DNA of 64,000 nt from an uncultured Spirochaetota bacterium (GTDB taxonomy: Bacteria; Spirochaetota; Spirochaetia; SZUA-6; Fen-1364). The stretch covers positions 736,001 through 800,000 of the forward strand of contig CAWAHW010000004.1 of the NCBI GenBank assembly GCA_963781885.1. The letters are read 5' to 3'. A model generated the notes under the pieces. The model saw only the letters and a program-made list of their open reading frames with translations, had not been told where the DNA came from and made no database searches. How positions within the stretch are numbered: the stretch's first letter is position 1; the number at the start of each line of letters is the position of its first letter. Of this stretch, positions 1-64,000 are shown in pieces. The translations under genes were made by a program, and so were the position numbers.

Positions 1-1058
1 AAGAGTTTTACAAGGGCAATCCACAGCTTCACCTCACCCTTGCCCGTATGAATGACGGGCAGATTCAGGTCTTCGATGGACAGCACAAAGCAGTAGCCCA
101 AATTATTCTTGGAAATATGGAACTTCTGCTGCGAGTATTTATTTCACCGGTACTCAATAGACTTACCGAAACCAATACAAACGCGGGAAGCACGCTGAGA
201 CAGATTGCATTCGATAAGTCGATCATGCGTCAATTGAATAACACGCTCTATTATGAGCGAATCCGTAAGTACCAAACGGATCATGGCCATTCCGAAGATA
301 CTTTTGATTTTTCAGAATCCCAATTGGTGGAGTATTTTAAAGGCGAAAACGTCAATATCAAGAAATACATCATTGACAGCCTTAAGCATTCCATTACCTA
401 TTCGAAAGAAAACCACCTTAAAGATTTCATTGATTTTGAGGGCAAAGCTAAGGAGTTGCCTATCTCCTATAGCGCTTTTGAAAAGACCTTTCTTACTACA
501 TTCATTGATCCGAAACTTATCTTAAGTACAAATATCTCCTATAAAACTGATGAGGGCGCCAATCCTCGCGAGCTTGAAATCACCCAACTCGTGAAATTGA
601 TGAATATCGTTGCGAACGTGATCTACATCAACAAATTCGATCCAGCCGTCGGTGTCGCACGCATCGAGCAGCGCATCATCGACAAGAAGGATGCTGAAAT
701 AACTGACGATCATCTCGTCGCGTACCGAGTGAGCAAGGAAGAGATACTGTACAACTGGCTGCAATACCTCAAGAAGGTGATCGAAAGCTATTTTGCCAAT
801 ATTGGAAAGCTGTTCGATTCAAATCGCCTGTTCCAGCAGCCCTTTCCTGAGCAGCTCTGGAAGAATATCGAAAACTTCATCAAGTCCTTAATTCTGCTTC
901 CGCTGTGGAAAGATAGGGGCAAGGCAAGCACCTTGTTTTCTGGCAAGAACACGTACGATTTCTGGAGAACAGTATTCGATGTAGCCCGCACGCCGGATGG
1001 TGTTCTGGTGTTGGCGAAGCCCCTCAACTACATTGAGATGATCAAGAACGATGAATGA
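1..1058 (+). CDS. DGQHR/DndB-like (ParB-fold) domain protein, 5'-partial
   Basis: Frame is open from the window start (EFYKGNPQLHLTLARM...). Carries IQVFDGQHKAVAQ, a DGQHK variant of the DGQHR motif. Confidence 0.55.
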   Translation, partial: EFYKGNPQLHLTLARMNDGQIQVFDGQHKAVAQIILGNMELLLRVFISPVLNRLTETNTNAGSTLRQIAFDKSIMRQLNNTLYYERIRKYQTDHGHSEDTFDFSESQLVEYFKGENVNIKKYIIDSLKHSITYSKENHLKDFIDFEGKAKELPISYSAFEKTFLTTFIDPKLILSTNISYKTDEGANPRELEITQLVKLMNIVANVIYINKFDPAVGVARIEQRIIDKKDAEITDDHLVAYRVSKEEILYNWLQYLKKVIESYFANIGKLFDSNRLFQQPFPEQLWKNIENFIKSLILLPLWKDRGKASTLFSGKNTYDFWRTVFDVARTPDGVLVLAKPLNYIEMIKNDE

Positions 1059-1122
1059 TGTGGAAAAATCGTCATGGAGGAGCGGGCTTGAGCGGCCCAT
1101 CACGTCCAAAGAGGAGTCGTAA

Positions 1123-4100
1123 TTGATTAATCCCATCTCATTCACAGAAGAAGTCATCTCCGATTTTCTCAAGTATCAGCTTTCTACCTACCGCTTCTCC
1201 GACCCCGACCTTTATGCCCAGATGAGGAAGCTTCTCAACCTTAGCGAGACTCGCGCGTCGCCACTCCTGAAAGGGCCCTATATAAGCCTGTCGCGAGTGT
1301 TCCGACAGGGAGCCACGCTTGACCAGCTCGCAGCGGGAGGAATTCTGCATCCTGGTATTTCAACTATATCCTCCTACCCGCGTACGTATGCTCACCAAGA
1401 GAGGGCGATCCGCGCGATTACTTCTGGTAAACACACAATCGTAGCCACGGGTACTGGCTCGGGAAAGACGGAGTGCTTTCTCTATCCCATCATCAGTCGA
1501 TGCATGAGGCTCCGGGATGAAGGCGTCCCCCCGGGAATCGTCTCGGTCATTGTGTACCCAATGAACGCGCTTGCGGAAGATCAAAGAGTTCGCCTTCGCG
1601 AGCTTCTCGTTGGCACGGGCGTCAGCTTCGGCATGTATACGGGCCATACGCCGGAGGATCCTGTCGCCACCTCCAAGCGCCTTCCTCCCGGTAGCTCGAG
1701 GGCCGTCTATATAGCTGAGCTTGAAAGAATGCGGCGAGAGAATCCGGAGGGGCTGCTTTATCCTGCCGAGGAGCGGACATCGAGGAGCGAGATGCGCGAT
1801 CCCGTCACGGTTCCGCGCATCCTTCTCACGAACGTCAAACAACTCGAGATCCTGCTTACCCGCGGCAAAGATACGTCCATGTTTACTGATGCCAGACTCG
1901 AGTATCTTGTCTTTGACGAAGCCCATACCTTTACGGGCGCTCTGGGTGCCGAGACCGCGGCCCTTATTCGCCGTCTCAAGACTTTCTGCGGCAAAGGACC
2001 TGAGGATACAGTTTGCATTGCGACTTCCGCAACAATCGCCGACCCTGAGAAAGGCGCGGAGGCGGGGCGCGATTTTGCCGCACGCTTCTTTGGGGTGGGC
2101 CGAAATCTGGTCGAGCTTGTGGGAGAAGAGATATGAATCGGAACACGCGGTATGGTCGGAGACCCTGAGCGAGACGCCATCACCCTCTGATTCCCAAGAA
2201 ATACTCAAAACTATTCTTAAATCCCTCACTGTGCTTGAAGGGCAGGAAAACGAGACGACCGCCTTGATGGCGTTGGGTAGCGCTTGCGCTGCCTTGTTCG
2301 GTCGTTCTGTTGCGTACAAGGAGAACTGGCGTGAAGAACTCTATAGGGATATGGTCCGATTCAGGGTCCCCTATCAGCTCGCGGAGAAAGTAAAGTATCC
2401 CCTAGATATTCGAACCTTGCGGGATTCCTTCAAGCCCATTCGGAAAAGACCTTATTTCTGAAGAGGAGATCCTTTCCTGGTTCGCACTCGGAGCCGCCGC
2501 ACGAAACCAGGGACGCCCTCTGTTCCGACCAGTTGTTCACAACTTTGTGCGCGGCATTGCAGGCGCTCAGGTAACCCTCGATCCAGCGACAAGCAAACCA
2601 ACGTTGTTTTTGTCTGGCGAGGATCGGACAAACGCCGGCGATACCCGTTTCCCTTTCCCCGTAGTTGTCTGCACAACCTGCGGGCAGCACTACTTCAAGC
2701 ACTGGATTGCTGGTCTTGAGCCGCTCCCGGCTGGATTCGGCGGGGGCAACCAGACTGCTCATGGCCAGCATTGGGAGCATGTTCCAAAAGAAGAGGGCAC
2801 GGTGCTGTACCTGTTCGACCGGATTCGGGGGGAAAGTGAGGCCGAATCCGATGAGGAAGAAGAAGAAAGCAGAAGCCATGGCACCACAATCAGGTCGGTT
2901 CCGCTGTACGTATGTTCGGAGTGTGGTCTCCTCTCTGATCATGAACCAGATACTTGTCCGAGCTGTGCCCGTTCGGGATGTTTCGCCCGAGTAAACGCGG
3001 TTCTTCAAAAGGATAACAGTCGGGGAAGCTTCCATCGCTGCGTCTGCTGCGGGAAACGGGGCAACTCCCTCTCAGGACGGTACAGAGAGCCGGTGAGGGA
3101 AATCAAGGCGATCACCGCGCCGGATATACACATCCTCGCCCAGAGCATGATCCAGAATCTCGAACGGCGACGGCTGCTCGTATTTGCTGATAATAGGCAG
3201 GACGCCGCCTTCCAGGCGGGGTGGATGAAAGATCATTCACGTCGCTATCGTTTCCTCAACCTCACCCAAGCTGAGCTGAAAAAGGGGCATGCGGCCCTTG
3301 GCGATATCGTCCATGATTTGGATAATCTTTTTGATCGGGACAAGAAACTCTCATTCTCGCTACTTCGCGAGGTATGGGAATATGCTCCTTTCAATGACTC
3401 ACCCAACAATCACCGGAAGGAGAGAAGCACCTATATTCGATTGCAGCTCCTTCGTGAGTTGACTCGTCCCGCGCGCGATGCTCAGGGCCTGGAGGCTTGG
3501 GGGCGACTTTGTGTGCGGTATAAGGGCCTCGATACGGATCAGCTTTGGACGCGTGACTGGGCGTTCGCTCTTCACATTCCACCTGAAGAGCTTATAAACG
3601 ACTGTTCGCTTTTTCTTGATAAGCTCAGGAGAAGCGACCGCTGCGTTTTTGACAAGCCGACGATGCTCTACACGCGCTTTATCGAGCGAGCCGACCCCTT
3701 CGTTCAGAGGGGCTATATCCCCAACATGGACTTGATGCCAAAAGTTGTGAAACTGAGGCATGAGGCAAATGACAAGAAGAACTACACCATTCAGTTGATT
3801 CCCCAGCGCGGTCAGAGCTCGTTCTCACAGATGGCGAAGAAGTGGGGCGTGCCATCCGCGCATTTCAGTGACTTCACTGAGAGCTTCTTTGGTCTACTCA
3901 TTTCGAAGGGTATCCTTGTTCAAACCGATGTCGAAGGCAGAAGGGGCACACCGATCCCGGGGGCCTCAGGCTACCAGATTAATGGGGAATCGCTCGATTC
4001 TCGAGCATGGGGAAAAGGCGTACCGCTGCTCAACCTGCCATCAGATTCATACGCGTGCGTCGACAGGAATGAGATGCGTCGCATGGAACTGCGAAGGATT

Positions 4101-6549
4101 GCTCATTCCTCGCGAGACGGACGCCGATGATTTTGACCTGATGATGCTGGATCGGGAGGTCGCAATTCTCCACCCCGAAGAGCATTCCGCTCAGGTTCCC
4201 GCCAGCGCGCGAGAGAAGCTTGAGCGGGAATTCAAGGACGAGCGCCTCGAGATTCCGAACACCCTAGTCTGCACCCCGACTCTGGAGATGGGCGTTGATA
4301 TTGGGAGTCTTGATTGCATCCTGATGCGCAATATGCCGCCCTTGCCCGCAAACTATTGGCAGCGCGCTGGAAGGGCCGGGAGACGTCACAGGATTGCGGT
4401 TGATATCACCTACGCCCGACCTGCCAGCTTCGATCAAGCTTACTTCAAGGACCCCCTAAAGTTGCTTATGGGGACCATTGATCCGCCGAGTTTTAACCTA
4501 CGGAACGAAAAGCTCATTGAGAAACATGCTCACTCAGCGGTGATAGGATGGTTCCGAAAGACGGCTGAGGATCGAAAGACTTCTGCTGATGGCCGAGCAC
4601 GCAGTACTAGAAACCCTTGTGACATCATTTCCTTCGAGGACTGGCGACTATGTCTTTACGGATGATCACATCGACATGACGCCCCGCGATTTTTCCCCCT
4701 GGCAACCCTTATAGCTGAGCATCGGACGCAGCTCCTCGGAATGCTCGAGCATACATTTACGGATACCTGGCCGCCTGAGGATGCAGAATCCGTCACGGGA
4801 GGGGTTCTTGAATCGGTGCTTGATGCTATGGCTGAGGCGCTCAGCGAAACGGTTCGAAGGCTTCTGGAGCGAGTTGCCTGGGCAAGGCGGGAATTGGATC
4901 GAATCAATAGCGCATTCACAGACACCGCGCTCTTCGATCCCATCGATAAGGTCATCAAGTACCGCCTGGAACGATTCCTTGCTCAATTGCGACCAGGCGC
5001 TAGAAATCAGAGTACCGACTTCATCTCGGAGGATTCATATACCCTTTCCTATCTTGCCCTTGAGGGATTCTTGCCTGGATACGGCCTGGACACAGGCACC
5101 ATCCTTGGAGAGTACTCCTCTAGCGGCGTAGGGTTCTCCCGAGCGTTATCCATCAGGCGAAGTCCAGCAGTCGCACTCAGAGAATTTGCGCCAGGTAACC
5201 TGCTATACGCTTTGGGAAGCAAGTACATCCCAAGGCGTTACCATCTCGGTGATAAGCCGCCTCTCTCTTTCAATTACGACCCGGAGACATCCGCAATCGT
5301 GGAGGAGGGGCAACCCGACAATTCCTTTGCGGCACAGGTTGCCGGGCAGATCTACAGCCTGGAGCTTCAGGACACGGAGATCCTTCACTTCTCGACAATC
5401 AGCGATGAAGAGGATTACCGGTTCTCTATGCCGTCGGAAATACTCGGAATGTCGATGGATTCACATGAAGGAGGCGCTTCGTATCGTTCGGGTATCCGGC
5501 AATTACACCTACTCAAAAACTACCAGTTCCGCCTGGTGAATCTCGGGCCGGGAATGCTGGTTGACGGCTCCGATATTTATGGTTTCCCAATATGTCGTGC
5601 CTGTGGTTACAGCACTTCGCCATATTCTTCCGACGCGGAGAAGAGAGCTTTCTGGGAGAGGCACTTCCAGAAGTGCCAACAGCCGCCTGGCATTCCCTAT
5701 GCACTTCATATCGAGGGCTTGGCCGATGTCCTTCTATGGCCGGGATTCAAAACTCCCCTTGATGCCTATAGCACGGTAGAAGCCATTCGCAAGGGCGCCG
5801 CGGTTGTGCTTGATATGGAAGAAGATGATCTTCAGCTCCTTGCCTTACCGCAAGGAGGCGAGTATACGATGATGTTCTACGATCCGATGCCTGGGGGTTC
5901 AGGACTGCTGAACCAGATAATAGCAAAGTGGGAACTCGTTCTGCGAGCTTCCCTTGTGATCGTAGAGGAATGCCCGAGCCGTTGCGAGACTGCTTGTATC
6001 GATTGTCTGTATTCGTACCGAAACAGCCAATACCATAGGTTCCTCGATAGGAAGAAGGCGGCTGACCAAATAGGGGAAATGCTCCAAGCGGGAAAACTTC
6101 AATTTGAGATGGATATCCCGCAGAAGATACCTCAGGCCAAGGGCGGCGCCCAACCTCTGAACAATCCGGAAGCACGTCTTCGCAAGTTACTCATCAAGGC
6201 TGGCCTACCAGACCCGGAGGCCCAAAAGACCATCACGCTCGGAGGAGGCCTCGGAGCAACAATACCGGATTTCTACTACCATTCGCCGAACGATCAGATC
6301 GAAGGAGTCTGCATCTATCTCGACGGCATGCACGGGTCCATCCATGGAAATGATTTACAGGCCAAACTGGATGCGCGAAAGCGAAGCGGTCTGGAGAGTC
6401 AAGGATACATGGTCGTCGTCATTACATTCACGGAGCTTGCCGATCGAGACTCATTAAGTGGAAAGTTCTACAGGATCGCACGCGCCTTGATCGGAAAAGC
6501 GGAGGCTGATCGCATTCGGAATTCAAAATATTGGTTTGAGCAAGAGTAG
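1123..6549 (+). CDS. Large DEAD/DEAH helicase with DUF1998 Zn domain and C-terminal Vsr/DUF559-like nuclease (DrmB/DruE-like); about 4 frameshifts
   Basis: Motifs lie in order across consecutive ORFs: TGTGSGKT, YPMNALAEDQ, DEAH, TSAT, CxxC pairs, FADNRQDAAFQA, TPTLEMGVDIG, QRAGRAGR, YDPMPGGSG..C-x3-C-x3-C-x2-C, then PDFYY..IYLDG. Frame changes near 2130, 2450, 4000 and 4610. Confidence 0.85.
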
Positions 6550-6627
6550 GCGGCGGATGAGTGGTTGGACGTGGACGGCAAAATGGGAAGTAAATGAATG
6601 AGGAGAATGTTATACGCCAAGTTGGTC

Positions 6628-7686
6628 CTACTCCGTCGCCCCGTAGCGCTTTAGAAGTGCGATCATGACAGCGGATTTGGCATAGTCGAGCGGCGTCTTC
6701 CCGGTGGCGTCTTTTGGCTGAACCTTGCAGCCCGCCTGCAGGAGTAGTCTGGCGGCGGCAAGGTTTTCCATGTCTGCCGCTATATGCAGTGGAGTGCGCC
6801 CAGCGCCGTCAACTCCGGAGACTAGCGCACCATTCTGGAGTAGCGCCACCAACACTTCAGTGGCGAAGTCCGTGCCACGGATAGCTTGATATGCGTGCGC
6901 GGTTGCGTATACGGCCAGATGGAGGGGCGTGGTATACCCCAACAGCATGCTGATTCCGGGAAGGTTTGGGTTTGCTCCGTGTTGAATCAGCATTAGCAGC
7001 GTTCGAGAGGTATCCGCAGTGAATTGCAGGACATCTAGGACCGCAATCAAAGGCGTCTTTCCGTCAGGATTTGCATAATTGACCGGGACACCCAATTCCA
7101 GCAGCTGTTCTACCCTGGGCGCGTCGGCTCGGTCTGCATAATAGATCAGCCTAAGCCGCATAGATTCGTTCTGGGAGACTCCGACCGCGCCATGCTGTGT
7201 GAGTAGGGTAATGATCTTTTCGGCTCCGCGCTCCGTGGCCAGTTGGATTGGGCTCATGTTGAATGAGTTCCCGATGAGTGCATTCGGCCATGAGGTGGCA
7301 CTGGCTCCGAGATCCAGCAGCGCAGCTACGATGTCGGGTTTGTTGGACGCTATTGGGAAATAGAGAATCGTTGAGTCTACCGCCTGAAGCTTGACTCCAT
7401 GCTTGGCCAGGTACTGGATCGCCGACACCTCTCCCGCGTACTGTTCGAGGTTGCGCTCGTAAGAAGCCGTCAGGACAAGTGAACCGATGACGGACATGCC
7501 ACCGGTGCTGCCTCCGGCTTCCACGTGGTTGACATCTCCGCCCGCCTCGACGGCTACTATTATGGCATTGGCGTCGAAGGCATCGTAGGACACTGCGCGG
7601 ACCAAGTTTGCTGTCTGTACATCTTGCGAAAAGCCTAGGGAACACGACACGAGAAGGAATACGAATATGGTCATTTCCTTGCCCAT
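6628..7686 (-). CDS. Exported ankyrin-repeat protein
   Basis: Repeats GKTPLIA, TTPLHLAV, GRTPLHIAA and GKTPLDYA. Hydrophobic N-terminal signal; GGAGGG RBS before ATG at 7686. Confidence 0.85.
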   Translation of the reverse strand: MGKEMTIFVFLLVSCSLGFSQDVQTANLVRAVSYDAFDANAIIVAVEAGGDVNHVEAGGSTGGMSVIGSLVLTASYERNLEQYAGEVSAIQYLAKHGVKLQAVDSTILYFPIASNKPDIVAALLDLGASATSWPNALIGNSFNMSPIQLATERGAEKIITLLTQHGAVGVSQNESMRLRLIYYADRADAPRVEQLLELGVPVNYANPDGKTPLIAVLDVLQFTADTSRTLLMLIQHGANPNLPGISMLLGYTTPLHLAVYATAHAYQAIRGTDFATEVLVALLQNGALVSGVDGAGRTPLHIAADMENLAAARLLLQAGCKVQPKDATGKTPLDYAKSAVMIALLKRYGATE

Positions 7687-8233
7687 AGGATCCCTCCAGC
7701 ACAGCAGTTTTCGCCCAACGGGACGACGCAGTCTTCTTGGCGCATAACATGTGGATTGAGTTTTTTTATCATCATCTCTGGCTATTAACCCATTTCGCAC
7801 CACATTCGTGCCTTCCCTAGGGCATTACCTCTGCAATATTGTCCCTTAATTAGTATCATTTTGGCAAGATACCACTATGCTTGGTCGAACTACTTATGTA
7901 TCCGGCTCTGCACTCTTTTACTCTGCGCGACCGTGACTCTGCCTAGATTCTACTGCTTTGTCGATGAATCCTAAAGAGGGAGGGGTTGGGCACAGAGGAC
8001 GATAATAGGCTGCAGGGCAGAGTTCGCATGCAAACAAACCTGCTCGTGGCGGGCCGCAGACGTACGATCTCGGGCTCTGCAGTGTTGGGCATGCCCCCGA
8101 ACAGGTCCTTGACCGCCTTGATACTTCTTGGGATGCATAAGGGCTGGTCTGCATACAAACTTGGGAAGCACTCGGCCAAGACAGCAAATCTACGTGTCGC
8201 AGCGACTATTTTCCATACATATTCCTCCCCCAC

Positions 8234-8683
8234 CTATGGCATGCCGCCTTCCGACTGCGGCACGTCCGGACTCTGCGGCGTCCAGTCCGCCGCCGCATTT
8301 CCCTGAATCATCCGGTCGTTCTCATCCTTGTACGCCATGATGATAACAGCCCCCACACACTCAGCACCGAAGCTCACATCGCGCTGCTCTTTCGCCTTGA
8401 ACACCTGCCGCAACTGGCCTTTTGTTTCAACAGTCTTATTCGACGCCGCATCAAAATGCTTGCCTCGGACATCCCAGACGGCCGTTACAGAATAACCGTT
8501 TGAGTTGGACCACACTTCCCGCGCGGCCGTATCCGCTCGCACGAGTTTCATTCCGTACAACTCTTTTACGGCCGGGACGTCGCCCGCCGCGGTCGACGTC
8601 GACTGCGCCCGGCCAAGCTGCACAACGCCAAGCAAAAGAACGGCAAACACTGCCGCTGCTATCACACTGACATTTCTCGACAT
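8234..8683 (-). CDS. Secreted hypothetical protein
   Basis: Signal-peptide-like N-terminus (MSRNVSVIAAAVFAVLLLGVVQLGRAQ) and GGGGAG RBS. Confidence 0.6.
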   Translation of the reverse strand: MSRNVSVIAAAVFAVLLLGVVQLGRAQSTSTAAGDVPAVKELYGMKLVRADTAAREVWSNSNGYSVTAVWDVRGKHFDAASNKTVETKGQLRQVFKAKEQRDVSFGAECVGAVIIMAYKDENDRMIQGNAAADWTPQSPDVPQSEGGMP

Positions 8684-8766
8684 AACACTCCCCCTGTCGC
8701 AAACAAGTATATCATTCCTCCGGGCCTCCGGTGGAATGAACGTGGGGAGCTCGAGCGGCAACAATC

Positions 8767-9030
8767 TTAGTTCATTCGCGCCCGTCTCTCCCGCTCAACG
8801 ACCGCAGCGGTCTCGAGCTTCTTGAGCCAAATTACGGCTTCGCGCAATCCGACAATGCGTCCGTCACGAAACCGCCGCCGCTCTCGGCTCATCCTGGCCG
8901 GTGTCGCCAGCTGCAGCCGCAGCCATTCTTGCAGGCCTTCAATCGCCGGTGAGTACTCTGACCTCACCTTCGAGCGAGACTCGCTTCCAGAGATCAGCAT
9001 CCGCGTGCGCGCACTTACAGCGTCCTTCAT
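8767..9030 (-). CDS. Hypothetical protein
   Basis: GGAGG RBS before MKDAVS; helical-looking basic ORF. Confidence 0.4.
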   Translation of the reverse strand: MKDAVSARTRMLISGSESRSKVRSEYSPAIEGLQEWLRLQLATPARMSRERRRFRDGRIVGLREAVIWLKKLETAAVVERERRARMN

Positions 9031-9937
9031 TTCGGGATCCTCCCTGCGAACTAGTACGGCGTATCTGTTCGTTTGACTTGACCCCACCGCTCTCCCGCCA
9101 GGCGCGAGCTCGCGTGCCGATCGAGGACGTCGGCGCGCTCGATCGGGCCAGGGCGAACACAGTACGCACCCCCGCCCACCGCTCCGCTGCCCCCCACGCT
9201 CGGGGTGCGCCCCCAGGACCTCGCGCGGCCGTCCCCTCCCGATCGGCCGCGCCCTCCCCAACACCAAGACCGCACCGATCGGGCTGCAGCCGGTCAGCTG
9301 CCCTGCAGGGGAAACGCGTCCCGCTGACCGCACGGCCTGCCCTGCGGGTGTTCTATGCACCCTCGGTCAGTCCGTGCGGTGGCCATCGGTACACTCGCGC
9401 AGCGGGCCTGACAGCGGCCGCCCGGGTGGCTTCGCCTCGAGGCGGCCACGTTTTCAGGGGGTAGCTGTACAGGGGGGAGGCCCTGAAAACGCGCTGCAGC
9501 CCCGCCACGCGCGTCCCCTGCAGGAGTTTCTTCGAAACAACGCCCGATCGGCGCTCCAGCGTCCCCCTTCCCCCTCCGCGGGGGAGACATTCGCCGCGTG
9601 GACGCGCGAGGGCTCCGCGCGCTCCGCGTTCTTGCTCCGCAGCTGGGATCCACCCCCACCACCACCCTCCCGCCGCCCCCTCGCAGGGGTGCTCCACGGA
9701 AAAGAGGATCCCGGATCCACGATCACAGCTGGCCAGCCGGCTTCACCAGGTTCGGGGGATCCCCGGGCGAGATCTCCAGGACCAAGAGGGCGGGTGAAGG
9801 GGTGATCGCGCGGAGGTCTCCCATCGGAGCGGAAGACCGACGATGCGCGGGTGTTCGACGTTCGACGACCGAGAAAGAGGCGGGTGATGCCCTTCGGGCA
9901 TGAAGAAAATATTAACACAACTTTTACAATTCCCTAC

Positions 9938-9966
9938 TTGACATATTGCCGACCGTGGTCTATATT
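9938..9966 (+). promoter_or_regulatory. Sigma70-type promoter
   Basis: TTGACA-17 bp-TATATT, followed by a GGAGG RBS and ATG at 9988. Confidence 0.7.
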
Positions 9967-9987
9967 TATGACACGGAGGATGCAAGA

Positions 9988-10776
9988 ATGAACAACGAAG
10001 AAAGGGAACAGACAGAACGGTGCGGCATGACTTTTGAGCAGGCTGGATTGCAGACCTACCAGTACGGCCTTCGCAAGAGTCGCGGCGACACCGACAAGGC
10101 GGCTGACTTTTACCTTCGCATGGTGCCGATGATTCGCCGAATGTTTGACCGCTACATCGACAAGGGCGCCCCTTTTAGCTCGTACTTGTTTCGTACTTTG
10201 AAATGGCAGTGGTATAGCTTTGTCACGGAGACGGCTATGCGGCAGAATCAAATAGCCGTTGCAGACACCGCAGAAGCGTCGCACAACACGCCGCCCCACG
10301 AGATTGCCGAAGCCGTCCAGCCCCGCATTGATTTGAAAAAGACCGGCGCAACGGAACGGCGTGGCCTGTTCTACCTTGCTCTGTCACTTCCTGAAATCGA
10401 CAGCGACAAACTCGCCGAGATTTCCCGGGTGTCTGGCGTACCGGTCAAAGAGATAGTGTCCCATGCGGACGCACTCACGAAGGACTACGCTCGTGCAGAT
10501 CGTTTCCGCGCACGCAGAGACAAGGCTTTCGCACGGCTTCTCGCGATTGACTACCGCATTGCCGACGAAGTTGACCCCGAAAAAAAGGCGCGGCTGGCGA
10601 AGGAGCGCGACGCGATAAGGCGCAGACTGCACAAGGCGAATGAACGGCTTGCCAAAACCAAGACCGCCCCAACTCACGCGGAGATAGCGCAGGAAGTGGG
10701 CGTTCCGAAAGGCACCGTTGACAGTAGCGTTTTCTGGCTCTTGCGCTCCCGCACGAAGCAGGACGCAGAGAAATGA
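9988..10776 (+). CDS. Sigma-70/ECF-like transcription factor
   Basis: Region-2-like segment (AADFYLRM..FDRY..GAPFSSYLFRTLKWQW) and C-terminal region-4 HTH (THAEIAQEVGVPKGTVDS). Confidence 0.6.
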   Translation: MNNEEREQTERCGMTFEQAGLQTYQYGLRKSRGDTDKAADFYLRMVPMIRRMFDRYIDKGAPFSSYLFRTLKWQWYSFVTETAMRQNQIAVADTAEASHNTPPHEIAEAVQPRIDLKKTGATERRGLFYLALSLPEIDSDKLAEISRVSGVPVKEIVSHADALTKDYARADRFRARRDKAFARLLAIDYRIADEVDPEKKARLAKERDAIRRRLHKANERLAKTKTAPTHAEIAQEVGVPKGTVDSSVFWLLRSRTKQDAEK

Positions 10777-10991
10777 AGAAACAGGAGGACTTTATAGCGA
10801 CCGTCTGTGAGGCGGTCGCTATGGTTGAGCCGCAGACGGAACGAGCCGAGCTTTGGTTGACACAGCACTTTCGTCCCGAAGAATTGCACATTGGCTTTTT
10901 GTTCATCGAGCAGAGCCGACTATCCGAACTTGTGCAGTCAATCCTTGCCGCCGAGCTTTCCGTATTCCTCCTTCGGCATCGCCCGTCTTGA
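10773..10991 (+). CDS. Hypothetical protein
   Basis: ATGA overlap with the sigma-like gene. Confidence 0.5.
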   Translation: MKKQEDFIATVCEAVAMVEPQTERAELWLTQHFRPEELHIGFLFIEQSRLSELVQSILAAELSVFLLRHRPS

Positions 10992-11329
10992 CCAAGGCTT
11001 AGTCGAAACAGAACTCCTCCGTGCCCGGGCGCGAGCTGCCGCTCGGCCCTGGTTGTCCACAATCGCGGCTCGGGTGTTTGGGCACCCTCGCGAAAACCGC
11101 TCATGATGGACAACCAGCCCGAGCTCGCGGGCCGATCGAGGATGTCGGCGAGCTCGCCATGCGGACCCTGGCAGTCGCGCTCGAAAATCTCGACGACAAT
11201 CGCGCACAACAGCTCGTCCTAAGTTATTGCAATACCGCTGCCCGACTGCGGGCCAGGCGTTCAGACGAATCGAAAGAACAATTGCCATAATCAGCACCAC
11301 GGTCTATTATTCTGTAAAGGAGACGCTGT

Positions 11330-11530
11330 ATGGCAACCGTGATACTACTTCTCATCATCGCCGTTGTCCTGGCAGTCCGTATTCTGCGCTTTCTACTGAG
11401 AGCTCGTCTGCTCTTGTCGGTTGCTTCCGCGCGGCACCTTCGAAAAACCTTCCGATTTTTCTACGGCGTTCGACGGACGGTCAAATGGAGAAACACAATA
11501 CGCACTTTCAGTGCGGAGGGCACTGTATGA
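11330..11530 (+). CDS. Small membrane-anchored hypothetical protein
   Basis: AAGGAG RBS and hydrophobic N-terminus; overlaps the next start. Confidence 0.5.
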   Translation: MATVILLLIIAVVLAVRILRFLLRARLLLSVASARHLRKTFRFFYGVRRTVKWRNTIRTFSAEGTV

Positions 11531-11853
11531 TGATTACCAGTCCGCAACTCGCCGATAGACTCGGCAAGTCGCGCAAAACCGTCGCGATGTACTGCCAGAA
11601 ACTCGGCATACCAAAGCTCGGAAGCATCTATGCAATGACGGAAGCGCAGGCCGCCCAGGTTGAGGCAGTCATGCATGAGCGGTCGGGCCGACCGCCTGGT
11701 CCGCAACCATGGATAGCCGAAGGCATTACACGTCAAGCCTGGCACTGGCGACAGAAGAAGCGTGAGCAGCCGCCAGAGGAAGCCACTACGAACCCCAAGA
11801 AAGGAAAAACGGCCACGGCCCCGCAGAAGAAGATCCTGAAACGCAAGAAGTAA
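11527..11853 (+). CDS. Small HTH DNA-binding protein
   Basis: ITSPQLADRLGKSRKTVAMYC HTH with a basic tail; GGAGGG RBS. Confidence 0.6.
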   Translation: MMITSPQLADRLGKSRKTVAMYCQKLGIPKLGSIYAMTEAQAAQVEAVMHERSGRPPGPQPWIAEGITRQAWHWRQKKREQPPEEATTNPKKGKTATAPQKKILKRKK

Positions 11854-11937
11854 ATGCTAGGCCTTTTGGGAACGCAATCTGACGAGTCTTGCATAATCCG
11901 ATAGTCGCCTGCGGCCACCTATGGCGCCTTCAAAGAT

Positions 11938-11965
11938 CAAAAAGTATCGCCGGCGATACTTTTTG
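11938..11965. repeat. Perfect 28-bp palindrome (copy 1 of 3)
   Basis: CAAAAAGTATCGCC|GGCGATACTTTTTG. Confidence 0.9.
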
Positions 11966-12193
11966 TCCGGGTCTGAGGGACGTGTAGGACAAGATAAAGG
12001 GTGTAAACGATTTTTCCTAATTCCTTTCTATATATAGAATTGAACTGTTAGCAGACTTTGTTTGTGTTAACAAAGTTTCGCTAAACCTTTACATCATAAT
12101 GAATTGGCTGTTAACACTTGCTTTCTTGTTGTCCGCTCGCTTTCACATCGCTCTATCGATGCTCTTGCTCAAGTTGGAACACCGCCTGGTCGA

Positions 12194-12211
12194 AGTATCG
12201 CCGGCGATACT
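12194..12211. repeat. Palindrome core (copy 2 of 3)
   Basis: AGTATCGCCGGCGATACT. Confidence 0.9.
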
Positions 12212-12357
12212 CGTTTACGGAAACTCCATCCTGCTCATAGTCGGAAGGAGTTAGGTGATCGGCCCGCAACGGCCCTCCGACAAGCGGACCCGCGTGTTTC
12301 ATAATCATAAGTTGTGCAACAGTCGTAAACCGACGGGTTGACAGGAGGGTGGCCAGG

Positions 12358-13384
12358 ATGACGGAGCAACGTGCCGGCAGGGCCTCCGCGCGAGACTCAC
12401 CTCGAGCGCCGCGTCGCCCAGCTCGCCGGGAGATGCCCGAGATTGCGGACCTCACGCCGGCCAGGTCGACAAGATCGCACAGGGCGTCGTCGTGGACGAG
12501 CTGAAGGCCGAGATGCGGCGGGCGATCGTCGCCGAGCGTGTTGACTGGCAGGCGGAGCGGGAAGCGTTCCTCAGCGATGCCAAGAGCACGCACACGCCGG
12601 AGGCCTACGGCGGGCCCTGGATCACCTCGGCACATGGCTCGAGCTGCACAACCTCCCGGCGGCGAACCTCACACCGCGCCTGGCCGACGATTTCATCCGG
12701 GACATGCGCGCAATGAGTGGAAGGACGCGGACAGCACGCGCCTGGTCGTGTCGGCCTGCAGCTCTTCTTCACATTCCTCGAGCGCCGCTTCGATGAGATC
12801 CGCAATCCCTTCCGGGATCCCGAGCTCGGCCGCGTCGACATGGACCGAGGCGGTGATCCCGACCGCCCGGAGCTGAGGTCCTGGCAGGCGGAGCCCGCCC
12901 TCGCCGCGGCCCTGGCGGTGGCCATCGAAACGGGGCTCCGCGTCGGAGGCCTCCCGGGGCTCAACGTACGGGAGGACGGGACCTGGCACACTGTCTCGAA
13001 GGCGCACCGCCTTCAGTCCGCGGAGCCGCTCTCTGCAGACGTCTGCAGCGCCTTTAGAGTCGCGCGGCTGGATCCCCGCCGGCCGTTTGACCCGGAGAGC
13101 TTCCCGCGAGGACCTGGACGGGTGGACGGAGAGACAAAGGGCAGCCCGGAGCGAGCTCCTCATCGCGTGGCTGAAGACGCGGCTCGCGCGGCTCTGCGCG
13201 CAGCTCCATGACGAGAGGGAAGATCTCCGCGGTCTACTCATGGCACGACCTTCGCCATGCGTTCGCCGAGCGGAACGCCGGCCGCGGCCTGGTGTGGCTG
13301 CGGGACCGGCTCGGGCACTCCAGCGTGAGCGTGACGGAGCGCTATCTGCGGAACGTGTTGAACGTGGACACGGGGAAGATGTAG
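12358..13384 (+). pseudogene. Tyrosine recombinase/integrase, multiply frameshifted
   Basis: Fragments in order: SAM-like (FFTFLERRFDEIRNPF), ETGLRVGGL (catalytic R), then YSWHDLRHAFA and LGHSSVSVTERYL (HxxR, H, Y). Start is approximate; frameshifts may be sequencing errors. Confidence 0.75.
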
Positions 13385-13395
13385 CCAGGGCCGCT

Positions 13396-15496
13396 TCAAT
13401 TCCGACCGTTGTCGGGTCGCCAGCCTTCCAGATACTTATCCACCAAAGCAAGGAGTGTAGTATCGTTCGGCTGGCTGATGGCCTTGAGGCGATCCAGTCT
13501 ACATCTGAAATTTTCCAAACTGCCGAACAGGAGCGATCATGGGATCCCACTGGAGCTGTTTGCGAGCGCGGATAGTCCGGCTGTTGGCCCCCTGACTCCG
13601 AGTTTCGCTGACCGCCGATCGCAAGATGGCGAGAGTGAGTTGCGGCGAATCTGGAATCTCGAATGGAGGCTGGCTACCTTCAGACCCTTCTCGCGCAAAA
13701 TGCAGCAAGCGGAAGAGATCCCATTCCGCCGCCAGAGCCTCGGCGGTTGCGCCTCGAATCTCTGCGCGGAGGCCGCGCTCGAGGTCCAGTGCAGCTGCTT
13801 CGGATATGAGCTTGTGCCCCGTCCCGTCACGGTGGCCCACCATGCCGATCAGGTCCAGTTTCCCGGATAAAGCCGCGACCTCTGGCAGTATCTTCCGAAC
13901 CGAGGCTTCAATTGCTTCAGCAGCTCCGGCCGGACCGCACGAGTCGATAGACTACTCGCCCAACAATAAAACGAGAATCGAACTCGAACATTCCAAGGGG
14001 ACGCTGCGGGATGGCAGGGATGATGTTCAAGAGAGCAATCGCTCCGGGTTCAACGTGCTCGAGTCGAAAGTTGTCCTGGAAGGTCTCCAAAGACGCGATC
14101 ACATCCTGCAGGCGCTCCGGGGTCGAGCGAGCGCAAATATTTATCGAATGCGGCCCTTGTCAGCCATCGTGCCAAATGCCTTGCCGGAATCATAGAAAGA
14201 CAAGAGGGATTCGCCAGGAATCCGTTCAATGTAGAGTCCGAAGATTTCTTCGTTTGCGACTCTGCGCGATTGGAGCCACCGGGCGCGGAACTCGCCACCG
14301 TAGTGGATCGCTCCGATATGCCGGTCCGCAGCAAGGAATACTCGATGGATCAGCGAACGAACGACGTATCCCTTATCCCCAGCTTTCTCGATGAGGTAGT
14401 TGATAGACGTCTTTAGGTGCTTTGGATCAGACATGTCTCCGTATCCCCCCCAAGTCGTTGTGAGAGCTTCCGTTGTCGCATGAAGCAGTCCGAACACGTC
14501 CGGCAAGAAAAGACGGATCGCCTCAAGAGCCATTACGTCAGCGAGCTCGATTTGCCCTTCGAGGGCCACCACCGCGCCCTTGACCGCCGCAGCATACTTT
14601 CGAACGTCGCGCATATTCCTTATGAGCGGTTGCACTATCTCCGTGAAGATGTCCGGCCAGAGCGCTTCGTTAAATGGCTCCATTTTTTGACCCGAAAGTG
14701 CGTTGTCTATCGCCGCGAGAGTCTGGCGCTGCAGGACTGCCGGCGGAATAGCGGGAAGGTCAAGCGATAGCTGCAGTATTTTCTCCAGATAGTCACGGCC
14801 TGGGACTCCTTCTTCGGTGAGCGCGATCTCAACCCGCTTCCGATCAAAGGCAACGATGTAGATAACGTTCGGAAAGTTTGCGGTCAACCTGATCAGCCTA
14901 AAGATGTCTCGGAGCTCAGAGGTAGACAAACGGTCGATATCATCCAGAACGACGACAATCGGACGGTTGAGCTTGAGCAGGCTTCTTCTCAAGTCTCGTT
15001 CTTTGGTTTGCGACGCCAGTCGTCATCCGTCCGAAGATCTTGCTTGCCAACTTCACCAAGGCTCCGAGGATGCCGGTCCACGGACCGGCAGGCGAGAGCG
15101 CCTCAACACCTGTGAAGATCTCGCCGTATTCCGCAATTTCCCGAGCGATCGCCTTGAAGCCGGGACGCAGCCGGAGTTGGGTCGTGAGCTCGTTGAAGAA
15201 TGAATCCATAAGCTGTTCCGTGCCGCTGAACATCCACGGATTGAAATCGAGAACAAGTATCCCAGAAGCGTCCAGCTCAATGCGGGCCAAGTTGATGAAA
15301 GAGGTTTTCCGGACCCCCAACTGCCAAGCACTCCGACCACTGCACCCTCATTTGCATCCATGGAAGCGATTTGGCGAGCGAATCGCCGGGCAGAATGAGC
15401 TCTGCCCAGCGCATCATCCTGGAGCCGCCGAATTGGGTTGTCATTCGGAACGATCTTAGCGTCTGTGTTCTTGGGATCCTTGTGAAGGTCGTTCAT
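13396..15496 (-). CDS. KAP-family P-loop NTPase, frameshifted
   Basis: DNPI..DALGR, Walker A GSWGSGK, FNPWMFS, Walker B VVLDDIDRL, YLEKILQL and RNMRDVRK across 4-5 ORF pieces; ends ...LVDKYLEGWRPDNGRN*. Confidence 0.85.
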
Positions 15497-15661
15497 AGCT
15501 TGCTCTCCGCTCCAACTTATTGTGATCCACACTGAAATAAGGCAGACGGCTCCAGTTCAGAGGGGTCGAATCATTTTTCTTCTTTCGAACGAATTCGTCC
15601 CCGACGAGCACACCCTATACCCGGTGAGAGTTTGGTACAAGGGAAAAGCCCCGTCGTCCAG

Positions 15662-15762
15662 CGGCACGCCTTCGCAAAGCAAAACGCCGAGGCGCGGCCT
15701 GATATGGCTACGAGACCGTCTCGGGCATTTCCAGTGTCAGCGTGACGGAGCGCTATCTGCGG
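15662..15762 (+). pseudogene. Diverged second copy of the recombinase 3' end
   Basis: Encodes RHAFAKQNA..RGLIWLRDRLGH..SVSVTERYLR. The 24 nt AGCGTGACGGAGCGCTATCTGCGG are identical to 13328-13351. Confidence 0.8.
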
Positions 15763-15880
15763 GAATTTTCCTAGGGCCCGCGGCGGACCGGCGCCCCCGC
15801 ACGGGTCGTGTGTCATAGGATGAGCTGGTCAGCGCGGGGCTGGAGGCGGGGATCCTGGCGTGCTCAGCGGGAACGATAGC

Positions 15881-17097
15881 TCAGACTAACCATTCCGCGT
15901 CTTGAATTACGGCCACATGATCGCCCTGCGCCCACCAATGCATGACTTTCATGTGCCTATCCTGAGAAATGACCAATGCGACACAATCCCGGTTCTGAGC
16001 GACGAACCGAGCGGCTGACTGGTGCCGTGTCCCGCCAACCTCAGATATCGGACTCAGCTCCGCATTCTGTTCGGCAGGAAGCGAACGAAAGATGCAAACG
16101 CTTTTCGCAACGTCCGCTTCAGTGGCTATTTTCGCTCCAAAGCCCAAGACTCCTAAATCCTTAGTAATCACAAGAGCGCCATCTACCCGTGCCAGTGATG
16201 CAACGCGACGGATTTCTGTCGGCAAGTTCCAAGCATCAACGGTGAGCGCACTCGAGAAGAATATTCTTGCTTCGTCGGTGATCCCCGCTTTTTTCAATTC
16301 TTCGAGCATCTTTCCGCCAGAAAATTGTCGCGTAAGGTTCTGCCTAATTGCGTCGTGTAGCGACAGATCAGGTGTTGCGAATCGATGAACAAATGGATTT
16401 AAGGACTCCGACCACGCGTCAGCTTCCCCAGGAACGATCAGGACGGTCCCGCCGTGCCCATCGCCGAGGATCAGCCTTCCAAGCTCTGCAAGGGTGTGGC
16501 TTTCTTGGCCTACTGCCTGAGTTTCAAGCATGTTATCAGGGGGAAACTGCTTCTTTAGAAGATTCAGCAGTATCACTTGTAGGTCGATACCCGTTCCTTC
16601 GACTATTGACATTGAATCTCGTTTGAAAACTGCGAACGTCTTGTAGGGGCCAAGTCCAACGCGCACTGTTCCAGGATCGGGCACCTCGAGAAGGACGCCG
16701 TCCGTCTGCATGCCCCCGCGTCTGCCGAATCCCCAAATCCTTAGTTCTTCAAGCGATCCATCAACGAGCAGGCAGCCTCCTGGAGGGGCGGCTGGGGCAA
16801 GCCTTTCGATTTGCGCCGCATCGTACGGCACCATCTGACCAAAGGCTATTGCACCAAGCACTTTCCCGGGATCCGCGACCGCGACAGAGAACGGGTCGGC
16901 CGCCCTTCATCAAAACTCAGGCCAGCCCAGAAAGCCGTGACGATGAGATCTGTAATCTGTTTCTTGCTGAGGAGTCTTCCCGAGCCAATAGGCGGGGGCG
17001 AGATCTTCACAAGATGGGCGTGTTGAGCGTGAAGCTTGTCGATACATTCGCCGCGGACTTCAAAGCCAAGAAACTGGTAGCCTTCTTTCACTTTCAT
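15881..17097 (-). CDS. DACNV-type sensor fused to DisA_N/diadenylate-cyclase-like domain; one frameshift near 16860
   Basis: RVDGALVI (DGA motif), GGTRHQSA (RHR-like) and VISQD. N-terminal AFWAGLSFDEGR resembles the DACNV sensor signature. Confidence 0.75.
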
Positions 17098-17107
17098 TGC
17101 CAGTATC

Positions 17108-17524
17108 CTACTCCTCACACAATCGCCGCCCGAGTATGCGATTCCCGATTGAGGTTTTTCGAGCTTCGAAATCCTTTCCGCCGAGATTCCCGTCCTGCCA
17201 GTCTCGATAGAGATCCCGAATGTCGTTGATGAGATCTGTGTACCGATTGGCCATCGTGGCGACTACCCCGCCTATCACATCTCCGGAGGAGAGCCGGAAG
17301 ATTCGCCACAATACCGATCTTTTCGAGTGCCCAATCACAGAAATGGATTCTCTGCCATTCCGAACAAGTGCACTGAAGCTTGATCGGTTGAACAGCAGCA
17401 ACAAACTTATGCTTTCCATCCGGACTTCCGAATATACAGCTGACTGCCATTCTTGCTCCCCTTTTCTTGGAAAAATGAGATGATTTCTGAGAAGAACTAC
17501 CCGTTTCCCTATCTTTTTTGACAT
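17108..17524 (-). CDS. Hypothetical protein (possibly frameshifted)
   Basis: ORF ends 10 bp upstream of the DAC gene on the same strand. Confidence 0.35.
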   Translation of the reverse strand: MSKKIGKRVVLLRNHLIFPRKGEQEWQSAVYSEVRMESISLLLLFNRSSFSALVRNGRESISVIGHSKRSVLWRIFRLSSGDVIGGVVATMANRYTDLINDIRDLYRDWQDGNLGGKDFEARKTSIGNRILGRRLCEE

Positions 17525-17788
17525 AACCTTAAATACTCTGTTACGGCAAGTCTATATGAATAGTAGATTTGGGTACATCGGAGTATGCGAGTGGGGAATC
17601 GAAAACGGCCCTAAAATTCTCGCGTGATGATTCTCAGCGACCCAGCGGAAAGTTGCCGAGGCAGTCGCGACCACAATGAGCGACAAGGGGCTCGAAGTCA
17701 AACTCCAGCATAAACGGAATGTGCGTACACTCGCCTTGTAGAGCATGCTTGAGTTCGGAATGCGCTACATGTTCCATGGAGACAGCAA

Positions 17789-18088
17789 CTAATCTCCGAT
17801 GTATCCATAATCTTGAATGAGCATGTCTCGAATTGTTTTCAAGTCTTCCTTGCTCGGCCCTCTTATGATTCCAAAAAGCATTGGGTTATCGGCATCGGAC
17901 AACCGGGTTCCAGCGTGTCCTGGCAGGAGAACAATGCTATTGGGGATTAAACGACACTTGGTCTTGGCATCCTGTGAGTCCTTTTCGATTTCTTTCCAAC
18001 TCCCGGCGTAGCAGTTGAACCAATGGTAGCCGCGCACTGCACTGTCTTGCTCGATGGCTGTAACTCGTTTTTGGCTTTCGTCTTCCAT
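17789..18088 (-). CDS. Hypothetical protein
   Basis: 99-aa ORF with protein-like composition. Confidence 0.45.
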   Translation of the reverse strand: MEDESQKRVTAIEQDSAVRGYHWFNCYAGSWKEIEKDSQDAKTKCRLIPNSIVLLPGHAGTRLSDADNPMLFGIIRGPSKEDLKTIRDMLIQDYGYIGD

Positions 18089-18236
18089 GGGAGGTCAATC
18101 TACTACGATTGAGATCAGCCGATCAACAACCCGCTGATCAACGCAGGTTCCTCCTCCATAAAATAGACTTGTCCCCCAACAATTATTTATTGTCAATTGC
18201 TTGATATTTAGCTTTCTACGTGATCTCTCTATTCGT

Positions 18237-19530
18237 ATGAGACACTTCTCTTTCAGGACAGCCGATTCCTTCGAACCCTCACTGCCAGCGGTGCGTCGCC
18301 CGAGAAAAGATTCTGGGGCGAGTCTGTACCGACTGTTCAGGCAGATCAACAGAGGCTTCGGACGTCACTCCGGCGGCGCCTCAGGTTCATCCAAATCGGA
18401 CAGCGACCGGCGGCAGCGGTGCATCGTCAAGGTAAGATATAGTCTCGGTGCAGGCTCTTTGCGAGCGCACCTCTCATACATCCAACGGAAGGGCTCGGGG
18501 AAGGATGGAGAGAAACCCGAACTATTCGGCAGCTCAGAGAAGTCCGAGCTGACCTCTGGCGAGGTGGGTAATCTGCGTCACTACCGCCTTGTGATCTCCC
18601 CTGAGAACGCCGAGGACTTGCCTCTACAGGTGCTTGCAAAGAAGCTCATCCATCGCATCGAGTATGATACAGGATACTCGTCTCTCCTGGGTCGCGGCCA
18701 TTCATGAGAATACCGAGCACGCCCATATTCACCTTGTGATCGGCGGCCAAGACAAGAACGGCCTTGAGGTTTCATTCAGCCGCAAGTACATATCCTCGCA
18801 AATGCGCGAGCACACCCGTAACATCCTTACCGAAGCCCTCGGGGAACGTCGGCCCATCCCCGAAGAGGAGCGCGTAAAGAAAGAGATCAAGGCTAATCGC
18901 TTCACAAGCCTCGATGAAGCAATCCAGATGGCTGCCAGGGCTGGCAGGCTATCGGTGAAGGCATTGCGAGTAGTCACTATGCCCGCAAAAGCTGATGCGG
19001 CCGTCGCCCGACTCAAGTTCCTTGAAGAGGTGGGGCTTGTGCACCGCGAAGGTCGCGATTATCACCTTGCAGCCAACTGGCAAGATTCGCTTGAGGTCTC
19101 GCGTCGGTTCGCGAGCTATCTTGGGGCAGCCAAGCAACTGAAGTTCACACCGCCCAGCCTTTTGCGTCTCTATTCTCCTGAAAAGGATGGCCGTATTGTA
19201 GGGCGGGTCAGCGCCATAGGACGGATCGATGAGCTTTCCAACAATAACTACATCCTTCTTGAGTCCATCGACGGACGAGCGTTCTATGTGCCACTTTTGC
19301 GAAGGCCGCAGGGAATCTCGGTCGGGGATTCAATCGCAATGATGAAATCACTTGAAGCCGGCTCCACCGCGCGCGGAAAACATCGGTCATCACCAAGCGG
19401 CCGACCATCTACAGCTTCAACCTACATGAGCCTTCTGGATGTACGCTATGCAAAACTGCCCGATGAGAAACTCAAGAGCGAGCTTACACGAGTTGGGGAG
19501 AAACGAAGCGGCTTCGGGCTTCAGCTATGA
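18237..19530 (+). CDS. MOBP (VirD2/DUF3363-type) relaxase; frameshift near 18690
   Basis: Motif I AHLSYIQRKG, motif II HYRLVISPE, motif III WVAAIHENTEHAHIHLVI; lies upstream of virD4. Confidence 0.88.
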
Positions 19531-19562
19531 CAACCTACTGGTAGCGCCGCGCTGGGCTTTAA

Positions 19563-19586
19563 AAAAGTATCGCCGGCGATACTTTT
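19563..19586. repeat. Palindrome (copy 3 of 3)
   Basis: AAAAGTATCGCC|GGCGATACTTTT. Confidence 0.9.
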
Positions 19587-19614
19587 CAAAGGCTTTAGTC
19601 TCGGTGTTTTTTTG

Positions 19615-19643
19615 TTGCACAATATAAAGCAGATGTATATAAT
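19615..19643 (+). promoter_or_regulatory. virD4 operon promoter with AATATAAAGCA in the spacer
   Basis: TTGCAC-17 bp-TATAAT. Confidence 0.7.
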
Positions 19644-19673
19644 TCGCAAACAAGGCACCTGAATAGGTCTGGA

Positions 19674-21650
19674 ATGCAAAGCAACATCCGCAAAAAGCCG
19701 AAGCCCAACTCAAATGTGAACCAGACCTTCGCTGTCTTTCATAAGGCCATTCCCTTGGCGCTCATCTTTGCAGGCCTTTGGGTCTCCACTCAGGCCTTCG
19801 CTGGAATGTGCAACTATTCATCCGTCCTTGGCCCTTGCTGGTTTCGCTACGGTCCTACGCCTGTCTATCGCCCGTGGATGCTGCTCGCCTGGGCCTACAA
19901 GTTCGCAAGCTGGAAGCCGGTGCATGAATACCTCTACCAGGCCAGCCTTTACCTTCTGGTCTTCTCAGCAATAGCGCTGGTGACCTATTTGGTCTTGAGC
20001 TTCTTTCGCGGCCTCAGTTCCAATACCGACAACCTCTACGGTACGGCCCGTTGGGCAACCGTTCGCGACCTGCGCCGTAACGGCCTACTCTTCGGCAAGG
20101 GCGTAATTTGCGGCCAGACCGCCAAAGCCGTTCTTCGGGCTGACGCCAAGACCGGCACCACGAAGTATCGCCTCCATCGTTCTGCCAGGATTATCAGCCA
20201 TGCAGGTGAGACCTCCACTCTCATGGTCGCCCCAAGCAGATCAGGCAAAGGCGTGAGCACGGTGATCCCCTCCCTTCTCTCATGGCCAGGCAGCGTCATC
20301 GTTTTTGATCCAAAAGCTGAAAACTGGCACATTACCGCGGGGTTCCGCCGCGCCTTCTCTCACACCCTCCGCTTCAGCCCCGTGCTCAAGGATTCAGTGC
20401 ACTTCAACATCCTCTCCGAGGTAAGGCCTGGTGAGAACGCGGTTCGCGATGCTGAGATCATCGCCGACATCCTCACCGCTCCCCAGGATGAAAGTGCGGC
20501 CAAGGGTGAGAACCAACAGCACTTCATCGACACGGCGAAGAACCTGCTCACGGGTGCGATATTGCACGTGCTTGCCTCACCTGAAATCAGGAACAAAACA
20601 CTCGGCGGGGTGCTGGATTTTCTCTCATCCTCTGCTTTGAATGCCGATGGCAAAGAGGACTTCGGTGCCGGCATCTGCAAACAAATGATATTCGGCGAAC
20701 ACCTTGGTGATTTGCACGCCGTTATCCAGAGCATCGGCAATCAACAGCTTGCGCGGGCGGATCGCGAGCGCTCGAGCGTTTTTTCTACCGCGGTCCGAGC
20801 AGTTCAGACCTTCAAGGATCCTCTCATCCGCAGAAACACATCGGAGAGCGATTTCACTCTCGAGGACTTCGCAAATTCAGCAAGCCCCATCTCATTGTAC
20901 CTGACCGTGCCCTATTCGGACATCGACCGCCTTTCCTCACTTCTGAGGCTACTCATATCCTTTATCATTCGACGTTTCGCAGAAGGTGAAACGCGCTACG
21001 GCGAAGTGAAGCTAAAGAATCGTATTCTTTTCCTTCTGGATGAGTTTCCCATTCTTGGCAGCTTTCCCTTCCTGGAAAAGACCATGGGATTGCTCACCGG
21101 CTATGGAATGTCTTTTCTTATCATCTGCCAAAGCCTCCAGCAGATCATCAAGCTTTACGGGCCGAACAACTCTTTCCTGGAGCACTGCAAGACTTGGATC
21201 ACCTATGCGCCTGGGGACCTCAATAGCGCCAAAACCTTTTCCGAGGTGACCGGCAAGGAGTCGATATGGAAGGAGAGCGTTTCAACAAGCGGCAGCAAGT
21301 TTGCCGTTGGCCTATCGCATCTGAACCTAAGCGGCAATGAGGTCGAGCGCAACCTCATCAATCCCGATGAGATCATGCGACTCCCGCCAACAGATCTGCT
21401 CGTTTTCGCACACGGTATGCCACCCTACCGTGGTAAGAAGATCATCTACTACCTTGACTCCCGCTTCAAACGCTTCGTTAACCTCCCTACCCCCGAGACG
21501 CGAGACGATATCCTCAGCGAGCTTCCACCAGCAACTTCTTCACGTAACGCTTGGAGCAACCTTGCAGACGAGGATTATGCAATCACTGAAACTCTTGAAG
21601 GTGGCGCCAGAGCGTATTCCCCTCAGAATGCAGGAAGGCGCTACTGGTAG
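19674..21650 (+). CDS. virD4: Type IV coupling protein VirD4/TraG (probably extends to 21804 via a frameshift)
   Basis: N-terminal TMs, YGTARWA, APSRSGKG, FDPKAE, FLLDEFPILG and ICQSLQQI. Confidence 0.93.
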   Translation: MQSNIRKKPKPNSNVNQTFAVFHKAIPLALIFAGLWVSTQAFAGMCNYSSVLGPCWFRYGPTPVYRPWMLLAWAYKFASWKPVHEYLYQASLYLLVFSAIALVTYLVLSFFRGLSSNTDNLYGTARWATVRDLRRNGLLFGKGVICGQTAKAVLRADAKTGTTKYRLHRSARIISHAGETSTLMVAPSRSGKGVSTVIPSLLSWPGSVIVFDPKAENWHITAGFRRAFSHTLRFSPVLKDSVHFNILSEVRPGENAVRDAEIIADILTAPQDESAAKGENQQHFIDTAKNLLTGAILHVLASPEIRNKTLGGVLDFLSSSALNADGKEDFGAGICKQMIFGEHLGDLHAVIQSIGNQQLARADRERSSVFSTAVRAVQTFKDPLIRRNTSESDFTLEDFANSASPISLYLTVPYSDIDRLSSLLRLLISFIIRRFAEGETRYGEVKLKNRILFLLDEFPILGSFPFLEKTMGLLTGYGMSFLIICQSLQQIIKLYGPNNSFLEHCKTWITYAPGDLNSAKTFSEVTGKESIWKESVSTSGSKFAVGLSHLNLSGNEVERNLINPDEIMRLPPTDLLVFAHGMPPYRGKKIIYYLDSRFKRFVNLPTPETRDDILSELPPATSSRNAWSNLADEDYAITETLEGGARAYSPQNAGRRYW

Positions 21651-21800
21651 CACCACGGGTGCCCTTGAGGTAAGTCCCGAGGTGATGCTGCACCCCGAGC
21701 AGTACTTTCCCCCGGATCCATTTGCAGGGGAAGCCTCCGGCGGTGAGAGTGATCCCGAGCTGGTCGACTCCCCCTTTGGACCGATCCACAGGGGAGAACT

Positions 21801-22253
21801 ATGAAGCGACGTTCTCCTACCACCGTAGTCGGTGTACGAATTGAAGATGGGCTTCTCACGCGAATCGATGATGTCGTTAGGTCGAACGGGAACTACAAAG
21901 ATCGATCTCAATTTCTTGGTGCAGCGCTTCGCGAGAAGCTTGTCAAAGATTTTGAAGATTCAGAGCTCCAGGCTATAGCGCTAAAGAAGATATCAAAGGA
22001 CATTCGCGTACTGGATGACAAGCTTTCGACGTTCATGGAACTTTTTGGAGAGTTCATTTTCGCCTTTTTCATGAGCAGCGCTCCCCTCCCCCTGGATGAC
22101 AAGAAGAAGCTCGCAGCCATTGCGATCCCCGCCAAAAATCAGTACGAGGCTTTCATAGAAAACTTCATCGACAAAACCAAGAAATCTTCCATAGGCCTGC
22201 TATCCAGGCTAGCCGCAGACCTGATTGAAGAGCAGAGCGAAAGTCATGGCTGA
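21801..22253 (+). CDS. CopG-like ribbon-helix-helix protein
   Basis: VGVRIEDGLLTRID..RSQFLGAALRE; occupies the usual position between traG and trbB. Confidence 0.7.
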   Translation: MKRRSPTTVVGVRIEDGLLTRIDDVVRSNGNYKDRSQFLGAALREKLVKDFEDSELQAIALKKISKDIRVLDDKLSTFMELFGEFIFAFFMSSAPLPLDDKKKLAAIAIPAKNQYEAFIENFIDKTKKSSIGLLSRLAADLIEEQSESHG

Positions 22254-23202
22254 GAGTTCTACCCTCTACCGGCGACAACTCGCCAACCTGGACGAAGACC
22301 TCAAGCCCATCATGGCGGAACTTCTTGATGAGCGCGTGACCGACATCATGGTGAATCCCGGAGGCGAGCTATGGGTAAAAAGGTTCGGCGAGACTACTAC
22401 TTTCAGCGCCAGGATCATCGAGCGAGAAGCAATACTGCGGATCATCATGTCCACCGCCGCCTTGATCGACAAAAAGGTTACCAAAAACGATTGGAACTTG
22501 AGCGGGGTCATACCCAAGTACAACGCAAGGATCGAGGCTTTCATCGAGCCGACCGTCACCTCGCCCACATTCTGCCTGCGCAAGCCTACGCTCCTAACGC
22601 TCTCCCTTGCCGACTATGTCAGGGCTGAAAGACTGAGCCTCGCCCACCAAGCGATCATCGTACAGGCGGTCAAAGACCGCAAAAACGTTCTCATCGGCGG
22701 GGGCACAGGTACCGGGAAGACCACCCTCCTTAACGCCATCATCGGCGAGATAGCCCGCCTGCGCCCCGCGGATCGCCTTTACATAGTAGAGGACACCCCA
22801 GAGATCAACTGCAAGGCCCCCAACTTTGTCTCCCTCGTTGTACCCCCCAATGAGTCGATACGGGCGGTTCGTTCGGCTCTCAGGTATAAGCCCGATCGCA
22901 TCATCTTCGGCGAGCTGCGCTACGGTGAGGTGGCACTTGAATGGCTAAAGGCAAGTGCAACCGGACACCCCGGGGGAATGTGTACCCTCCATGCGGACAG
23001 TGCTCAGCGGATGCTCCCGCGCATGCGAGATCTTCTTCTTGAATGCTTCAGCACCACGGTGCCCTTGAACATCATCTACGAAGCCATAGGCCTGTGCGTA
23101 TACCTGAAAGAGATCCCGGACTTCGGCCCGCGGGTCGTTGAAGTGGCGGAAGTGTTGCCCGGCCTAGATGCCGGGGGCAATTTCCAATATACAACCTACT
23201 GA
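22246..23202 (+). CDS. trbB: Conjugation ATPase TrbB (VirB11)
   Basis: DIMVN, GGTGTGKTT, VEDTPE, RYKPDRIIFGELR, TGHPGG..TLHA. Confidence 0.92.
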   Translation: MAESSTLYRRQLANLDEDLKPIMAELLDERVTDIMVNPGGELWVKRFGETTTFSARIIEREAILRIIMSTAALIDKKVTKNDWNLSGVIPKYNARIEAFIEPTVTSPTFCLRKPTLLTLSLADYVRAERLSLAHQAIIVQAVKDRKNVLIGGGTGTGKTTLLNAIIGEIARLRPADRLYIVEDTPEINCKAPNFVSLVVPPNESIRAVRSALRYKPDRIIFGELRYGEVALEWLKASATGHPGGMCTLHADSAQRMLPRMRDLLLECFSTTVPLNIIYEAIGLCVYLKEIPDFGPRVVEVAEVLPGLDAGGNFQYTTY

Positions 23203-23216
23203 AGGAGGGGTATCAG

Positions 23217-23534
23217 ATGCCCGAAAAGAGTCTTGTTCGGCGTGTTTTCTCGGTTGGTATCTTCTATTTCCTGGCTGCTGCAGCAACGACCTATGCTGCG
23301 GACATCACCGACTCACTTGGCCTGGGATCGAAGCTTGACGATATCGTCAATATCTTCAAAAGCAAACTGATCCGGGTCATACTGATCGTTGCGGTGGGCG
23401 GCTGCGCCATCGGCCTCATCGTCAACAAGGACAACGAGGCGATGAAGAAGCGTTTCATGATCATAGGCGTTGCTGCAATCATCCTCTTAGGCGTTCAAGG
23501 CCTTGTGGATTTCATCTGGACTCCCAAAGGATAG
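23217..23534 (+). CDS. trbC: Pilin TrbC (VirB2)
   Basis: Signal peptide plus two hydrophobic helices; follows trbB. Confidence 0.75.
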   Translation: MPEKSLVRRVFSVGIFYFLAAAATTYAADITDSLGLGSKLDDIVNIFKSKLIRVILIVAVGGCAIGLIVNKDNEAMKKRFMIIGVAAIILLGVQGLVDFIWTPKG

Positions 23535-23612
23535 TCCTGCCCCGCCACGGCCTGCCGCTCGCCCCGATTGTGCAGAACAAAGGCGCGGCAGGCCTTCTTT
23601 TGGAGGAAGAAC

Positions 23613-23876
23613 ATGGAAAGCGAGCAAGTTACTGACTACCCCTGGAAGGTGCACCGATCCCTGTTGAGACGGGATCTTGTGGCAGGGGTATCCCGTGTCA
23701 CCTTTGCCATCATCATCTCACTCACCGTCTATATGGTGTTTGGCGTACGGCAATACTGGTTTATAGCCGTTGCAGTGATCCTCTACGTCGTCTTGCGCGC
23801 ACTGACCAAGTCTGACGAGTACCTGGTGGAGATCATCCTCGATTCCCTTCTACTTCCAGATGACCTTTACCCATGA
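23613..23876 (+). CDS. trbD: TrbD (VirB3)
   Basis: VHRSLLR..LVAGV motif, two TMs and GGAGG RBS. Confidence 0.8.
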   Translation: MESEQVTDYPWKVHRSLLRRDLVAGVSRVTFAIIISLTVYMVFGVRQYWFIAVAVILYVVLRALTKSDEYLVEIILDSLLLPDDLYP

Positions 23877-24006
23877 TATGATAGGCGTAGAGCAAGGGCG
23901 GGCAACAAAAGTGTCCTGGGATGGTTCAGCCTGGGCTGTGCATGGGCTGCAAACCCCCTTTTGTTGATCTTTACGCTTACATACGATGCGGTCGATAGGG
24001 TAATCG

Positions 24007-24447
24007 GTGACAAAAGCAGTTGCATTCCTTGATCAGCTTGCAAGAACACGCAAGCTCTTAAGCTTTTCAAAGAACTACAAGCTGTCCTACGTCTATCTAT
24101 GGCAGCTCAAAACTCCAAAGACCGACTCCAAGGGCAAGCCCCTAAAGGATCCTAAGACTGGAAAAGTCGTTTATCGACGTAACCCATCCTTTAAGGTCAT
24201 TAACAGACTGAAAAGCGCTATCCCTACCGAACACTGGTACGAGGAGGCAACTGTTTCAGTTGAGGAGGAGTATGCCTCCCGATCAAAGCGCTCGAGCTCA
24301 AGTGATACCTCGATGAAACATTTGTGGCTCCTGGCCGACGACCCTTTCTGCGGTGTCGTCTCGGCCTACGATTGTGACCCTGAGCTTGCCGTGCATTCCG
24401 GCAGGTTTTCCTCTCCGACTCTGCCCAAGATCATACTTGACTTCTAG
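24007..24447 (+). CDS. Hypothetical protein, possible HTH-like regulator
   Basis: FSKNYKLSYVYLWQLK...PSFKVINRL resembles a Cro/Xre fold (weak). Confidence 0.45.
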   Translation: MTKAVAFLDQLARTRKLLSFSKNYKLSYVYLWQLKTPKTDSKGKPLKDPKTGKVVYRRNPSFKVINRLKSAIPTEHWYEEATVSVEEEYASRSKRSSSSDTSMKHLWLLADDPFCGVVSAYDCDPELAVHSGRFSSPTLPKIILDF

Positions 24448-24490
24448 TTCGCCTGGGCTTACAACAATATAAAGCAATTGCTTTATATTG
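24437..24490 (+). promoter_or_regulatory. parAB promoter with perfect 26-bp palindromic operator
   Basis: TTGACT-17 bp-TACAAC, then CAATATAAAGCAATTGCTTTATATTG (24465-24490), then GGAGG RBS. Confidence 0.75.
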
Positions 24491-24500
24491 GAGGAAGCCT

Positions 24501-25229
24501 ATGAAAACAATCACCATTGGAACGATCAAGGGTGGAGACGGCAAATCCAGCCTCTGTATCCTCCTCTCCCGCTACCTTGCAAGCATCGGCAAGCGTGTGC
24601 TCACCATCGACCTGGACATCCAAAACTCTACTTCCTACAGCCTTCTGCCTGATGGCGATCCCGACGGACGGCATATCGTACGGGCGATTATCGAAGACAA
24701 TATCGCAAGCCAGACCATCTCACTCGCCCCATGCCACTTCCTCGTTCAGTGCGACTTCAAGCTCACCCAACTGCGAACCATGTCCGCCCAGACCATCAAG
24801 GCATGCCTTTCAAAGGTCAGCGGCGATTACGACTTCTGTCTCATCGATACCCCACCCAACTACGACAACATCGTTATCAGCGGCATGACAGCTTCGAACC
24901 TCATTATTCTCCCCGTGATGCTCAAGAACTCCTTTTCGATAAAGGCAAGCCGCTTCGTTCGAGAGGCGCTGAGCGTAGATGCACCGCACCTCGCGGAGCG
25001 TCTATTTGTCCTTTACAACTTCTTTGAAGCTGACGGGGTCGGTGAGCAGTACGTGGAGCAGTTCCAGGCTATCCATGGGAATGCGTTTTTCAACACACGC
25101 TTCCCAAAGACTGCCCAGGTCCGCCGCGCCGTGGACTACCACCAGCTACCGACGAACGCGTACAGATTCAATGTGCTCTTCCCCGCCCTTCAGGCCCTAG
25201 CACACGAAGTCATGGAATGGTTTGAGTGA
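24501..25229 (+). CDS. parA: ParA partition ATPase
   Basis: KGGDGKS, IDLDIQ, DFCLIDTPP. Confidence 0.92.
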   Translation: MKTITIGTIKGGDGKSSLCILLSRYLASIGKRVLTIDLDIQNSTSYSLLPDGDPDGRHIVRAIIEDNIASQTISLAPCHFLVQCDFKLTQLRTMSAQTIKACLSKVSGDYDFCLIDTPPNYDNIVISGMTASNLIILPVMLKNSFSIKASRFVREALSVDAPHLAERLFVLYNFFEADGVGEQYVEQFQAIHGNAFFNTRFPKTAQVRRAVDYHQLPTNAYRFNVLFPALQALAHEVMEWFE

Positions 25230-25242
25230 GCGAGGCAGATGC

Positions 25243-26124
25243 ATGCCGCCAAAAGGAAAGCTTCAAATAGGTTCGAACATTGGAATCGACAAAGAGCAGG
25301 CCTACAAAGAGAGAATCTCAGATCTGGAAAAGAGCCAGGTGCATGAGATTCCGCTCGTCCTCATTGATGAAATTGAGAACGTCCGAAGCTGCTACGATGA
25401 AGATGGCATCAAGCAGCTTGCCGCTTCTATCGAAAAGAGAGGACTCCTACAGCCTGTGATCTTGAGCGAAATGGGAACACGCTACGGTATCCAGGCCGGC
25501 CATCGGCGTGTGCTCGCATTCAGGCTTCTGGAGCGCGAAACCATCCCTGCCCTTGTGAGGCCTTCACCTGAAATGCTTGCTGAAATCCAGTTGATTGAAA
25601 ACATCCAACGAGAAGATCTCTCACCCGCGGATCTTGAGATTGCGGTCACAGCTCTGGCCGAAAGCAAAGGCTCGCAGGAAGCGGTCGCAGAGCTTCTCAA
25701 GAAGAGCAAGCAGTGGGTAAGCAACGTGATCGCCGCTGCCGATGTTCGTGAGGAACTCAGCCCAATACTTGAGCAGCATGGAGTGAAGGGCTCACTGCCC
25801 TCCGGTCATCTGAGGGACATAGCCGCCCTGCCCAAGAAAGATCGCGTGAAAGCCGCCAAAGAAGCCATGGATAACGGCGGCGGCAAACGTGACTTTCGCG
25901 CGGCCGCGCAGAAGGCAAAGGAAAGGCGAGCACATTCAGCGCCCAATGCAAAGCCTGAGCACATTTTCACCCTGATCCTGACGGCTGAGAGGGCGCCGGA
26001 TGGCTCGGTCACGTTCAAACCAGAGCTCACTGGAGAGGCAAGCCCAGAGGTCAAAGCTCGCTTTGACTCCTTCTGCGAGGAGGTTAAAAGCCTTCTCATC
26101 GCCAAGAGCACCGCTGCAAGTTGA
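25243..26124 (+). CDS. parB: ParB partition protein
   Basis: LAASIEKRGLLQPV, AGHRR, ENIQREDLS and HTH. Confidence 0.92.
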   Translation: MPPKGKLQIGSNIGIDKEQAYKERISDLEKSQVHEIPLVLIDEIENVRSCYDEDGIKQLAASIEKRGLLQPVILSEMGTRYGIQAGHRRVLAFRLLERETIPALVRPSPEMLAEIQLIENIQREDLSPADLEIAVTALAESKGSQEAVAELLKKSKQWVSNVIAAADVREELSPILEQHGVKGSLPSGHLRDIAALPKKDRVKAAKEAMDNGGGKRDFRAAAQKAKERRAHSAPNAKPEHIFTLILTAERAPDGSVTFKPELTGEASPEVKARFDSFCEEVKSLLIAKSTAAS

Positions 26125-26374
26125 TTCCCTTCGCGCTCATTCCTCTTGAAGCGGATGCTGACGCAATCTCCTTGAGGTAAGGATGTTCAAATGGCCAATC
26201 AGTTTTTTCACCGTCCTCGATTCCAGCAGCACTTGCCGGCAATCATTAGAAGACTCATTCTCATCGCCGCAAGTCTCGCAATCGCATACTACGTCCTTTC
26301 GACGCTTTTCACAGGCCTAGCGCAATAGCATCGTCGCCCATGAGACGAGTTATCGATCCTACAGTGACAGCTAC

Positions 26375-26818
26375 CTATGGCATGTCTTCACGAGGCTTCA
26401 GCTCCTGCAATAGCGAATACTTTTGAATCGTCAGGAGGTAGAGCTCCTTGACCATGTAGAGGCGAAAGCTTCTGTAGGGAGTGAGCATACCAAGCTGGGA
26501 CCAGAAGGCTTGCGGAATCTGCTCAAGATCTCCTATCTTTTCTCGAAGCTCTCGAATGGCTTTCCTCAACCGGGCCACTTCCGCCCCGCGGACCGAGAGA
26601 AGGATTTTGAAGTCCCCTTCGATGTTTGGCAGGAAATCCTTCTGCCTTCTCTCGCTTCGAAGAACATAGCCTCTACATTCTCCAGGGTAGTAGTAATAGG
26701 CTGGGATGATTCGTCCTTCGGTGAAAACGAAATCCGTTCCCTCAGCTTCATCGCCACATGCGTCGATAAACATGGAAACTGGATCACTCTTGGCAGTTGG
26801 GTGGATTCGTAGCTTCAT
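26375..26818 (-). CDS. Hypothetical protein
   Basis: 147-aa ORF divergent from the ardC operon. Confidence 0.55.
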   Translation of the reverse strand: MKLRIHPTAKSDPVSMFIDACGDEAEGTDFVFTEGRIIPAYYYYPGECRGYVLRSERRQKDFLPNIEGDFKILLSVRGAEVARLRKAIRELREKIGDLEQIPQAFWSQLGMLTPYRSFRLYMVKELYLLTIQKYSLLQELKPREDMP

Positions 26819-26827
26819 GGTTTATTA

Positions 26828-26856
26828 TTGCGTTCTGCTTTATTTCAGTGTACAAT
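26828..26856 (+). promoter_or_regulatory. ardC operon promoter with operator variant in the spacer
   Basis: TTGCGT-17 bp-TACAAT; the spacer contains TGCTTTATTTC. Confidence 0.6.
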
Positions 26857-26956
26857 AGTTTTGGCTTGAATGGCAGCAATGAAATTCTCTAAAGTACGTT
26901 CTGAGGGCACCTTGAGTATCAGATTGCGATTCACTGGCCCGCCGAAAGGAGAGTCT

Positions 26957-27259
26957 ATGAGCTTCACCAAAAAATCGGGCACCGCGGCCCGTTTCACACA
27001 CCTTGCAGGACAGCAGCTCACCGACGAGCATGGCAAACCTTTTATCAACGACACCATCGATGGTGACACGGGCGCGATACTACGTTTCAAGAACGGTTAC
27101 CTTGACGGAGGAAAACTTCCTGCCATTGAATGCGACGATGCCCACATGGAGTTCTACAAGGACGGACAGTTGCATCGAGAGGATGGCCCCGCTGTGGTAT
27201 CCGACTACGGCAAGGTCAAAGAGTATTGGAAGAATGGCCGCCGCGCCTCAAATCCGTAG
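26957..27259 (+). CDS. Small MORN-variant-like repeat protein
   Basis: FKNGYLDGGKLPAI / YKDGQLHREDGPAV / YWKNGRR; AAGGAG RBS. Confidence 0.65.
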   Translation: MSFTKKSGTAARFTHLAGQQLTDEHGKPFINDTIDGDTGAILRFKNGYLDGGKLPAIECDDAHMEFYKDGQLHREDGPAVVSDYGKVKEYWKNGRRASNP

Positions 27260-27280
27260 CACCTTGAGAGGACAGCCATT

Positions 27281-28102
27281 ATGACGATCAATCATGACGA
27301 TGATGCTTTCACCAGAGATGTCGCCTCCCGGATAAGCCGAATGACCCTTGAAGGGAAGGCGCCCTGGCTCAAGGACCACCCTGCAGGCGCCGCAGAAGTC
27401 GCCTACTACCCCTTCATCGACCCCGCGGCTATCTACACTGGAGTCAACGCCGTTCTTCTTGATCTTGTCGCCGCGGAACGCGGCTTCAAGGATCCCCGCT
27501 GGATTCCCATGGCCATGGCGGAGTCAAACGGACTCGCTCCCAAATACGGTGAAAAGCCGGTTTGCCTTGCGTTCCGCAACAGGTTTGTCGAGGTCACGGA
27601 TACAAATCCCATTAGTGGAACTATTGCATCGGCCCTTTCCGACGGTGCAAAGCGGATCAGCTACTACTATGTCTACAATGCCGAGCAGATTCGGGGCATG
27701 CCTCCATTACAGAAGGAACGGGATACAACTCTTGTCAAGATGAAGACGCAAAACGCACTCAAAAACACTGGCGCGAAGCGCACCTCAGAGCTGATCCAAT
27801 CCTTTTCCAGCCAATTGCCCAGCCACAATTGCGATGCAAAAGAGACGCTGGCCGCGATTGCAAAGTACCGACTTGCTTGCCAGCTGCGCCTTCCTTACAA
27901 GGCTGAGGTCAACCTTGAAAAGGTGCGTCGTGAAGTTCAGAAAAAAGATCAAGACTCTCTCCTTCGTGCCGCCTACTATGCGGCAAACGATGCCTCCATT
28001 GCGACCAATCCCGGAAAGGCTTTGGTTGTAGAGCCGCGCAGAACCATTCAGAGGGATCCAGAATTATCGCATCAAAGAAGCTCGCGCGGTATCGAGCGTT
28101 AG
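27281..28102 (+). CDS. ArdC N-terminal (DUF1738) ssDNA-binding protein lacking the protease motif
   Basis: GKAPWLK, YTGVN, FKDPRW, YVYNAEQ; no HExxH. Confidence 0.75.
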   Translation: MTINHDDDAFTRDVASRISRMTLEGKAPWLKDHPAGAAEVAYYPFIDPAAIYTGVNAVLLDLVAAERGFKDPRWIPMAMAESNGLAPKYGEKPVCLAFRNRFVEVTDTNPISGTIASALSDGAKRISYYYVYNAEQIRGMPPLQKERDTTLVKMKTQNALKNTGAKRTSELIQSFSSQLPSHNCDAKETLAAIAKYRLACQLRLPYKAEVNLEKVRREVQKKDQDSLLRAAYYAANDASIATNPGKALVVEPRRTIQRDPELSHQRSSRGIER

Positions 28103-28129
28103 CCATACACCTTGCTGCAGAGGTAGATC

Positions 28130-29110
28130 ATGACTGCAAGCGATGCAGGAAGCCCTCGACTCTCGTATCCAGAAAAAGTGACCCAGCGTATCATCGAATG
28201 TCTTCAAAAGGGTACGGCTCCGTGGATACGTCCGTGGGAAGCAGGAAGCGTACCGGACCGTCCCTATAATCCTGTTTCCCAGACCATCTACCGCGGGCTT
28301 AACACTATCTATTTGAGCGTTGCAGCGATAGCGAACGGGTATAACGATCCTCGTTGGATGACCTTTCTGCAATGCAATAATAAGGGTTGGAATGTCCGAC
28401 GAGGCGAGCACGCTGAAACCATTTGCTATTTCTCCCGCACAACGACAAAGACAGAAGAAGATCCTGACACCCACGAGAAAGTGAAGCGCGCCTATCGCCT
28501 GGATCGTCCCATTTTTCGCTACGCCTGCGTGTTCAACGCATGCCAAGTCGAAGGTATTGAGCCGCTTGATCGTGGATCCATAGAGCTGAAATTTGATTCC
28601 CTTCAGAAGGCAGAAGAACTCATACGGTCTCACAATCCTGCCATTATCCATGACCAAAACGACGCATGCTTCTATAGGCCCTCCACCGACTCCATCCATC
28701 TGACCCCGATGGCTCAATTCAAGTCGCAGGATCTTTACTACGCTACCGTGCTCCACGAGATGGGCCACTGGACAGGACATTCAACCAGGCTTGACCGGGA
28801 CATCTCGAATCTTTATGGCACCCCGGCTTACGCCCGCGAGGAATTGCGTGCCGAGATCGCCTCATACATGCTCTCATCAGATATCGGCATCTCGCACGAT
28901 CCGAGCAACCACGCCAGCTATATCGCTTCATGGATTGAGGTCCTAAACCAAGACAAAACCGAGATCTTCAAAGCTTCCAATGACGCGGAGAAGATACTCC
29001 ATTTCATAACAGGCCCGGGTAGGAGCATCGACAATTCGTTGGAGGATACAATCGAGAGCCCTGATCGAGTAGCTATGGAAAGATCGAGTGTTTTTGAAAT
29101 CGGGGCATAA
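28130..29110 (+). CDS. ardC: Antirestriction protein ArdC
   Basis: GTAPWIRPW, YRGLN, DPRWMTF, VFNACQ, zincin HEMGHWTG, YAREELRAEI, HASYIASW. Confidence 0.92.
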   Translation: MTASDAGSPRLSYPEKVTQRIIECLQKGTAPWIRPWEAGSVPDRPYNPVSQTIYRGLNTIYLSVAAIANGYNDPRWMTFLQCNNKGWNVRRGEHAETICYFSRTTTKTEEDPDTHEKVKRAYRLDRPIFRYACVFNACQVEGIEPLDRGSIELKFDSLQKAEELIRSHNPAIIHDQNDACFYRPSTDSIHLTPMAQFKSQDLYYATVLHEMGHWTGHSTRLDRDISNLYGTPAYAREELRAEIASYMLSSDIGISHDPSNHASYIASWIEVLNQDKTEIFKASNDAEKILHFITGPGRSIDNSLEDTIESPDRVAMERSSVFEIGA

Positions 29111-29203
29111 AGCAAAAGGCCGCTTCAGCCTTGACGAGTACCGGCTCTTAGGGCAAGTGCTTGGGTTGGCTCAGGACATTCCAGATTCGGATATGTCCCA
29201 CCA

Positions 29204-29923
29204 TCAAAGCTCCATGCCGCCTCGATCACGATCAGAACGCCTGACGATACTTTCATCGCTCAATTGCTTGCTCAAAATATCAATACTGGGGATTGGAAAC
29301 ACCTGAGAAGCCCTGGCGGCCTGGACCCGAAGTTCTTCACGAACCTTGGCTTCAACCTTCGCCAAATCGCCATCTTCATAGAAGGTTAACGCCCGCAGGC
29401 ACTCTGCCGGAGCGAATGCAGAACCATACATTGCCCTCGCCGCTCCAAGCCCTTGACTCAAGCTCGATCCGCCACGCAAGAGTTCGGCGATGTCGATGTA
29501 GTCCTTGGCCTCTGCTCGCTGCATGATTACTTTGAGTTTCGTCGCCAGGAGATCAAGCGGCGATGCGACCAAGAGAATGCCATCACTGGTCTGGCTTGGG
29601 GCACCAACCCGCCCCATACCCAAGTCGCCAAAGAATGACAGCTTCACGTTGCCAGGTTCGGTAAACAGGGAGAGGGAGTTCTTCTCATCCTGAACGACAT
29701 GAAAAGCAATGCCGGATTTTTGCAGCTCATGATGGATAAGAGTTTGATTCAATTGCCTGTCTGTGAAAAAGTCGAAATCGATCGATGCGCGATGTCCACA
29801 CCACAGGGCGACAGCGGTGCCGCCGTACAGAACGAGGCCGTTGGTTTTCGTCCACGCCAAGGCAGGCCAGATCTGTTTTTGGGTTTCAGGCAGTATTTCC
29901 GAATGCTCTTTGAATGAGGTCAT
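29204..29923 (-). CDS. AbiEii/AbiGii-family nucleotidyltransferase toxin
   Basis: LYGGTAVAL..GHRASIDFDFF and KDYIDI. Confidence 0.88.
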   Translation of the reverse strand: MTSFKEHSEILPETQKQIWPALAWTKTNGLVLYGGTAVALWCGHRASIDFDFFTDRQLNQTLIHHELQKSGIAFHVVQDEKNSLSLFTEPGNVKLSFFGDLGMGRVGAPSQTSDGILLVASPLDLLATKLKVIMQRAEAKDYIDIAELLRGGSSLSQGLGAARAMYGSAFAPAECLRALTFYEDGDLAKVEAKVREELRVQAARASQVFPIPSIDILSKQLSDESIVRRSDRDRGGMEL

Positions 29924-30207
29924 GAGACTCTCCGCAAAGGCAAGGGCGGCAAGGTAGCATCTGATAGTCCGTTAAGCAGGTATTGCCAGTATGACCAGGA
30001 GCGAGGACGGAATTGTCCCGCCTCGGCATTTTGCAGCGTCTGACGCAGCGCATCCTCACCAACGATACCCACTAGTTTGTGAATATCCTCAAAAGTGCCG
30101 ATGTCCATGATCCGGGCGATGACCCGCTGCGGGTATTCCATGGCCTCTTCCGGTGGAAGCCACCAAGTATAGCTTCTTGCCAGCTCAAGCAGTCTTGGAT
30201 CACTCAT
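29920..30207 (-). CDS. Putative cognate antitoxin
   Basis: Coupled upstream of the toxin; YTWW..P..A..P.RVIARIMDIGT pattern typical of partners of this NTase clade. Confidence 0.7.
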   Translation of the reverse strand: MSDPRLLELARSYTWWLPPEEAMEYPQRVIARIMDIGTFEDIHKLVGIVGEDALRQTLQNAEAGQFRPRSWSYWQYLLNGLSDATLPPLPLRRVS

Positions 30208-30419
30208 TTCTTTGTACCCGCGTGATCCGGGGGCTTGTTCGGATAGACGGTAAATGATCCGTCTTTGTTTTCCCTGATGTAGGCCGTCATGCCTTTCACG
30301 AGGCCCAGAGAGCGCACCAAGTCAGCAGGGAGACTCATTCGCATAGATTGTGCAAATGTGCCATTATTCGCTTGGAAAGTAGAGGCAAACAGACCTGATT
30401 CTGTTTTTGATTTCCCCAT
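30204..30419 (-). CDS. AbrB/MazE-like DNA-binding protein
   Basis: SMRMSLPADLVRSLGLVKG; coupled to the antitoxin gene. Confidence 0.65.
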   Translation of the reverse strand: MGKSKTESGLFASTFQANNGTFAQSMRMSLPADLVRSLGLVKGMTAYIRENKDGSFTVYPNKPPDHAGTKK

Positions 30420-30551
30420 GATCGTATAGTACCCGCTGCCTATCGGGTTGTCAAGGCGAGGCGCGTCAAGTATCGAATCAACGATCGCAAAGAGCGGGCA
30501 AGAATATTTTTGGATTCGTATGCCAAGCGAAACCAGGCCAGACCTTCCCCA

Positions 30552-33500
30552 TCACCCAAGCTCCTGCTCAATTCCACTTTTTCCATAGGAGGCCACAGGA
30601 TCGCGTGCCCTGGAAAGGTCCACTTCTTTTCGTAGCCTCACAGCAATGCCGTTGAAGATATAAAACCGCCTTACCCTTTCTCTAACGCCGCTCAAACCGC
30701 CTTCGCCACCAAGATACTTCTCAAGCCCCGAAGCTGTGATCAGGTAGGCCCCGTACTTCACTCCCTCCGGCTCCAATATCTTTTTTACAAGGACATCTCC
30801 AGCACAGATAGTGCCCTTGTTTCTCACATATGAACCGGCAAGGCCATCCCCATTCCCCTCGATCCAGGTCGGTCCTTTTTCGTCAAAGTCCCGTATTGCC
30901 TCTTCTACGATATTCATTGCCCTTTCGGCTCGAAGGCATTCTTCGTTGAGCGCCTTTTCGAGGTTCGCAATAATCATTCCAGGTAGTTCAAGTCCATAGA
31001 GATTCTTTGTCTTTTCCAGAACTTGCTCTACCGTAGTGAGGGCTTCCTCGTCCTTTCTCGGCATCATGACCGTCACGATGCTATTGAGATATCGTTCTAT
31101 CTCCTCACTTACCTTATCCGCGGGCCATGTTTCAAGGCCTTCCCAATCAATTCGACAGTCTTCGCTCCTGTCTTTGTTTTTCTCGTTGTGCTCCTGGATG
31201 GCCTGGACTACCACTTTGTAACGTGCTTCCTTTTCATTCAGTTCTGCGGTTTTGCTGAACTCACTCGATGCCATTTTTTCAAGTCCAGGCCTGGTCGACA
31301 CCCTGCTTTTCAGCATCTTCTCTTGGTAGTCCAGCTTGCCGTCCATGCCCTTATAGATAGAATGGTGAAAAGATCGTATGAGGCCGATGGGATCTGAATC
31401 CACCCTTATATCCGAACCATAGGCATAGAATGTGGCTTTCACATATATTTCAGCAAGGTGATTTTCCCACAATCCGTTTACGCGAACCATGACTGGGTAG
31501 CCCGCATAGGTTCCTACCACTTTCTCAGCCTCTTTTTGGCTTGCCCGTGCCTTCTCATTCAATAGCTTCGCTTCCCTCAATATCTCAAGCCCTGCTTCCC
31601 GCCTTTCCCCGTACTCTCGCCCATTTATGACCATGATGAACTCTTCCCCTTTTGACTCCGGCGCCCTCAGGGATATGTCCTTCCTTATCTTCTCGGTTTC
31701 TTCTTTGAGCCGCTTGGTCTCAGAGGGCAGCAGACTCAGTTGACGCGCGGCGCTTGCCACTTCGTTTCGGAATCCCTTCTGAAACGATTTTAGCTTTTTG
31801 ACCGCATGATCCAGCTCAATCGCCTCTTTCATCAGAGGATTGTCTATCGAAAGCTCTTTCACGCTGCCGTAGTAGTTTTCTTCTATCTCCCGCGTGGCCT
31901 TGTCCGAACCATCCATAACTTGGCGAATGGCGATAGCCTTTGTTTCCAAGACATTCCACAGGCCAGTATCCAGCGATCCCTTTGTCACCATGTTATACAC
32001 GTCAAGGGTTCCTGTTGTGTTGCCTTGCCTGTAGCCACGGCCATTCTGCTGTTCGATGTCCCGCGGCCTCCAGGGCGCATCCACATGAACTATCGATTTC
32101 AGCAGTCTCTGAAAGTTCACCCCTGCGCCCATGGTTTCGGTACTCCCGAAAACAATCCGCTTCTTTCCCTCATTTACATCGACCGACAGAAGGTATCGAT
32201 CCTCAAAGGTCTTGCACTCCCGCATGTCACCGATCTCTTGTGGATCTACACCAAGTGAAATCAAACCTGCCTTCATCTCCGCCACAGCATCGAATCTCAG
32301 GCTTCCATCTTCGGAGAAGCTTCGCGGTTTGTCAAAGAACACCGCGGTGGTGTACCTATCCTTCTTGTGTCTATCATAGATCTCATAGATCTTTCGAATG
32401 CTCATATTGAGCTTTGACTTGGGATCGTTGGGCAGGCTGGGGTGAATCAGCCTCATGTCGATGGCGGCCTTCCTGCCGTCGGTCATTATCGAGAGAATAT
32501 TGTCCGCACCCTTCTCTGCCCTTCCTGAAAGCTTGCTTTCTCTTTCCTGCAAGTACCGTAGATACGACTTCATAAGCGGCGAAGCAGGGGCTGCCTCATT
32601 CTTTTGATTCAGATTGGGCAGGTTCACACCAGGTACAAAAATCCCACTCGCCTCGAGGTTGTGAGCCGTCTGAATGTCCCAACACTGGCGCAGGCTTGTG
32701 ACTAGCTCTGGAACATTCACGATCTTCGAAAACCGCGTTACAGGCACGTACCCCGTTCCTGTATTGTTCAGCTCCATCTGCGTAACGGTTTCCGCGTACT
32801 GCCTTGCCCATTCGTCAAACGCTTCCAGCCTGTTTGCCTTCAGTACTTCAGGCTGCAAAAACCGCTGCATCGTGTAGCCTTCAACGAGTGTATTCGATAT
32901 GGGCGTTCCGGTGGCGAAAACTACCCCACCGTCGATGCTCTGGATGTACCTGACCTTCAACATCATGTCGAACGCCCTGTCGCTTCCCAGCGCAGAGCCG
33001 AGGCCTCGAACGTTAGTCAATTGCGTGTAGTATTCAAGGTTCTTGTAGATGTCCGCCTCATCGATCATCAGTTGATCGACTCCAAGCTTATCGAACGGAA
33101 TCACTCCTTCATCTTGCCTTATGTCAGATAGCTGCTTGATCTTTTCTTCATACCGCTTGATAGCCTTTTCGGCATCCTTAGTCGATCTGGATCTTCGTCT
33201 GCCGGAACTTCCATCCGTCTCAGACAGGATCTGCCTATATTCGGAAATCTTTGAGTAGAAAAAGTCCTTCTGAAGCTCTTTGCTCACCGGGATCATCTTG
33301 AAAGATTCCGCCCTGATCACCACCGCATCCCAATCCCCAGTGGCGATCTTATTGATAAAGGTCTTTCGATTGTCCTTGTGCCAGTTCTGGTCATCGGCGA
33401 TGAGCAGTTTGGCGTTGGGATAGGCTGCTCTGAAATTGTCGGCCCACTGCCCGATGAGATGGTCAGGACAAACAATCATCGGCTTTGCCCTTAGGCCTAG

Positions 33501-36396
33501 CCGCCTTAGTTCCATCGCGGCGCATATCATTTCAAGTGTCTTGCCCGCCCCTACGCTATGAGCCAACATCACGTTTTTCTGTTGCAGGATTCGCCACACC
33601 GCGTCGGCCTGGTGTGCCCTCAATGGGTAAGGGAAATTGCAGCCACTGAAAAATACCTTAGCCGCTGGGTCAACCAGTCTCTCAGGATATGTGAATGTCC
33701 GTTCTACATGGCTATTGAAGACCTCGTTATACCTCTTGGCAATGTCAGTTGCCCGCTCGTTATCTGCCCATATCCAGTCCATGAAAGCGGTGTTTATCGC
33801 CTCAGCCTTGCTTTCCACAAGTGCCGTTTTCTCAGGATTCAGCACAGGGTTGCCCTTCTCATCCTTGTCGAAAACCTTCACGGGCTTTCCGTTCATCATC
33901 AAATTGATGATTTCAACGGCATCAAGGTCCTGGGTCCCGAACTCCTGGTTTCTCTTGTTCCAGTCCGTTCGCCAGGCATTTATCTCCCATCTTCCATTAA
34001 TGCTCAAATGCTGGATATCAATGTCTTCATCGCTTGCATCCAGAAGGGATGAGATAAACGACTGAATGTGCGCCTCACCCACTATGGGGGAATTGATCCT
34101 GATTGAAATCTCCTCTGGCCCAAGGGGTGCAGGCTGCACTTTCCGCAACGCAATCACATTTCCCATAAATAGGCTTGGCTGCATATCAGCCATCTTTTCT
34201 GCGATCTCAAGCTTCACCCTGACGTTGCCTGAAAGATACTCATCCGATGTAAGATGCCGTATGGTCTGGCTCGTCTGATACTCTTCGGGGTCAATGTAGA
34301 CCATACCCCCTGCAATCAATGCTGCCAAAAGCTGCTCCCGATCCGTGCCCGTGATTGCTTCCATGTATGCTTCGTTCAAGTGGCCGAACCTCGAAAGGGA
34401 GAGAATCAAAGCGTCGGTGGGGTTCTCTGCCGAAGTGACATAGGCTTTCCTTGCAAAAGATATGCCCTTGAATATGTCTGCTTTCGCGGCAATCTTTGCC
34501 TTGGCATTCCAGTTCTCAAGGGAGCAGAGGAGCGTTGCATCAGGATCCTTGTGAATGAGACGCCAATTCTTCTTCTCGTTTAGGAATCCATGCTCTGCAA
34601 CAAAGCTGTCATACAATGCGTTGAGACGAGTGAGCTCTTGCTGAACATCCAGCGGTTGATCGTTATGGTAGTGTTGTATTGCTTTCTTGGCTGACTCCTT
34701 TATCGTTACCATTTTCATGATGCACTGTATTTTCTCTCTGTTTGCCGCCTCATCTTCGTAGAGCGATGATAGCTCGACCACTCCCGTTAGCGGGTGTTTC
34801 TGATATAACCTCGTATCATCGCCAATTACGTAGCTCCCGTTTGAAAGTCCCTCCCCGCTTGCACTCGGCACGGGGCTTCCCTTCTTCTCCAGCTCCCTCG
34901 TGCGTTCCTCCACTATGACGGACATGAGGTTCTCGGGAAGAAGCGCGATCACTTTGTCTATTTCGCCATACAGATCCTCATATTCGGAAGTCACGGTGTA
35001 CTCATTTGCCTTGTACATCGTGCCGGCCAGCTCCGCTCGGCCCAGGACAAATTGAGGGTTGTCAATGAAAAACTGGTTTACATGAACCTTCGCCAGTCCG
35101 CCTTTCCCGGGAAGCTCCATCTCTCCCGCTAGGACAAACTTCCGCGTCAGCTCCGTAGGTTCTCGCCCTTCAACTCTCTTCTGCAAGAAGACAATATCGG
35201 TGACAACCTCAGTATTCGCGATTTCTCTGGAATGTATTGTTCGGAAGTCGGATCGCACCTATGAAATCAGCCACTTGGGCAATCTTTTCTCGAACTTCCT
35301 TGGATTCCTTGTCCATTGTGTAGCGACTGGTGATAAAGGCAACTATTCCGCCCTGCCGTGTGCCATACAGGGACTTCAGGAAATAGAAGTCATGCAAGGC
35401 ATACCGACCATCGAGGCCAGGGGTCCTGGTCTTGCTGTCTTCGTAGGGCTTTACCTCAGAGAAGGGAACGTTGGAGAGGACCAGATTGTAGCGGTTGGCC
35501 TCTATGCGAACATCTTCATAGGGCATGATCCGAATGTCGGCGGACTGGTACAGATGTTGGGCAATCCTGCCTGAGACCGTGTCCATCTCGATGCCGTGCA
35601 TTTCGATGGCCGCCTCAAGCGGACGAACACCGAAGAAATGACCGACCCCCGCGGCAGGTTCGAGCGTAGGTCCTCCGCTATACCCAAGCCTTCTCACGGC
35701 TTTCCATATACATCGCGCTATTTCAGGGTCCGTGTAGTGTGCGTTTAATGTCGATCGTGAGGCCGAGCGGTATTCTTGTTCACTAAGAAGGTCTTTAAGC
35801 TCATGGAAGCGTTCATTCCACCTTCCCTCTTGCCCTTCCTTGAAGGCTTCTGCCAACCCTCCCCATCCGATGTATTTGACGAGGACGGCCTGCTCCTCGG
35901 AGGTTGCGTATCGGCTTTCCCGCTCTAAAAGCTTTAGAAGCCTGATTGCAGCGACATTCTGCTCGTACTTTTCGACTTTCCCGCCTACCCCTACCTTGTC
36001 ACCAACATTTATCCGATAGTTTCCCCGATCGTCAGTATGCCCGTTTCTCAGCTCCCCAGAAGATCGTGCTGCGCCTCCTCTGGGCCTATCAGGATATATT
36101 TCGGGAGCACGATCTCCAGCGCCTCGTTGTGCCTCATCCCCTGATCCGAGACCAGAGACAGAAGTTCCTCTTCGGCCATCCGTGCCACGCTCACCAGATG
36201 CTCCTCCAACTTCCCCTCCCTCTCCAGCCGGCGGTAGAGCGTCGGGAGATACCTCATGCGGTGCCCTCTTGCCATCTCTACGAAGTTGTCCATCTTCTTC
36301 CTCCGCGGAATCTCCTTCCTCATCGGTGTTGAGGAGGTCCCCAAATAGATTAAGCTGCGTTTCATCATCTTGAGCTTTCCCTTTGCGCTTTGCCAT
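30552..36396 (-). CDS. DarB-like adenine methyltransferase-SNF2 helicase fusion (~1,950 aa); frameshift near 35230
   Basis: YIGWGG, NAHYT, LEPAAGVGHF, NVPF, RLPNNTF | AHSVGAGKT, IDEAD, ATGTPISN, PWRPRDIEQQNGRGYRQGN. Confidence 0.9.
36048..36293 (-). CDS. TnpV-like small protein nested out of frame in the DarB-like gene
   Basis: GGAGG RBS 8 nt before ATG. MARGHRMRYLPTLYRRLEREGKLEEHL resembles the TnpV pattern. Confidence 0.6.
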   Translation of the reverse strand: MDNFVEMARGHRMRYLPTLYRRLEREGKLEEHLVSVARMAEEELLSLVSDQGMRHNEALEIVLPKYILIGPEEAQHDLLGS

Positions 36397-36492
36397 TGTA
36401 GTCCAACTCCAAAAGAGATTGTAGTAGGCCCATTTATCACAGAAGGGGATCCCGCGCTTGGCAAGACCCCCTTCTTTTCAGGCTGCTTCGGC

Positions 36493-36873
36493 CTATAGCT
36501 CCACTCCTGCCTCTTGGTTCCTTGATGCGGCTTTTTCACGATTCAGCTCGCGCGGCTCTACCTTGTTTGCTTCGATGAGAACCATGTTGTGCTGCTTTCC
36601 TTCAGCGTCCGTCCACTGTTCCTGTCCGAGTGAACCTTCGATATGGATGGGTTCGCCCTTACGCATATCAGCCACTGCATCAGCGATCGTATTCCACGCC
36701 TTTACGTCGATGTAGCTCGTCTTCTCCTTCCATTCGGGGTCCTCTCGGCCTTTGTAATACCGATTGCTGGCGATACGCATCGTGGCAACCCGCATGCCAC
36801 CGTCAAGCAGTTTGATCTTGGGTGCCTCTACCAACCTTCCATCGATGTTCACCTGGTTCAGATCGCTTGCCAT
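36493..36873 (-). CDS. ssb: Single-stranded DNA-binding protein
   Basis: LNQVNIDGRL, KGEPIHIEGSL..EQW. Confidence 0.9.
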   Translation of the reverse strand: MASDLNQVNIDGRLVEAPKIKLLDGGMRVATMRIASNRYYKGREDPEWKEKTSYIDVKAWNTIADAVADMRKGEPIHIEGSLGQEQWTDAEGKQHNMVLIEANKVEPRELNREKAASRNQEAGVEL

Positions 36874-36999
36874 CCCTTTGCCTCCTGTTGATTCAGATAG
36901 TGGTTCAACTTCGTGAACCGCAGTTTCTCGTTATTCCCACGTTAGAAGATCAATTCGATGTCTGGCCCTTTCCTCCCCTCACCCTTCTCGATTCCCTTG

Positions 37000-37305
37000 T
37001 CAGATTCCTTCGCGCTGGTAATCCCTGCAATCTGTACTGACCTTTTTAGGTTTCCGAAGCTTATCCAGCTCATCCTCATGGAAGTACTCGGCGGCACTCT
37101 CTACCACTTTCATGTTGCACTCGATCTCTTGGAATAGCTCTTGCCGATGTTCTTCGCTTGAGATTGTGCATCCGTTGGAGATGAAGCGGAAAAGCGGGCT
37201 TCTCAATAAACTGCCACGCCATTCCCTGGCCGTCTTTTGCGCCTGCAGAGCATCAGGTTTCCAGGGGTCATAACGAAACGGAGCCTCTTTATCGTCTTTA
37301 CCCAT
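37000..37305 (-). CDS. Hypothetical protein (3' end possibly frameshifted)
   Basis: GGAGG RBS before MGKDD. Confidence 0.5.
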   Translation of the reverse strand: MGKDDKEAPFRYDPWKPDALQAQKTAREWRGSLLRSPLFRFISNGCTISSEEHRQELFQEIECNMKVVESAAEYFHEDELDKLRKPKKVSTDCRDYQREGI

Positions 37306-37319
37306 CAAGTCCTCCAGCG

Positions 37320-38150
37320 TTATTGCCGGTCTCGCTCGTGAATCTCGCAGCACTCTCCAAGGCATTCATGTCTTCTCTGATCCATCCTGTCATCAAGAAG
37401 GCAGGCGGGGACCGAGAACCGATCCAGCGCCTCCATTCGTGGCCGCGCACATATGTTTGTTCTTTTCCTCCTCACGGGGGGCAATGCTCGGAGGATGCAT
37501 GACAGAAATTCCTGAAAAATCTTTGCCAACTTGCCCAGCAGGCGACCAATCCCAACTTCCAAGACTTGAGGGCATTCTCGCGCCAGTTTCTTGCTGCCCC
37601 TGCAATCGTTCCAGTCTGTGGCGGGCTTTCTGCATTTTCATTTGCGAATCCTGCCTCATCTTCTTTGATGATTGCTTCTTTCCATGCATTGCAGCTAGGT
37701 GCGTGGCGGCATTGCAGTTCATAGAGACGACCCAGTCTGCCGTGTTCCGTCCTTGCATGAAGGCTTCTGTCTTCCTATTTCCAGTAAAAGGCCACCAACT
37801 CGAAATGATTGATCGGCAACCTTCTCCTTCATAAGCTCGTCGGCCTCGCTAAGGATCGCGGCCATTCTTCCCTTATGCCTTTGGCACTCTTCTTGTAGCC
37901 CAGCGGATAGTCTGCTCGTTGCGTCTTTTGAGAGAGCAATCTTTTTTTCAATGAGGGTTAAGATGTTGCCTTCCCCTATAATCTCCTTCATGAGCTTCTC
38001 TACCCGAGCCGCCCTGATCTCGTTCTGGGCAAGCGCCTTACTCAACATGACCGCCGCTACCTGAGAGGCGGTCTTGGTGGGGCTGCCGCTTCTTTCCCAT
38101 TTCCTTACCCAGCCTCTGATGATGTCCAAATCAATCATTAATCCCGTCAT
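37320..38150 (-). CDS. Hypothetical helical protein, apparently frameshifted
   Basis: Overlapping ORFs 37719-38150, 37393-37758 and 37320-37562. Confidence 0.4.
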
Positions 38151-38262
38151 GGTTGTCGCTCCATTCGAACAAGTTGTTTCGCACGGGACTTGCTTTCATG
38201 TAACTTTTTCATTATCGCTGGCCCAGACTACCTCTGGGCCAGCCTTCATCCGCTTCTATCTG

Positions 38263-40000
38263 TCAGTCCCAGGCAATGATTATTGGCCAAGACTTCGTAA
38301 GGATTTGCGAACCGTTGTGAGTAACGACAAGGTACAAGGTCCCTGTGGTCCTAGTACCCCCCGATCAGAGCCCAGCCGGCGCTGTAGTTGAAGGTGTACA
38401 TATTGTCACTCACCGTTCCGTAGGTCAGATTCCCGCCGTCGTTCTCTCCCTGGTAATTCCATGTGTAGGCTATGCCCGTTGCCCCGCTCTGGCTTGGAGT
38501 GCAGGTGAGGGTTATTGAACCGCCCTGGTTTGCGATCTGAAGTGCTCCGGTGGATAACTGTTGGGACAGCACGCTTGACTGACCGTTTGAGAAGGAGGCG
38601 GTGACATTGGCGCTCAAGGTGGTGAAGCTGTAGGCGCATCCAATGTTTGCCGTCGCGTCGGTGGTTGATGCGGTGATGTTTGCCTGCCCCTCTTGATGCG
38701 GCGTTACAGTAATCGTGTGGGTGGAATTGTTCACACTTACTGTGGCAACCGAACTGTTATCGGATGTCACGTTAACCGTGGTACCAGGAGGCGATACGCT
38801 GTAATTCACCGTCGTCGCCCCATCGCTTGGAGCTCCATTTATGCTTGTCTGGGACAGCGTGAGAGACCTGTCCCATTTGGAGGTGATGCTCAAGCTATCA
38901 GAGGTCATCCCATCCGCCAGCGTCGCCTTTAGCGTAGCCGTCCCTTCCTTTATTAGGGTGACAGTGACCTGCTTTGCACCGCGGTTGTCCGAATAGCTTG
39001 CGACATTCACATCACTCAACGACCAATTGATGCTCATCGTGGCAGGGCTATAGTCATAGCCAATGGTGAAGGTGTTTCCCGGATATCCTGAGACGGCCCC
39101 TGTCTGAAAGGCCATCTTCTTGTTTGACTGCACGATCACGTCGCACTGAGCTACCTGCGTGCCGAATACCGCAAACACCGTACCCTGCCCAGCGCTATTG
39201 GCTATCAGGTTCACCAACGCTCCGTTTCCGGCGACTGTAAGGAAGTTGCTGTCCGTCCCTGTTGCTGCGCGAACCGACCACTGAATCGAGGCGATATCCG
39301 ATGTTGAGCCACCCGCGATTGAGGCATCCAGCTCCTGGATGTCTCCTGGGTTCATCATGAAGTTGTTCTTGCTGAGTTGTAGCGCCTTCGTCGATCCGTC
39401 AACCTTGATTGAAATAGAGAAGGTTGAGGTGGACATCGGATGACTGAGGATGATCTGCGTCGTTGCCGCTTTGAGAGCTGTAACGACGGCATTCGGCCCC
39501 TGGCCAAGGATTTCAAGGACACTGGGATCCTTAACCTGCCACTGAATGCCATTCTGATCTTGGTCGCTTCCTCCCACAAGCTGTGCTGAGATGCTTCTGG
39601 AGTCCCCTGGGGCCATGAGGATCACGGTTTCTGAGCTTGTGATGTAGGCGCCACTTCCTGAGCCACTTGATGGCACCACATTGCAGAGCACCTGGGTTTG
39701 TTTGTCCCCGATCGTTGCCGTCAGGGTCGTAGAGCCCAGGTGCTTTCCCGTGATGAGGCCAACCTTGCTGGTACCGTAGACATCAGCGTAGTAGTCGTCT
39801 TTGACTTTCCATGAGACCTCCCCCGCGGCCCCTGGCGGATCTGTGGTGACATTCACGGTCACCTGCTCTCCAGGTCCTACCGTGAGGTATGCTGGGTCCA
39901 CCGTTATGCTTGCGATACCTGTCGTGTCGTTAGGCACGAACAAATAGCAGCCCGAAAGCATCACGCCCAACACGACTGCGAAAGCCAAACCCTTTTTCAT
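38263..40000 (-). CDS. Lipoprotein with tandem bacterial Ig-like (Big_2) domains
   Basis: Lipobox LSGC and ~5 repeats of the WxVxDxxV type. The ORF stops at 38351, but a shift in the G-run continues beta-rich sequence to 38263. Confidence 0.8.
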
Positions 40001-41463
40001 CTGTTCTCTCCTTCCTTCTTGGGAATCGAATACTTCTCGGTGACCTTCCGTTGGCTTGCGGGGGGCATGATGATGTCGGAATTGACAAACACCTGCACCT
40101 TCGCCCCCTGTTTGACAATGATTGTGGGCTGTATGTTCATGGCGTTGGACGTGTACTGCGTGCCAACTTGATCGATTCCGGCCGTAACCGAGTTCGCCAC
40201 GTCGCTCAAGCCTTGGGTGTTTGCCGTCTTTATCGAGTACTGAAGCTGGCCGTCGATTATGCTAAAAAGCGCCATAAGCCCGATGCCTTTGGCATATTCC
40301 CACCAGTGCTGATCGACGTACCCTGGATATCCACTCATCCCTTGAGGATCCACGCCGTTCATGTTTGCAAGCTGAAGACTCAATCCGTCGGGCCGTATAA
40401 GCCGCTGCCAGGCAACCTGTACCCTGCTTTGGCCGAACGATACGTTGCTGCTGTACTGGGCCAAGAGTTTTGAGCCCTGTGGAATGAGAAGGTTCTTCCC
40501 GCTCACCGAATCAAAAACATTTTCAGATACCGTTGCCAGCAGATCGCCAGGAAGGTCCGTGTTGATGGCTGTTTCAAGTGCCGCAGGTATTATCGTGCCT
40601 GCGAAAATGGTATAGGGCAAAAGTGCCGGGTCCGCCGGTCGTCCGACGTTTGGCGCCGATGACTCCGCCTGTGCCTGAGAAAACGAACTCTTGCTCTGTT
40701 GGTCGTTGAAGTCGCGGTATATCTGCCCTGGGGTATAGCTCGCCTGAGAGGTTGCGCCTCCTACGAGATTCTGCGGTTGTATTCCTGGAGCCGCGGCCGT
40801 GACCGCTGCAGGATTGGAGGTCCGATCGGAAGAGGATTGCACCGTTGAGCTATTGATCTGTGCCGATGAGCCGGTGGTAAGCCCGGCTGTCAGCTTGGTG
40901 GCCACTTCCATCGGCGCTCGCCGGGCGGCGGCCTCCGCTTCTACTTTCGCCTCCGCTGCCGCTGCACCCTGGTAATCACGGGTTGCCACGTTTGTGGAAT
41001 CCGCCCCTGCAGCGCGAGATGAGGAAGTGCTTCCACCTGTAGTTCCCTGGTATCCGACGAAAGGGTTTCCGACATTCGCAGGTCTTTGGTATCCCGAACT
41101 GCTGGTAGCAGCGGCGACAGTCGTACTTGCCTCTGGCATTTTCAGTGCCATTTCTTTCACGTCTTGCGGAATCGTGTCGTTGGCGTAGACAGGGCTTCCA
41201 TCGGAGTTGGCTTGTTTGGAAGCTTTTTCACTCGGGAGAAAATTAAGGACGAGCAGCCCGATCCCAAGGGCTCCCGCCACCCCCAATATGAGCCTCTTGT
41301 TGAGCCTTCCCATGGGCTTGCTCTTCCCAATGACTGCCTCAGGCGATGCCTTACCCTTGGACGCCGCCCCTTCGGCTCCCTCTTTGGCAAGCCCTCCCAG
41401 TTTTGCACCCGCATCGCCCTTCTCATCAGGCATCTGCGTCTCACTCGCTTCAGGGCTGCTCAT
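39997..41463 (-). CDS. trbI: TrbI (VirB10)
   Basis: GTIIPAALETAINTDLPG, LLIPQGSKL, AWQRLIRPDG, DPQGMSG, IQPTI. Confidence 0.93.
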   Translation of the reverse strand: MSSPEASETQMPDEKGDAGAKLGGLAKEGAEGAASKGKASPEAVIGKSKPMGRLNKRLILGVAGALGIGLLVLNFLPSEKASKQANSDGSPVYANDTIPQDVKEMALKMPEASTTVAAATSSSGYQRPANVGNPFVGYQGTTGGSTSSSRAAGADSTNVATRDYQGAAAAEAKVEAEAAARRAPMEVATKLTAGLTTGSSAQINSSTVQSSSDRTSNPAAVTAAAPGIQPQNLVGGATSQASYTPGQIYRDFNDQQSKSSFSQAQAESSAPNVGRPADPALLPYTIFAGTIIPAALETAINTDLPGDLLATVSENVFDSVSGKNLLIPQGSKLLAQYSSNVSFGQSRVQVAWQRLIRPDGLSLQLANMNGVDPQGMSGYPGYVDQHWWEYAKGIGLMALFSIIDGQLQYSIKTANTQGLSDVANSVTAGIDQVGTQYTSNAMNIQPTIIVKQGAKVQVFVNSDIIMPPASQRKVTEKYSIPKKEGENR

Positions 41464-41464
41464 C

Positions 41465-42775
41465 TCATGCCCCTTTCTTTTTGATGTCCACAGTGACGTC
41501 TCTTAGCTTCAGCTGCATTTTTTTCAAGAGCCTGTCGATCGTGATCACGTTGTCTTTCACCCTGAAGTTCACGATTTCACCGTTCTCTCCAAAAACCGCT
41601 GGCAGTTCGTGGTGGATGACAGATTCGGGCAGAACGATGTATGTCTTGCTTCCATCGTCTACCACCATGGTGGGAAGCCAATCGGGAGGATTGTTCTTTG
41701 GATAACTCACCGTGTAGTCGGTAGACATGAAGGCAGGATCCAATCCGTAATTGGCGGAGGCATTCTGGATTTGATTCGTTCCTTGCCCTGATAGCGAATC
41801 GCTTTGTTCTTTCTTGCTGTCAGGAGAGATGAAATCCAGCGGCATTCCAAAACCGGGGTACCGCCACATCACGGCCAACATGAATGTGTCTTTGAAACTC
41901 TTGATGATGAGGTGGTAGATTCGTTTGTCCGTGTTTACGATGAGTGTGGTTTCAAGCCCCTCTTCAGACGGCTTTAAGTACAGATGCTGCGTGTCCACCC
42001 CGCCCGTTTTGGAAACGCCTCCTCCGATGCTCCACCTCGTCGTATCACCGCAGAAAGGCCCTTCTATGACTTTCTCACCCGGCTGGAGGTACAGATCTGT
42101 TACGCGCAGGGGCATCGTGAATATCTGGTAGACCAAGGTGTCATCGTAGTCATAGAAAATCATCGCACCGTTGTAGTCCTTGGGTTTCATGACCCCTTGC
42201 GATACTGCGTTCGCGACAACCTCCCCCGGCTTTGGCGGTGCACTTTGAGTGATTTCGGGAAGGTAGATAGGCTTTTCGATGTAGATCCTCTTCTCTATTA
42301 CCACAGGGGGAGCTCCCGCGGACCCTTCAGCGGATGCAGAGGATTGAGGCGTGGAGGTTTGTGGATTCTGCTGGCTACTACCCGCAACGACTCCTGATGG
42401 AGTTTGCGATGCTGCTTGGTTTGGTTGTGTCCCATCCGTTGCAGGCGGGGTGGTTACGACGGCCTTTGAGGCGTGCTCGTCAGAAGTCCCTGTTGGTGCA
42501 GCGTTGGTTTTCGGTTGCACCGTGGCGTTTGCCACACTTGCATCAGTCCCTGAGCTCTGATCGGAAGTTGCATCTTGTCCCAAGGCTTCTTTGCTGTTCG
42601 GCTGGCTCGTCGGCTCAAACCCTCCTGCCTGCGACGCGCTGTCACCGCCTACGTTTCCCGCTTCAACGGCAACCAATTCTGGGCGCCTTTCCAGGTCTTT
42701 TGTCGTTGTGCATCCCGAAAGGGCAAGCGCGATGGTCAGGGCGAATACAAATGTTCGGATGTTTTTCATGATCAT
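41465..42775 (-). CDS. trbG: TrbG (VirB9), lipoprotein form
   Basis: LSGC lipobox, VTDLYLQPGE, GDTTRW, TLIVNTDKRIYH, DDGSKTYI. Confidence 0.88.
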   Translation of the reverse strand: MIMKNIRTFVFALTIALALSGCTTTKDLERRPELVAVEAGNVGGDSASQAGGFEPTSQPNSKEALGQDATSDQSSGTDASVANATVQPKTNAAPTGTSDEHASKAVVTTPPATDGTQPNQAASQTPSGVVAGSSQQNPQTSTPQSSASAEGSAGAPPVVIEKRIYIEKPIYLPEITQSAPPKPGEVVANAVSQGVMKPKDYNGAMIFYDYDDTLVYQIFTMPLRVTDLYLQPGEKVIEGPFCGDTTRWSIGGGVSKTGGVDTQHLYLKPSEEGLETTLIVNTDKRIYHLIIKSFKDTFMLAVMWRYPGFGMPLDFISPDSKKEQSDSLSGQGTNQIQNASANYGLDPAFMSTDYTVSYPKNNPPDWLPTMVVDDGSKTYIVLPESVIHHELPAVFGENGEIVNFRVKDNVITIDRLLKKMQLKLRDVTVDIKKKGA

Positions 42776-43479
42776 TTCCCCTGCTCTATGTCCTGGATCT
42801 GAAAGGAATCGATAAAGATCCCAAGCGGATTTAGCTTGATCTGCTGTGCATCCGGTTGGCCCTGCAGCACTGTGTAGATCCCGCGCTTCCTGATGGCACT
42901 CACTTCCTCGCCACTCGCGCTGGTCACACTCTCCACCCAGTCCGCCTGCCAGCTTTTTGCAGTCACCCGAATGAGGGTCTCAAGTTGGATCTCGCGTCGG
43001 CCACCACCGATCTTGGTAAACGCATCCTCTGCCTTGAGTAGCGCTGTGAGCACCCCTGAGCCCGTCTGGGTCACCATCGCGTAGGCTTCGCTGAGGTTCT
43101 TCAGCGTCATGTCCCGATCGGGCGATATCTGACGCGTGTACTGGATGAACTTGGTGAGGTAGTAACGCCAAGAGGCGTCGGTTATCGTCACCCCGCCCGC
43201 TTCGGCTTGCCCAATGTTTCCCATGTACTTCGATTCTCCCCAGGGCTGAACCTCGATTACGTAGGGAACGGTCTTTTGGAGGCTTGCGATGTACAGCCAT
43301 CCACCGATGGAAAGTACCAAGAACGCCAGAAGCGCCATCGATACCGTTCTCCAAGCCTTCTCACGCTTCCTGGACTCCCCGATGAACTCGTCAAACTCCT
43401 TCAGATTGCTGTTGAAGGGAGTGTCGTTCGTTCCCTCGTTGGGATAGGAGAGCCCACTCTTGTATTTCAGCTTCCCCAT
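42772..43479 (-). CDS. trbF: TrbF (VirB8-like)
   Basis: AWR-TM-VPYVIEV, SWQADWVE, NPLGIFI. Confidence 0.88.
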   Translation of the reverse strand: MGKLKYKSGLSYPNEGTNDTPFNSNLKEFDEFIGESRKREKAWRTVSMALLAFLVLSIGGWLYIASLQKTVPYVIEVQPWGESKYMGNIGQAEAGGVTITDASWRYYLTKFIQYTRQISPDRDMTLKNLSEAYAMVTQTGSGVLTALLKAEDAFTKIGGGRREIQLETLIRVTAKSWQADWVESVTSASGEEVSAIRKRGIYTVLQGQPDAQQIKLNPLGIFIDSFQIQDIEQGK

Positions 43480-43559
43480 TCTCTTTTCCTCATATTTTTA
43501 TGTCCTTTTGCTTTATATTCATTGATCCATCATTTCGGCCCTCCCTTCATTTGATACCC

Positions 43560-45128
43560 CTACTCGTCCTTCTGGCTTTCCCTTCGCAGGCCCTTCGCCG
43601 AACGCGCCTTGGCGTAGGAAACGAGTCCTGGAGTTTTACTTAACTGATGCGCCTGGGAGTGAGGGTTGCTCTGCCAGGCCGGTGGCCTGTGTTTCCCTCT
43701 GCCCAGCCCTCCTCCCGCTCCTCCTCCACCCCCTTGTGACGGAGAGCCCAGTGAATGTGACAAGGTGTGTCCTGCACTCCGCAACCCCGATCCCACAGAT
43801 CCTGCCAAGCTCTTCACGAAGGCCTGCCGCCCCGCTTGAGCCGCCCCTTTACGATCCTTAGGGGAATACCCGTTCTCTCCAGGAGTAAGCCCGCTCAATG
43901 TTGCATCCCGGGCACCCGATGCGGCTCCTCTTGCCTCCGACATCGCACCCACTCCCCTGGAAAGCCCTTGGTATGCACCACGCATTGCACCCCCTGAGAG
44001 GTACTTGGCAGCCCCCGCCAACACACCCGCTGTCTGAATGCCCTGCGTTACCGTGCGTACGGTGTTGAGAACCGTGTCTCCTGTCAGTGAGGGAGAACCT
44101 GAAAGAATCCCCGTGGCGATTGCAGGAACAGAGGATGCAAGAATCGCATACAGAAGCATCGTAAAGACGTACTTCACGATCTGGTCTAGACTTCCTGTAA
44201 ACTCCGTCGTTGCAAGGCTGACAAATGCACCAGAAAAGACGCCTATGATAACGATGATGAGAATTATCTTGATGAGGTGACCGAAGATTGCCCCTATGAA
44301 CTTCTCCGTTATGAATCGCGTCTTGTCAAAGAGAGCAAAGGGCACCAATAGTATTCCCACCCCGACAATTATCTGGTACTCAACCATGGCCATGATGTAT
44401 TGAAGTACCACGATGCCCGCGCAAATCATCATCGCAAGCAAGGCGACTATGCAAAGGAGCATCTGGCCAGCGTTTGTGAGTAGATTTCCCTTGAATGATG
44501 CAGCATACAAAGGCGTCGCTATGATCATGGTATACTTCATGATGCCATCGGGCCTGATGAACTCGGCCTGAATGTTCTTGCCATTGGCACCCTTGAAGGT
44601 GAAAGTTCCCGTAAACGATATGTTGGCCTTTGCGTTGGCAGCCAGCGTTTGGTAGTTGTCGGGCACCCTCGCGCTCTTGTCGCCCTTGGCTACCTTTTCA
44701 TAGTAAGCCTTCATGAGTGTGTCGGCCTGATTCTGCATCGTGGTTTGCGCATCCTGGAGCGCCGACCTCACCGGAACCAACCCTACGTTTTGCGCGAACT
44801 TCATAAGATTGGTCATGATGCTTGGATACCAAATCATCATCACCGTGATGATGAAAATGGTCAGAAGCCTCTTGTTAAGCTCCTTCTGGACTTCCCCGCC
44901 ATTCAGGGCCCACATGATCGCCATCAAACCCAGATCTATCATCAAGAGGATCCGACCTATGCTGTAGGCGGTGGCGGTGTAGGCCGCATAGAGATTCCCA
45001 AACCTACCCAGCAGATCGAAAAATGGCCCGTCGATCCACCCCTGCGTCGTTATGTCATCAGCAAAAGAAAGTGAGCCTGCAAGGAGCAACGCCAGCGTCG
45101 CAATGATGATCCTCTGCCTCTTGCTCAT
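43560..45128 (-). CDS. trbL: TrbL (VirB6)
   Basis: Polytopic; VE..I..GILLVPFALF.KT.F, PAIATGILSGSPSL and Gly/Ala-rich tail. Confidence 0.88.
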   Translation of the reverse strand: MSKRQRIIIATLALLLAGSLSFADDITTQGWIDGPFFDLLGRFGNLYAAYTATAYSIGRILLMIDLGLMAIMWALNGGEVQKELNKRLLTIFIITVMMIWYPSIMTNLMKFAQNVGLVPVRSALQDAQTTMQNQADTLMKAYYEKVAKGDKSARVPDNYQTLAANAKANISFTGTFTFKGANGKNIQAEFIRPDGIMKYTMIIATPLYAASFKGNLLTNAGQMLLCIVALLAMMICAGIVVLQYIMAMVEYQIIVGVGILLVPFALFDKTRFITEKFIGAIFGHLIKIILIIVIIGVFSGAFVSLATTEFTGSLDQIVKYVFTMLLYAILASSVPAIATGILSGSPSLTGDTVLNTVRTVTQGIQTAGVLAGAAKYLSGGAMRGAYQGLSRGVGAMSEARGAASGARDATLSGLTPGENGYSPKDRKGAAQAGRQAFVKSLAGSVGSGLRSAGHTLSHSLGSPSQGGGGGAGGGLGRGKHRPPAWQSNPHSQAHQLSKTPGLVSYAKARSAKGLRRESQKDE

Positions 45129-45138
45129 ATCCGGCCCC

Positions 45139-45946
45139 TCACTTGGAGTTGAAGAAATCCAAGCTCAGCGGGTTTCCAATCTCCTCACCCACGATTGCCT
45201 CATCCTGAGCTGAGCGTGATAGGGGCACTCCATTTCTCTGGAGGTCCGCCGTGAACCCTGCTACGTTGGTCGCCAGATTGCCCATTTGCAACTTCAAGTC
45301 CAGAAGCTCCTGAGCAATTTCGCCTTGGAGAAGCGCCGAAGTTTGAAGTCCCGCCACCACCGACTGCTCCCCTTGTGCCTGCTGCAGAAGATTGCTGATT
45401 CGTTGTTGCTCCTCCTTCGCGTTCTTCTCGTTATCCGCGGCAATGTGCCGCTGACTTTCTTGCAGCGCTTGTGGTCATGTCTTTCAACTGGTTGGCCACT
45501 GTCACCAGGTCGGGAGACATGCCCAATAGATCGTATGCAGCAAGCTCATCGGAAGTGCCGCCTTTACCATTTGCGATATCACCAATCTTCTTTTGGTAGG
45601 CGTCCCAATATCCCAGCACATCGCTCAAGGCAAGATTTTGACCGTTCACATTAATTTGCAGGGCCTTGATCCTGCTCTCGGTCGTCAATACATAACTCGC
45701 CTGGCCGCTCAGAAAGCTCATGAAATCGTTGTAGCTGTTCAACTTCAGCGACTTTAGGGACTGGACCTGGTTCTGTAGGCTCTGATAGACGTAGGAGACT
45801 TCCTTCAGTTCATTCTGGATCTGCTGGATCATCTTTGCCGTCTGCGCAACCTCTTCCGCATAAATGAGTGGCGAGAATGCGTCCTGCGCATTCGCATGAA
45901 TCACAAATGCTGCAAGGAGCAATAGCAATGCTGCTTTTCGTTTCAT
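45139..45946 (-). CDS. trbJ: TrbJ (VirB5-like); frameshift near 45440
   Basis: Signal peptide, QTAKMIQQIQNE coiled coil; lies between trbE and trbL. Confidence 0.7.
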
Positions 45947-48411
45947 ACTGCGTCCTCCGTGCTAAGGTCTTCGCTGAAAAGCCTGTTGGCCTTCTCCAAC
46001 AAGCTCTCCCCATCGCGCGCTGTTTTGTGTTCGAGAATCTCGTACAGGATGTCGGCCGCGTCCTTCTGTGAAACCTCATCCAGAAATGCATGATCCTGAC
46101 CCGTGATAAGGCCAAGCTGGATCGGACCCAGCTCGAGCCTGAACAGTCTTGTTCCCAGCGAAGATTTGTAGAAGTAATCCCGTTTCTTCTGGCTCCTGGC
46201 GATCAGGTCGATTTCAGGATCACTTAGGCCGAAGCTTCGATACATCTCCCGCGATCCCGGCGCCTGCGCCTCCTCGTCGGGCAGGTAGATCTTTGTATGG
46301 CACTGTTGGAGGATGGTTGAGGCGATATCGCTTTTCGCGGCATCCGCGATCTCCTGTGTCGCATAGACGCAGGCAACGTTCTTCTTTCGAAGCGTCTTCA
46401 GCCAGTTCTGTTGCTGGCGCTTGAAAGTCTCATGCCGTAGGAAAAGCCACGCCTCATCAAGCACGAGCATCGTCGGGCGTCCATCAAAAAGATCCTCAAG
46501 CTCGTGAAACATGTACGAGAGGGCTGGCATCACCGCCTTGTCCCCCAACTGCATCAAGGGGCCCATCTCGATCATGATCCAGAAGTCATCCTTCAGAGAG
46601 CTTTCACTGGCATCAAAGATCGTTCCATAGGGACCATCTACGGTGTAGGGTTGAATCCCAGTCTTTATCTCATCGTTCTGTACGTATTGATGGAAGGTCG
46701 AGAGCGTACGCCGCGACACATCAACGGTCTTCATTATCTTGAGGGCCTCGATTATCAAAGCGGTCTTCTCGGCGTTCATGGGAACATTTTGCAGCGACAG
46801 CAAAAGATCTATGAACTCCGCAGCCCAAATCACGTCCTCTTCCCTTTCAAGCTTTCGAAGCGGCTGGAAGAGGACAGCTTCGGTCACAGGTTCATAGTAG
46901 GATCCCCCTACCACGTAGGTGAGCTGTCGAGAAGAGCGGTCCTTGTCAAAAAGAATCACCCTCGAATGTGGATACTTCAGCCACTGCACCATGAGCAGCC
47001 CCAGCAGCGTGGACTTTCCAGCACCCGTGGGACCAGCAATAAAGGTGTGTCCCACATCCCCCACATGCAGGTTCAGGAAGAAGGGCGTAGAGAAGTTCGT
47101 GCTGCACGTGAGAAGAGGAACGCCAACGCCGCAGACCTCATCCAGAAAGGAATTGCTTTTCATCCCCGTCCACACGGCTGTGATTGGCACCACATGCGCC
47201 ATATTGCCCGTCGATACCAGCGGCCGCCTGATGTTGGCATACACGTGCCCCGGCATCATTCCCTGCCAGGCTCTGAATGAGTTAAGAGTCTCGGTAATGC
47301 AGGTAAATCCGTTCGCCTGGATGAGTTTTCTCGCAAAGCCCGCCTTCTCTTGCGCGGCTTTGTGGTCCTTGTCCCAGACCTGCAAGCATGAGGTGTAGTA
47401 CCCGTAGCCAACCACATCGTTGACGCATTCAACCTGGGCCTCATTCGCATCCTGCTCCATGGAAAGCGCTCCCTGGTTCACTCGTGCATCGGTGACCTCT
47501 TTCGTCATGGCTTCCCCAGCGAACTGTTTCCAATTCTTTCGAGATCCGTAGTATTTCTTCTGATAGCTCTCGATGGCCTTAAGCGCATCGGCTTTGTCAA
47601 GGCAGATGAACCTGCTCACCCATCGGTACTCGATGTCCGCCCTGTTTAGCGCATCAAGGATGCCCGGATACGTTTCCATCGGGAAATCGTTAATCGTTAT
47701 GATAGGGCAGAAGTACTCACCCACTCGCAGTTCTGTGCCAGTGTGGACCTCGGTGTCCACCAGAAACCGATCCAGGAACGCCATGCGGCTGGGCGGCCGC
47801 ACCCTGTGCCAGTCCATGGAGAGTGAGGTATGCAGGTACGACAGGGTCTCCTCATTGTCCAGGGGCTGGATTTCCATCTTGGCCGAAAGGATTCCCGCCA
47901 CATCATCGCAGACGGAAGTGAACTTGCGTACATCCTCGATTATGCTCTGCTCATCCCCTTTGCCTTCCTTGTAAAAGACCCCCGTTGCTTTGCGCACCGC
48001 ATCCGCGGGTGACTCCCAGACGAAGGTGAGGTAGTAGGACTTCGCATGGTGCTTGCCGTAGGCGGTATAGGTCGCCTTCCTCTCGGCATCAACGAGAAAC
48101 GCAGCGCGGTTGGTGAACTTCGCCCCGGGGTACTCCGCAGTCATGTAGCTCTGTATCTCGGTGTAGACAGCCCAACCCGATCCGAATCGTTTCAGAGCGT
48201 CGTTGAGTTGAATCGATATGGATGCAACGGAAGCCGATGAGGCGGCATCGAGATCGGGCCCTCGAAAAGCATAGCTCTTTTGCATGCACCCGCCCTTTTG
48301 AATCACCACACCGTAGGCCCCCTCACAGTCGGCCATAAACGCCCAGGGCACATATTTGGAAAGCCTTGTAGTTGGCTCTTTATGGATCTTCTTAGCGAAT
48401 CCTAGAAACAC
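45943..48411 (-). CDS. trbE: TrbE (VirB4) ATPase
   Basis: YVPWA, FRGPDLD, DVGHTFIAGPTGAGKS, VLDEAW, WLKTLRKKN, ATQ. Confidence 0.95.
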   Translation of the reverse strand: MFLGFAKKIHKEPTTRLSKYVPWAFMADCEGAYGVVIQKGGCMQKSYAFRGPDLDAASSASVASISIQLNDALKRFGSGWAVYTEIQSYMTAEYPGAKFTNRAAFLVDAERKATYTAYGKHHAKSYYLTFVWESPADAVRKATGVFYKEGKGDEQSIIEDVRKFTSVCDDVAGILSAKMEIQPLDNEETLSYLHTSLSMDWHRVRPPSRMAFLDRFLVDTEVHTGTELRVGEYFCPIITINDFPMETYPGILDALNRADIEYRWVSRFICLDKADALKAIESYQKKYYGSRKNWKQFAGEAMTKEVTDARVNQGALSMEQDANEAQVECVNDVVGYGYYTSCLQVWDKDHKAAQEKAGFARKLIQANGFTCITETLNSFRAWQGMMPGHVYANIRRPLVSTGNMAHVVPITAVWTGMKSNSFLDEVCGVGVPLLTCSTNFSTPFFLNLHVGDVGHTFIAGPTGAGKSTLLGLLMVQWLKYPHSRVILFDKDRSSRQLTYVVGGSYYEPVTEAVLFQPLRKLEREEDVIWAAEFIDLLLSLQNVPMNAEKTALIIEALKIMKTVDVSRRTLSTFHQYVQNDEIKTGIQPYTVDGPYGTIFDASESSLKDDFWIMIEMGPLMQLGDKAVMPALSYMFHELEDLFDGRPTMLVLDEAWLFLRHETFKRQQQNWLKTLRKKNVACVYATQEIADAAKSDIASTILQQCHTKIYLPDEEAQAPGSREMYRSFGLSDPEIDLIARSQKKRDYFYKSSLGTRLFRLELGPIQLGLITGQDHAFLDEVSQKDAADILYEILEHKTARDGESLLEKANRLFSEDLSTEDAV

Positions 48412-48485
48412 ATCTCACCGCCTCACCTTCCTCACCCTGCCCTCAACCACGACAACTTTCACTTCGCCCACGGTCAATCCGGCAT

Positions 48486-50130
48486 TCACGGCCCACCCCC
48501 CATTTTATCCGCTACTCCGCTACCCGATCCCTCATCTTTGCGAATTCGCTGTAAAAACCCCATGTTTTGCGCTTTGCCATCGGTAGCGGTTGGGTAGCGG
48601 TAGCGGCAATTATCCGCTACCTCCTCTCCATTCGGGCCCTTGAGTGGCGGCAAATACCGCATCCACGCATCGCTGAAGCTCTCACGTTTGTACCCCTTGG
48701 CAACCGTATCCTTGCCAGCTCTCGCCATCCCGGCCGATCTTCAGGTTTGCACTCACGATGCCAAAGGCCTTAAGCATGCGGCCCAGGCCCCGCGGATTGA
48801 TTCGTTCTCCGCGGTAGAAGGTGGACCAGGGCGACTCCTCCAACTCGCAAAGCCTGTCGATGAGTACGCTCGTCGCAATGGCCTTGCAATCCGTTCCTTC
48901 CGCGCCAAATACGGCCCGAATGTCCTTGAGTAGCTCGAAGCGCACGTCCTGCTCCTCATCCCTTCCTGCCCCCGAGAGCTCCAACGCCGATGCACGCGCT
49001 CGTAACGGCCACTCTCCTCCCGCCATGTCGGCGATCGCCAACAGGGCAGCCCAGTTGTCCGATGCCCTGTCGTTAAGGCCTGAGGGTATTAAGGGCCGCG
49101 CTTTCCCCACCGCTCTCCCGTGATCCCCAGCCCACCGAAGGAGCTTTCGACGGATCTCCTTGAACTCCCCCTGATCGTCCAGGACGGAAAAGCGACGAAT
49201 CTTTTCGTTTTCAAGCTTCCTGCGTAGCTCTACGACTATGGAGCGGTCTTCCATCGTGTCAGGGATATGTCCGATACCCGCAAGCACCTTCGCCCCGAAT
49301 GCTTCAAAAGACACCACTTCCCTGTCCTCCCCGACGCAGCGAAGCACGCGGCTTGATGTGCGGTCATTCCCCGCGTTAAGGAGCCCTCGAAGGGCTTCCG
49401 CGGTATCGGTTTTTTGAGTGAGAGTGGCATCCACTTCATCCAGGAGCAGTGTGGGCTGTAAGGAATCAACGATCCGATAAAGCGCCGCCGATGAAATGCT
49501 TGAAACGCTCAAGGCGCGAAAACTCATCCGGAGGAGCAACCCCAGCAGCGTCGTTTTGCCGCTTCGCTTCACCGCACTTTTCAATAGAAGCATCGGGCAT
49601 AGCTGCAAATCGCTTACTGTGTAGGTGAGCATCGTGTACAAGGCCACAGCCAGCACGCCCCCCGAATCAAGGACTACATGCTCGCGAAGTTTTTCCAATA
49701 TCGTGCAGAGGATCTCTGCCGTTCCCACCGGCTGCGGCCATGGATCTTCCAGGGGCAGTTCCACCTTCTTCCCCCCGCCGGGCCTTGTCTCGTTAAGCGA
49801 TTGGTGTAGCTGTCTCCACCATTTGCGTAGGAGCCCCGCGCTCACTCCATGCCGCTTGGCGATCTCTTTCAAACGGAGCTCGAACTCATTCTCCTTAAGG
49901 TCCTCAATCTCAGCGATGATCCTTTGAAACTTCTCATTTGCCGCGGCCGCCTCTGCACCACCGCAAGCTTCTTGGAGCTCAAGGCTACGCCGTATTTCGA
50001 TTTTTACGGCTGCGAACTCTTCATTTGTGAGCTCGCTGATCGGACGGTTAAGCAATCCTTGTCCGTTGCTGCCTCCCGAAGCCGCCTTTCCAGCCCCGCT
50101 ATCCAGGTCTTTGTTATCGGCCGGCGCCAT
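48486..50130 (-). CDS. DUF3631 P-loop replication-associated protein; frameshift near 48720
   Basis: KRSGKTT, PTLLLDEVD, LLNAG, DRSIVVELRRK, DRASDNW, then KGYKRESFSDAWMRYL in the next frame. Confidence 0.85.
48509..48620 (-). repeat. Six-copy GTAGCGG heptamer array (ori-like)
   Basis: CCGCTAC x2, GTAGCGG x3, CCGCTAC x1 on the + strand. Confidence 0.85.
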
Positions 50131-50311
50131 TTCCAGCCCTCCCTGATCCGGGTTGGGAAGCCAATGTGCACTCTTCGACACTCTTGAAGACCTTCGCGAT
50201 CTGCCCGTCGTGCAACTGCACTCCGATTGAAAGACGGCCGAAAGGCGTGCGGGGTATCTCTGCCTTCAACCACTCGATTGCCGCTGAAAGCCCATCGTCG
50301 GCGCCACTCAT
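50114..50311 (-). CDS. Small hypothetical protein (DUF2292-like)
   Basis: PFGRLSIGVQLHDGQIAKV; coupled to the xis-like gene. Confidence 0.55.
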   Translation of the reverse strand: MSGADDGLSAAIEWLKAEIPRTPFGRLSIGVQLHDGQIAKVFKSVEECTLASQPGSGRAGNGAGR

Positions 50312-50499
50312 TTTTCACTCCCCAGGGGTGCGACCGCCATGCTGTTAACCCAGGTATGTATTTCATCGGGATCGAATCGAACGTGTCGTGAGATTTTGAA
50401 AAAGGGAATCGTTCGAGTCGCTACGGCGTGGTCGACAGAGGAGATCGAACGCCCTAAAAATCGAGCAACATCTTTCTTTGTCCAAAGCTCCCGATCCAT
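50308..50499 (-). CDS. Excisionase-like HTH protein
   Basis: LWTKKDVARFLG..IPFFKISRHVRFD. Confidence 0.85.
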   Translation of the reverse strand: MDRELWTKKDVARFLGRSISSVDHAVATRTIPFFKISRHVRFDPDEIHTWVNSMAVAPLGSEK

Positions 50500-50590
50500 A
50501 CCCTTTCCTCCTGCCCAAGCTTTTTGATGCTTTCAGGGGAGAGCGTATCGAACAGAAGCCAGCAAAAACCTCTACCGGTCTAGTAGCGGT

Positions 50591-51376
50591 CTAGCTATTT
50601 CCTTGAATTTTTTCAATTATTTCATCAATCGACTCGTGATTCTTTGGCTTACCCGCTTCATCCCCAGGGGCCTTATTGTTGTGGTATTGATAGGCCCATG
50701 CGCCAAGATCCTTTCGGGTGATCGGCCTACCCTTTCTGTCCCTGAAAACCCCATCAAGTGCCGCCCACAATTCCCCGTCATCATCAACTGCTTCTTTATC
50801 GCACAAAGCCTCGAATAAGTAGGGAAGCAAGCGATTGGTCCAATTCCACTGCACTCCCAATCGCTCTGCGGAACGCGGCTTTCCAGACATGTTGCTCTTT
50901 TGCGATGTTGCTTCGGCGACAAGCGGAATGAACCCGGTTTCACGCAATCTCTCAAGTTTCTTGCGCTCTCGAGACAGAGCTCTCAGGTAGAAGCGTTGAA
51001 AATCAGCATGCCAGACCACATCGTGCCGGCCATCGGCGGAGAGTTTGACCTCTATGGGGAGGACATCCTTATCACTCCCGCGATTCTGGGGGGCCAATCT
51101 TTCCAATTGCTCATTGGCCAACTTGACACGAAGCTTGAGGGCCAACCAGGTCAAACGACTCTCAACGTCCCTAATGTCGAGATCTTCTTCGAGGTGCTTT
51201 GCCGCAAAACCATAATCGATCCACGATCCGCGCTCCTGAAGCCAGTATTGCAGCCGTTTTTCCACAATGTCCAAGTACGCCCGGGCCGCCTCATAGTTCC
51301 CGAGTGTCACCTTCCAGTATTCAGCTATCTTTTGGAAGTTGAAGTCGAAATGTGGATAGCGATCTTCGTTACTCAT
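50591..51376 (-). CDS. Hypothetical protein
   Basis: 261-aa ORF with GGGAGGG RBS, upstream of xis. Confidence 0.65.
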   Translation of the reverse strand: MSNEDRYPHFDFNFQKIAEYWKVTLGNYEAARAYLDIVEKRLQYWLQERGSWIDYGFAAKHLEEDLDIRDVESRLTWLALKLRVKLANEQLERLAPQNRGSDKDVLPIEVKLSADGRHDVVWHADFQRFYLRALSRERKKLERLRETGFIPLVAEATSQKSNMSGKPRSAERLGVQWNWTNRLLPYLFEALCDKEAVDDDGELWAALDGVFRDRKGRPITRKDLGAWAYQYHNNKAPGDEAGKPKNHESIDEIIEKIQGNS

Positions 51377-52068
51377 TCCCGTTCCCCTCCCTTAAGCCCG
51401 CACAAAAGCGATAAGGCTTGAAAGGTAAACATTCTTTCAGAAACGTCAGGCGGACGTTATATCCTATGGTTTCCTGCCTTAATCAGGACGAAACGCTATG
51501 TCTTGCACTTGTCCTTTCTTCTGGGCGTTCTATTGCTTTTGTATCCGAAAACGCTTCGAATGCATGGCGAATCTTAGAGAAACCGATCCCTCCGACAATT
51601 GGGTGAGAATCTGTTCACGGTTGTGTGTGAAGGACTCGCCTTTTTCGGACCTGAACTGGATTTTTCTTCGGTCTTGATGACGAGGCGCTTCAGAATTCTT
51701 GAAGCATCAACATTTGCATACATCATTTATCTTCCCGCTTTGATACCGAGTCCAAGATTCGAAGCGAATTGCTATGCAATCCGTGACGTACGATCACAAA
51801 TCAAGACAACTTGGTCGTGAAGATATGTCACGATAATACAATATTCGGCAATAGCGCAGAATACTTGCCTTAAAAAGAAGCTTGCTTTTGAGCTGCAAAC
51901 TTTGCTTTTGCTGCCTGCTGCAACTCTTTGATAACCATCATAGACCGTTGCAGGTCTATGCAAACCATCGATGGATCCGACGGATCGTGCATAGAGGGGA
52001 AAATTGAACTCTTCTGAGCATGCGCCGAACATTGACAGTCGTTCCTTTTGTCACAGGTTGGGGCGCAG

Positions 52069-52156
52069 GTAGCGGTTCTATTCCGCTACCGCTACCTTGC
52101 CGCTACCGGGAAATGCCTTGTTTTCCAGTCTATTTCGCTTAAGTAGCGGGTAGCGG
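52069..52156 (+). repeat. Second six-copy GTAGCGG heptamer array
   Basis: GTAGCGG x1, CCGCTAC x3, GTAGCGG x2. Confidence 0.85.
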
Positions 52157-52883
52157 CAAATTTGGCAGAAAGGCATGCTCGCATTTCTTCCCCTCCTGAT
52201 AGCGAGAGCGTGTCTGAAATCCGGTCCTTCGATAAAACGGCACCGCACTTTTTGTAGTCGTAGCAGTATGGCTTCGCGATGGCGTGCCACATCCGGCGCC
52301 GGGAACACGGCTGCTCCGTAAGCTGATTGATCTGAACATGACCCTTGCAATCATCCACAGCACTCCCCTCTTCCCCGAAGACGCCGAACTACCGGAAGTT
52401 CAATCCGTTTATGCTATAGGCGAGCTGATGATCGACGGACCCTCAGCAAAACCTCTGAGCCAAATATTCCTTTGCATGCGGCATTGAAGAGGAGAGCTAT
52501 AAAAGGTCAACATTGTCTTCTTCGTGAGAGATCATCGGCATGCCGTACAAGTCGGCTACAGAACGGGCCAGCGCGTACCGGCTGAAACTCAACCTCAGGC
52601 TTCGTATCCATCGTCCGGCCGCGCGTTTCGAAGATGGCGATGCGGCGTCCGTCTAGTCGGGCTGCGAAGTAAACATGGAGCCTTGAGCTCGCCAGCAGAC
52701 CGCCGAAAGCCTCGAGGGCTGCCGCCGCATCCTCGCAGCACAGAATGACTATGAGCGCTCATGCCACTTCGACACTTCAATAGAAGTGAGGGCCTTGGTA
52801 GAATAGGGCGTGGAGTCAAGATGAACCAGCCCTGCTTTGATGCATGAAAGCTTGCGGTTGATTGTAAGCGCCCGAGGAACCAC

Positions 52884-54413
52884 CTACGCCTTTTCGGGAG
52901 GACATGTCAGCTTGGGAACGATATTCTGAGGTAGAAGCGCAACGTACTGCTCCGTTGTCGTCGCGGAAATCAGCTCATCGAACAGGAACCGCAGATACCA
53001 ATACGGTTCGTGCCCATTAGCTTTCGCGGTTTCAATGATGCTGTAGAGGGCAGCACTTGCCTGCGCCCCGCGAGAGGTGGCGCTGAATAGCCAGTTCTTC
53101 CTCCCTACCACGAACGGCCGTATGGCGTTCTCGGCAAGGTTGTTGTCAGGATGCAGCATCCCGTTCTCCGGGTACCGCTCCAGCCTTTCCCACTGCCCAA
53201 GGGAATATCCGACCGCCTTGCCCAGCAGCCCCTGGGGCGGCGTCTGATCACGAAGGTCCTCAAGCCATTTCTTGAACGCTGCCAGCAAGGGTTTCGCCTT
53301 TCGAGTGCGCAGTTCGGCTCTCTGCTCATCATCAAGACCCCGTTGATCAGCCTCAACTTCCACGGCATAGAGCTTACGGATGTGCTCGATGGCCTCATGC
53401 GCCGCCGATCCAGCTGCCGCTACCTTGGTGACATCCACAAACTTGCGTCGTGCATGAGCCCAGCAGCCCATCATCACCACACCGTCGCAGCGGCCCAACT
53501 TGTCGTAGCCGCGGTAGCCATCGGTCTGTGCATACCCCTGGTAGCCATCCAGGAACTCGTAGGGCACGTCGCCACTGCGTGAGGGGTGATAGGCATAGAC
53601 CAGGGTGGGAGCTTTCGGATTCCCGCCCCGATATACCCACATCTGGCTCGTTGATCCCGGATCACTCAATACCTGCAACGGTGTCTCATCGATCTGCACG
53701 TAGGGCCCAGCCCGTATCTGGTCTCGCATCAGCTGCAGAAATGGTTCCAGCCTCTGAGCCACCTCCATAGCCCAGCTGCACATCGTTGTCCGTGACAGAT
53801 CCACTCCCATGCGGGCGAATATCTTCTCCTGGCGGTAGAACGGCAGGGCGTCGGCGAACTTGCTCACCATCAGGTAGGCCAGGAGTTCGGGAGTAGCGAT
53901 GCTCTTGGGGATCAATTGAGGAGCCGGCGGGGCGATCTTCACCGCACCCCCCTCTGTATCCACTCCCTGGCATGCTCGGCAGGCGTACTGGGGCCTCACA
54001 TGCTGAATGACCTTCGCATGGGCAGGAATGATCTGCAACTGCTCGCTCACCTCTTGCCCGATGCGGCTCATTACCGCTCCGCAGGCGCACACCTTCTGCT
54101 CTTCGGGGATATCGTGCACCACTACTTCCCGCGGCAAGTTCTCAGGCAGCGGGCGGCGACCGGCTTTCTTGCGCGTGTGGCCAGCAACGGCAATGACGGG
54201 TTCTTCAGGCTCGGAGGCTTCAACGGCCGCTGAGGATCCCTGCTCGGCCTCGTTGAAAAGCCGCGCCTGCTTCTCCTCCGCCTCACGATCCGCGGAGCGC
54301 CCGAAGCGGTGAGCTTTGGCCAACCGTAGCTCTTCTTCAAGAATCTGGATCGTCTTGCCCTGCTCGATAACCAAATGGCGCAGCTCCTGCACATCCGTGG
54401 GAATATCAGCCAT
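52884..54413 (-). CDS. tnpC: IS66 transposase TnpC
   Basis: KFADALPFYRQ, IDETP, QTDGY, CWAHARRKF, DNNLAENAIRP, GRKNWLF. Confidence 0.95.
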   Translation of the reverse strand: MADIPTDVQELRHLVIEQGKTIQILEEELRLAKAHRFGRSADREAEEKQARLFNEAEQGSSAAVEASEPEEPVIAVAGHTRKKAGRRPLPENLPREVVVHDIPEEQKVCACGAVMSRIGQEVSEQLQIIPAHAKVIQHVRPQYACRACQGVDTEGGAVKIAPPAPQLIPKSIATPELLAYLMVSKFADALPFYRQEKIFARMGVDLSRTTMCSWAMEVAQRLEPFLQLMRDQIRAGPYVQIDETPLQVLSDPGSTSQMWVYRGGNPKAPTLVYAYHPSRSGDVPYEFLDGYQGYAQTDGYRGYDKLGRCDGVVMMGCWAHARRKFVDVTKVAAAGSAAHEAIEHIRKLYAVEVEADQRGLDDEQRAELRTRKAKPLLAAFKKWLEDLRDQTPPQGLLGKAVGYSLGQWERLERYPENGMLHPDNNLAENAIRPFVVGRKNWLFSATSRGAQASAALYSIIETAKANGHEPYWYLRFLFDELISATTTEQYVALLPQNIVPKLTCPPEKA

Positions 54414-54478
54414 GTTAGCCACGCGTGTCACGGGCACATGCGTAGCATTGTTGACTTCCGGACGTTCAAGGACTTTTC

Positions 54479-54826
54479 TCAAACAACTCGGGAGTATTTC
54501 ACTTCCGCGTGCGCTTCCCTGACATCAAGACCCGCCAACAACCATTCCAGTTGCCGACCATCCATCTGCATGACCTCCGCGGCGCTCTTCGGCCAGCGGA
54601 ATCGATCACGTTCCAGGCGCTTCTGCCAAAGGCAGAAGCCGTTACGGTCCCAGTAGAGAACCTTGATCCTATTGCGCCCTCGGTTGCTGAAGACGAAATA
54701 CCCGCCCCCCAGAGGATCGTGCCCCATATGCTGCTGCGCCAGGATCGCCAGCCCATTGATCGCCTTTCTCATATCCGTGACGCCCACTGCCAGGTAGACC
54801 TTCGCGTTGGTCTCCAGTCTCATCAT
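54479..54826 (-). CDS. tnpB: IS66 accessory TnpB
   Basis: TDMRKAINGL, KVLYWDRNGFCLWQKRLE. Confidence 0.95.
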   Translation of the reverse strand: MMRLETNAKVYLAVGVTDMRKAINGLAILAQQHMGHDPLGGGYFVFSNRGRNRIKVLYWDRNGFCLWQKRLERDRFRWPKSAAEVMQMDGRQLEWLLAGLDVREAHAEVKYSRVV

Positions 54827-55164
54827 GCGCGACGCTCCACCACCTGCAACAACTCTTCCAGGGTACGGGTGCAGAATCCGGGGTACACCTCGATGTGATA
54901 TCCCCTCCCTACCACAAGGCGAATAGCTCCATGTCGGTCAGGGTTCATCATCGTATGCGGCAGTTGCATGGGCACGGGAACGAATGTGGCGGGTTTCTCA
55001 TCCTTTCCCATCAGCTTCAGTTTCCAGTAGACAAATGCATGTTTGGATATTTGATGCTCTCGGCAATACTCGACTTGTTTCAGGCCGCTGGCTTTCCAGG
55101 CCGCCAGTTGTTCGTTCCAGTATTGTCTCCTCTGCTCGTCCTGTCCTGCCTTTTCCAAATCCAT
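54823..55164 (-). CDS. tnpA: IS66 accessory TnpA
   Basis: WKASGLKQVEYCREHQIS..FVYW and FVPV. Confidence 0.88.
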   Translation of the reverse strand: MDLEKAGQDEQRRQYWNEQLAAWKASGLKQVEYCREHQISKHAFVYWKLKLMGKDEKPATFVPVPMQLPHTMMNPDRHGAIRLVVGRGYHIEVYPGFCTRTLEELLQVVERRA

Positions 55165-55245
55165 GATGCTCCTCCTCGTGGTCGATTTGGGAGCATCATT
55201 TCACGTAGATGATTTTTCCAGAAGTTGCGGTTTATCGGGCGCTTA

Positions 55246-56364
55246 GGATCAATCGCTTCAAGGCAGATGGTTCGAAAGGTTTGGAAGAACTCAGCCGACG
55301 GCCGCATAGTTGCCCTTGGCAAATGGATGAACGGATTGCGGCGGATCTCATCGCGATGAGAAGAGCGCGGCCCAGCTTGGGACCGAAGAAGCTGCTGAAA
55401 AAGCTGCAGAAACGCCACCGCTATCTCGAGTTGCCCGCTGTGTCCACTGTGGCGCACCTTTTAGACCGAGAGAGTTTGATAGCCGAGCCCAGAAGACACC
55501 GCCGAGCACATCCCGGATGCCCGAAGAACGTGGCTACTTCTCCCAACGACACCTGGGCGGCCGACTACAAGGGACAGTTTCGGCTGAAGAACGGCCAATA
55601 CTGCTTCCCACTAACTGTCAGCGATCTGTATTCTCGCTTCCTGCTGGGCTGTGAGGCACACCCCGCAGTTTCCATGGAACGCACAATTGCCTATTTTATG
55701 CACCTTTTCCGCACTTATGGGCTGCCCAACCGCATCCGAACTGATAACGGAGTGCCCTTTGCCTCCTGCGCTTTGGCTCGGCTTTCGGCTCTACAGGTGA
55801 TGTTCATCAAGTATGGGGTCTACCCAGAGCTGATCGAACCAGGAAAGCCGCAACAAAATGGAATCCATGAGCGCATGCATCGTACCCTCAAGCAGGAGGC
55901 CACCATACCTCCGGCGAGCAGCCTGAGCGGGCAGCAGAAAAAGTTTGATTCATTTAGGGAGGAGTTCAACACCGAGCGCCCGCACGAAGCTCTTGGCATG
56001 GTCGAACCTGCAAGTGTGTACTGCCCCTCAGGACGAACGTTACCTGAGCATGTTGGCATCTACGACTATCCGCACCACTACCTGGTTCGGCGCGTGAGTC
56101 GCTGCGGTACCATTCGCGTGTTTCACAACCAGGTCTTTGTGACGCAAACCCTCAATGAGGAGTACGTGGGTCTCGAGGAAGTGGATGACGGGGTCTATGA
56201 TCTATACTTCTGTTTCTACCAGATTGGTCGCTACGAATTGCGCACCAACAAGATCCAGGATATTATCTCTCGGGTGCCAACCAGTCAGCCCCGGGCGGAT
56301 CTGACTTCGAGGGTGTTACCGATGTCTTTAGAATAATGTGTTACCCATGTCTTTGGACTGTACA
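55246..56364 (+). mobile_element. IS481-family element, 5'-truncated by IS66
   Basis: Transposase remnant to 56336 (WAADYKG, TDNGVPF, NGIHERMHRTLK). Right end has TGTTACC-type repeats and ends in TGTACA. Confidence 0.88.
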
Positions 56365-56372
56365 GGACGGCT

Positions 56373-56488
56373 GCATAACAAATCGTTGGAGCACTCCGGA
56401 CTAGAATTTGGTCCACCAGACCCACTTCCGGGGCCGATCTTTGTGGTTTCTGTCTGATGCGGGCCGGGTGCTCAACTCTATGTTATAG
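56373..56488 (+). repeat. attC 1 (type A)
   Basis: GCATAAC-AAATCGTTGGAGCAC...GTGCTCAACTCTAT-GTTATAG. Confidence 0.9.
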
Positions 56489-56525
56489 CTCCCAAAGGTC
56501 ACTATTCGTCGGAGGAAATACGCTA

Positions 56526-57581
56526 GTGAGAACCGATCCAGTATCGCAGGTGCTGTCTTCCGTCTCCCGCGTCACCGATGTGCTCGTCACGGTACTCATC
56601 CTTGGTTGCTCGGTCGGTGTGTTCTCGTCTGCCCTGGTATCATTGATAACACCGTCATCCATCGCCCTATTGGCCCTGCTTACAGTTTCGCTCCTGGCAA
56701 CCGCCGCCGCCTTCGTTCGACTCACATTCAGCGAGATCGCGGTTCGATCTGCGAGTATGACGGTTCCGACCGCTTTTGCTGTCAACTTGAAGACCGGCCG
56801 GGCATCCCCGCCTGTTCGCCTGCGAATGGCTGCCTCGGTGACGGCAGAGCCTCGGCCCTTTCCGATTGTTTTCCTCGAAGTTCACAATCGTCTCCAAGAC
56901 GCGGAACTGGATGCTGGAATCGACCGGCAGTTCTTTGAGCCGATGGCATGCCTCCTCTATGCGCTTCGGGACAAGCTGGGTGCCTGCGACGCTTTCGCTC
57001 CTCTACTCGCAAGAATAAGCCGCGGCCCTTTCATCAATAGCGTTGTTCAGCAACCGCTGTCTCATTTGCCGCAGGACATAGAGCAGATTGCACCCTCAAT
57101 TCTTGATACTGCAGTGCTACGTCGCTACTTTCACGGGCTCACATTCAACCTACCGACCGGTGTCACACTTCGTCTGTCCCTAAACCCTTTGGAGCTGTGG
57201 ATTGCGGGATATGGTATCAGCCTTCGACTGCATCCGATAACCGCCGTGGCTGCCGGTGGAGCCACCTCCACATGGAAGCGACGTTTCTTCGATCACGACA
57301 ACTGCCGCATCTCGGGCGCTGCTTTCCACCTTACGCTTACCTACGGAGGCCCGGGGTTGCTATTTGTCCGCAAGAAGGTACAACCGCCCAAGTGGTCGAC
57401 GGAGGCCATCCTGAGTTGGTTTCAGGGCCTCGTTGACTGGATCAGCGGCTATCTCGATTGGCTGGATACCGATGACGAAATCAGGACTGCGGAGAGATTT
57501 GACCTAGTCACCGAATCGCCCCTTCACTATCGTTCGGCGTCTGGCTCTCTCCCCCCTGACATTGTGTTTGAGATTGAGTAG
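56526..57581 (+). CDS. Cassette: hypothetical protein with two N-terminal TM helices
   Basis: GGAGG RBS and GTG start; fills the space between attC1 and attC2. Confidence 0.7.
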   Translation: MRTDPVSQVLSSVSRVTDVLVTVLILGCSVGVFSSALVSLITPSSIALLALLTVSLLATAAAFVRLTFSEIAVRSASMTVPTAFAVNLKTGRASPPVRLRMAASVTAEPRPFPIVFLEVHNRLQDAELDAGIDRQFFEPMACLLYALRDKLGACDAFAPLLARISRGPFINSVVQQPLSHLPQDIEQIAPSILDTAVLRRYFHGLTFNLPTGVTLRLSLNPLELWIAGYGISLRLHPITAVAAGGATSTWKRRFFDHDNCRISGAAFHLTLTYGGPGLLFVRKKVQPPKWSTEAILSWFQGLVDWISGYLDWLDTDDEIRTAERFDLVTESPLHYRSASGSLPPDIVFEIE

Positions 57582-57589
57582 TGGATTGT

Positions 57590-57705
57590 GCCTAACAAAT
57601 CGTTGGACCAGTCGCCTTAGAATTTGTCTGGATTGACCCAACTTTGTCCTAATCGTCGGGTGGGGCTGGGGTGATGCGGCGGCGCTGGTCAACTCTATGT
57701 TAGGC
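57590..57705 (+). repeat. attC 2 (type B)
   Basis: GCCTAAC-AAATCGTTGGACCAG...CTGGTCAACTCTAT-GTTAGGC. Confidence 0.9.
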
Positions 57706-57717
57706 GGATACAAACCT

Positions 57718-58515
57718 ATGTTTGTAGCGAGAAGTGAATCCTCCTCAAGGTGCATTGCTTGGGAAACCGAAAAGGACGAGGCGCCCTTCTTTTGCCCCGA
57801 ATGTGACGCTCAAGTCATACTCAAGAAAGGACCCGCACGAATTGAGCATTTTGCGCATAAGCCCCCGGTGAATTGCATCTACGGTAAAGGGGAGACAGCG
57901 GACCACCTGCGCGCAAAGAAGGCGATTTACCTTGCTCTCCAAAAACACACAGACTGCACAAGATGCGAAATGGAGCGCTCCCTCAAGGGGGTACGGCCGG
58001 ACATAAGCCTTCGCATTCGTGGAACTCCAGTTGCGATTGAAGTTCAGAATAGCTCAATCGCGATCGAAACGATCTTTCAACGCTCCGTGCGCTACTATGA
58101 CCTCGGTATCAGCGTCATGTGGGTCCTTCCAATGCACTTCCCAACTTCTGCTTACTACGATGAGGAAGAAGCTGAAGTTCACAGAATGAAGCATTGGGAA
58201 AAATATATTCAGGCCCTTCATTTTGGGCGTCTCTATTACTGGCAACTTGGAAGTTTCGTCCATGCTTATCATTTCAAACCATTTCGGAAGTACGTTCCGG
58301 AATCGGAGTGGTACAATCCCGATGGATCCCAAGAAACCCCTGGGGGGTACTATCAGGGGAGGAAGGACTTGCGAGAAGTGTGTAAGTTGGGGCCTCAACT
58401 CCTAGATATCGCGTTCGACTTTGTTCCAAAAATGCACCGCAAGGTATTTGCCATTTCTCAAGGGAGAATTCCAATTTGTAGCACATGGCAAGACAATGTG
58501 CAGAGATGGTGGTAG
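57718..58515 (+). CDS. Cassette: CoiA-like Zn-ribbon PD-(D/E)XK nuclease
   Basis: FFCPEC..VILKKG..HFAH, ET..HL.AK, RPDI...AIEVQNS. Confidence 0.85.
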   Translation: MFVARSESSSRCIAWETEKDEAPFFCPECDAQVILKKGPARIEHFAHKPPVNCIYGKGETADHLRAKKAIYLALQKHTDCTRCEMERSLKGVRPDISLRIRGTPVAIEVQNSSIAIETIFQRSVRYYDLGISVMWVLPMHFPTSAYYDEEEAEVHRMKHWEKYIQALHFGRLYYWQLGSFVHAYHFKPFRKYVPESEWYNPDGSQETPGGYYQGRKDLREVCKLGPQLLDIAFDFVPKMHRKVFAISQGRIPICSTWQDNVQRWW

Positions 58516-58520
58516 TATCC

Positions 58521-58635
58521 GCCTAACAAATCGTTGGACCAGTCGCCTAGGATTTCTTGTGGATAGACCCAACTTTTTCCTAATCGTCGGGTGGGGCCGG
58601 TTGATGCGGCGGCGCTGGTCAACTCTATGTTATGT
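58521..58635 (+). repeat. attC 3 (type B)
   Basis: GCCTAAC...GTTATGT; TATCCGCCTAAC complements the cassette start GTTAGGCGGATA. Confidence 0.9.
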
Positions 58636-58734
58636 CCATCCGCAATTTGATCGACTGCGACTGTATTACCCTGCTTGCGGACGCCGCATTGACGGCTCAC
58701 GTAGATCAAGGTAGAATACTATTGGAGGCATTCT

Positions 58735-58929
58735 ATGGCCAAAGAAGATCCAAAAAAAGGAACCGAGTCTAGGGACAAGGTTTTCAGCGAAAGCTTGGAA
58801 TTCGTGCAGGACTCTGCAGATGCCTTGTCTTCGGCCGCGGAGACGGCTGGACCGCCACCAAAGCTCTTTGTGAACAAGAAGCAGGCATCCAAGGCACCGA
58901 ACAGCGACAAGAAGAAGGGAAATAGCTAA
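58735..58929 (+). CDS. Cassette: small charged disordered peptide
   Basis: GGAGG RBS; 64 aa. Confidence 0.6.
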   Translation: MAKEDPKKGTESRDKVFSESLEFVQDSADALSSAAETAGPPPKLFVNKKQASKAPNSDKKKGNS

Positions 58930-58946
58930 CCTCGCCTTGAGGCTAT

Positions 58947-59940
58947 ATGGCCCTACCCGCGGATCTTATCGTTTCCCTACTTTTTCTCTTACCCGGCTTT
59001 TTGGTTGTGCAGGCTAGACGCCGTGCCAAGGAGTATGTTCAGCATGAAGCTTTTGAATTCACTATCATTTCCCTGGCATTCAGCTTTTTTCTTCTTTTAC
59101 TGTGGGTAGCTATTTGTCTTTTCCAAAGGGCGCTAATCGATTCGAAATTTTCTGTCTTTCAGTCTCTAGAAGAATATGTCTCGAAGTCCGGGGTTGCCTC
59201 CCTTTTCAATAGCTATGTCTATATTGCACTCATTTGCTATTTGCTAGTTTTCTTGACTTTTACCTTCGTTGCATATGCGTTTGCATATTCGTCTACCCTT
59301 CACTTTGTCGTGCGGATTTTTGGCCTCAGGAGAAGGACAAGGCATCTGACCCCGTGGGAGGACTTCCTTCATCTAAATCGGAGGCGTTGGGTAAGCATTT
59401 CACTCAACGATAATCGAACTTACGTAGGACGAGTTGGAATTTTCAGCCATAAACCATTTGAGGATGAACTTATTCTGATTAAACCCTGCTCTTTCTCTTT
59501 GCCATACTTCCTTGCTGGTCGCAATCAAACGAAGCTCCGCCAGGATGGTTCGAAGGCGATGCTGTAACCGAATCATCTCTCGCTGGGATTTGGTGGATCG
59601 ACGTGCCGTTAGTGATCAAAAGCATGGAATCATCACCTACAAAGGCACAAAGCAACAGCGTACGTCCAAACCTTTGGCAAGCGTCTACATACCTTCTCGC
59701 AGCATTGTTTCAATGGAGTCATACGTCTCGGGAGTAGAGAGGAAGGAACTGGTTTGGCACCATTGGGTGCTCCTTGTGGCAGCTTTCGCTCTTTTCGTCT
59801 TCTTGGCAAGAGTTTCCTATACGATTCCGGCGGCAGCATTTCATATCAGACGGATAGAATTGATTGACTGGATTACGCTTGGCGGCATAGCCGCGTGCGT
59901 TGCATCAATGCTGTTCATGCGATCATCTTTTTCACGTTAG
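58947..59940 (+). CDS. Cassette: DUF6338-like membrane protein, interrupted at ~59481-59610
   Basis: LLFLLPGFL, TMs, TPWEDF..WVSISLNDNRTYVG; continues in another frame. Confidence 0.65.
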
Positions 59941-60077
59941 CAATCCTATTATAGTAGGTTAGAAAATCCTTCAGTCCCGACAAGCAATTCTACTGCTAGA
60001 CATTGGGCCGCTCAAGCATATGGACTCGATAGATTTATGAAGAAGGCTTCCTTGGAATCCAATCGATTTTTTGGTGG

Positions 60078-60193
60078 GCATAACATAGAGTTGACCAGCG
60101 CCGCCGCATCAACCAGCCCCACCTCGACGATTAGGAAAACGCTGGGTCTAAACAGAGAAAATCCTAGGCGACTGGTCCAACGATTTGTTATGT
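60078..60193 (-). repeat. attC 4 (type B), inverted
   Basis: The reverse complement reads ACATAAC-AAATCGTTGGACCAGTCGCCTAGG...CTGGTCAACTCTAT-GTTATGC. Confidence 0.92.
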
Positions 60194-60316
60194 CCATCCT
60201 GGCGATAATTGAGGTATGAAGTCAACGCATCTTGCCAAGCGTCGTTCAGATGCTGCAAAAATGAAGGCAATTCAACCTTTAGGACTCTACTCAATTTGAC
60301 ACAAGAAAGCTGGTGG

Positions 60317-60431
60317 GCATAACAAGTCGTTGGAGCACTCCAGGCTGAATTTGCTCCAATAGACCCGCTTCCGGCCCAAATCTTCGTGGTCTTTGTCTGA
60401 TGCGGGCCGGGTGCTCAACTCTATGTTCTGC
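60317..60431 (+). repeat. attC 5 (type A)
   Basis: GCATAAC...GTTCTGC. Confidence 0.9.
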
Positions 60432-60538
60432 GCATCTTTGATATTGAAGCTATTAGCAGGCGGCCAGGTTTCCGAATGATCCGTCACTTCCGTCCCCACT
60501 ACAACTTCCATTTCTGCGAACCGTGTGATATCATACAC

Positions 60539-60889
60539 ATGAAAGGCAAATGGAACGAAATGACAGGACAAATGGAGTCAGTAGAAACCCGGCAGGCAAT
60601 CATAGACTACATCGACTCACAGATGCCGCGGTTTCGTAGCACATATTATGTTCGCAAAATGGCTCTTATTGGATCATTTGCCAGAGATGAACAGACTTCT
60701 GGTAGTGATATTGATCTGCTGATAGACCTTGAACCCGGGGCACCCGACATTCACCAAATCAAGCATATCCTCAAGGCTGAGCTCGAGCAACATTTTGGTC
60801 GAAGGGTGGAGATTGCGTCCGAGCGCTACCTGAAACCATACTATAGAAAGCAGATACTCCAGGAAGCTATTTATGTCCAGCAAGGATGA
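60539..60889 (+). CDS. Cassette: MNT (minimal nucleotidyltransferase) antitoxin; start uncertain
   Basis: IGSFARDE..SDIDLL. Confidence 0.9.
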   Translation: MKGKWNEMTGQMESVETRQAIIDYIDSQMPRFRSTYYVRKMALIGSFARDEQTSGSDIDLLIDLEPGAPDIHQIKHILKAELEQHFGRRVEIASERYLKPYYRKQILQEAIYVQQG

Positions 60890-61217
60890 AGCCAATCTTT
60901 TGGCAATCCTCGACTCAATGCAAAGGATCAAAGAATACATCCAAGGTATCAACTCGCCTGATGACTTCTTGAAATCAAAGGTAGTCTTTGACGCTACCTT
61001 AATGAACTTCATTAATATTGGAGAGATGGCAGACCGATTGTCGATCAACCTCCGCGATCAAAACAGTGACGTCGACTGGCAAAAGATAAAGGACTTCAGA
61101 AATATCGTTGCGCACGATTACCTTGGAATTGATGCTGAAGAAGTATGGCAGATAATTCAAAGTGACATCCCTTCTTTGAAAAAGTCGATTGAAAAAATCT
61201 TAGCCACATTCCAGTAG
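60873..61217 (+). CDS. Cassette: HEPN (DUF86) RNase toxin
   Basis: IGE and RNIVAHDY (RxxxxH). Confidence 0.92.
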   Translation: MSSKDEANLLAILDSMQRIKEYIQGINSPDDFLKSKVVFDATLMNFINIGEMADRLSINLRDQNSDVDWQKIKDFRNIVAHDYLGIDAEEVWQIIQSDIPSLKKSIEKILATFQ

Positions 61218-61238
61218 TGCCAATGGACTCGAAAGAGC

Positions 61239-61352
61239 GCAGAACAAATCGTTGGAGCACTCCAGGCTGAATTTGCTCGAATAGACCCGCTTCCGGAGCA
61301 AATCGGTGTGGTGCCTTCTGATGCGGGCCGGGTGCTCAACTCTATGTTAGAT
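61239..61352 (+). repeat. attC 6 (type A)
   Basis: GCAGAAC...GTTAGAT. Confidence 0.9.
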
Positions 61353-61397
61353 GCTCCAAGATAAGGAGCATTCTCACTTGCGGGTAAACGGTCTCTC

Positions 61398-61426
61398 TTG
61401 ACGTGGTGCTGAAATATAACTATATT
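61398..61426 (+). promoter_or_regulatory. TA cassette promoter (probably leaderless)
   Basis: TTGACG-17 bp-TATATT; ATG starts 7 nt after the -10 box. Confidence 0.65.
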
Positions 61427-61432
61427 GTAACT

Positions 61433-61720
61433 ATGGCAAGCATTACGGTTCGCAACATACCTGATGACGTGCTTGGGAAGATCAAAGCACTTTCTTCAAT
61501 AGAGAAGCGCAGTGTCAACAACGAGATTCTCGTGATCCTCGAGCGGGGAACATATGATGAGTATGAGGACAAACTGCAAAAGCGCAAGTATCTCTCAAAG
61601 GCTACTCAGGTTGAGATCTGGAAACGTTTGGCGGGTACCTGGGAGGATAGCCGATCCGCAAAGGAGATAATTGAAGACATCTATACCCACAGAACGGGTG
61701 GCCGTGACGTGCAGCCATGA
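61433..61720 (+). CDS. Cassette: FitA-like RHH antitoxin
   Basis: MASITVRNIPDDV..RSVNNEI. Confidence 0.85.
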   Translation: MASITVRNIPDDVLGKIKALSSIEKRSVNNEILVILERGTYDEYEDKLQKRKYLSKATQVEIWKRLAGTWEDSRSAKEIIEDIYTHRTGGRDVQP

Positions 61721-62106
61721 TCCTGATAGACACTGATGTCTGCATCGACCTATTGAAAGGAAACAAAAAGATCCTCCGCCGACGTGAAGAGTATGATGGG
61801 CCAATAGGCGTTTGTTTCATGACAATAGCCGAGCTCTTTTATGGAGCTCAAAAGTCGAGTGACCCTTCCAGGAATATCGACACAGTAGAAAGGCTTCTTC
61901 TAACGCTTGAAATAGTGCAGTCCGATCTCAGCATCTTAAAACGATTCGGAACCATCAAGGCCCAGCTTCAGAATGCGGGAATGCCGATCGCGGATGCTGA
62001 TATCCTTATAGCTTCAGCTACGCTTGAAAAGGCAGAAAAGCTTATTACCGGGAACACCAAGCACTTTGAACGCATTCCCGGGCTGAGTTTGGAGGACTGG
62101 CGTTAA
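61717..62106 (+). CDS. vapC: Cassette: VapC PIN toxin
   Basis: ILIDTDVCI, AELFYGA, DADILIA, LITGNTKHF. Confidence 0.93.
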   Translation: MILIDTDVCIDLLKGNKKILRRREEYDGPIGVCFMTIAELFYGAQKSSDPSRNIDTVERLLLTLEIVQSDLSILKRFGTIKAQLQNAGMPIADADILIASATLEKAEKLITGNTKHFERIPGLSLEDWR

Positions 62107-62172
62107 GGCGCTTTCCTTTCTACTAGGCAGGAATTGACACGAATAGACAAACATCGATTGAAATCGCGGAGC

Positions 62173-62288
62173 ATCTAACAAATCGTTGGAGCACTCCGGA
62201 CTAGAATTTGGTCCAGCAGACCCGCTTTCGGTGCAAATCTTTGTGGTCTTTGTCTGATGCGGGCCGGGTGCTCAACTCTATGTTAGGC
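62173..62288 (+). repeat. attC 7 (type A)
   Basis: ATCTAAC...GTTAGGC. Confidence 0.9.
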
Positions 62289-62296
62289 GCATCGTG

Positions 62297-63615
62297 GGTC
62301 CTGTCTAAGCACATCGTTGACAGAATTCTAAGCACATCGTTGACACTTTTTTGGGCGACGTTTTCTCCGAGAGGAGAGCGGGATGCCCTGGAGGGAACGG
62401 TCAGCGATGGACGAAAAGGCTAGTTTCGTTCTTGAGTGGGAGTCAGGCCAGCACACGTTCACTGCTCTGTGCAAATCTTATGGTATCTCCCGTACTTTAG
62501 GTTACCGCTACATACTGCGCTATCTGTTGCGGGGTGTAGCGGGACTCAAGGAGCAATCGCGGGCTCCGCGGCGGGTGTGGAACCGCACTGCACCGAGCAT
62601 CGAGCGGGCAATCGTACGAATACGAGGCAGGTGGCCTCGCATGGGTCCGCTGAAGATCTTTCAGCTGCTCACGGAGAGGTATGGTGGTCGGCGGAAGGTG
62701 CCTTCGGTGGCGACGATCGCCTTGGTGCTCAAACGCTATGGCCTAGTCAAGAAGCGGCGCCGCGTTCGTCGCATTCGAGAGATGCACCCGATCTTTGAGG
62801 CGAAGGCCCCCAACGAGATCTGGAGCGTGGACTTCAAAGGGAAGTTCCGCATGGGCGACGGGCGCTACTGCTACCCGCTGACCGTCATGGACGCCTACAG
62901 CCGCTTTGTGCTGGCGGTGGTGGGAATGCATAATCCCACATATGAGGGCACAAAGGCCGTATTTGAGGCCCTTTTCAAGAAGTACGGTTTGCCCAAACAG
63001 ATCCACAGTGACAACGGAGAGCCCTTCGCCAGTGGGGTGAGCCTCTCGCGGCTTACGCGGCTTGCCGTCTGGCTCATGGATCTGGGGATCCAGCCGGTCT
63101 ATTCTGACCCGGCTCACCCCGAGCAGAACGGTAGTCACGAGCGGATGCACGAAGAGCTAAAGGCTGAGGCCACAAAGCCGGCCGCCTACAGCCTGGTCCA
63201 GCAGCAACACAAGTTCGACGCCTTTCGTCATTTCTACAACGTGCAGCGTCCTCATCAGACGCTGGGACAGAGGAGGCCCAAGGAGTTCTACCGCCACTCC
63301 CCTCGCCGCCTTCCACGCATAACTAGGACCTGGAAGTATCCAGAAGGCATGTGCACGAAATACGTTTGCCGCAACGGGGCAATCCGCTGGGGCTCCAGCA
63401 AGTGGGTCGTCGTCAGCACAACGCTGATCGAGAAGTACGTCGGACTGGAGCAGATCGTGAAGGGCAAGTGGCGCGTGTATTACCGCGACACCCTGTTAGG
63501 CTATCTTGACGAGCGGCAGCTGCGCATCCAGGATGAGCTCGGCCGCTTGGTTAGGGCAGCGAGATAACTGTTAGGATGTGCTGCGAAAAGTGTCAACGAT
63601 GTGTTAGTTAGGACA
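62297..63615 (+). mobile_element. IS481-family element
   Basis: Ends share CACATCGTTGACA (two copies on the left, inverted on the right); right end GGACA. Left end approximate. Confidence 0.85.
62383..63567 (+). CDS. IS481 transposase
   Basis: MPWRE, WSVDFKG, SDNGEPF, NGSHERMH. Confidence 0.93.
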   Translation: MPWRERSAMDEKASFVLEWESGQHTFTALCKSYGISRTLGYRYILRYLLRGVAGLKEQSRAPRRVWNRTAPSIERAIVRIRGRWPRMGPLKIFQLLTERYGGRRKVPSVATIALVLKRYGLVKKRRRVRRIREMHPIFEAKAPNEIWSVDFKGKFRMGDGRYCYPLTVMDAYSRFVLAVVGMHNPTYEGTKAVFEALFKKYGLPKQIHSDNGEPFASGVSLSRLTRLAVWLMDLGIQPVYSDPAHPEQNGSHERMHEELKAEATKPAAYSLVQQQHKFDAFRHFYNVQRPHQTLGQRRPKEFYRHSPRRLPRITRTWKYPEGMCTKYVCRNGAIRWGSSKWVVVSTTLIEKYVGLEQIVKGKWRVYYRDTLLGYLDERQLRIQDELGRLVRAAR

Positions 63616-63640
63616 TAGTAACTTTGGAGGTTCGTCATTC

Positions 63641-63708
63641 ATGAGCAAGGACCGGTTGGCGGTAGTTCTTGGTGCTGGATCCACGCTGGAATTGGGATTC
63701 CCAACAAA
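63641..63708 (+). pseudogene. SIR2-like gene 5' end interrupted by IS200
   Basis: GGAGG RBS; MSKDRLAVVLGAGSTLELGFPT matches the sirtuin GAGxS..GxP start. Confidence 0.55.
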
Positions 63709-63716
63709 TAAAGCAT

Positions 63717-63735
63717 CCACCTCCAGAGGAGGTGG
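63717..63735 (-). repeat. IS200/IS605 subterminal hairpin
   Basis: CCACCTCC-AGA-GGAGGTGG just downstream of tnpA. Confidence 0.7.
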
Positions 63736-63751
63736 TTTTGAACCCCGGCCT

Positions 63752-64000
63752 CTAAAAGAGGCCTGCTTCTTCGTGCTCTTTCTCTTCGAGCCGCTCGTTT
63801 TCTTCCTGGTATCGTACGTAGCGACGTATCTTCTCTTCATCCAGCCCTATCGTCGTTACGCAATAGCCGCGGCTCCAGAAATGATTTCCCCAGTATGGTT
63901 TCCGCTTCAAGCTCTTGTAGTTTTGAAATATTCCTATTGCTGTCTTGCCCTTCAAAATCCCCATCAGTTCTGATATCGATACCCTTGGAGGAACGTTTAC
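63752..64000 (-). CDS. tnpA: IS200/IS605 Y1 transposase, 5'-partial
   Basis: LKGKTA, YWGNHFWSRGYCVTTIG, IRRYVRYQE. Confidence 0.93.
   Translation of the reverse strand, partial: VNVPPRVSISELMGILKGKTAIGIFQNYKSLKRKPYWGNHFWSRGYCVTTIGLDEEKIRRYVRYQEENERLEEKEHEEAGLF

What the first reader, a model, noticed from the sequence alone, without database searches (positions are those of the whole stretch)
27281..36873. Shared C-terminal tail suggests a conjugation-delivered protein set that includes an AbiEii toxin
Seen: unrelated proteins end in similar tails with basic residues followed by (G)-hydrophobic-E/Q-(L/R/I). Relaxase ..EKRSGFGLQL; ArdC-like ..QRSSRGIER; ArdC ..ERSSVFEIGA; SSB ..SRNQEAGVEL (instead of the usual DDIPF tip); DarB-like ..GKSGIEQELG; AbiEii toxin ..RRSDRDRGGMEL. 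The antitoxin, ParA, ParB and Trb proteins lack this tail. Known: VirD4-type coupling proteins recognise charged unstructured C-termini, relaxases and some SSBs are translocated, and Bartonella VbhT is a TA toxin turned T4SS substrate. Inference: the NTase toxin is injected into recipients and harms cells that fail to establish the element and express the antitoxin, while the other proteins shield the incoming DNA.
Basis: partly seen in the sequence, partly recalled or inferred. Interest (0 to 1): 0.78.

Follow-up and report, generated by a model that had tools for sequence, protein, structure and literature searches.

The report
Shared C-terminal tip on conjugative-element proteins
Several unrelated proteins of an integrated conjugative element, including a single-strand DNA-binding protein, an anti-restriction-type protein and a toxin, end in the same short conserved tail, which may be a docking or export tag for the DNA-transfer machine, although the toxin carries this tail outside such elements too.

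Summary
All six quoted tails are in the sequence. Four of them (relaxase, ArdC-N-only protein, AbiEii/MenT toxin, SSB) share the tip G-hydrophobic-E/Q-L/R. That tip occurs in 7 of 3996 genome ORFs, and 4 of the 7 lie in this element. ArdC and the DarB-like protein fit only loosely.

The tip is conserved in homologues:
- SSB: 12 of 15 hits.
- Toxin: a clade of 89 of 107 tree rows, with tail dN/dS of 0.2-0.3.
- ArdC-N proteins: 12 of 150 diverse hits end in hydrophobic-E-R.

The relaxase tail is conserved but in another register (GFGLHLS). The coupling protein TraG, read across a one-base frameshift, also ends in RGEL.

Tail-bearing toxin copies mostly lie in ordinary chromosomal settings, and the tail is ancestral to the clade. 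Even so, the pair recurs in this element family, twice directly upstream of the relaxase gene. One genome with a chromosomal copy also holds two such elements.

Best reading: a real, disordered C-terminal linear motif, probably a docking signal for the transfer apparatus. Toxin injection is possible but unproven.

The parts
18201..19530 (+). RlxS/VirD2-type relaxase (DUF3363), split in the window by a one-base insertion near 18680. Tail ..KRSGFGLQL is at 19504-19527.
   Evidence: Pfam DUF3363, MobL and Relaxase. The intact 430-aa form is in L002. NCBIfam RlxS scores 154.7 bits, below its cut-off. Contigs from 3 of the 4 other metagenome runs cover the site, and in X1 and X3 all of them lack the extra base (in X5, a share of the covering depth). 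28 of 42 homologues keep GFG[LA] followed by 2-3 residues.
19674..21804 (+). IncP-type TraG/VirD4 coupling protein, split by a one-base insertion near 21606. The true tail ..PIHRGEL is at 21781-21801.
   Evidence: Pfam T4SS-DNA_transf 1.7e-81. NCBIfam IncP-type TraG, 466 bits for the L002 copy. Tail. L002 ends ..SIRRGEL and L143 ends ..SIRRGER. Contigs from 3 of the 4 other metagenome runs cover the site and all lack the extra base.
21801..22253 (+). 150-aa protein directly after traG, kept at this position in related and Treponema elements. It looks like an N-terminal ribbon-helix-helix followed by long helices, and is a candidate relaxosome accessory. This is speculation.
   Evidence: Alignment A3 of 10 positional homologues. 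Weak NikR-like hit, E = 0.006. AF2 model of modest confidence, pLDDT 70, pTM 0.32.
27281..28102 (+). ArdC-N-only protein (273 aa). Tail ..RSSRGIER is at 28076-28099.
   Evidence: Pfam ArdcN 7.5e-9. 12 of the 150 best hits in the representative search end in [ILVMFA]-E-R.
28130..29110 (+). ArdC (ArdC-N plus zincin-like MPTase). Tail ..ERSSVFEIGA fits the tip only loosely.
   Evidence: Pfam MPTase-PolyVal 3.7e-43 and ArdcN 1.6e-30. Relatives end ..SPAFEIGA (L002) and ..APAFEAAA (L005). More distant ArdCs lack this tail.
29204..29923 (-). MenT/AbiEii-type nucleotidyltransferase toxin (239 aa). The 16-residue extension ..SDESIVRRSDRDRGGMEL is at 29207-29254.
   Evidence: Pfam AbiEii, 52.4 bits against a cut-off of 22.5. 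AF2 pLDDT 90 overall, with residues 231-239 below 50. Foldseek top hits are MenT1, JHP933, MenT3/TglT and MenT4. Tail conservation is shown.
29920..30207 (-). 95-aa presumed antitoxin, overlapping the toxin start by 4 bases. It matches no known family.
   Evidence: Always found upstream of the toxin in the related loci that hold that stretch, at 40-98% identity. No Pfam or NCBIfam hit.
30204..30419 (-). 71-aa ORF (MGKSKT..) overlapping the antitoxin start by 4 bases. It is the third gene of the module.
   Evidence: Conserved upstream of the antitoxin in L009, L010, L011 and L037. No Pfam hit.
30552..36396 (-). DarB-like methylase-helicase protein, read as two overlapping ORFs (35209-36396 and 30552-35258). 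Tail ..GKSGIEQELG fits only loosely.
   Evidence: SNF2, ResIII and Helicase_C. SNF2-type NCBIfam hits below cut-offs. No homologue tails could be obtained: no match in G401.
36493..36873 (-). Element SSB (126 aa). Its tip ..QEAGVEL is at 36496-36516, where the usual DDIPF would be.
   Evidence: Pfam SSB 4.2e-19. 12 of 15 homologues (all 12 undamaged ones) end in G-[VMIL]-E-L. The host SSB ends in DDIPF.

Best explanation
The window holds an integrated conjugative element with a Trb/IncP-type T4SS, TraG, an RlxS-type relaxase, ParAB, and an anti-restriction and establishment gene set. The window is about 53% GC in a 63% GC genome.

Several of its unrelated proteins end in a flexible tail whose last four residues follow one pattern: small residue (mostly G), hydrophobic, E, then L or R. 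This is a real, selected short linear motif. It marks the element SSB, the ArdC-N-only protein and the MenT/AbiEii toxin. In looser form it marks TraG (R-G-E-L/R) and the relaxase (G-L-Q/H-L, mostly with one extra residue).

The most likely role (inferred) is docking to one common partner in the DNA-transfer apparatus. That partner could be the coupling protein itself, or a relaxosome accessory that also holds TraG's tail, as F TraM holds TraD's tail. Such docking would bring SSB, ArdC-N and relaxase to the transfer channel for export with the DNA.

The toxin belongs first of all to an ordinary three-gene MenT-type toxin-antitoxin module that moves in and out of these elements and stabilises them. 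Its tail is ancestral to its clade. It may let the toxin use the same docking site, but injection into recipients is not shown.
For: SHOWN
- Element make-up. GC contrast.
- Enrichment of the tip: 4 of 7 genome-wide hits lie in the element; controls.
- SSB: 12 of 15 homologues at 65-99% identity (all 12 undamaged ones) end in G-[VMIL]-E-L, while the linker varies.
- Toxin: 53 of 120 hits end in G-[ILVMFA]-E-[LF] and 8 more in D-x-[ED]-[RQ]. Tail-bearers form a clade of 89 of 107 tree rows, with SH-aLRT support 98. Tail dN/dS is 0.2-0.3 at dS 0.6-0.8. The tail is disordered in a confident model.
- ArdC-N proteins: 12 of 150 representative hits, 134-1966 aa long and of different architecture, end in [ILVMFA]-E-R. 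The tail follows KfrB, MPTase or unknown domains. The background is 16 of 3996 ORFs.
- TraG tails RGEL, RGEL and RGER in three copies.
- In a second element, L143, a separate 316-aa AbiEii paralogue ends in RRGWEM.
- The toxin pair recurs in this element family. It lies directly upstream of the relaxase in L043 and L143, near TrbE in L037, and beside ArdC in the window and L009.

FROM PAPERS
- SSB, ParA/B and PsiB are exported by an F-type T4SS (PMC8406263, abstract).
- Chromosomal proteins are exported, and signals lie at the C-terminus or internally (PMC11288057, passages).
- TA toxins can be conjugative T4SS substrates and are encoded beside the relaxase (PMC5675462, abstract and section 10).
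- TraM binds the TraD C-terminal tail (PMC3159463, passages).
- ArdC-N proteins are proposed to travel with the DNA (PMC5512222, passages).
Against: - No result here shows binding or export.
- Of 11 tail-bearing toxin loci with annotated flanks, none has a conjugation gene within up to 10 kb. A nonsense-truncated 223-aa subclade persists and has diversified, so the tail is dispensable for keeping the module.
- A coupling protein carrying the same kind of ending is odd for a tag that it is supposed to read.
- In 25 of the 28 homologues with the relaxase motif, the motif sits one residue away from the end and has H where the others have E.
- ArdC and DarB-like fit only loosely, and no DarB homologue tails were obtained.
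- The tip pattern was defined after seeing the data.
- In Treponema elements with related T4SS genes the enrichment is modest: 8 of 343 ORFs against 16 of 3996. Composition differs between the two sets, and some of the hits are core proteins such as TrbL.
Confidence: 0.45

Rival explanations
1. Independent, family-specific tails. Each protein family has its own conserved C-terminal peptide for its own purpose, and the likeness of the last four residues is convergence or chance. On this view the SSB tip is a hub for its own partner proteins, the toxin tail serves regulation or RNA binding, and the relaxase tail has its own role.
For: - The toxin tail is clade-wide and mostly chromosomal.
- The relaxase motif has a different register and residues.
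- The ArdC tail FEIGA/FEAAA is a motif of its own.
- SSB tips are known partner-binding hubs (established knowledge of the E. coli SSB C-terminus, recalled).
- The pattern was chosen after seeing the data.
Against: - The same G-hydrophobic-E-L tip is invariant in two unrelated families, SSB and toxin.
- Hydrophobic-E-R recurs on ArdC-N proteins of unrelated architecture.
- Random sets of 32 ORFs never gave a group of 3 sharing so rare a pattern.
- The toxin pair recurs in this element family.
Confidence: 0.3
2. The NTase toxin is injected through the T4SS into recipients and harms those that fail to establish the element and express the antitoxin.
For: - The tail is shared with proteins of classes known or proposed to be exported (see best explanation).
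- The TA pair lies directly upstream of the relaxase in L043 and L143. This resembles the arrangement reported for VbhTA and other TA toxins that carry T4SS signals (PMC5675462, section 10).
- The catalytic-type residues are conserved.
Against:
- The tail predates the element association.
- Tail loss by a nonsense codon is tolerated in the closest sister group of the window copy.
- No translocation data exist.
Confidence: 0.15
3. Degradation or processing tag. The tip marks proteins for timed removal or cleavage by a host protease or by the element's own ArdC zincin-like peptidase, which limits early-acting proteins and the toxin.
For: - The tail is a disordered, extreme C-terminal peptide with a hydrophobic-x-hydrophobic ending.
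- An MPTase peptidase is encoded beside these genes. It is proposed to process delivered polyvalent proteins (PMC5512222, passages).
Against: - No protease link was tested or found.
- A degron on a TA toxin and on the coupling protein has no obvious logic.
- Chromosomal toxin copies lack a neighbouring ArdC.
Confidence: 0.1

Closest known systems
VbhT/VbhA (FicTA) of Bartonella plasmid pVbh, and other TA toxins with T4SS signals (PMC5675462; abstract and section 10 read)
   Same: [quoted passage not shown] The TA pair lies beside the relaxase gene, as here in L043 and L143.
   Different: There the signal is a BID domain of about 100 residues and export was shown by a Cre assay. Here the extension is 16 residues with a 4-residue tip, the toxin is a MenT-type NTase, nothing is shown experimentally, and most tail-bearing copies are chromosomal.
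MenT1/MenA1 and MenT3, MenT4 of Mycobacterium tuberculosis; AbiEii/AbiEi (type IV TA)
   Same: Pfam AbiEii hit above its cut-off. The best structural matches are MenT1, MenT3/TglT and MenT4. As with MenT1, the upstream partner gene is small.
   Different: No AbiEi-type antitoxin. The partners are a 95-aa and a 71-aa protein of no known family. A profile of the family finds no solved structure by sequence. The conserved C-terminal extension does not appear in these comparisons.
F-plasmid TraD C-terminal tail bound by the TraM tetramerisation domain (PMC3159463; passages read)
   Same: A coupling protein with a flexible C-terminal tail whose last residues are read by a ribbon-helix-helix relaxosome protein. 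Here TraG ends in a conserved RGE[LR], and a possibly RHH-type 150-aa gene follows traG.
   Different: The sequences are unrelated. No binding is shown here. In F the tail is not reported on SSB or cargo proteins.
C-terminal tip of bacterial SSB (..DDIPF) as a partner-binding hub (recalled; the host copy is seen)
   Same: An OB fold, then a short disordered linker, then a short conserved tip at the very end.
   Different: The tip is G-hydrophobic-E-L, not acidic-I-P-F. The same tip occurs on proteins that are not SSBs.
Polyvalent proteins and the ArdC-N 'header' of conjugative elements (PMC5512222; passages read)
   Same: The same domain set: ArdC-N, MPTase and a DarB-type methylase-helicase. 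The paper proposes delivery with the DNA into the recipient.
   Different: Here the domains are separate genes. The passages found in that paper mention no C-terminal tip: 'secretion signal' occurs 0 times, and the passages with 'C terminus', 'C termini' and 'tail' were read.
Protein export by conjugative T4SSs: F-plasmid proteins and the 'conjutome' (PMC8406263 abstract; PMC11288057 passages)
   Same: SSB and partition proteins are exported. Chromosomal proteins, among them antitoxins, are exported. Signals can be C-terminal.
   Different: The signals described there are defined by charge and hydrophobicity, or are internal. No sequence-defined tip is reported.

Membership tests
AbiEii/MenT nucleotidyltransferase toxins | Sequence match to the family model | tested here: met
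   Pfam PF08843: 52.4 bits against a cut-off of 22.5, E = 9.2e-14.
AbiEii/MenT nucleotidyltransferase toxins | NTase fold like the solved MenT toxins | tested here: met
   AF2 pLDDT 90, pTM 0.88. Foldseek probability is 1.00 for MenT1 (8an5, 8an4), JHP933, MenT3/TglT and MenT4. TM-scores are only 0.45-0.57.
AbiEii/MenT nucleotidyltransferase toxins | Conserved G..D-x-D catalytic-type motif | tested here: met
   G35, D49 and D51 are invariant in 38 sequences. That these are the catalytic residues is inferred from the family, not tested.
AbiE type IV TA system | AbiEi-type antitoxin (winged helix plus C-terminal domain) upstream | tested here: not met
   The upstream genes encode 95 aa and 71 aa and have no Pfam or NCBIfam match.
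AbiE type IV TA system | Toxicity neutralised by the partner | not testable with these tools
   Only conserved pairing is seen, in the related loci that hold that stretch.
T4SS substrates with a C-terminal signal | Unstructured C-terminus | tested here: met
   Toxin residues 231-239 have pLDDT below 50 within a confident model.
T4SS substrates with a C-terminal signal | Export dependent on the coupling protein and on the tail | not testable with these tools
The complex prediction gave no answer and is listed under Tried and rejected only.
   None of 11 tail-bearing loci with annotated flanks has a conjugation gene. The chromosomal copy L142 lies beside a chemotaxis cluster.
BID-domain T4SS effectors (VbhT type) | BID domain at the C-terminus | tested here: not met
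   The extension is only 16 residues. Pfam finds no family other than AbiEii.
Bacterial SSB | OB-fold SSB domain | tested here: met
   Pfam SSB 69 bits. TIGR00621 73.9 bits, above its cut-off.
Bacterial SSB | Acidic ..DDIPF tip | tested here: not met
   The element SSB ends in ..EAGVEL. The host SSB ends in ..FEDDIPF.
ArdC anti-restriction proteins | ArdC-N domain plus zincin-like peptidase | tested here: met
   Met for 28130-29110. The protein at 27281-28102 has the ArdC-N domain only.
DarB-type methylase-helicase dyad | SF2/SNF2 helicase fused after an adenine methylase | tested here: inconclusive
   Helicase domains were found. The N-terminal ORF has no family hit, although the sequence shows an NVPF motif. 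The gene reads as two ORFs.
Conjugative element with MPF-T (Trb) T4SS | Relaxase, coupling protein and the VirB4, VirB11, VirB2, 3, 6, 8, 9, 10 homologues | tested here: met
   Relaxase, TraG, TrbB, C, D, E, L, F, G and I. The RlxS and IncP-TraG NCBIfam scores are below the curated cut-offs, so this is a distant lineage.

The most novel reading that the evidence does not exclude
G/S/A-hydrophobic-E-L/R at the free C-terminus is a portable, sequence-defined docking and export signal of Trb/IncP-type conjugation systems. It would be read at the same site that holds the coupling protein's own tail. SSBs, ArdC-N and polyvalent anti-defence proteins, and MenT-type toxins would carry it, so that a toxin-antitoxin toxin is delivered into recipient cells along with the DNA.
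Probability: 0.2. Interest if true: 0.85.

Novelty: new variant of a known kind. Interest (0 to 1): 0.62.

Why it matters
How conjugation machines pick their protein cargo is poorly defined. Published signals are described by charge, hydrophobicity or large domains, not by a short sequence (PMC11288057, passages read).

A four-residue tip shared by an SSB, ArdC-N proteins of many architectures, a toxin and the coupling protein would give a simple target for testing. It could be deleted, swapped or grafted onto a reporter. It would also allow cargo proteins to be predicted from sequence.

If the toxin is a cargo, this would be a second, independent route by which toxin-antitoxin toxins became conjugation-delivered effectors, after the BID-domain cases.

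If the tip is not an export tag, it is still an unexplained conserved peptide on a large clade of MenT-type toxins and on an SSB lineage that has lost the usual partner-binding tip.

Tried and rejected
- Complex prediction of TraG (residues 105-735 of the L002 copy, 9-row alignment) with the toxin (38-row alignment) gave no answer: score 0.00 against a mark of 0.32. This counts neither for nor against binding.
- A megablast of the region against plasmids found no match.
- A tblastn of the relaxase against plasmids found only hits of 31% identity or less (RlxS/VirD2/DUF3363 types), so no studied close relative exists.
- Scans of viral contigs with SSB and with the ArdC-N-only protein found nothing.
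- The toxin was not found in 400 other genomes of the phylum at E of 1e-20 or better. The relaxase had only 29-36% identical relatives there, in 11 of those 400 genomes. A genome-level co-occurrence test in that sample was therefore impossible.
- No DarB-like homologue was found in G401, so the DarB tail could not be checked in relatives.
- A profile of the toxin family finds no solved structure by sequence.
- The idea that the tails come from a shared DNA repeat or terminator at gene ends was rejected, because codons and downstream DNA differ.
- The idea that the toxin tail is conserved only at DNA level was rejected: dS is 0.6-0.8 with dN/dS 0.2-0.3.
- The idea that the element is decaying was set aside. 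At both frameshift sites, relaxase and TraG, the extra base is missing in all covering contigs in most of the other metagenome runs that cover them.
- The fold of the 150-aa protein is too uncertain (pLDDT 70, pTM 0.32) to compare with TraM, so no fold search was run.
- Supplements of the papers were not opened.
Full report
WHAT THE REGION IS

The window is G000:C4:736001-800000. Its GC content is about 53%, in a genome of 63%. Window positions 18-50 kb encode a conjugative element:
- an RlxS/VirD2-type relaxase with DUF3363;
- an IncP-type TraG;
- TrbB, C, D, E, L, F, G and I;
- ParA and ParB;
- an ArdC-N-only protein and a full ArdC (ArdC-N plus zincin-like peptidase);
- an AbiEii-family toxin with a small upstream gene;
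- a large SNF2 helicase protein of the DarB kind;
- an SSB.

The closest studied plasmid relaxases are at most 31% identical, so this is a distant, unstudied lineage. A close relative of the element (ArdC 88%, TraG 92% identical) lies in a Spirochaetota metagenome-assembled genome, L002.

FRAMESHIFTS

Three genes read as split ORFs in the window: the relaxase near 18680, TraG near 21606, and the DarB-like gene near 35230. For the first two I laid contigs from four other metagenome runs on the window. At both sites contigs from three of the four runs cover the place. In X1 and X3 at 18680/18681, and in X1, X2 and X3 at 21606/21607, every covering contig lacks one base. In X5 a share of the covering depth at 18680/18681 lacks it. 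These frameshifts are therefore private to this assembly and are most likely errors. The element need not be dead. The DarB-like split was not checked.

THE OBSERVATION

Four end in G-[ILVMF]-[EQ]-[LRI]: relaxase GLQL, ArdC-N-only GIER, toxin GMEL and SSB GVEL.
- Among 3996 non-overlapping ORFs of 80 aa or more in the whole genome, 7 end this way, and 4 of the 7 are these proteins. The other three are an ABC transporter, the C-terminal part of a sigma-54 activator, and an unknown ORF.
- Within the 32-ORF core the count is 4 of 32 against 3 of 3927 outside the window (p = 1.2e-7, with the pattern chosen after the fact).
- In a test free of the chosen pattern, three core proteins share one reduced-alphabet 4-mer whose background frequency is 2 of 3927. 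Random sets of 32 ORFs showed any group of 3 in 1.55% of 20000 draws, and never a group for a pattern this rare.
- The 3' DNA of the genes is not alike.
- ArdC (FEIGA) and the DarB-like protein (EQELG) fit only loosely.
Its relatives end in ..SIRRGEL and ..SIRRGER.

CONSERVATION IN RELATIVES

SSB. Of 15 hits at 65-99% identity, the 12 undamaged ones all end in G-[VMIL]-E-L, while the linker before the tip varies. The host's own SSB ends in ..FEDDIPF.

Toxin.
- Of the 120 best hits, 53 end in G-[ILVMFA]-E-[LF] and 8 in D-x-[ED]-[RQ].
- I built a quick maximum-likelihood tree of 107 rows. The careful search did not finish, and 14 of the 120 hits shorter than 205 aa or longer than 262 aa were left out. 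Tail-bearers form a clade of 89 rows with SH-aLRT support of 98. The clade includes deep branches ending in RGALEL, HDLER and AELEL. A tailless outgroup has 18 rows.
- The closest sister group of the window copy is a 223-aa form. In L012 this form has a stop codon right before the extension, and a recognisable remnant (GIAGQANRDRG) lies downstream.
- Across 21 full-length genes, the last nine codons have dN/dS of 0.31 and the last four 0.23, at dS of 0.6-0.8. The body has dN/dS of 0.12. The peptide itself is therefore under selection.
- In a confident model (pLDDT 90), residues 231-239 fall below pLDDT 50.

ArdC-N-only protein. A full HMMER search of 1.84 billion cluster representatives listed 150 best hits. 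Twelve of them end in [ILVMFA]-E-R: GIER, GGIER, GFER, SMER, AVER, AMER twice, GLER twice, ALER, SAER and GIER.
- These 12 proteins range from 134 to 1966 aa.
- The tail follows different domains: KfrB, the peptidase, or unassigned sequence.
- The background for [ILVMFAY]-E-[RL] endings in this genome is 16 of 3996 ORFs.

Relaxase. 28 of 42 hits keep ..R-[SG]-G-F-G-[LA] followed by 2-3 residues. Most read GFGLHLS or GFGLHLQ, and only 3 end in GFGL[HQ][LI]. The tail is therefore conserved, but in a different register and with H in place of E. Relaxases of about 30% identity have other endings, mostly basic.

WHERE THE TOXIN LIVES

A metagenome scan gave 80 loci. The 95-aa upstream gene accompanies the toxin in the loci that hold that stretch. 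A 71-aa ORF precedes it in the window and in L009, L010, L011 and L037. The unit is therefore a three-gene module.

A BLAST of all locus ORFs against 30 window proteins found element genes beside the pair in only 3 of the 80 loci:
- L009: ArdC and ArdC-N;
- L037: TrbE, 83% identical, with the toxin broken;
- L043: the relaxase directly downstream.

I annotated the flanks of 15 of the 80 loci with Pfam. The 11 that hold a complete tail-bearing toxin show chemotaxis kinases, TetR, an aldo-keto reductase, GH32, Nramp, PFK, other TA pairs and transposases. None shows a conjugation gene.

Two facts soften that result. The genome that holds L002 (G401) has a second element of the family, L143. Its gene order is: a 316-aa AbiEii paralogue ending in RRGWEM, the small genes, the 239-aa toxin ending in RGGTEL, the relaxase, TraG, the 150-aa gene, and TrbBCD. 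G401 also has a chromosomal tail-bearing copy, L142, beside a chemotaxis cluster like that of L015 and L016. In the one genome where co-occurrence could be examined, then, the chromosomal copy coexists with two such T4SS elements. The pair also sits beside the relaxase twice, an arrangement reported for TA toxins that are T4SS substrates (PMC5675462, section 10 read).

WHAT THE TOXIN IS

- Pfam AbiEii scores above its cut-off.
- G35, D49 and D51 are invariant in 38 sequences.
- The best structural matches are MenT1, H. pylori JHP933, MenT3/TglT and MenT4.
- No AbiEi-type antitoxin is present.

It is a MenT-like NTase toxin with small partner genes.

RELATED TREPONEMA ELEMENTS

Treponema elements with about 30% identical relaxases share the T4SS layout. 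In them, 8 of 343 ORFs end in [ILVMFAY]-E-[RL]. The 8 include:
- a relaxase ending in GFER;
- two copies of a gene after traG ending in EIER, one of which has a PBECR1 nuclease-type domain;
- genes next to the relaxase.

This enrichment is modest. Composition differs between the genomes, and one of the hits is TrbL.

READING

Shown:
- a conserved, disordered C-terminal tip shared by unrelated proteins of this element family;
- the tip recurs on ArdC-N proteins at large.

Inferred:
- the tip docks these proteins to one partner in the transfer apparatus;
- this leads to export with the DNA.

TraG's like ending suggests that the partner could be a relaxosome accessory that also holds the coupling protein's tail, as TraM does for TraD in F (PMC3159463, passages read). 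The 150-aa gene after traG is a candidate. It keeps its position in all the elements examined and has a weak ribbon-helix-helix-type hit. Its model is of modest confidence, and this remains speculation.

SSB and partition proteins are exported by an F-type system (PMC8406263, abstract). Chromosomal proteins, including antitoxins, are exported as well (PMC11288057, passages). ArdC-N proteins have been proposed to ride with the DNA (PMC5512222, passages). A sequence-defined tip did not turn up in four literature searches, nor in the passages I read. I did not read whole papers or their supplements.

VERDICT

- The idea of a delivered protein set is plausible and testable.

Noticed in passing
window 18680 and 21606; window 35209-35258: There are single-base frameshifts in the relaxase and TraG, and an overlap that splits the DarB-like gene. 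At the first two sites, contigs from other metagenome runs lack the extra base, so these are probably assembly errors. The DarB-like split was not checked.
   Followed up: partly
window 30204-30419 (-): A 71-aa ORF (MGKSKT..) overlaps the antitoxin start by 4 bases. It is conserved upstream of the pair in L009, L010, L011 and L037, which makes a three-gene module. It matches no family, and which of the two small proteins neutralises the toxin is unknown.
   Followed up: partly
G000:C4:715563-715967 (-) and G000:C2:1144648-1144932 (+), outside the window: Two ORFs of 134 and 94 aa both end in ..SDRSAIER, close to the ArdC-N-only tail. (The L009 variant of that protein ends in ..RSSRAIER.) The first lies just after a tyrosine integrase about 20 kb upstream of the window. 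The second lies among IS66 and IS200 genes and a ParE toxin.
   Followed up: partly
L143 (G401:C92) 511-1461 (+): A second, longer AbiEii-family gene (316 aa) ends in ..RDRHRRGWEM. It lies upstream of the three-gene module in another element of the family. L010 has a like gene (311 aa) without that ending.
   Followed up: partly
L117 2581-3525 (-) and L114 16321-17169 (+), Treponema elements: The gene directly after traG ends in ..EKEIER. One copy has a PBECR1 nuclease-type domain, a toxin-like domain known from polyvalent proteins.
   Followed up: partly
window 38351-40000 (-); Treponema loci, e.g. L111 10150-16071: A Big_2 (Ig-like) surface-type protein sits between the SSB region and TrbI. 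In Treponema elements its counterpart is a giant protein of about 2000 aa at the same position. It may be an adhesin for mating-pair formation.
   Followed up: no
window 52884-55164 (-): An IS66-family insertion sequence (TnpA, TnpB and the transposase) lies beside the element. Copies occur elsewhere in the genome.
   Followed up: no
window 15881-16861 (-): A 326-aa protein has weak DisA-type diadenylate cyclase and DACNV sensor-domain hits, both below their cut-offs. It lies just upstream of the relaxase region.
   Followed up: no
G000:C7:405882-406358 and G000:C6:152206-152538, outside the window: The genome has two further SSB paralogues that lack a DDIPF tip. They end in ..AELAGIS and ..KEKDLK.
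   Followed up: no
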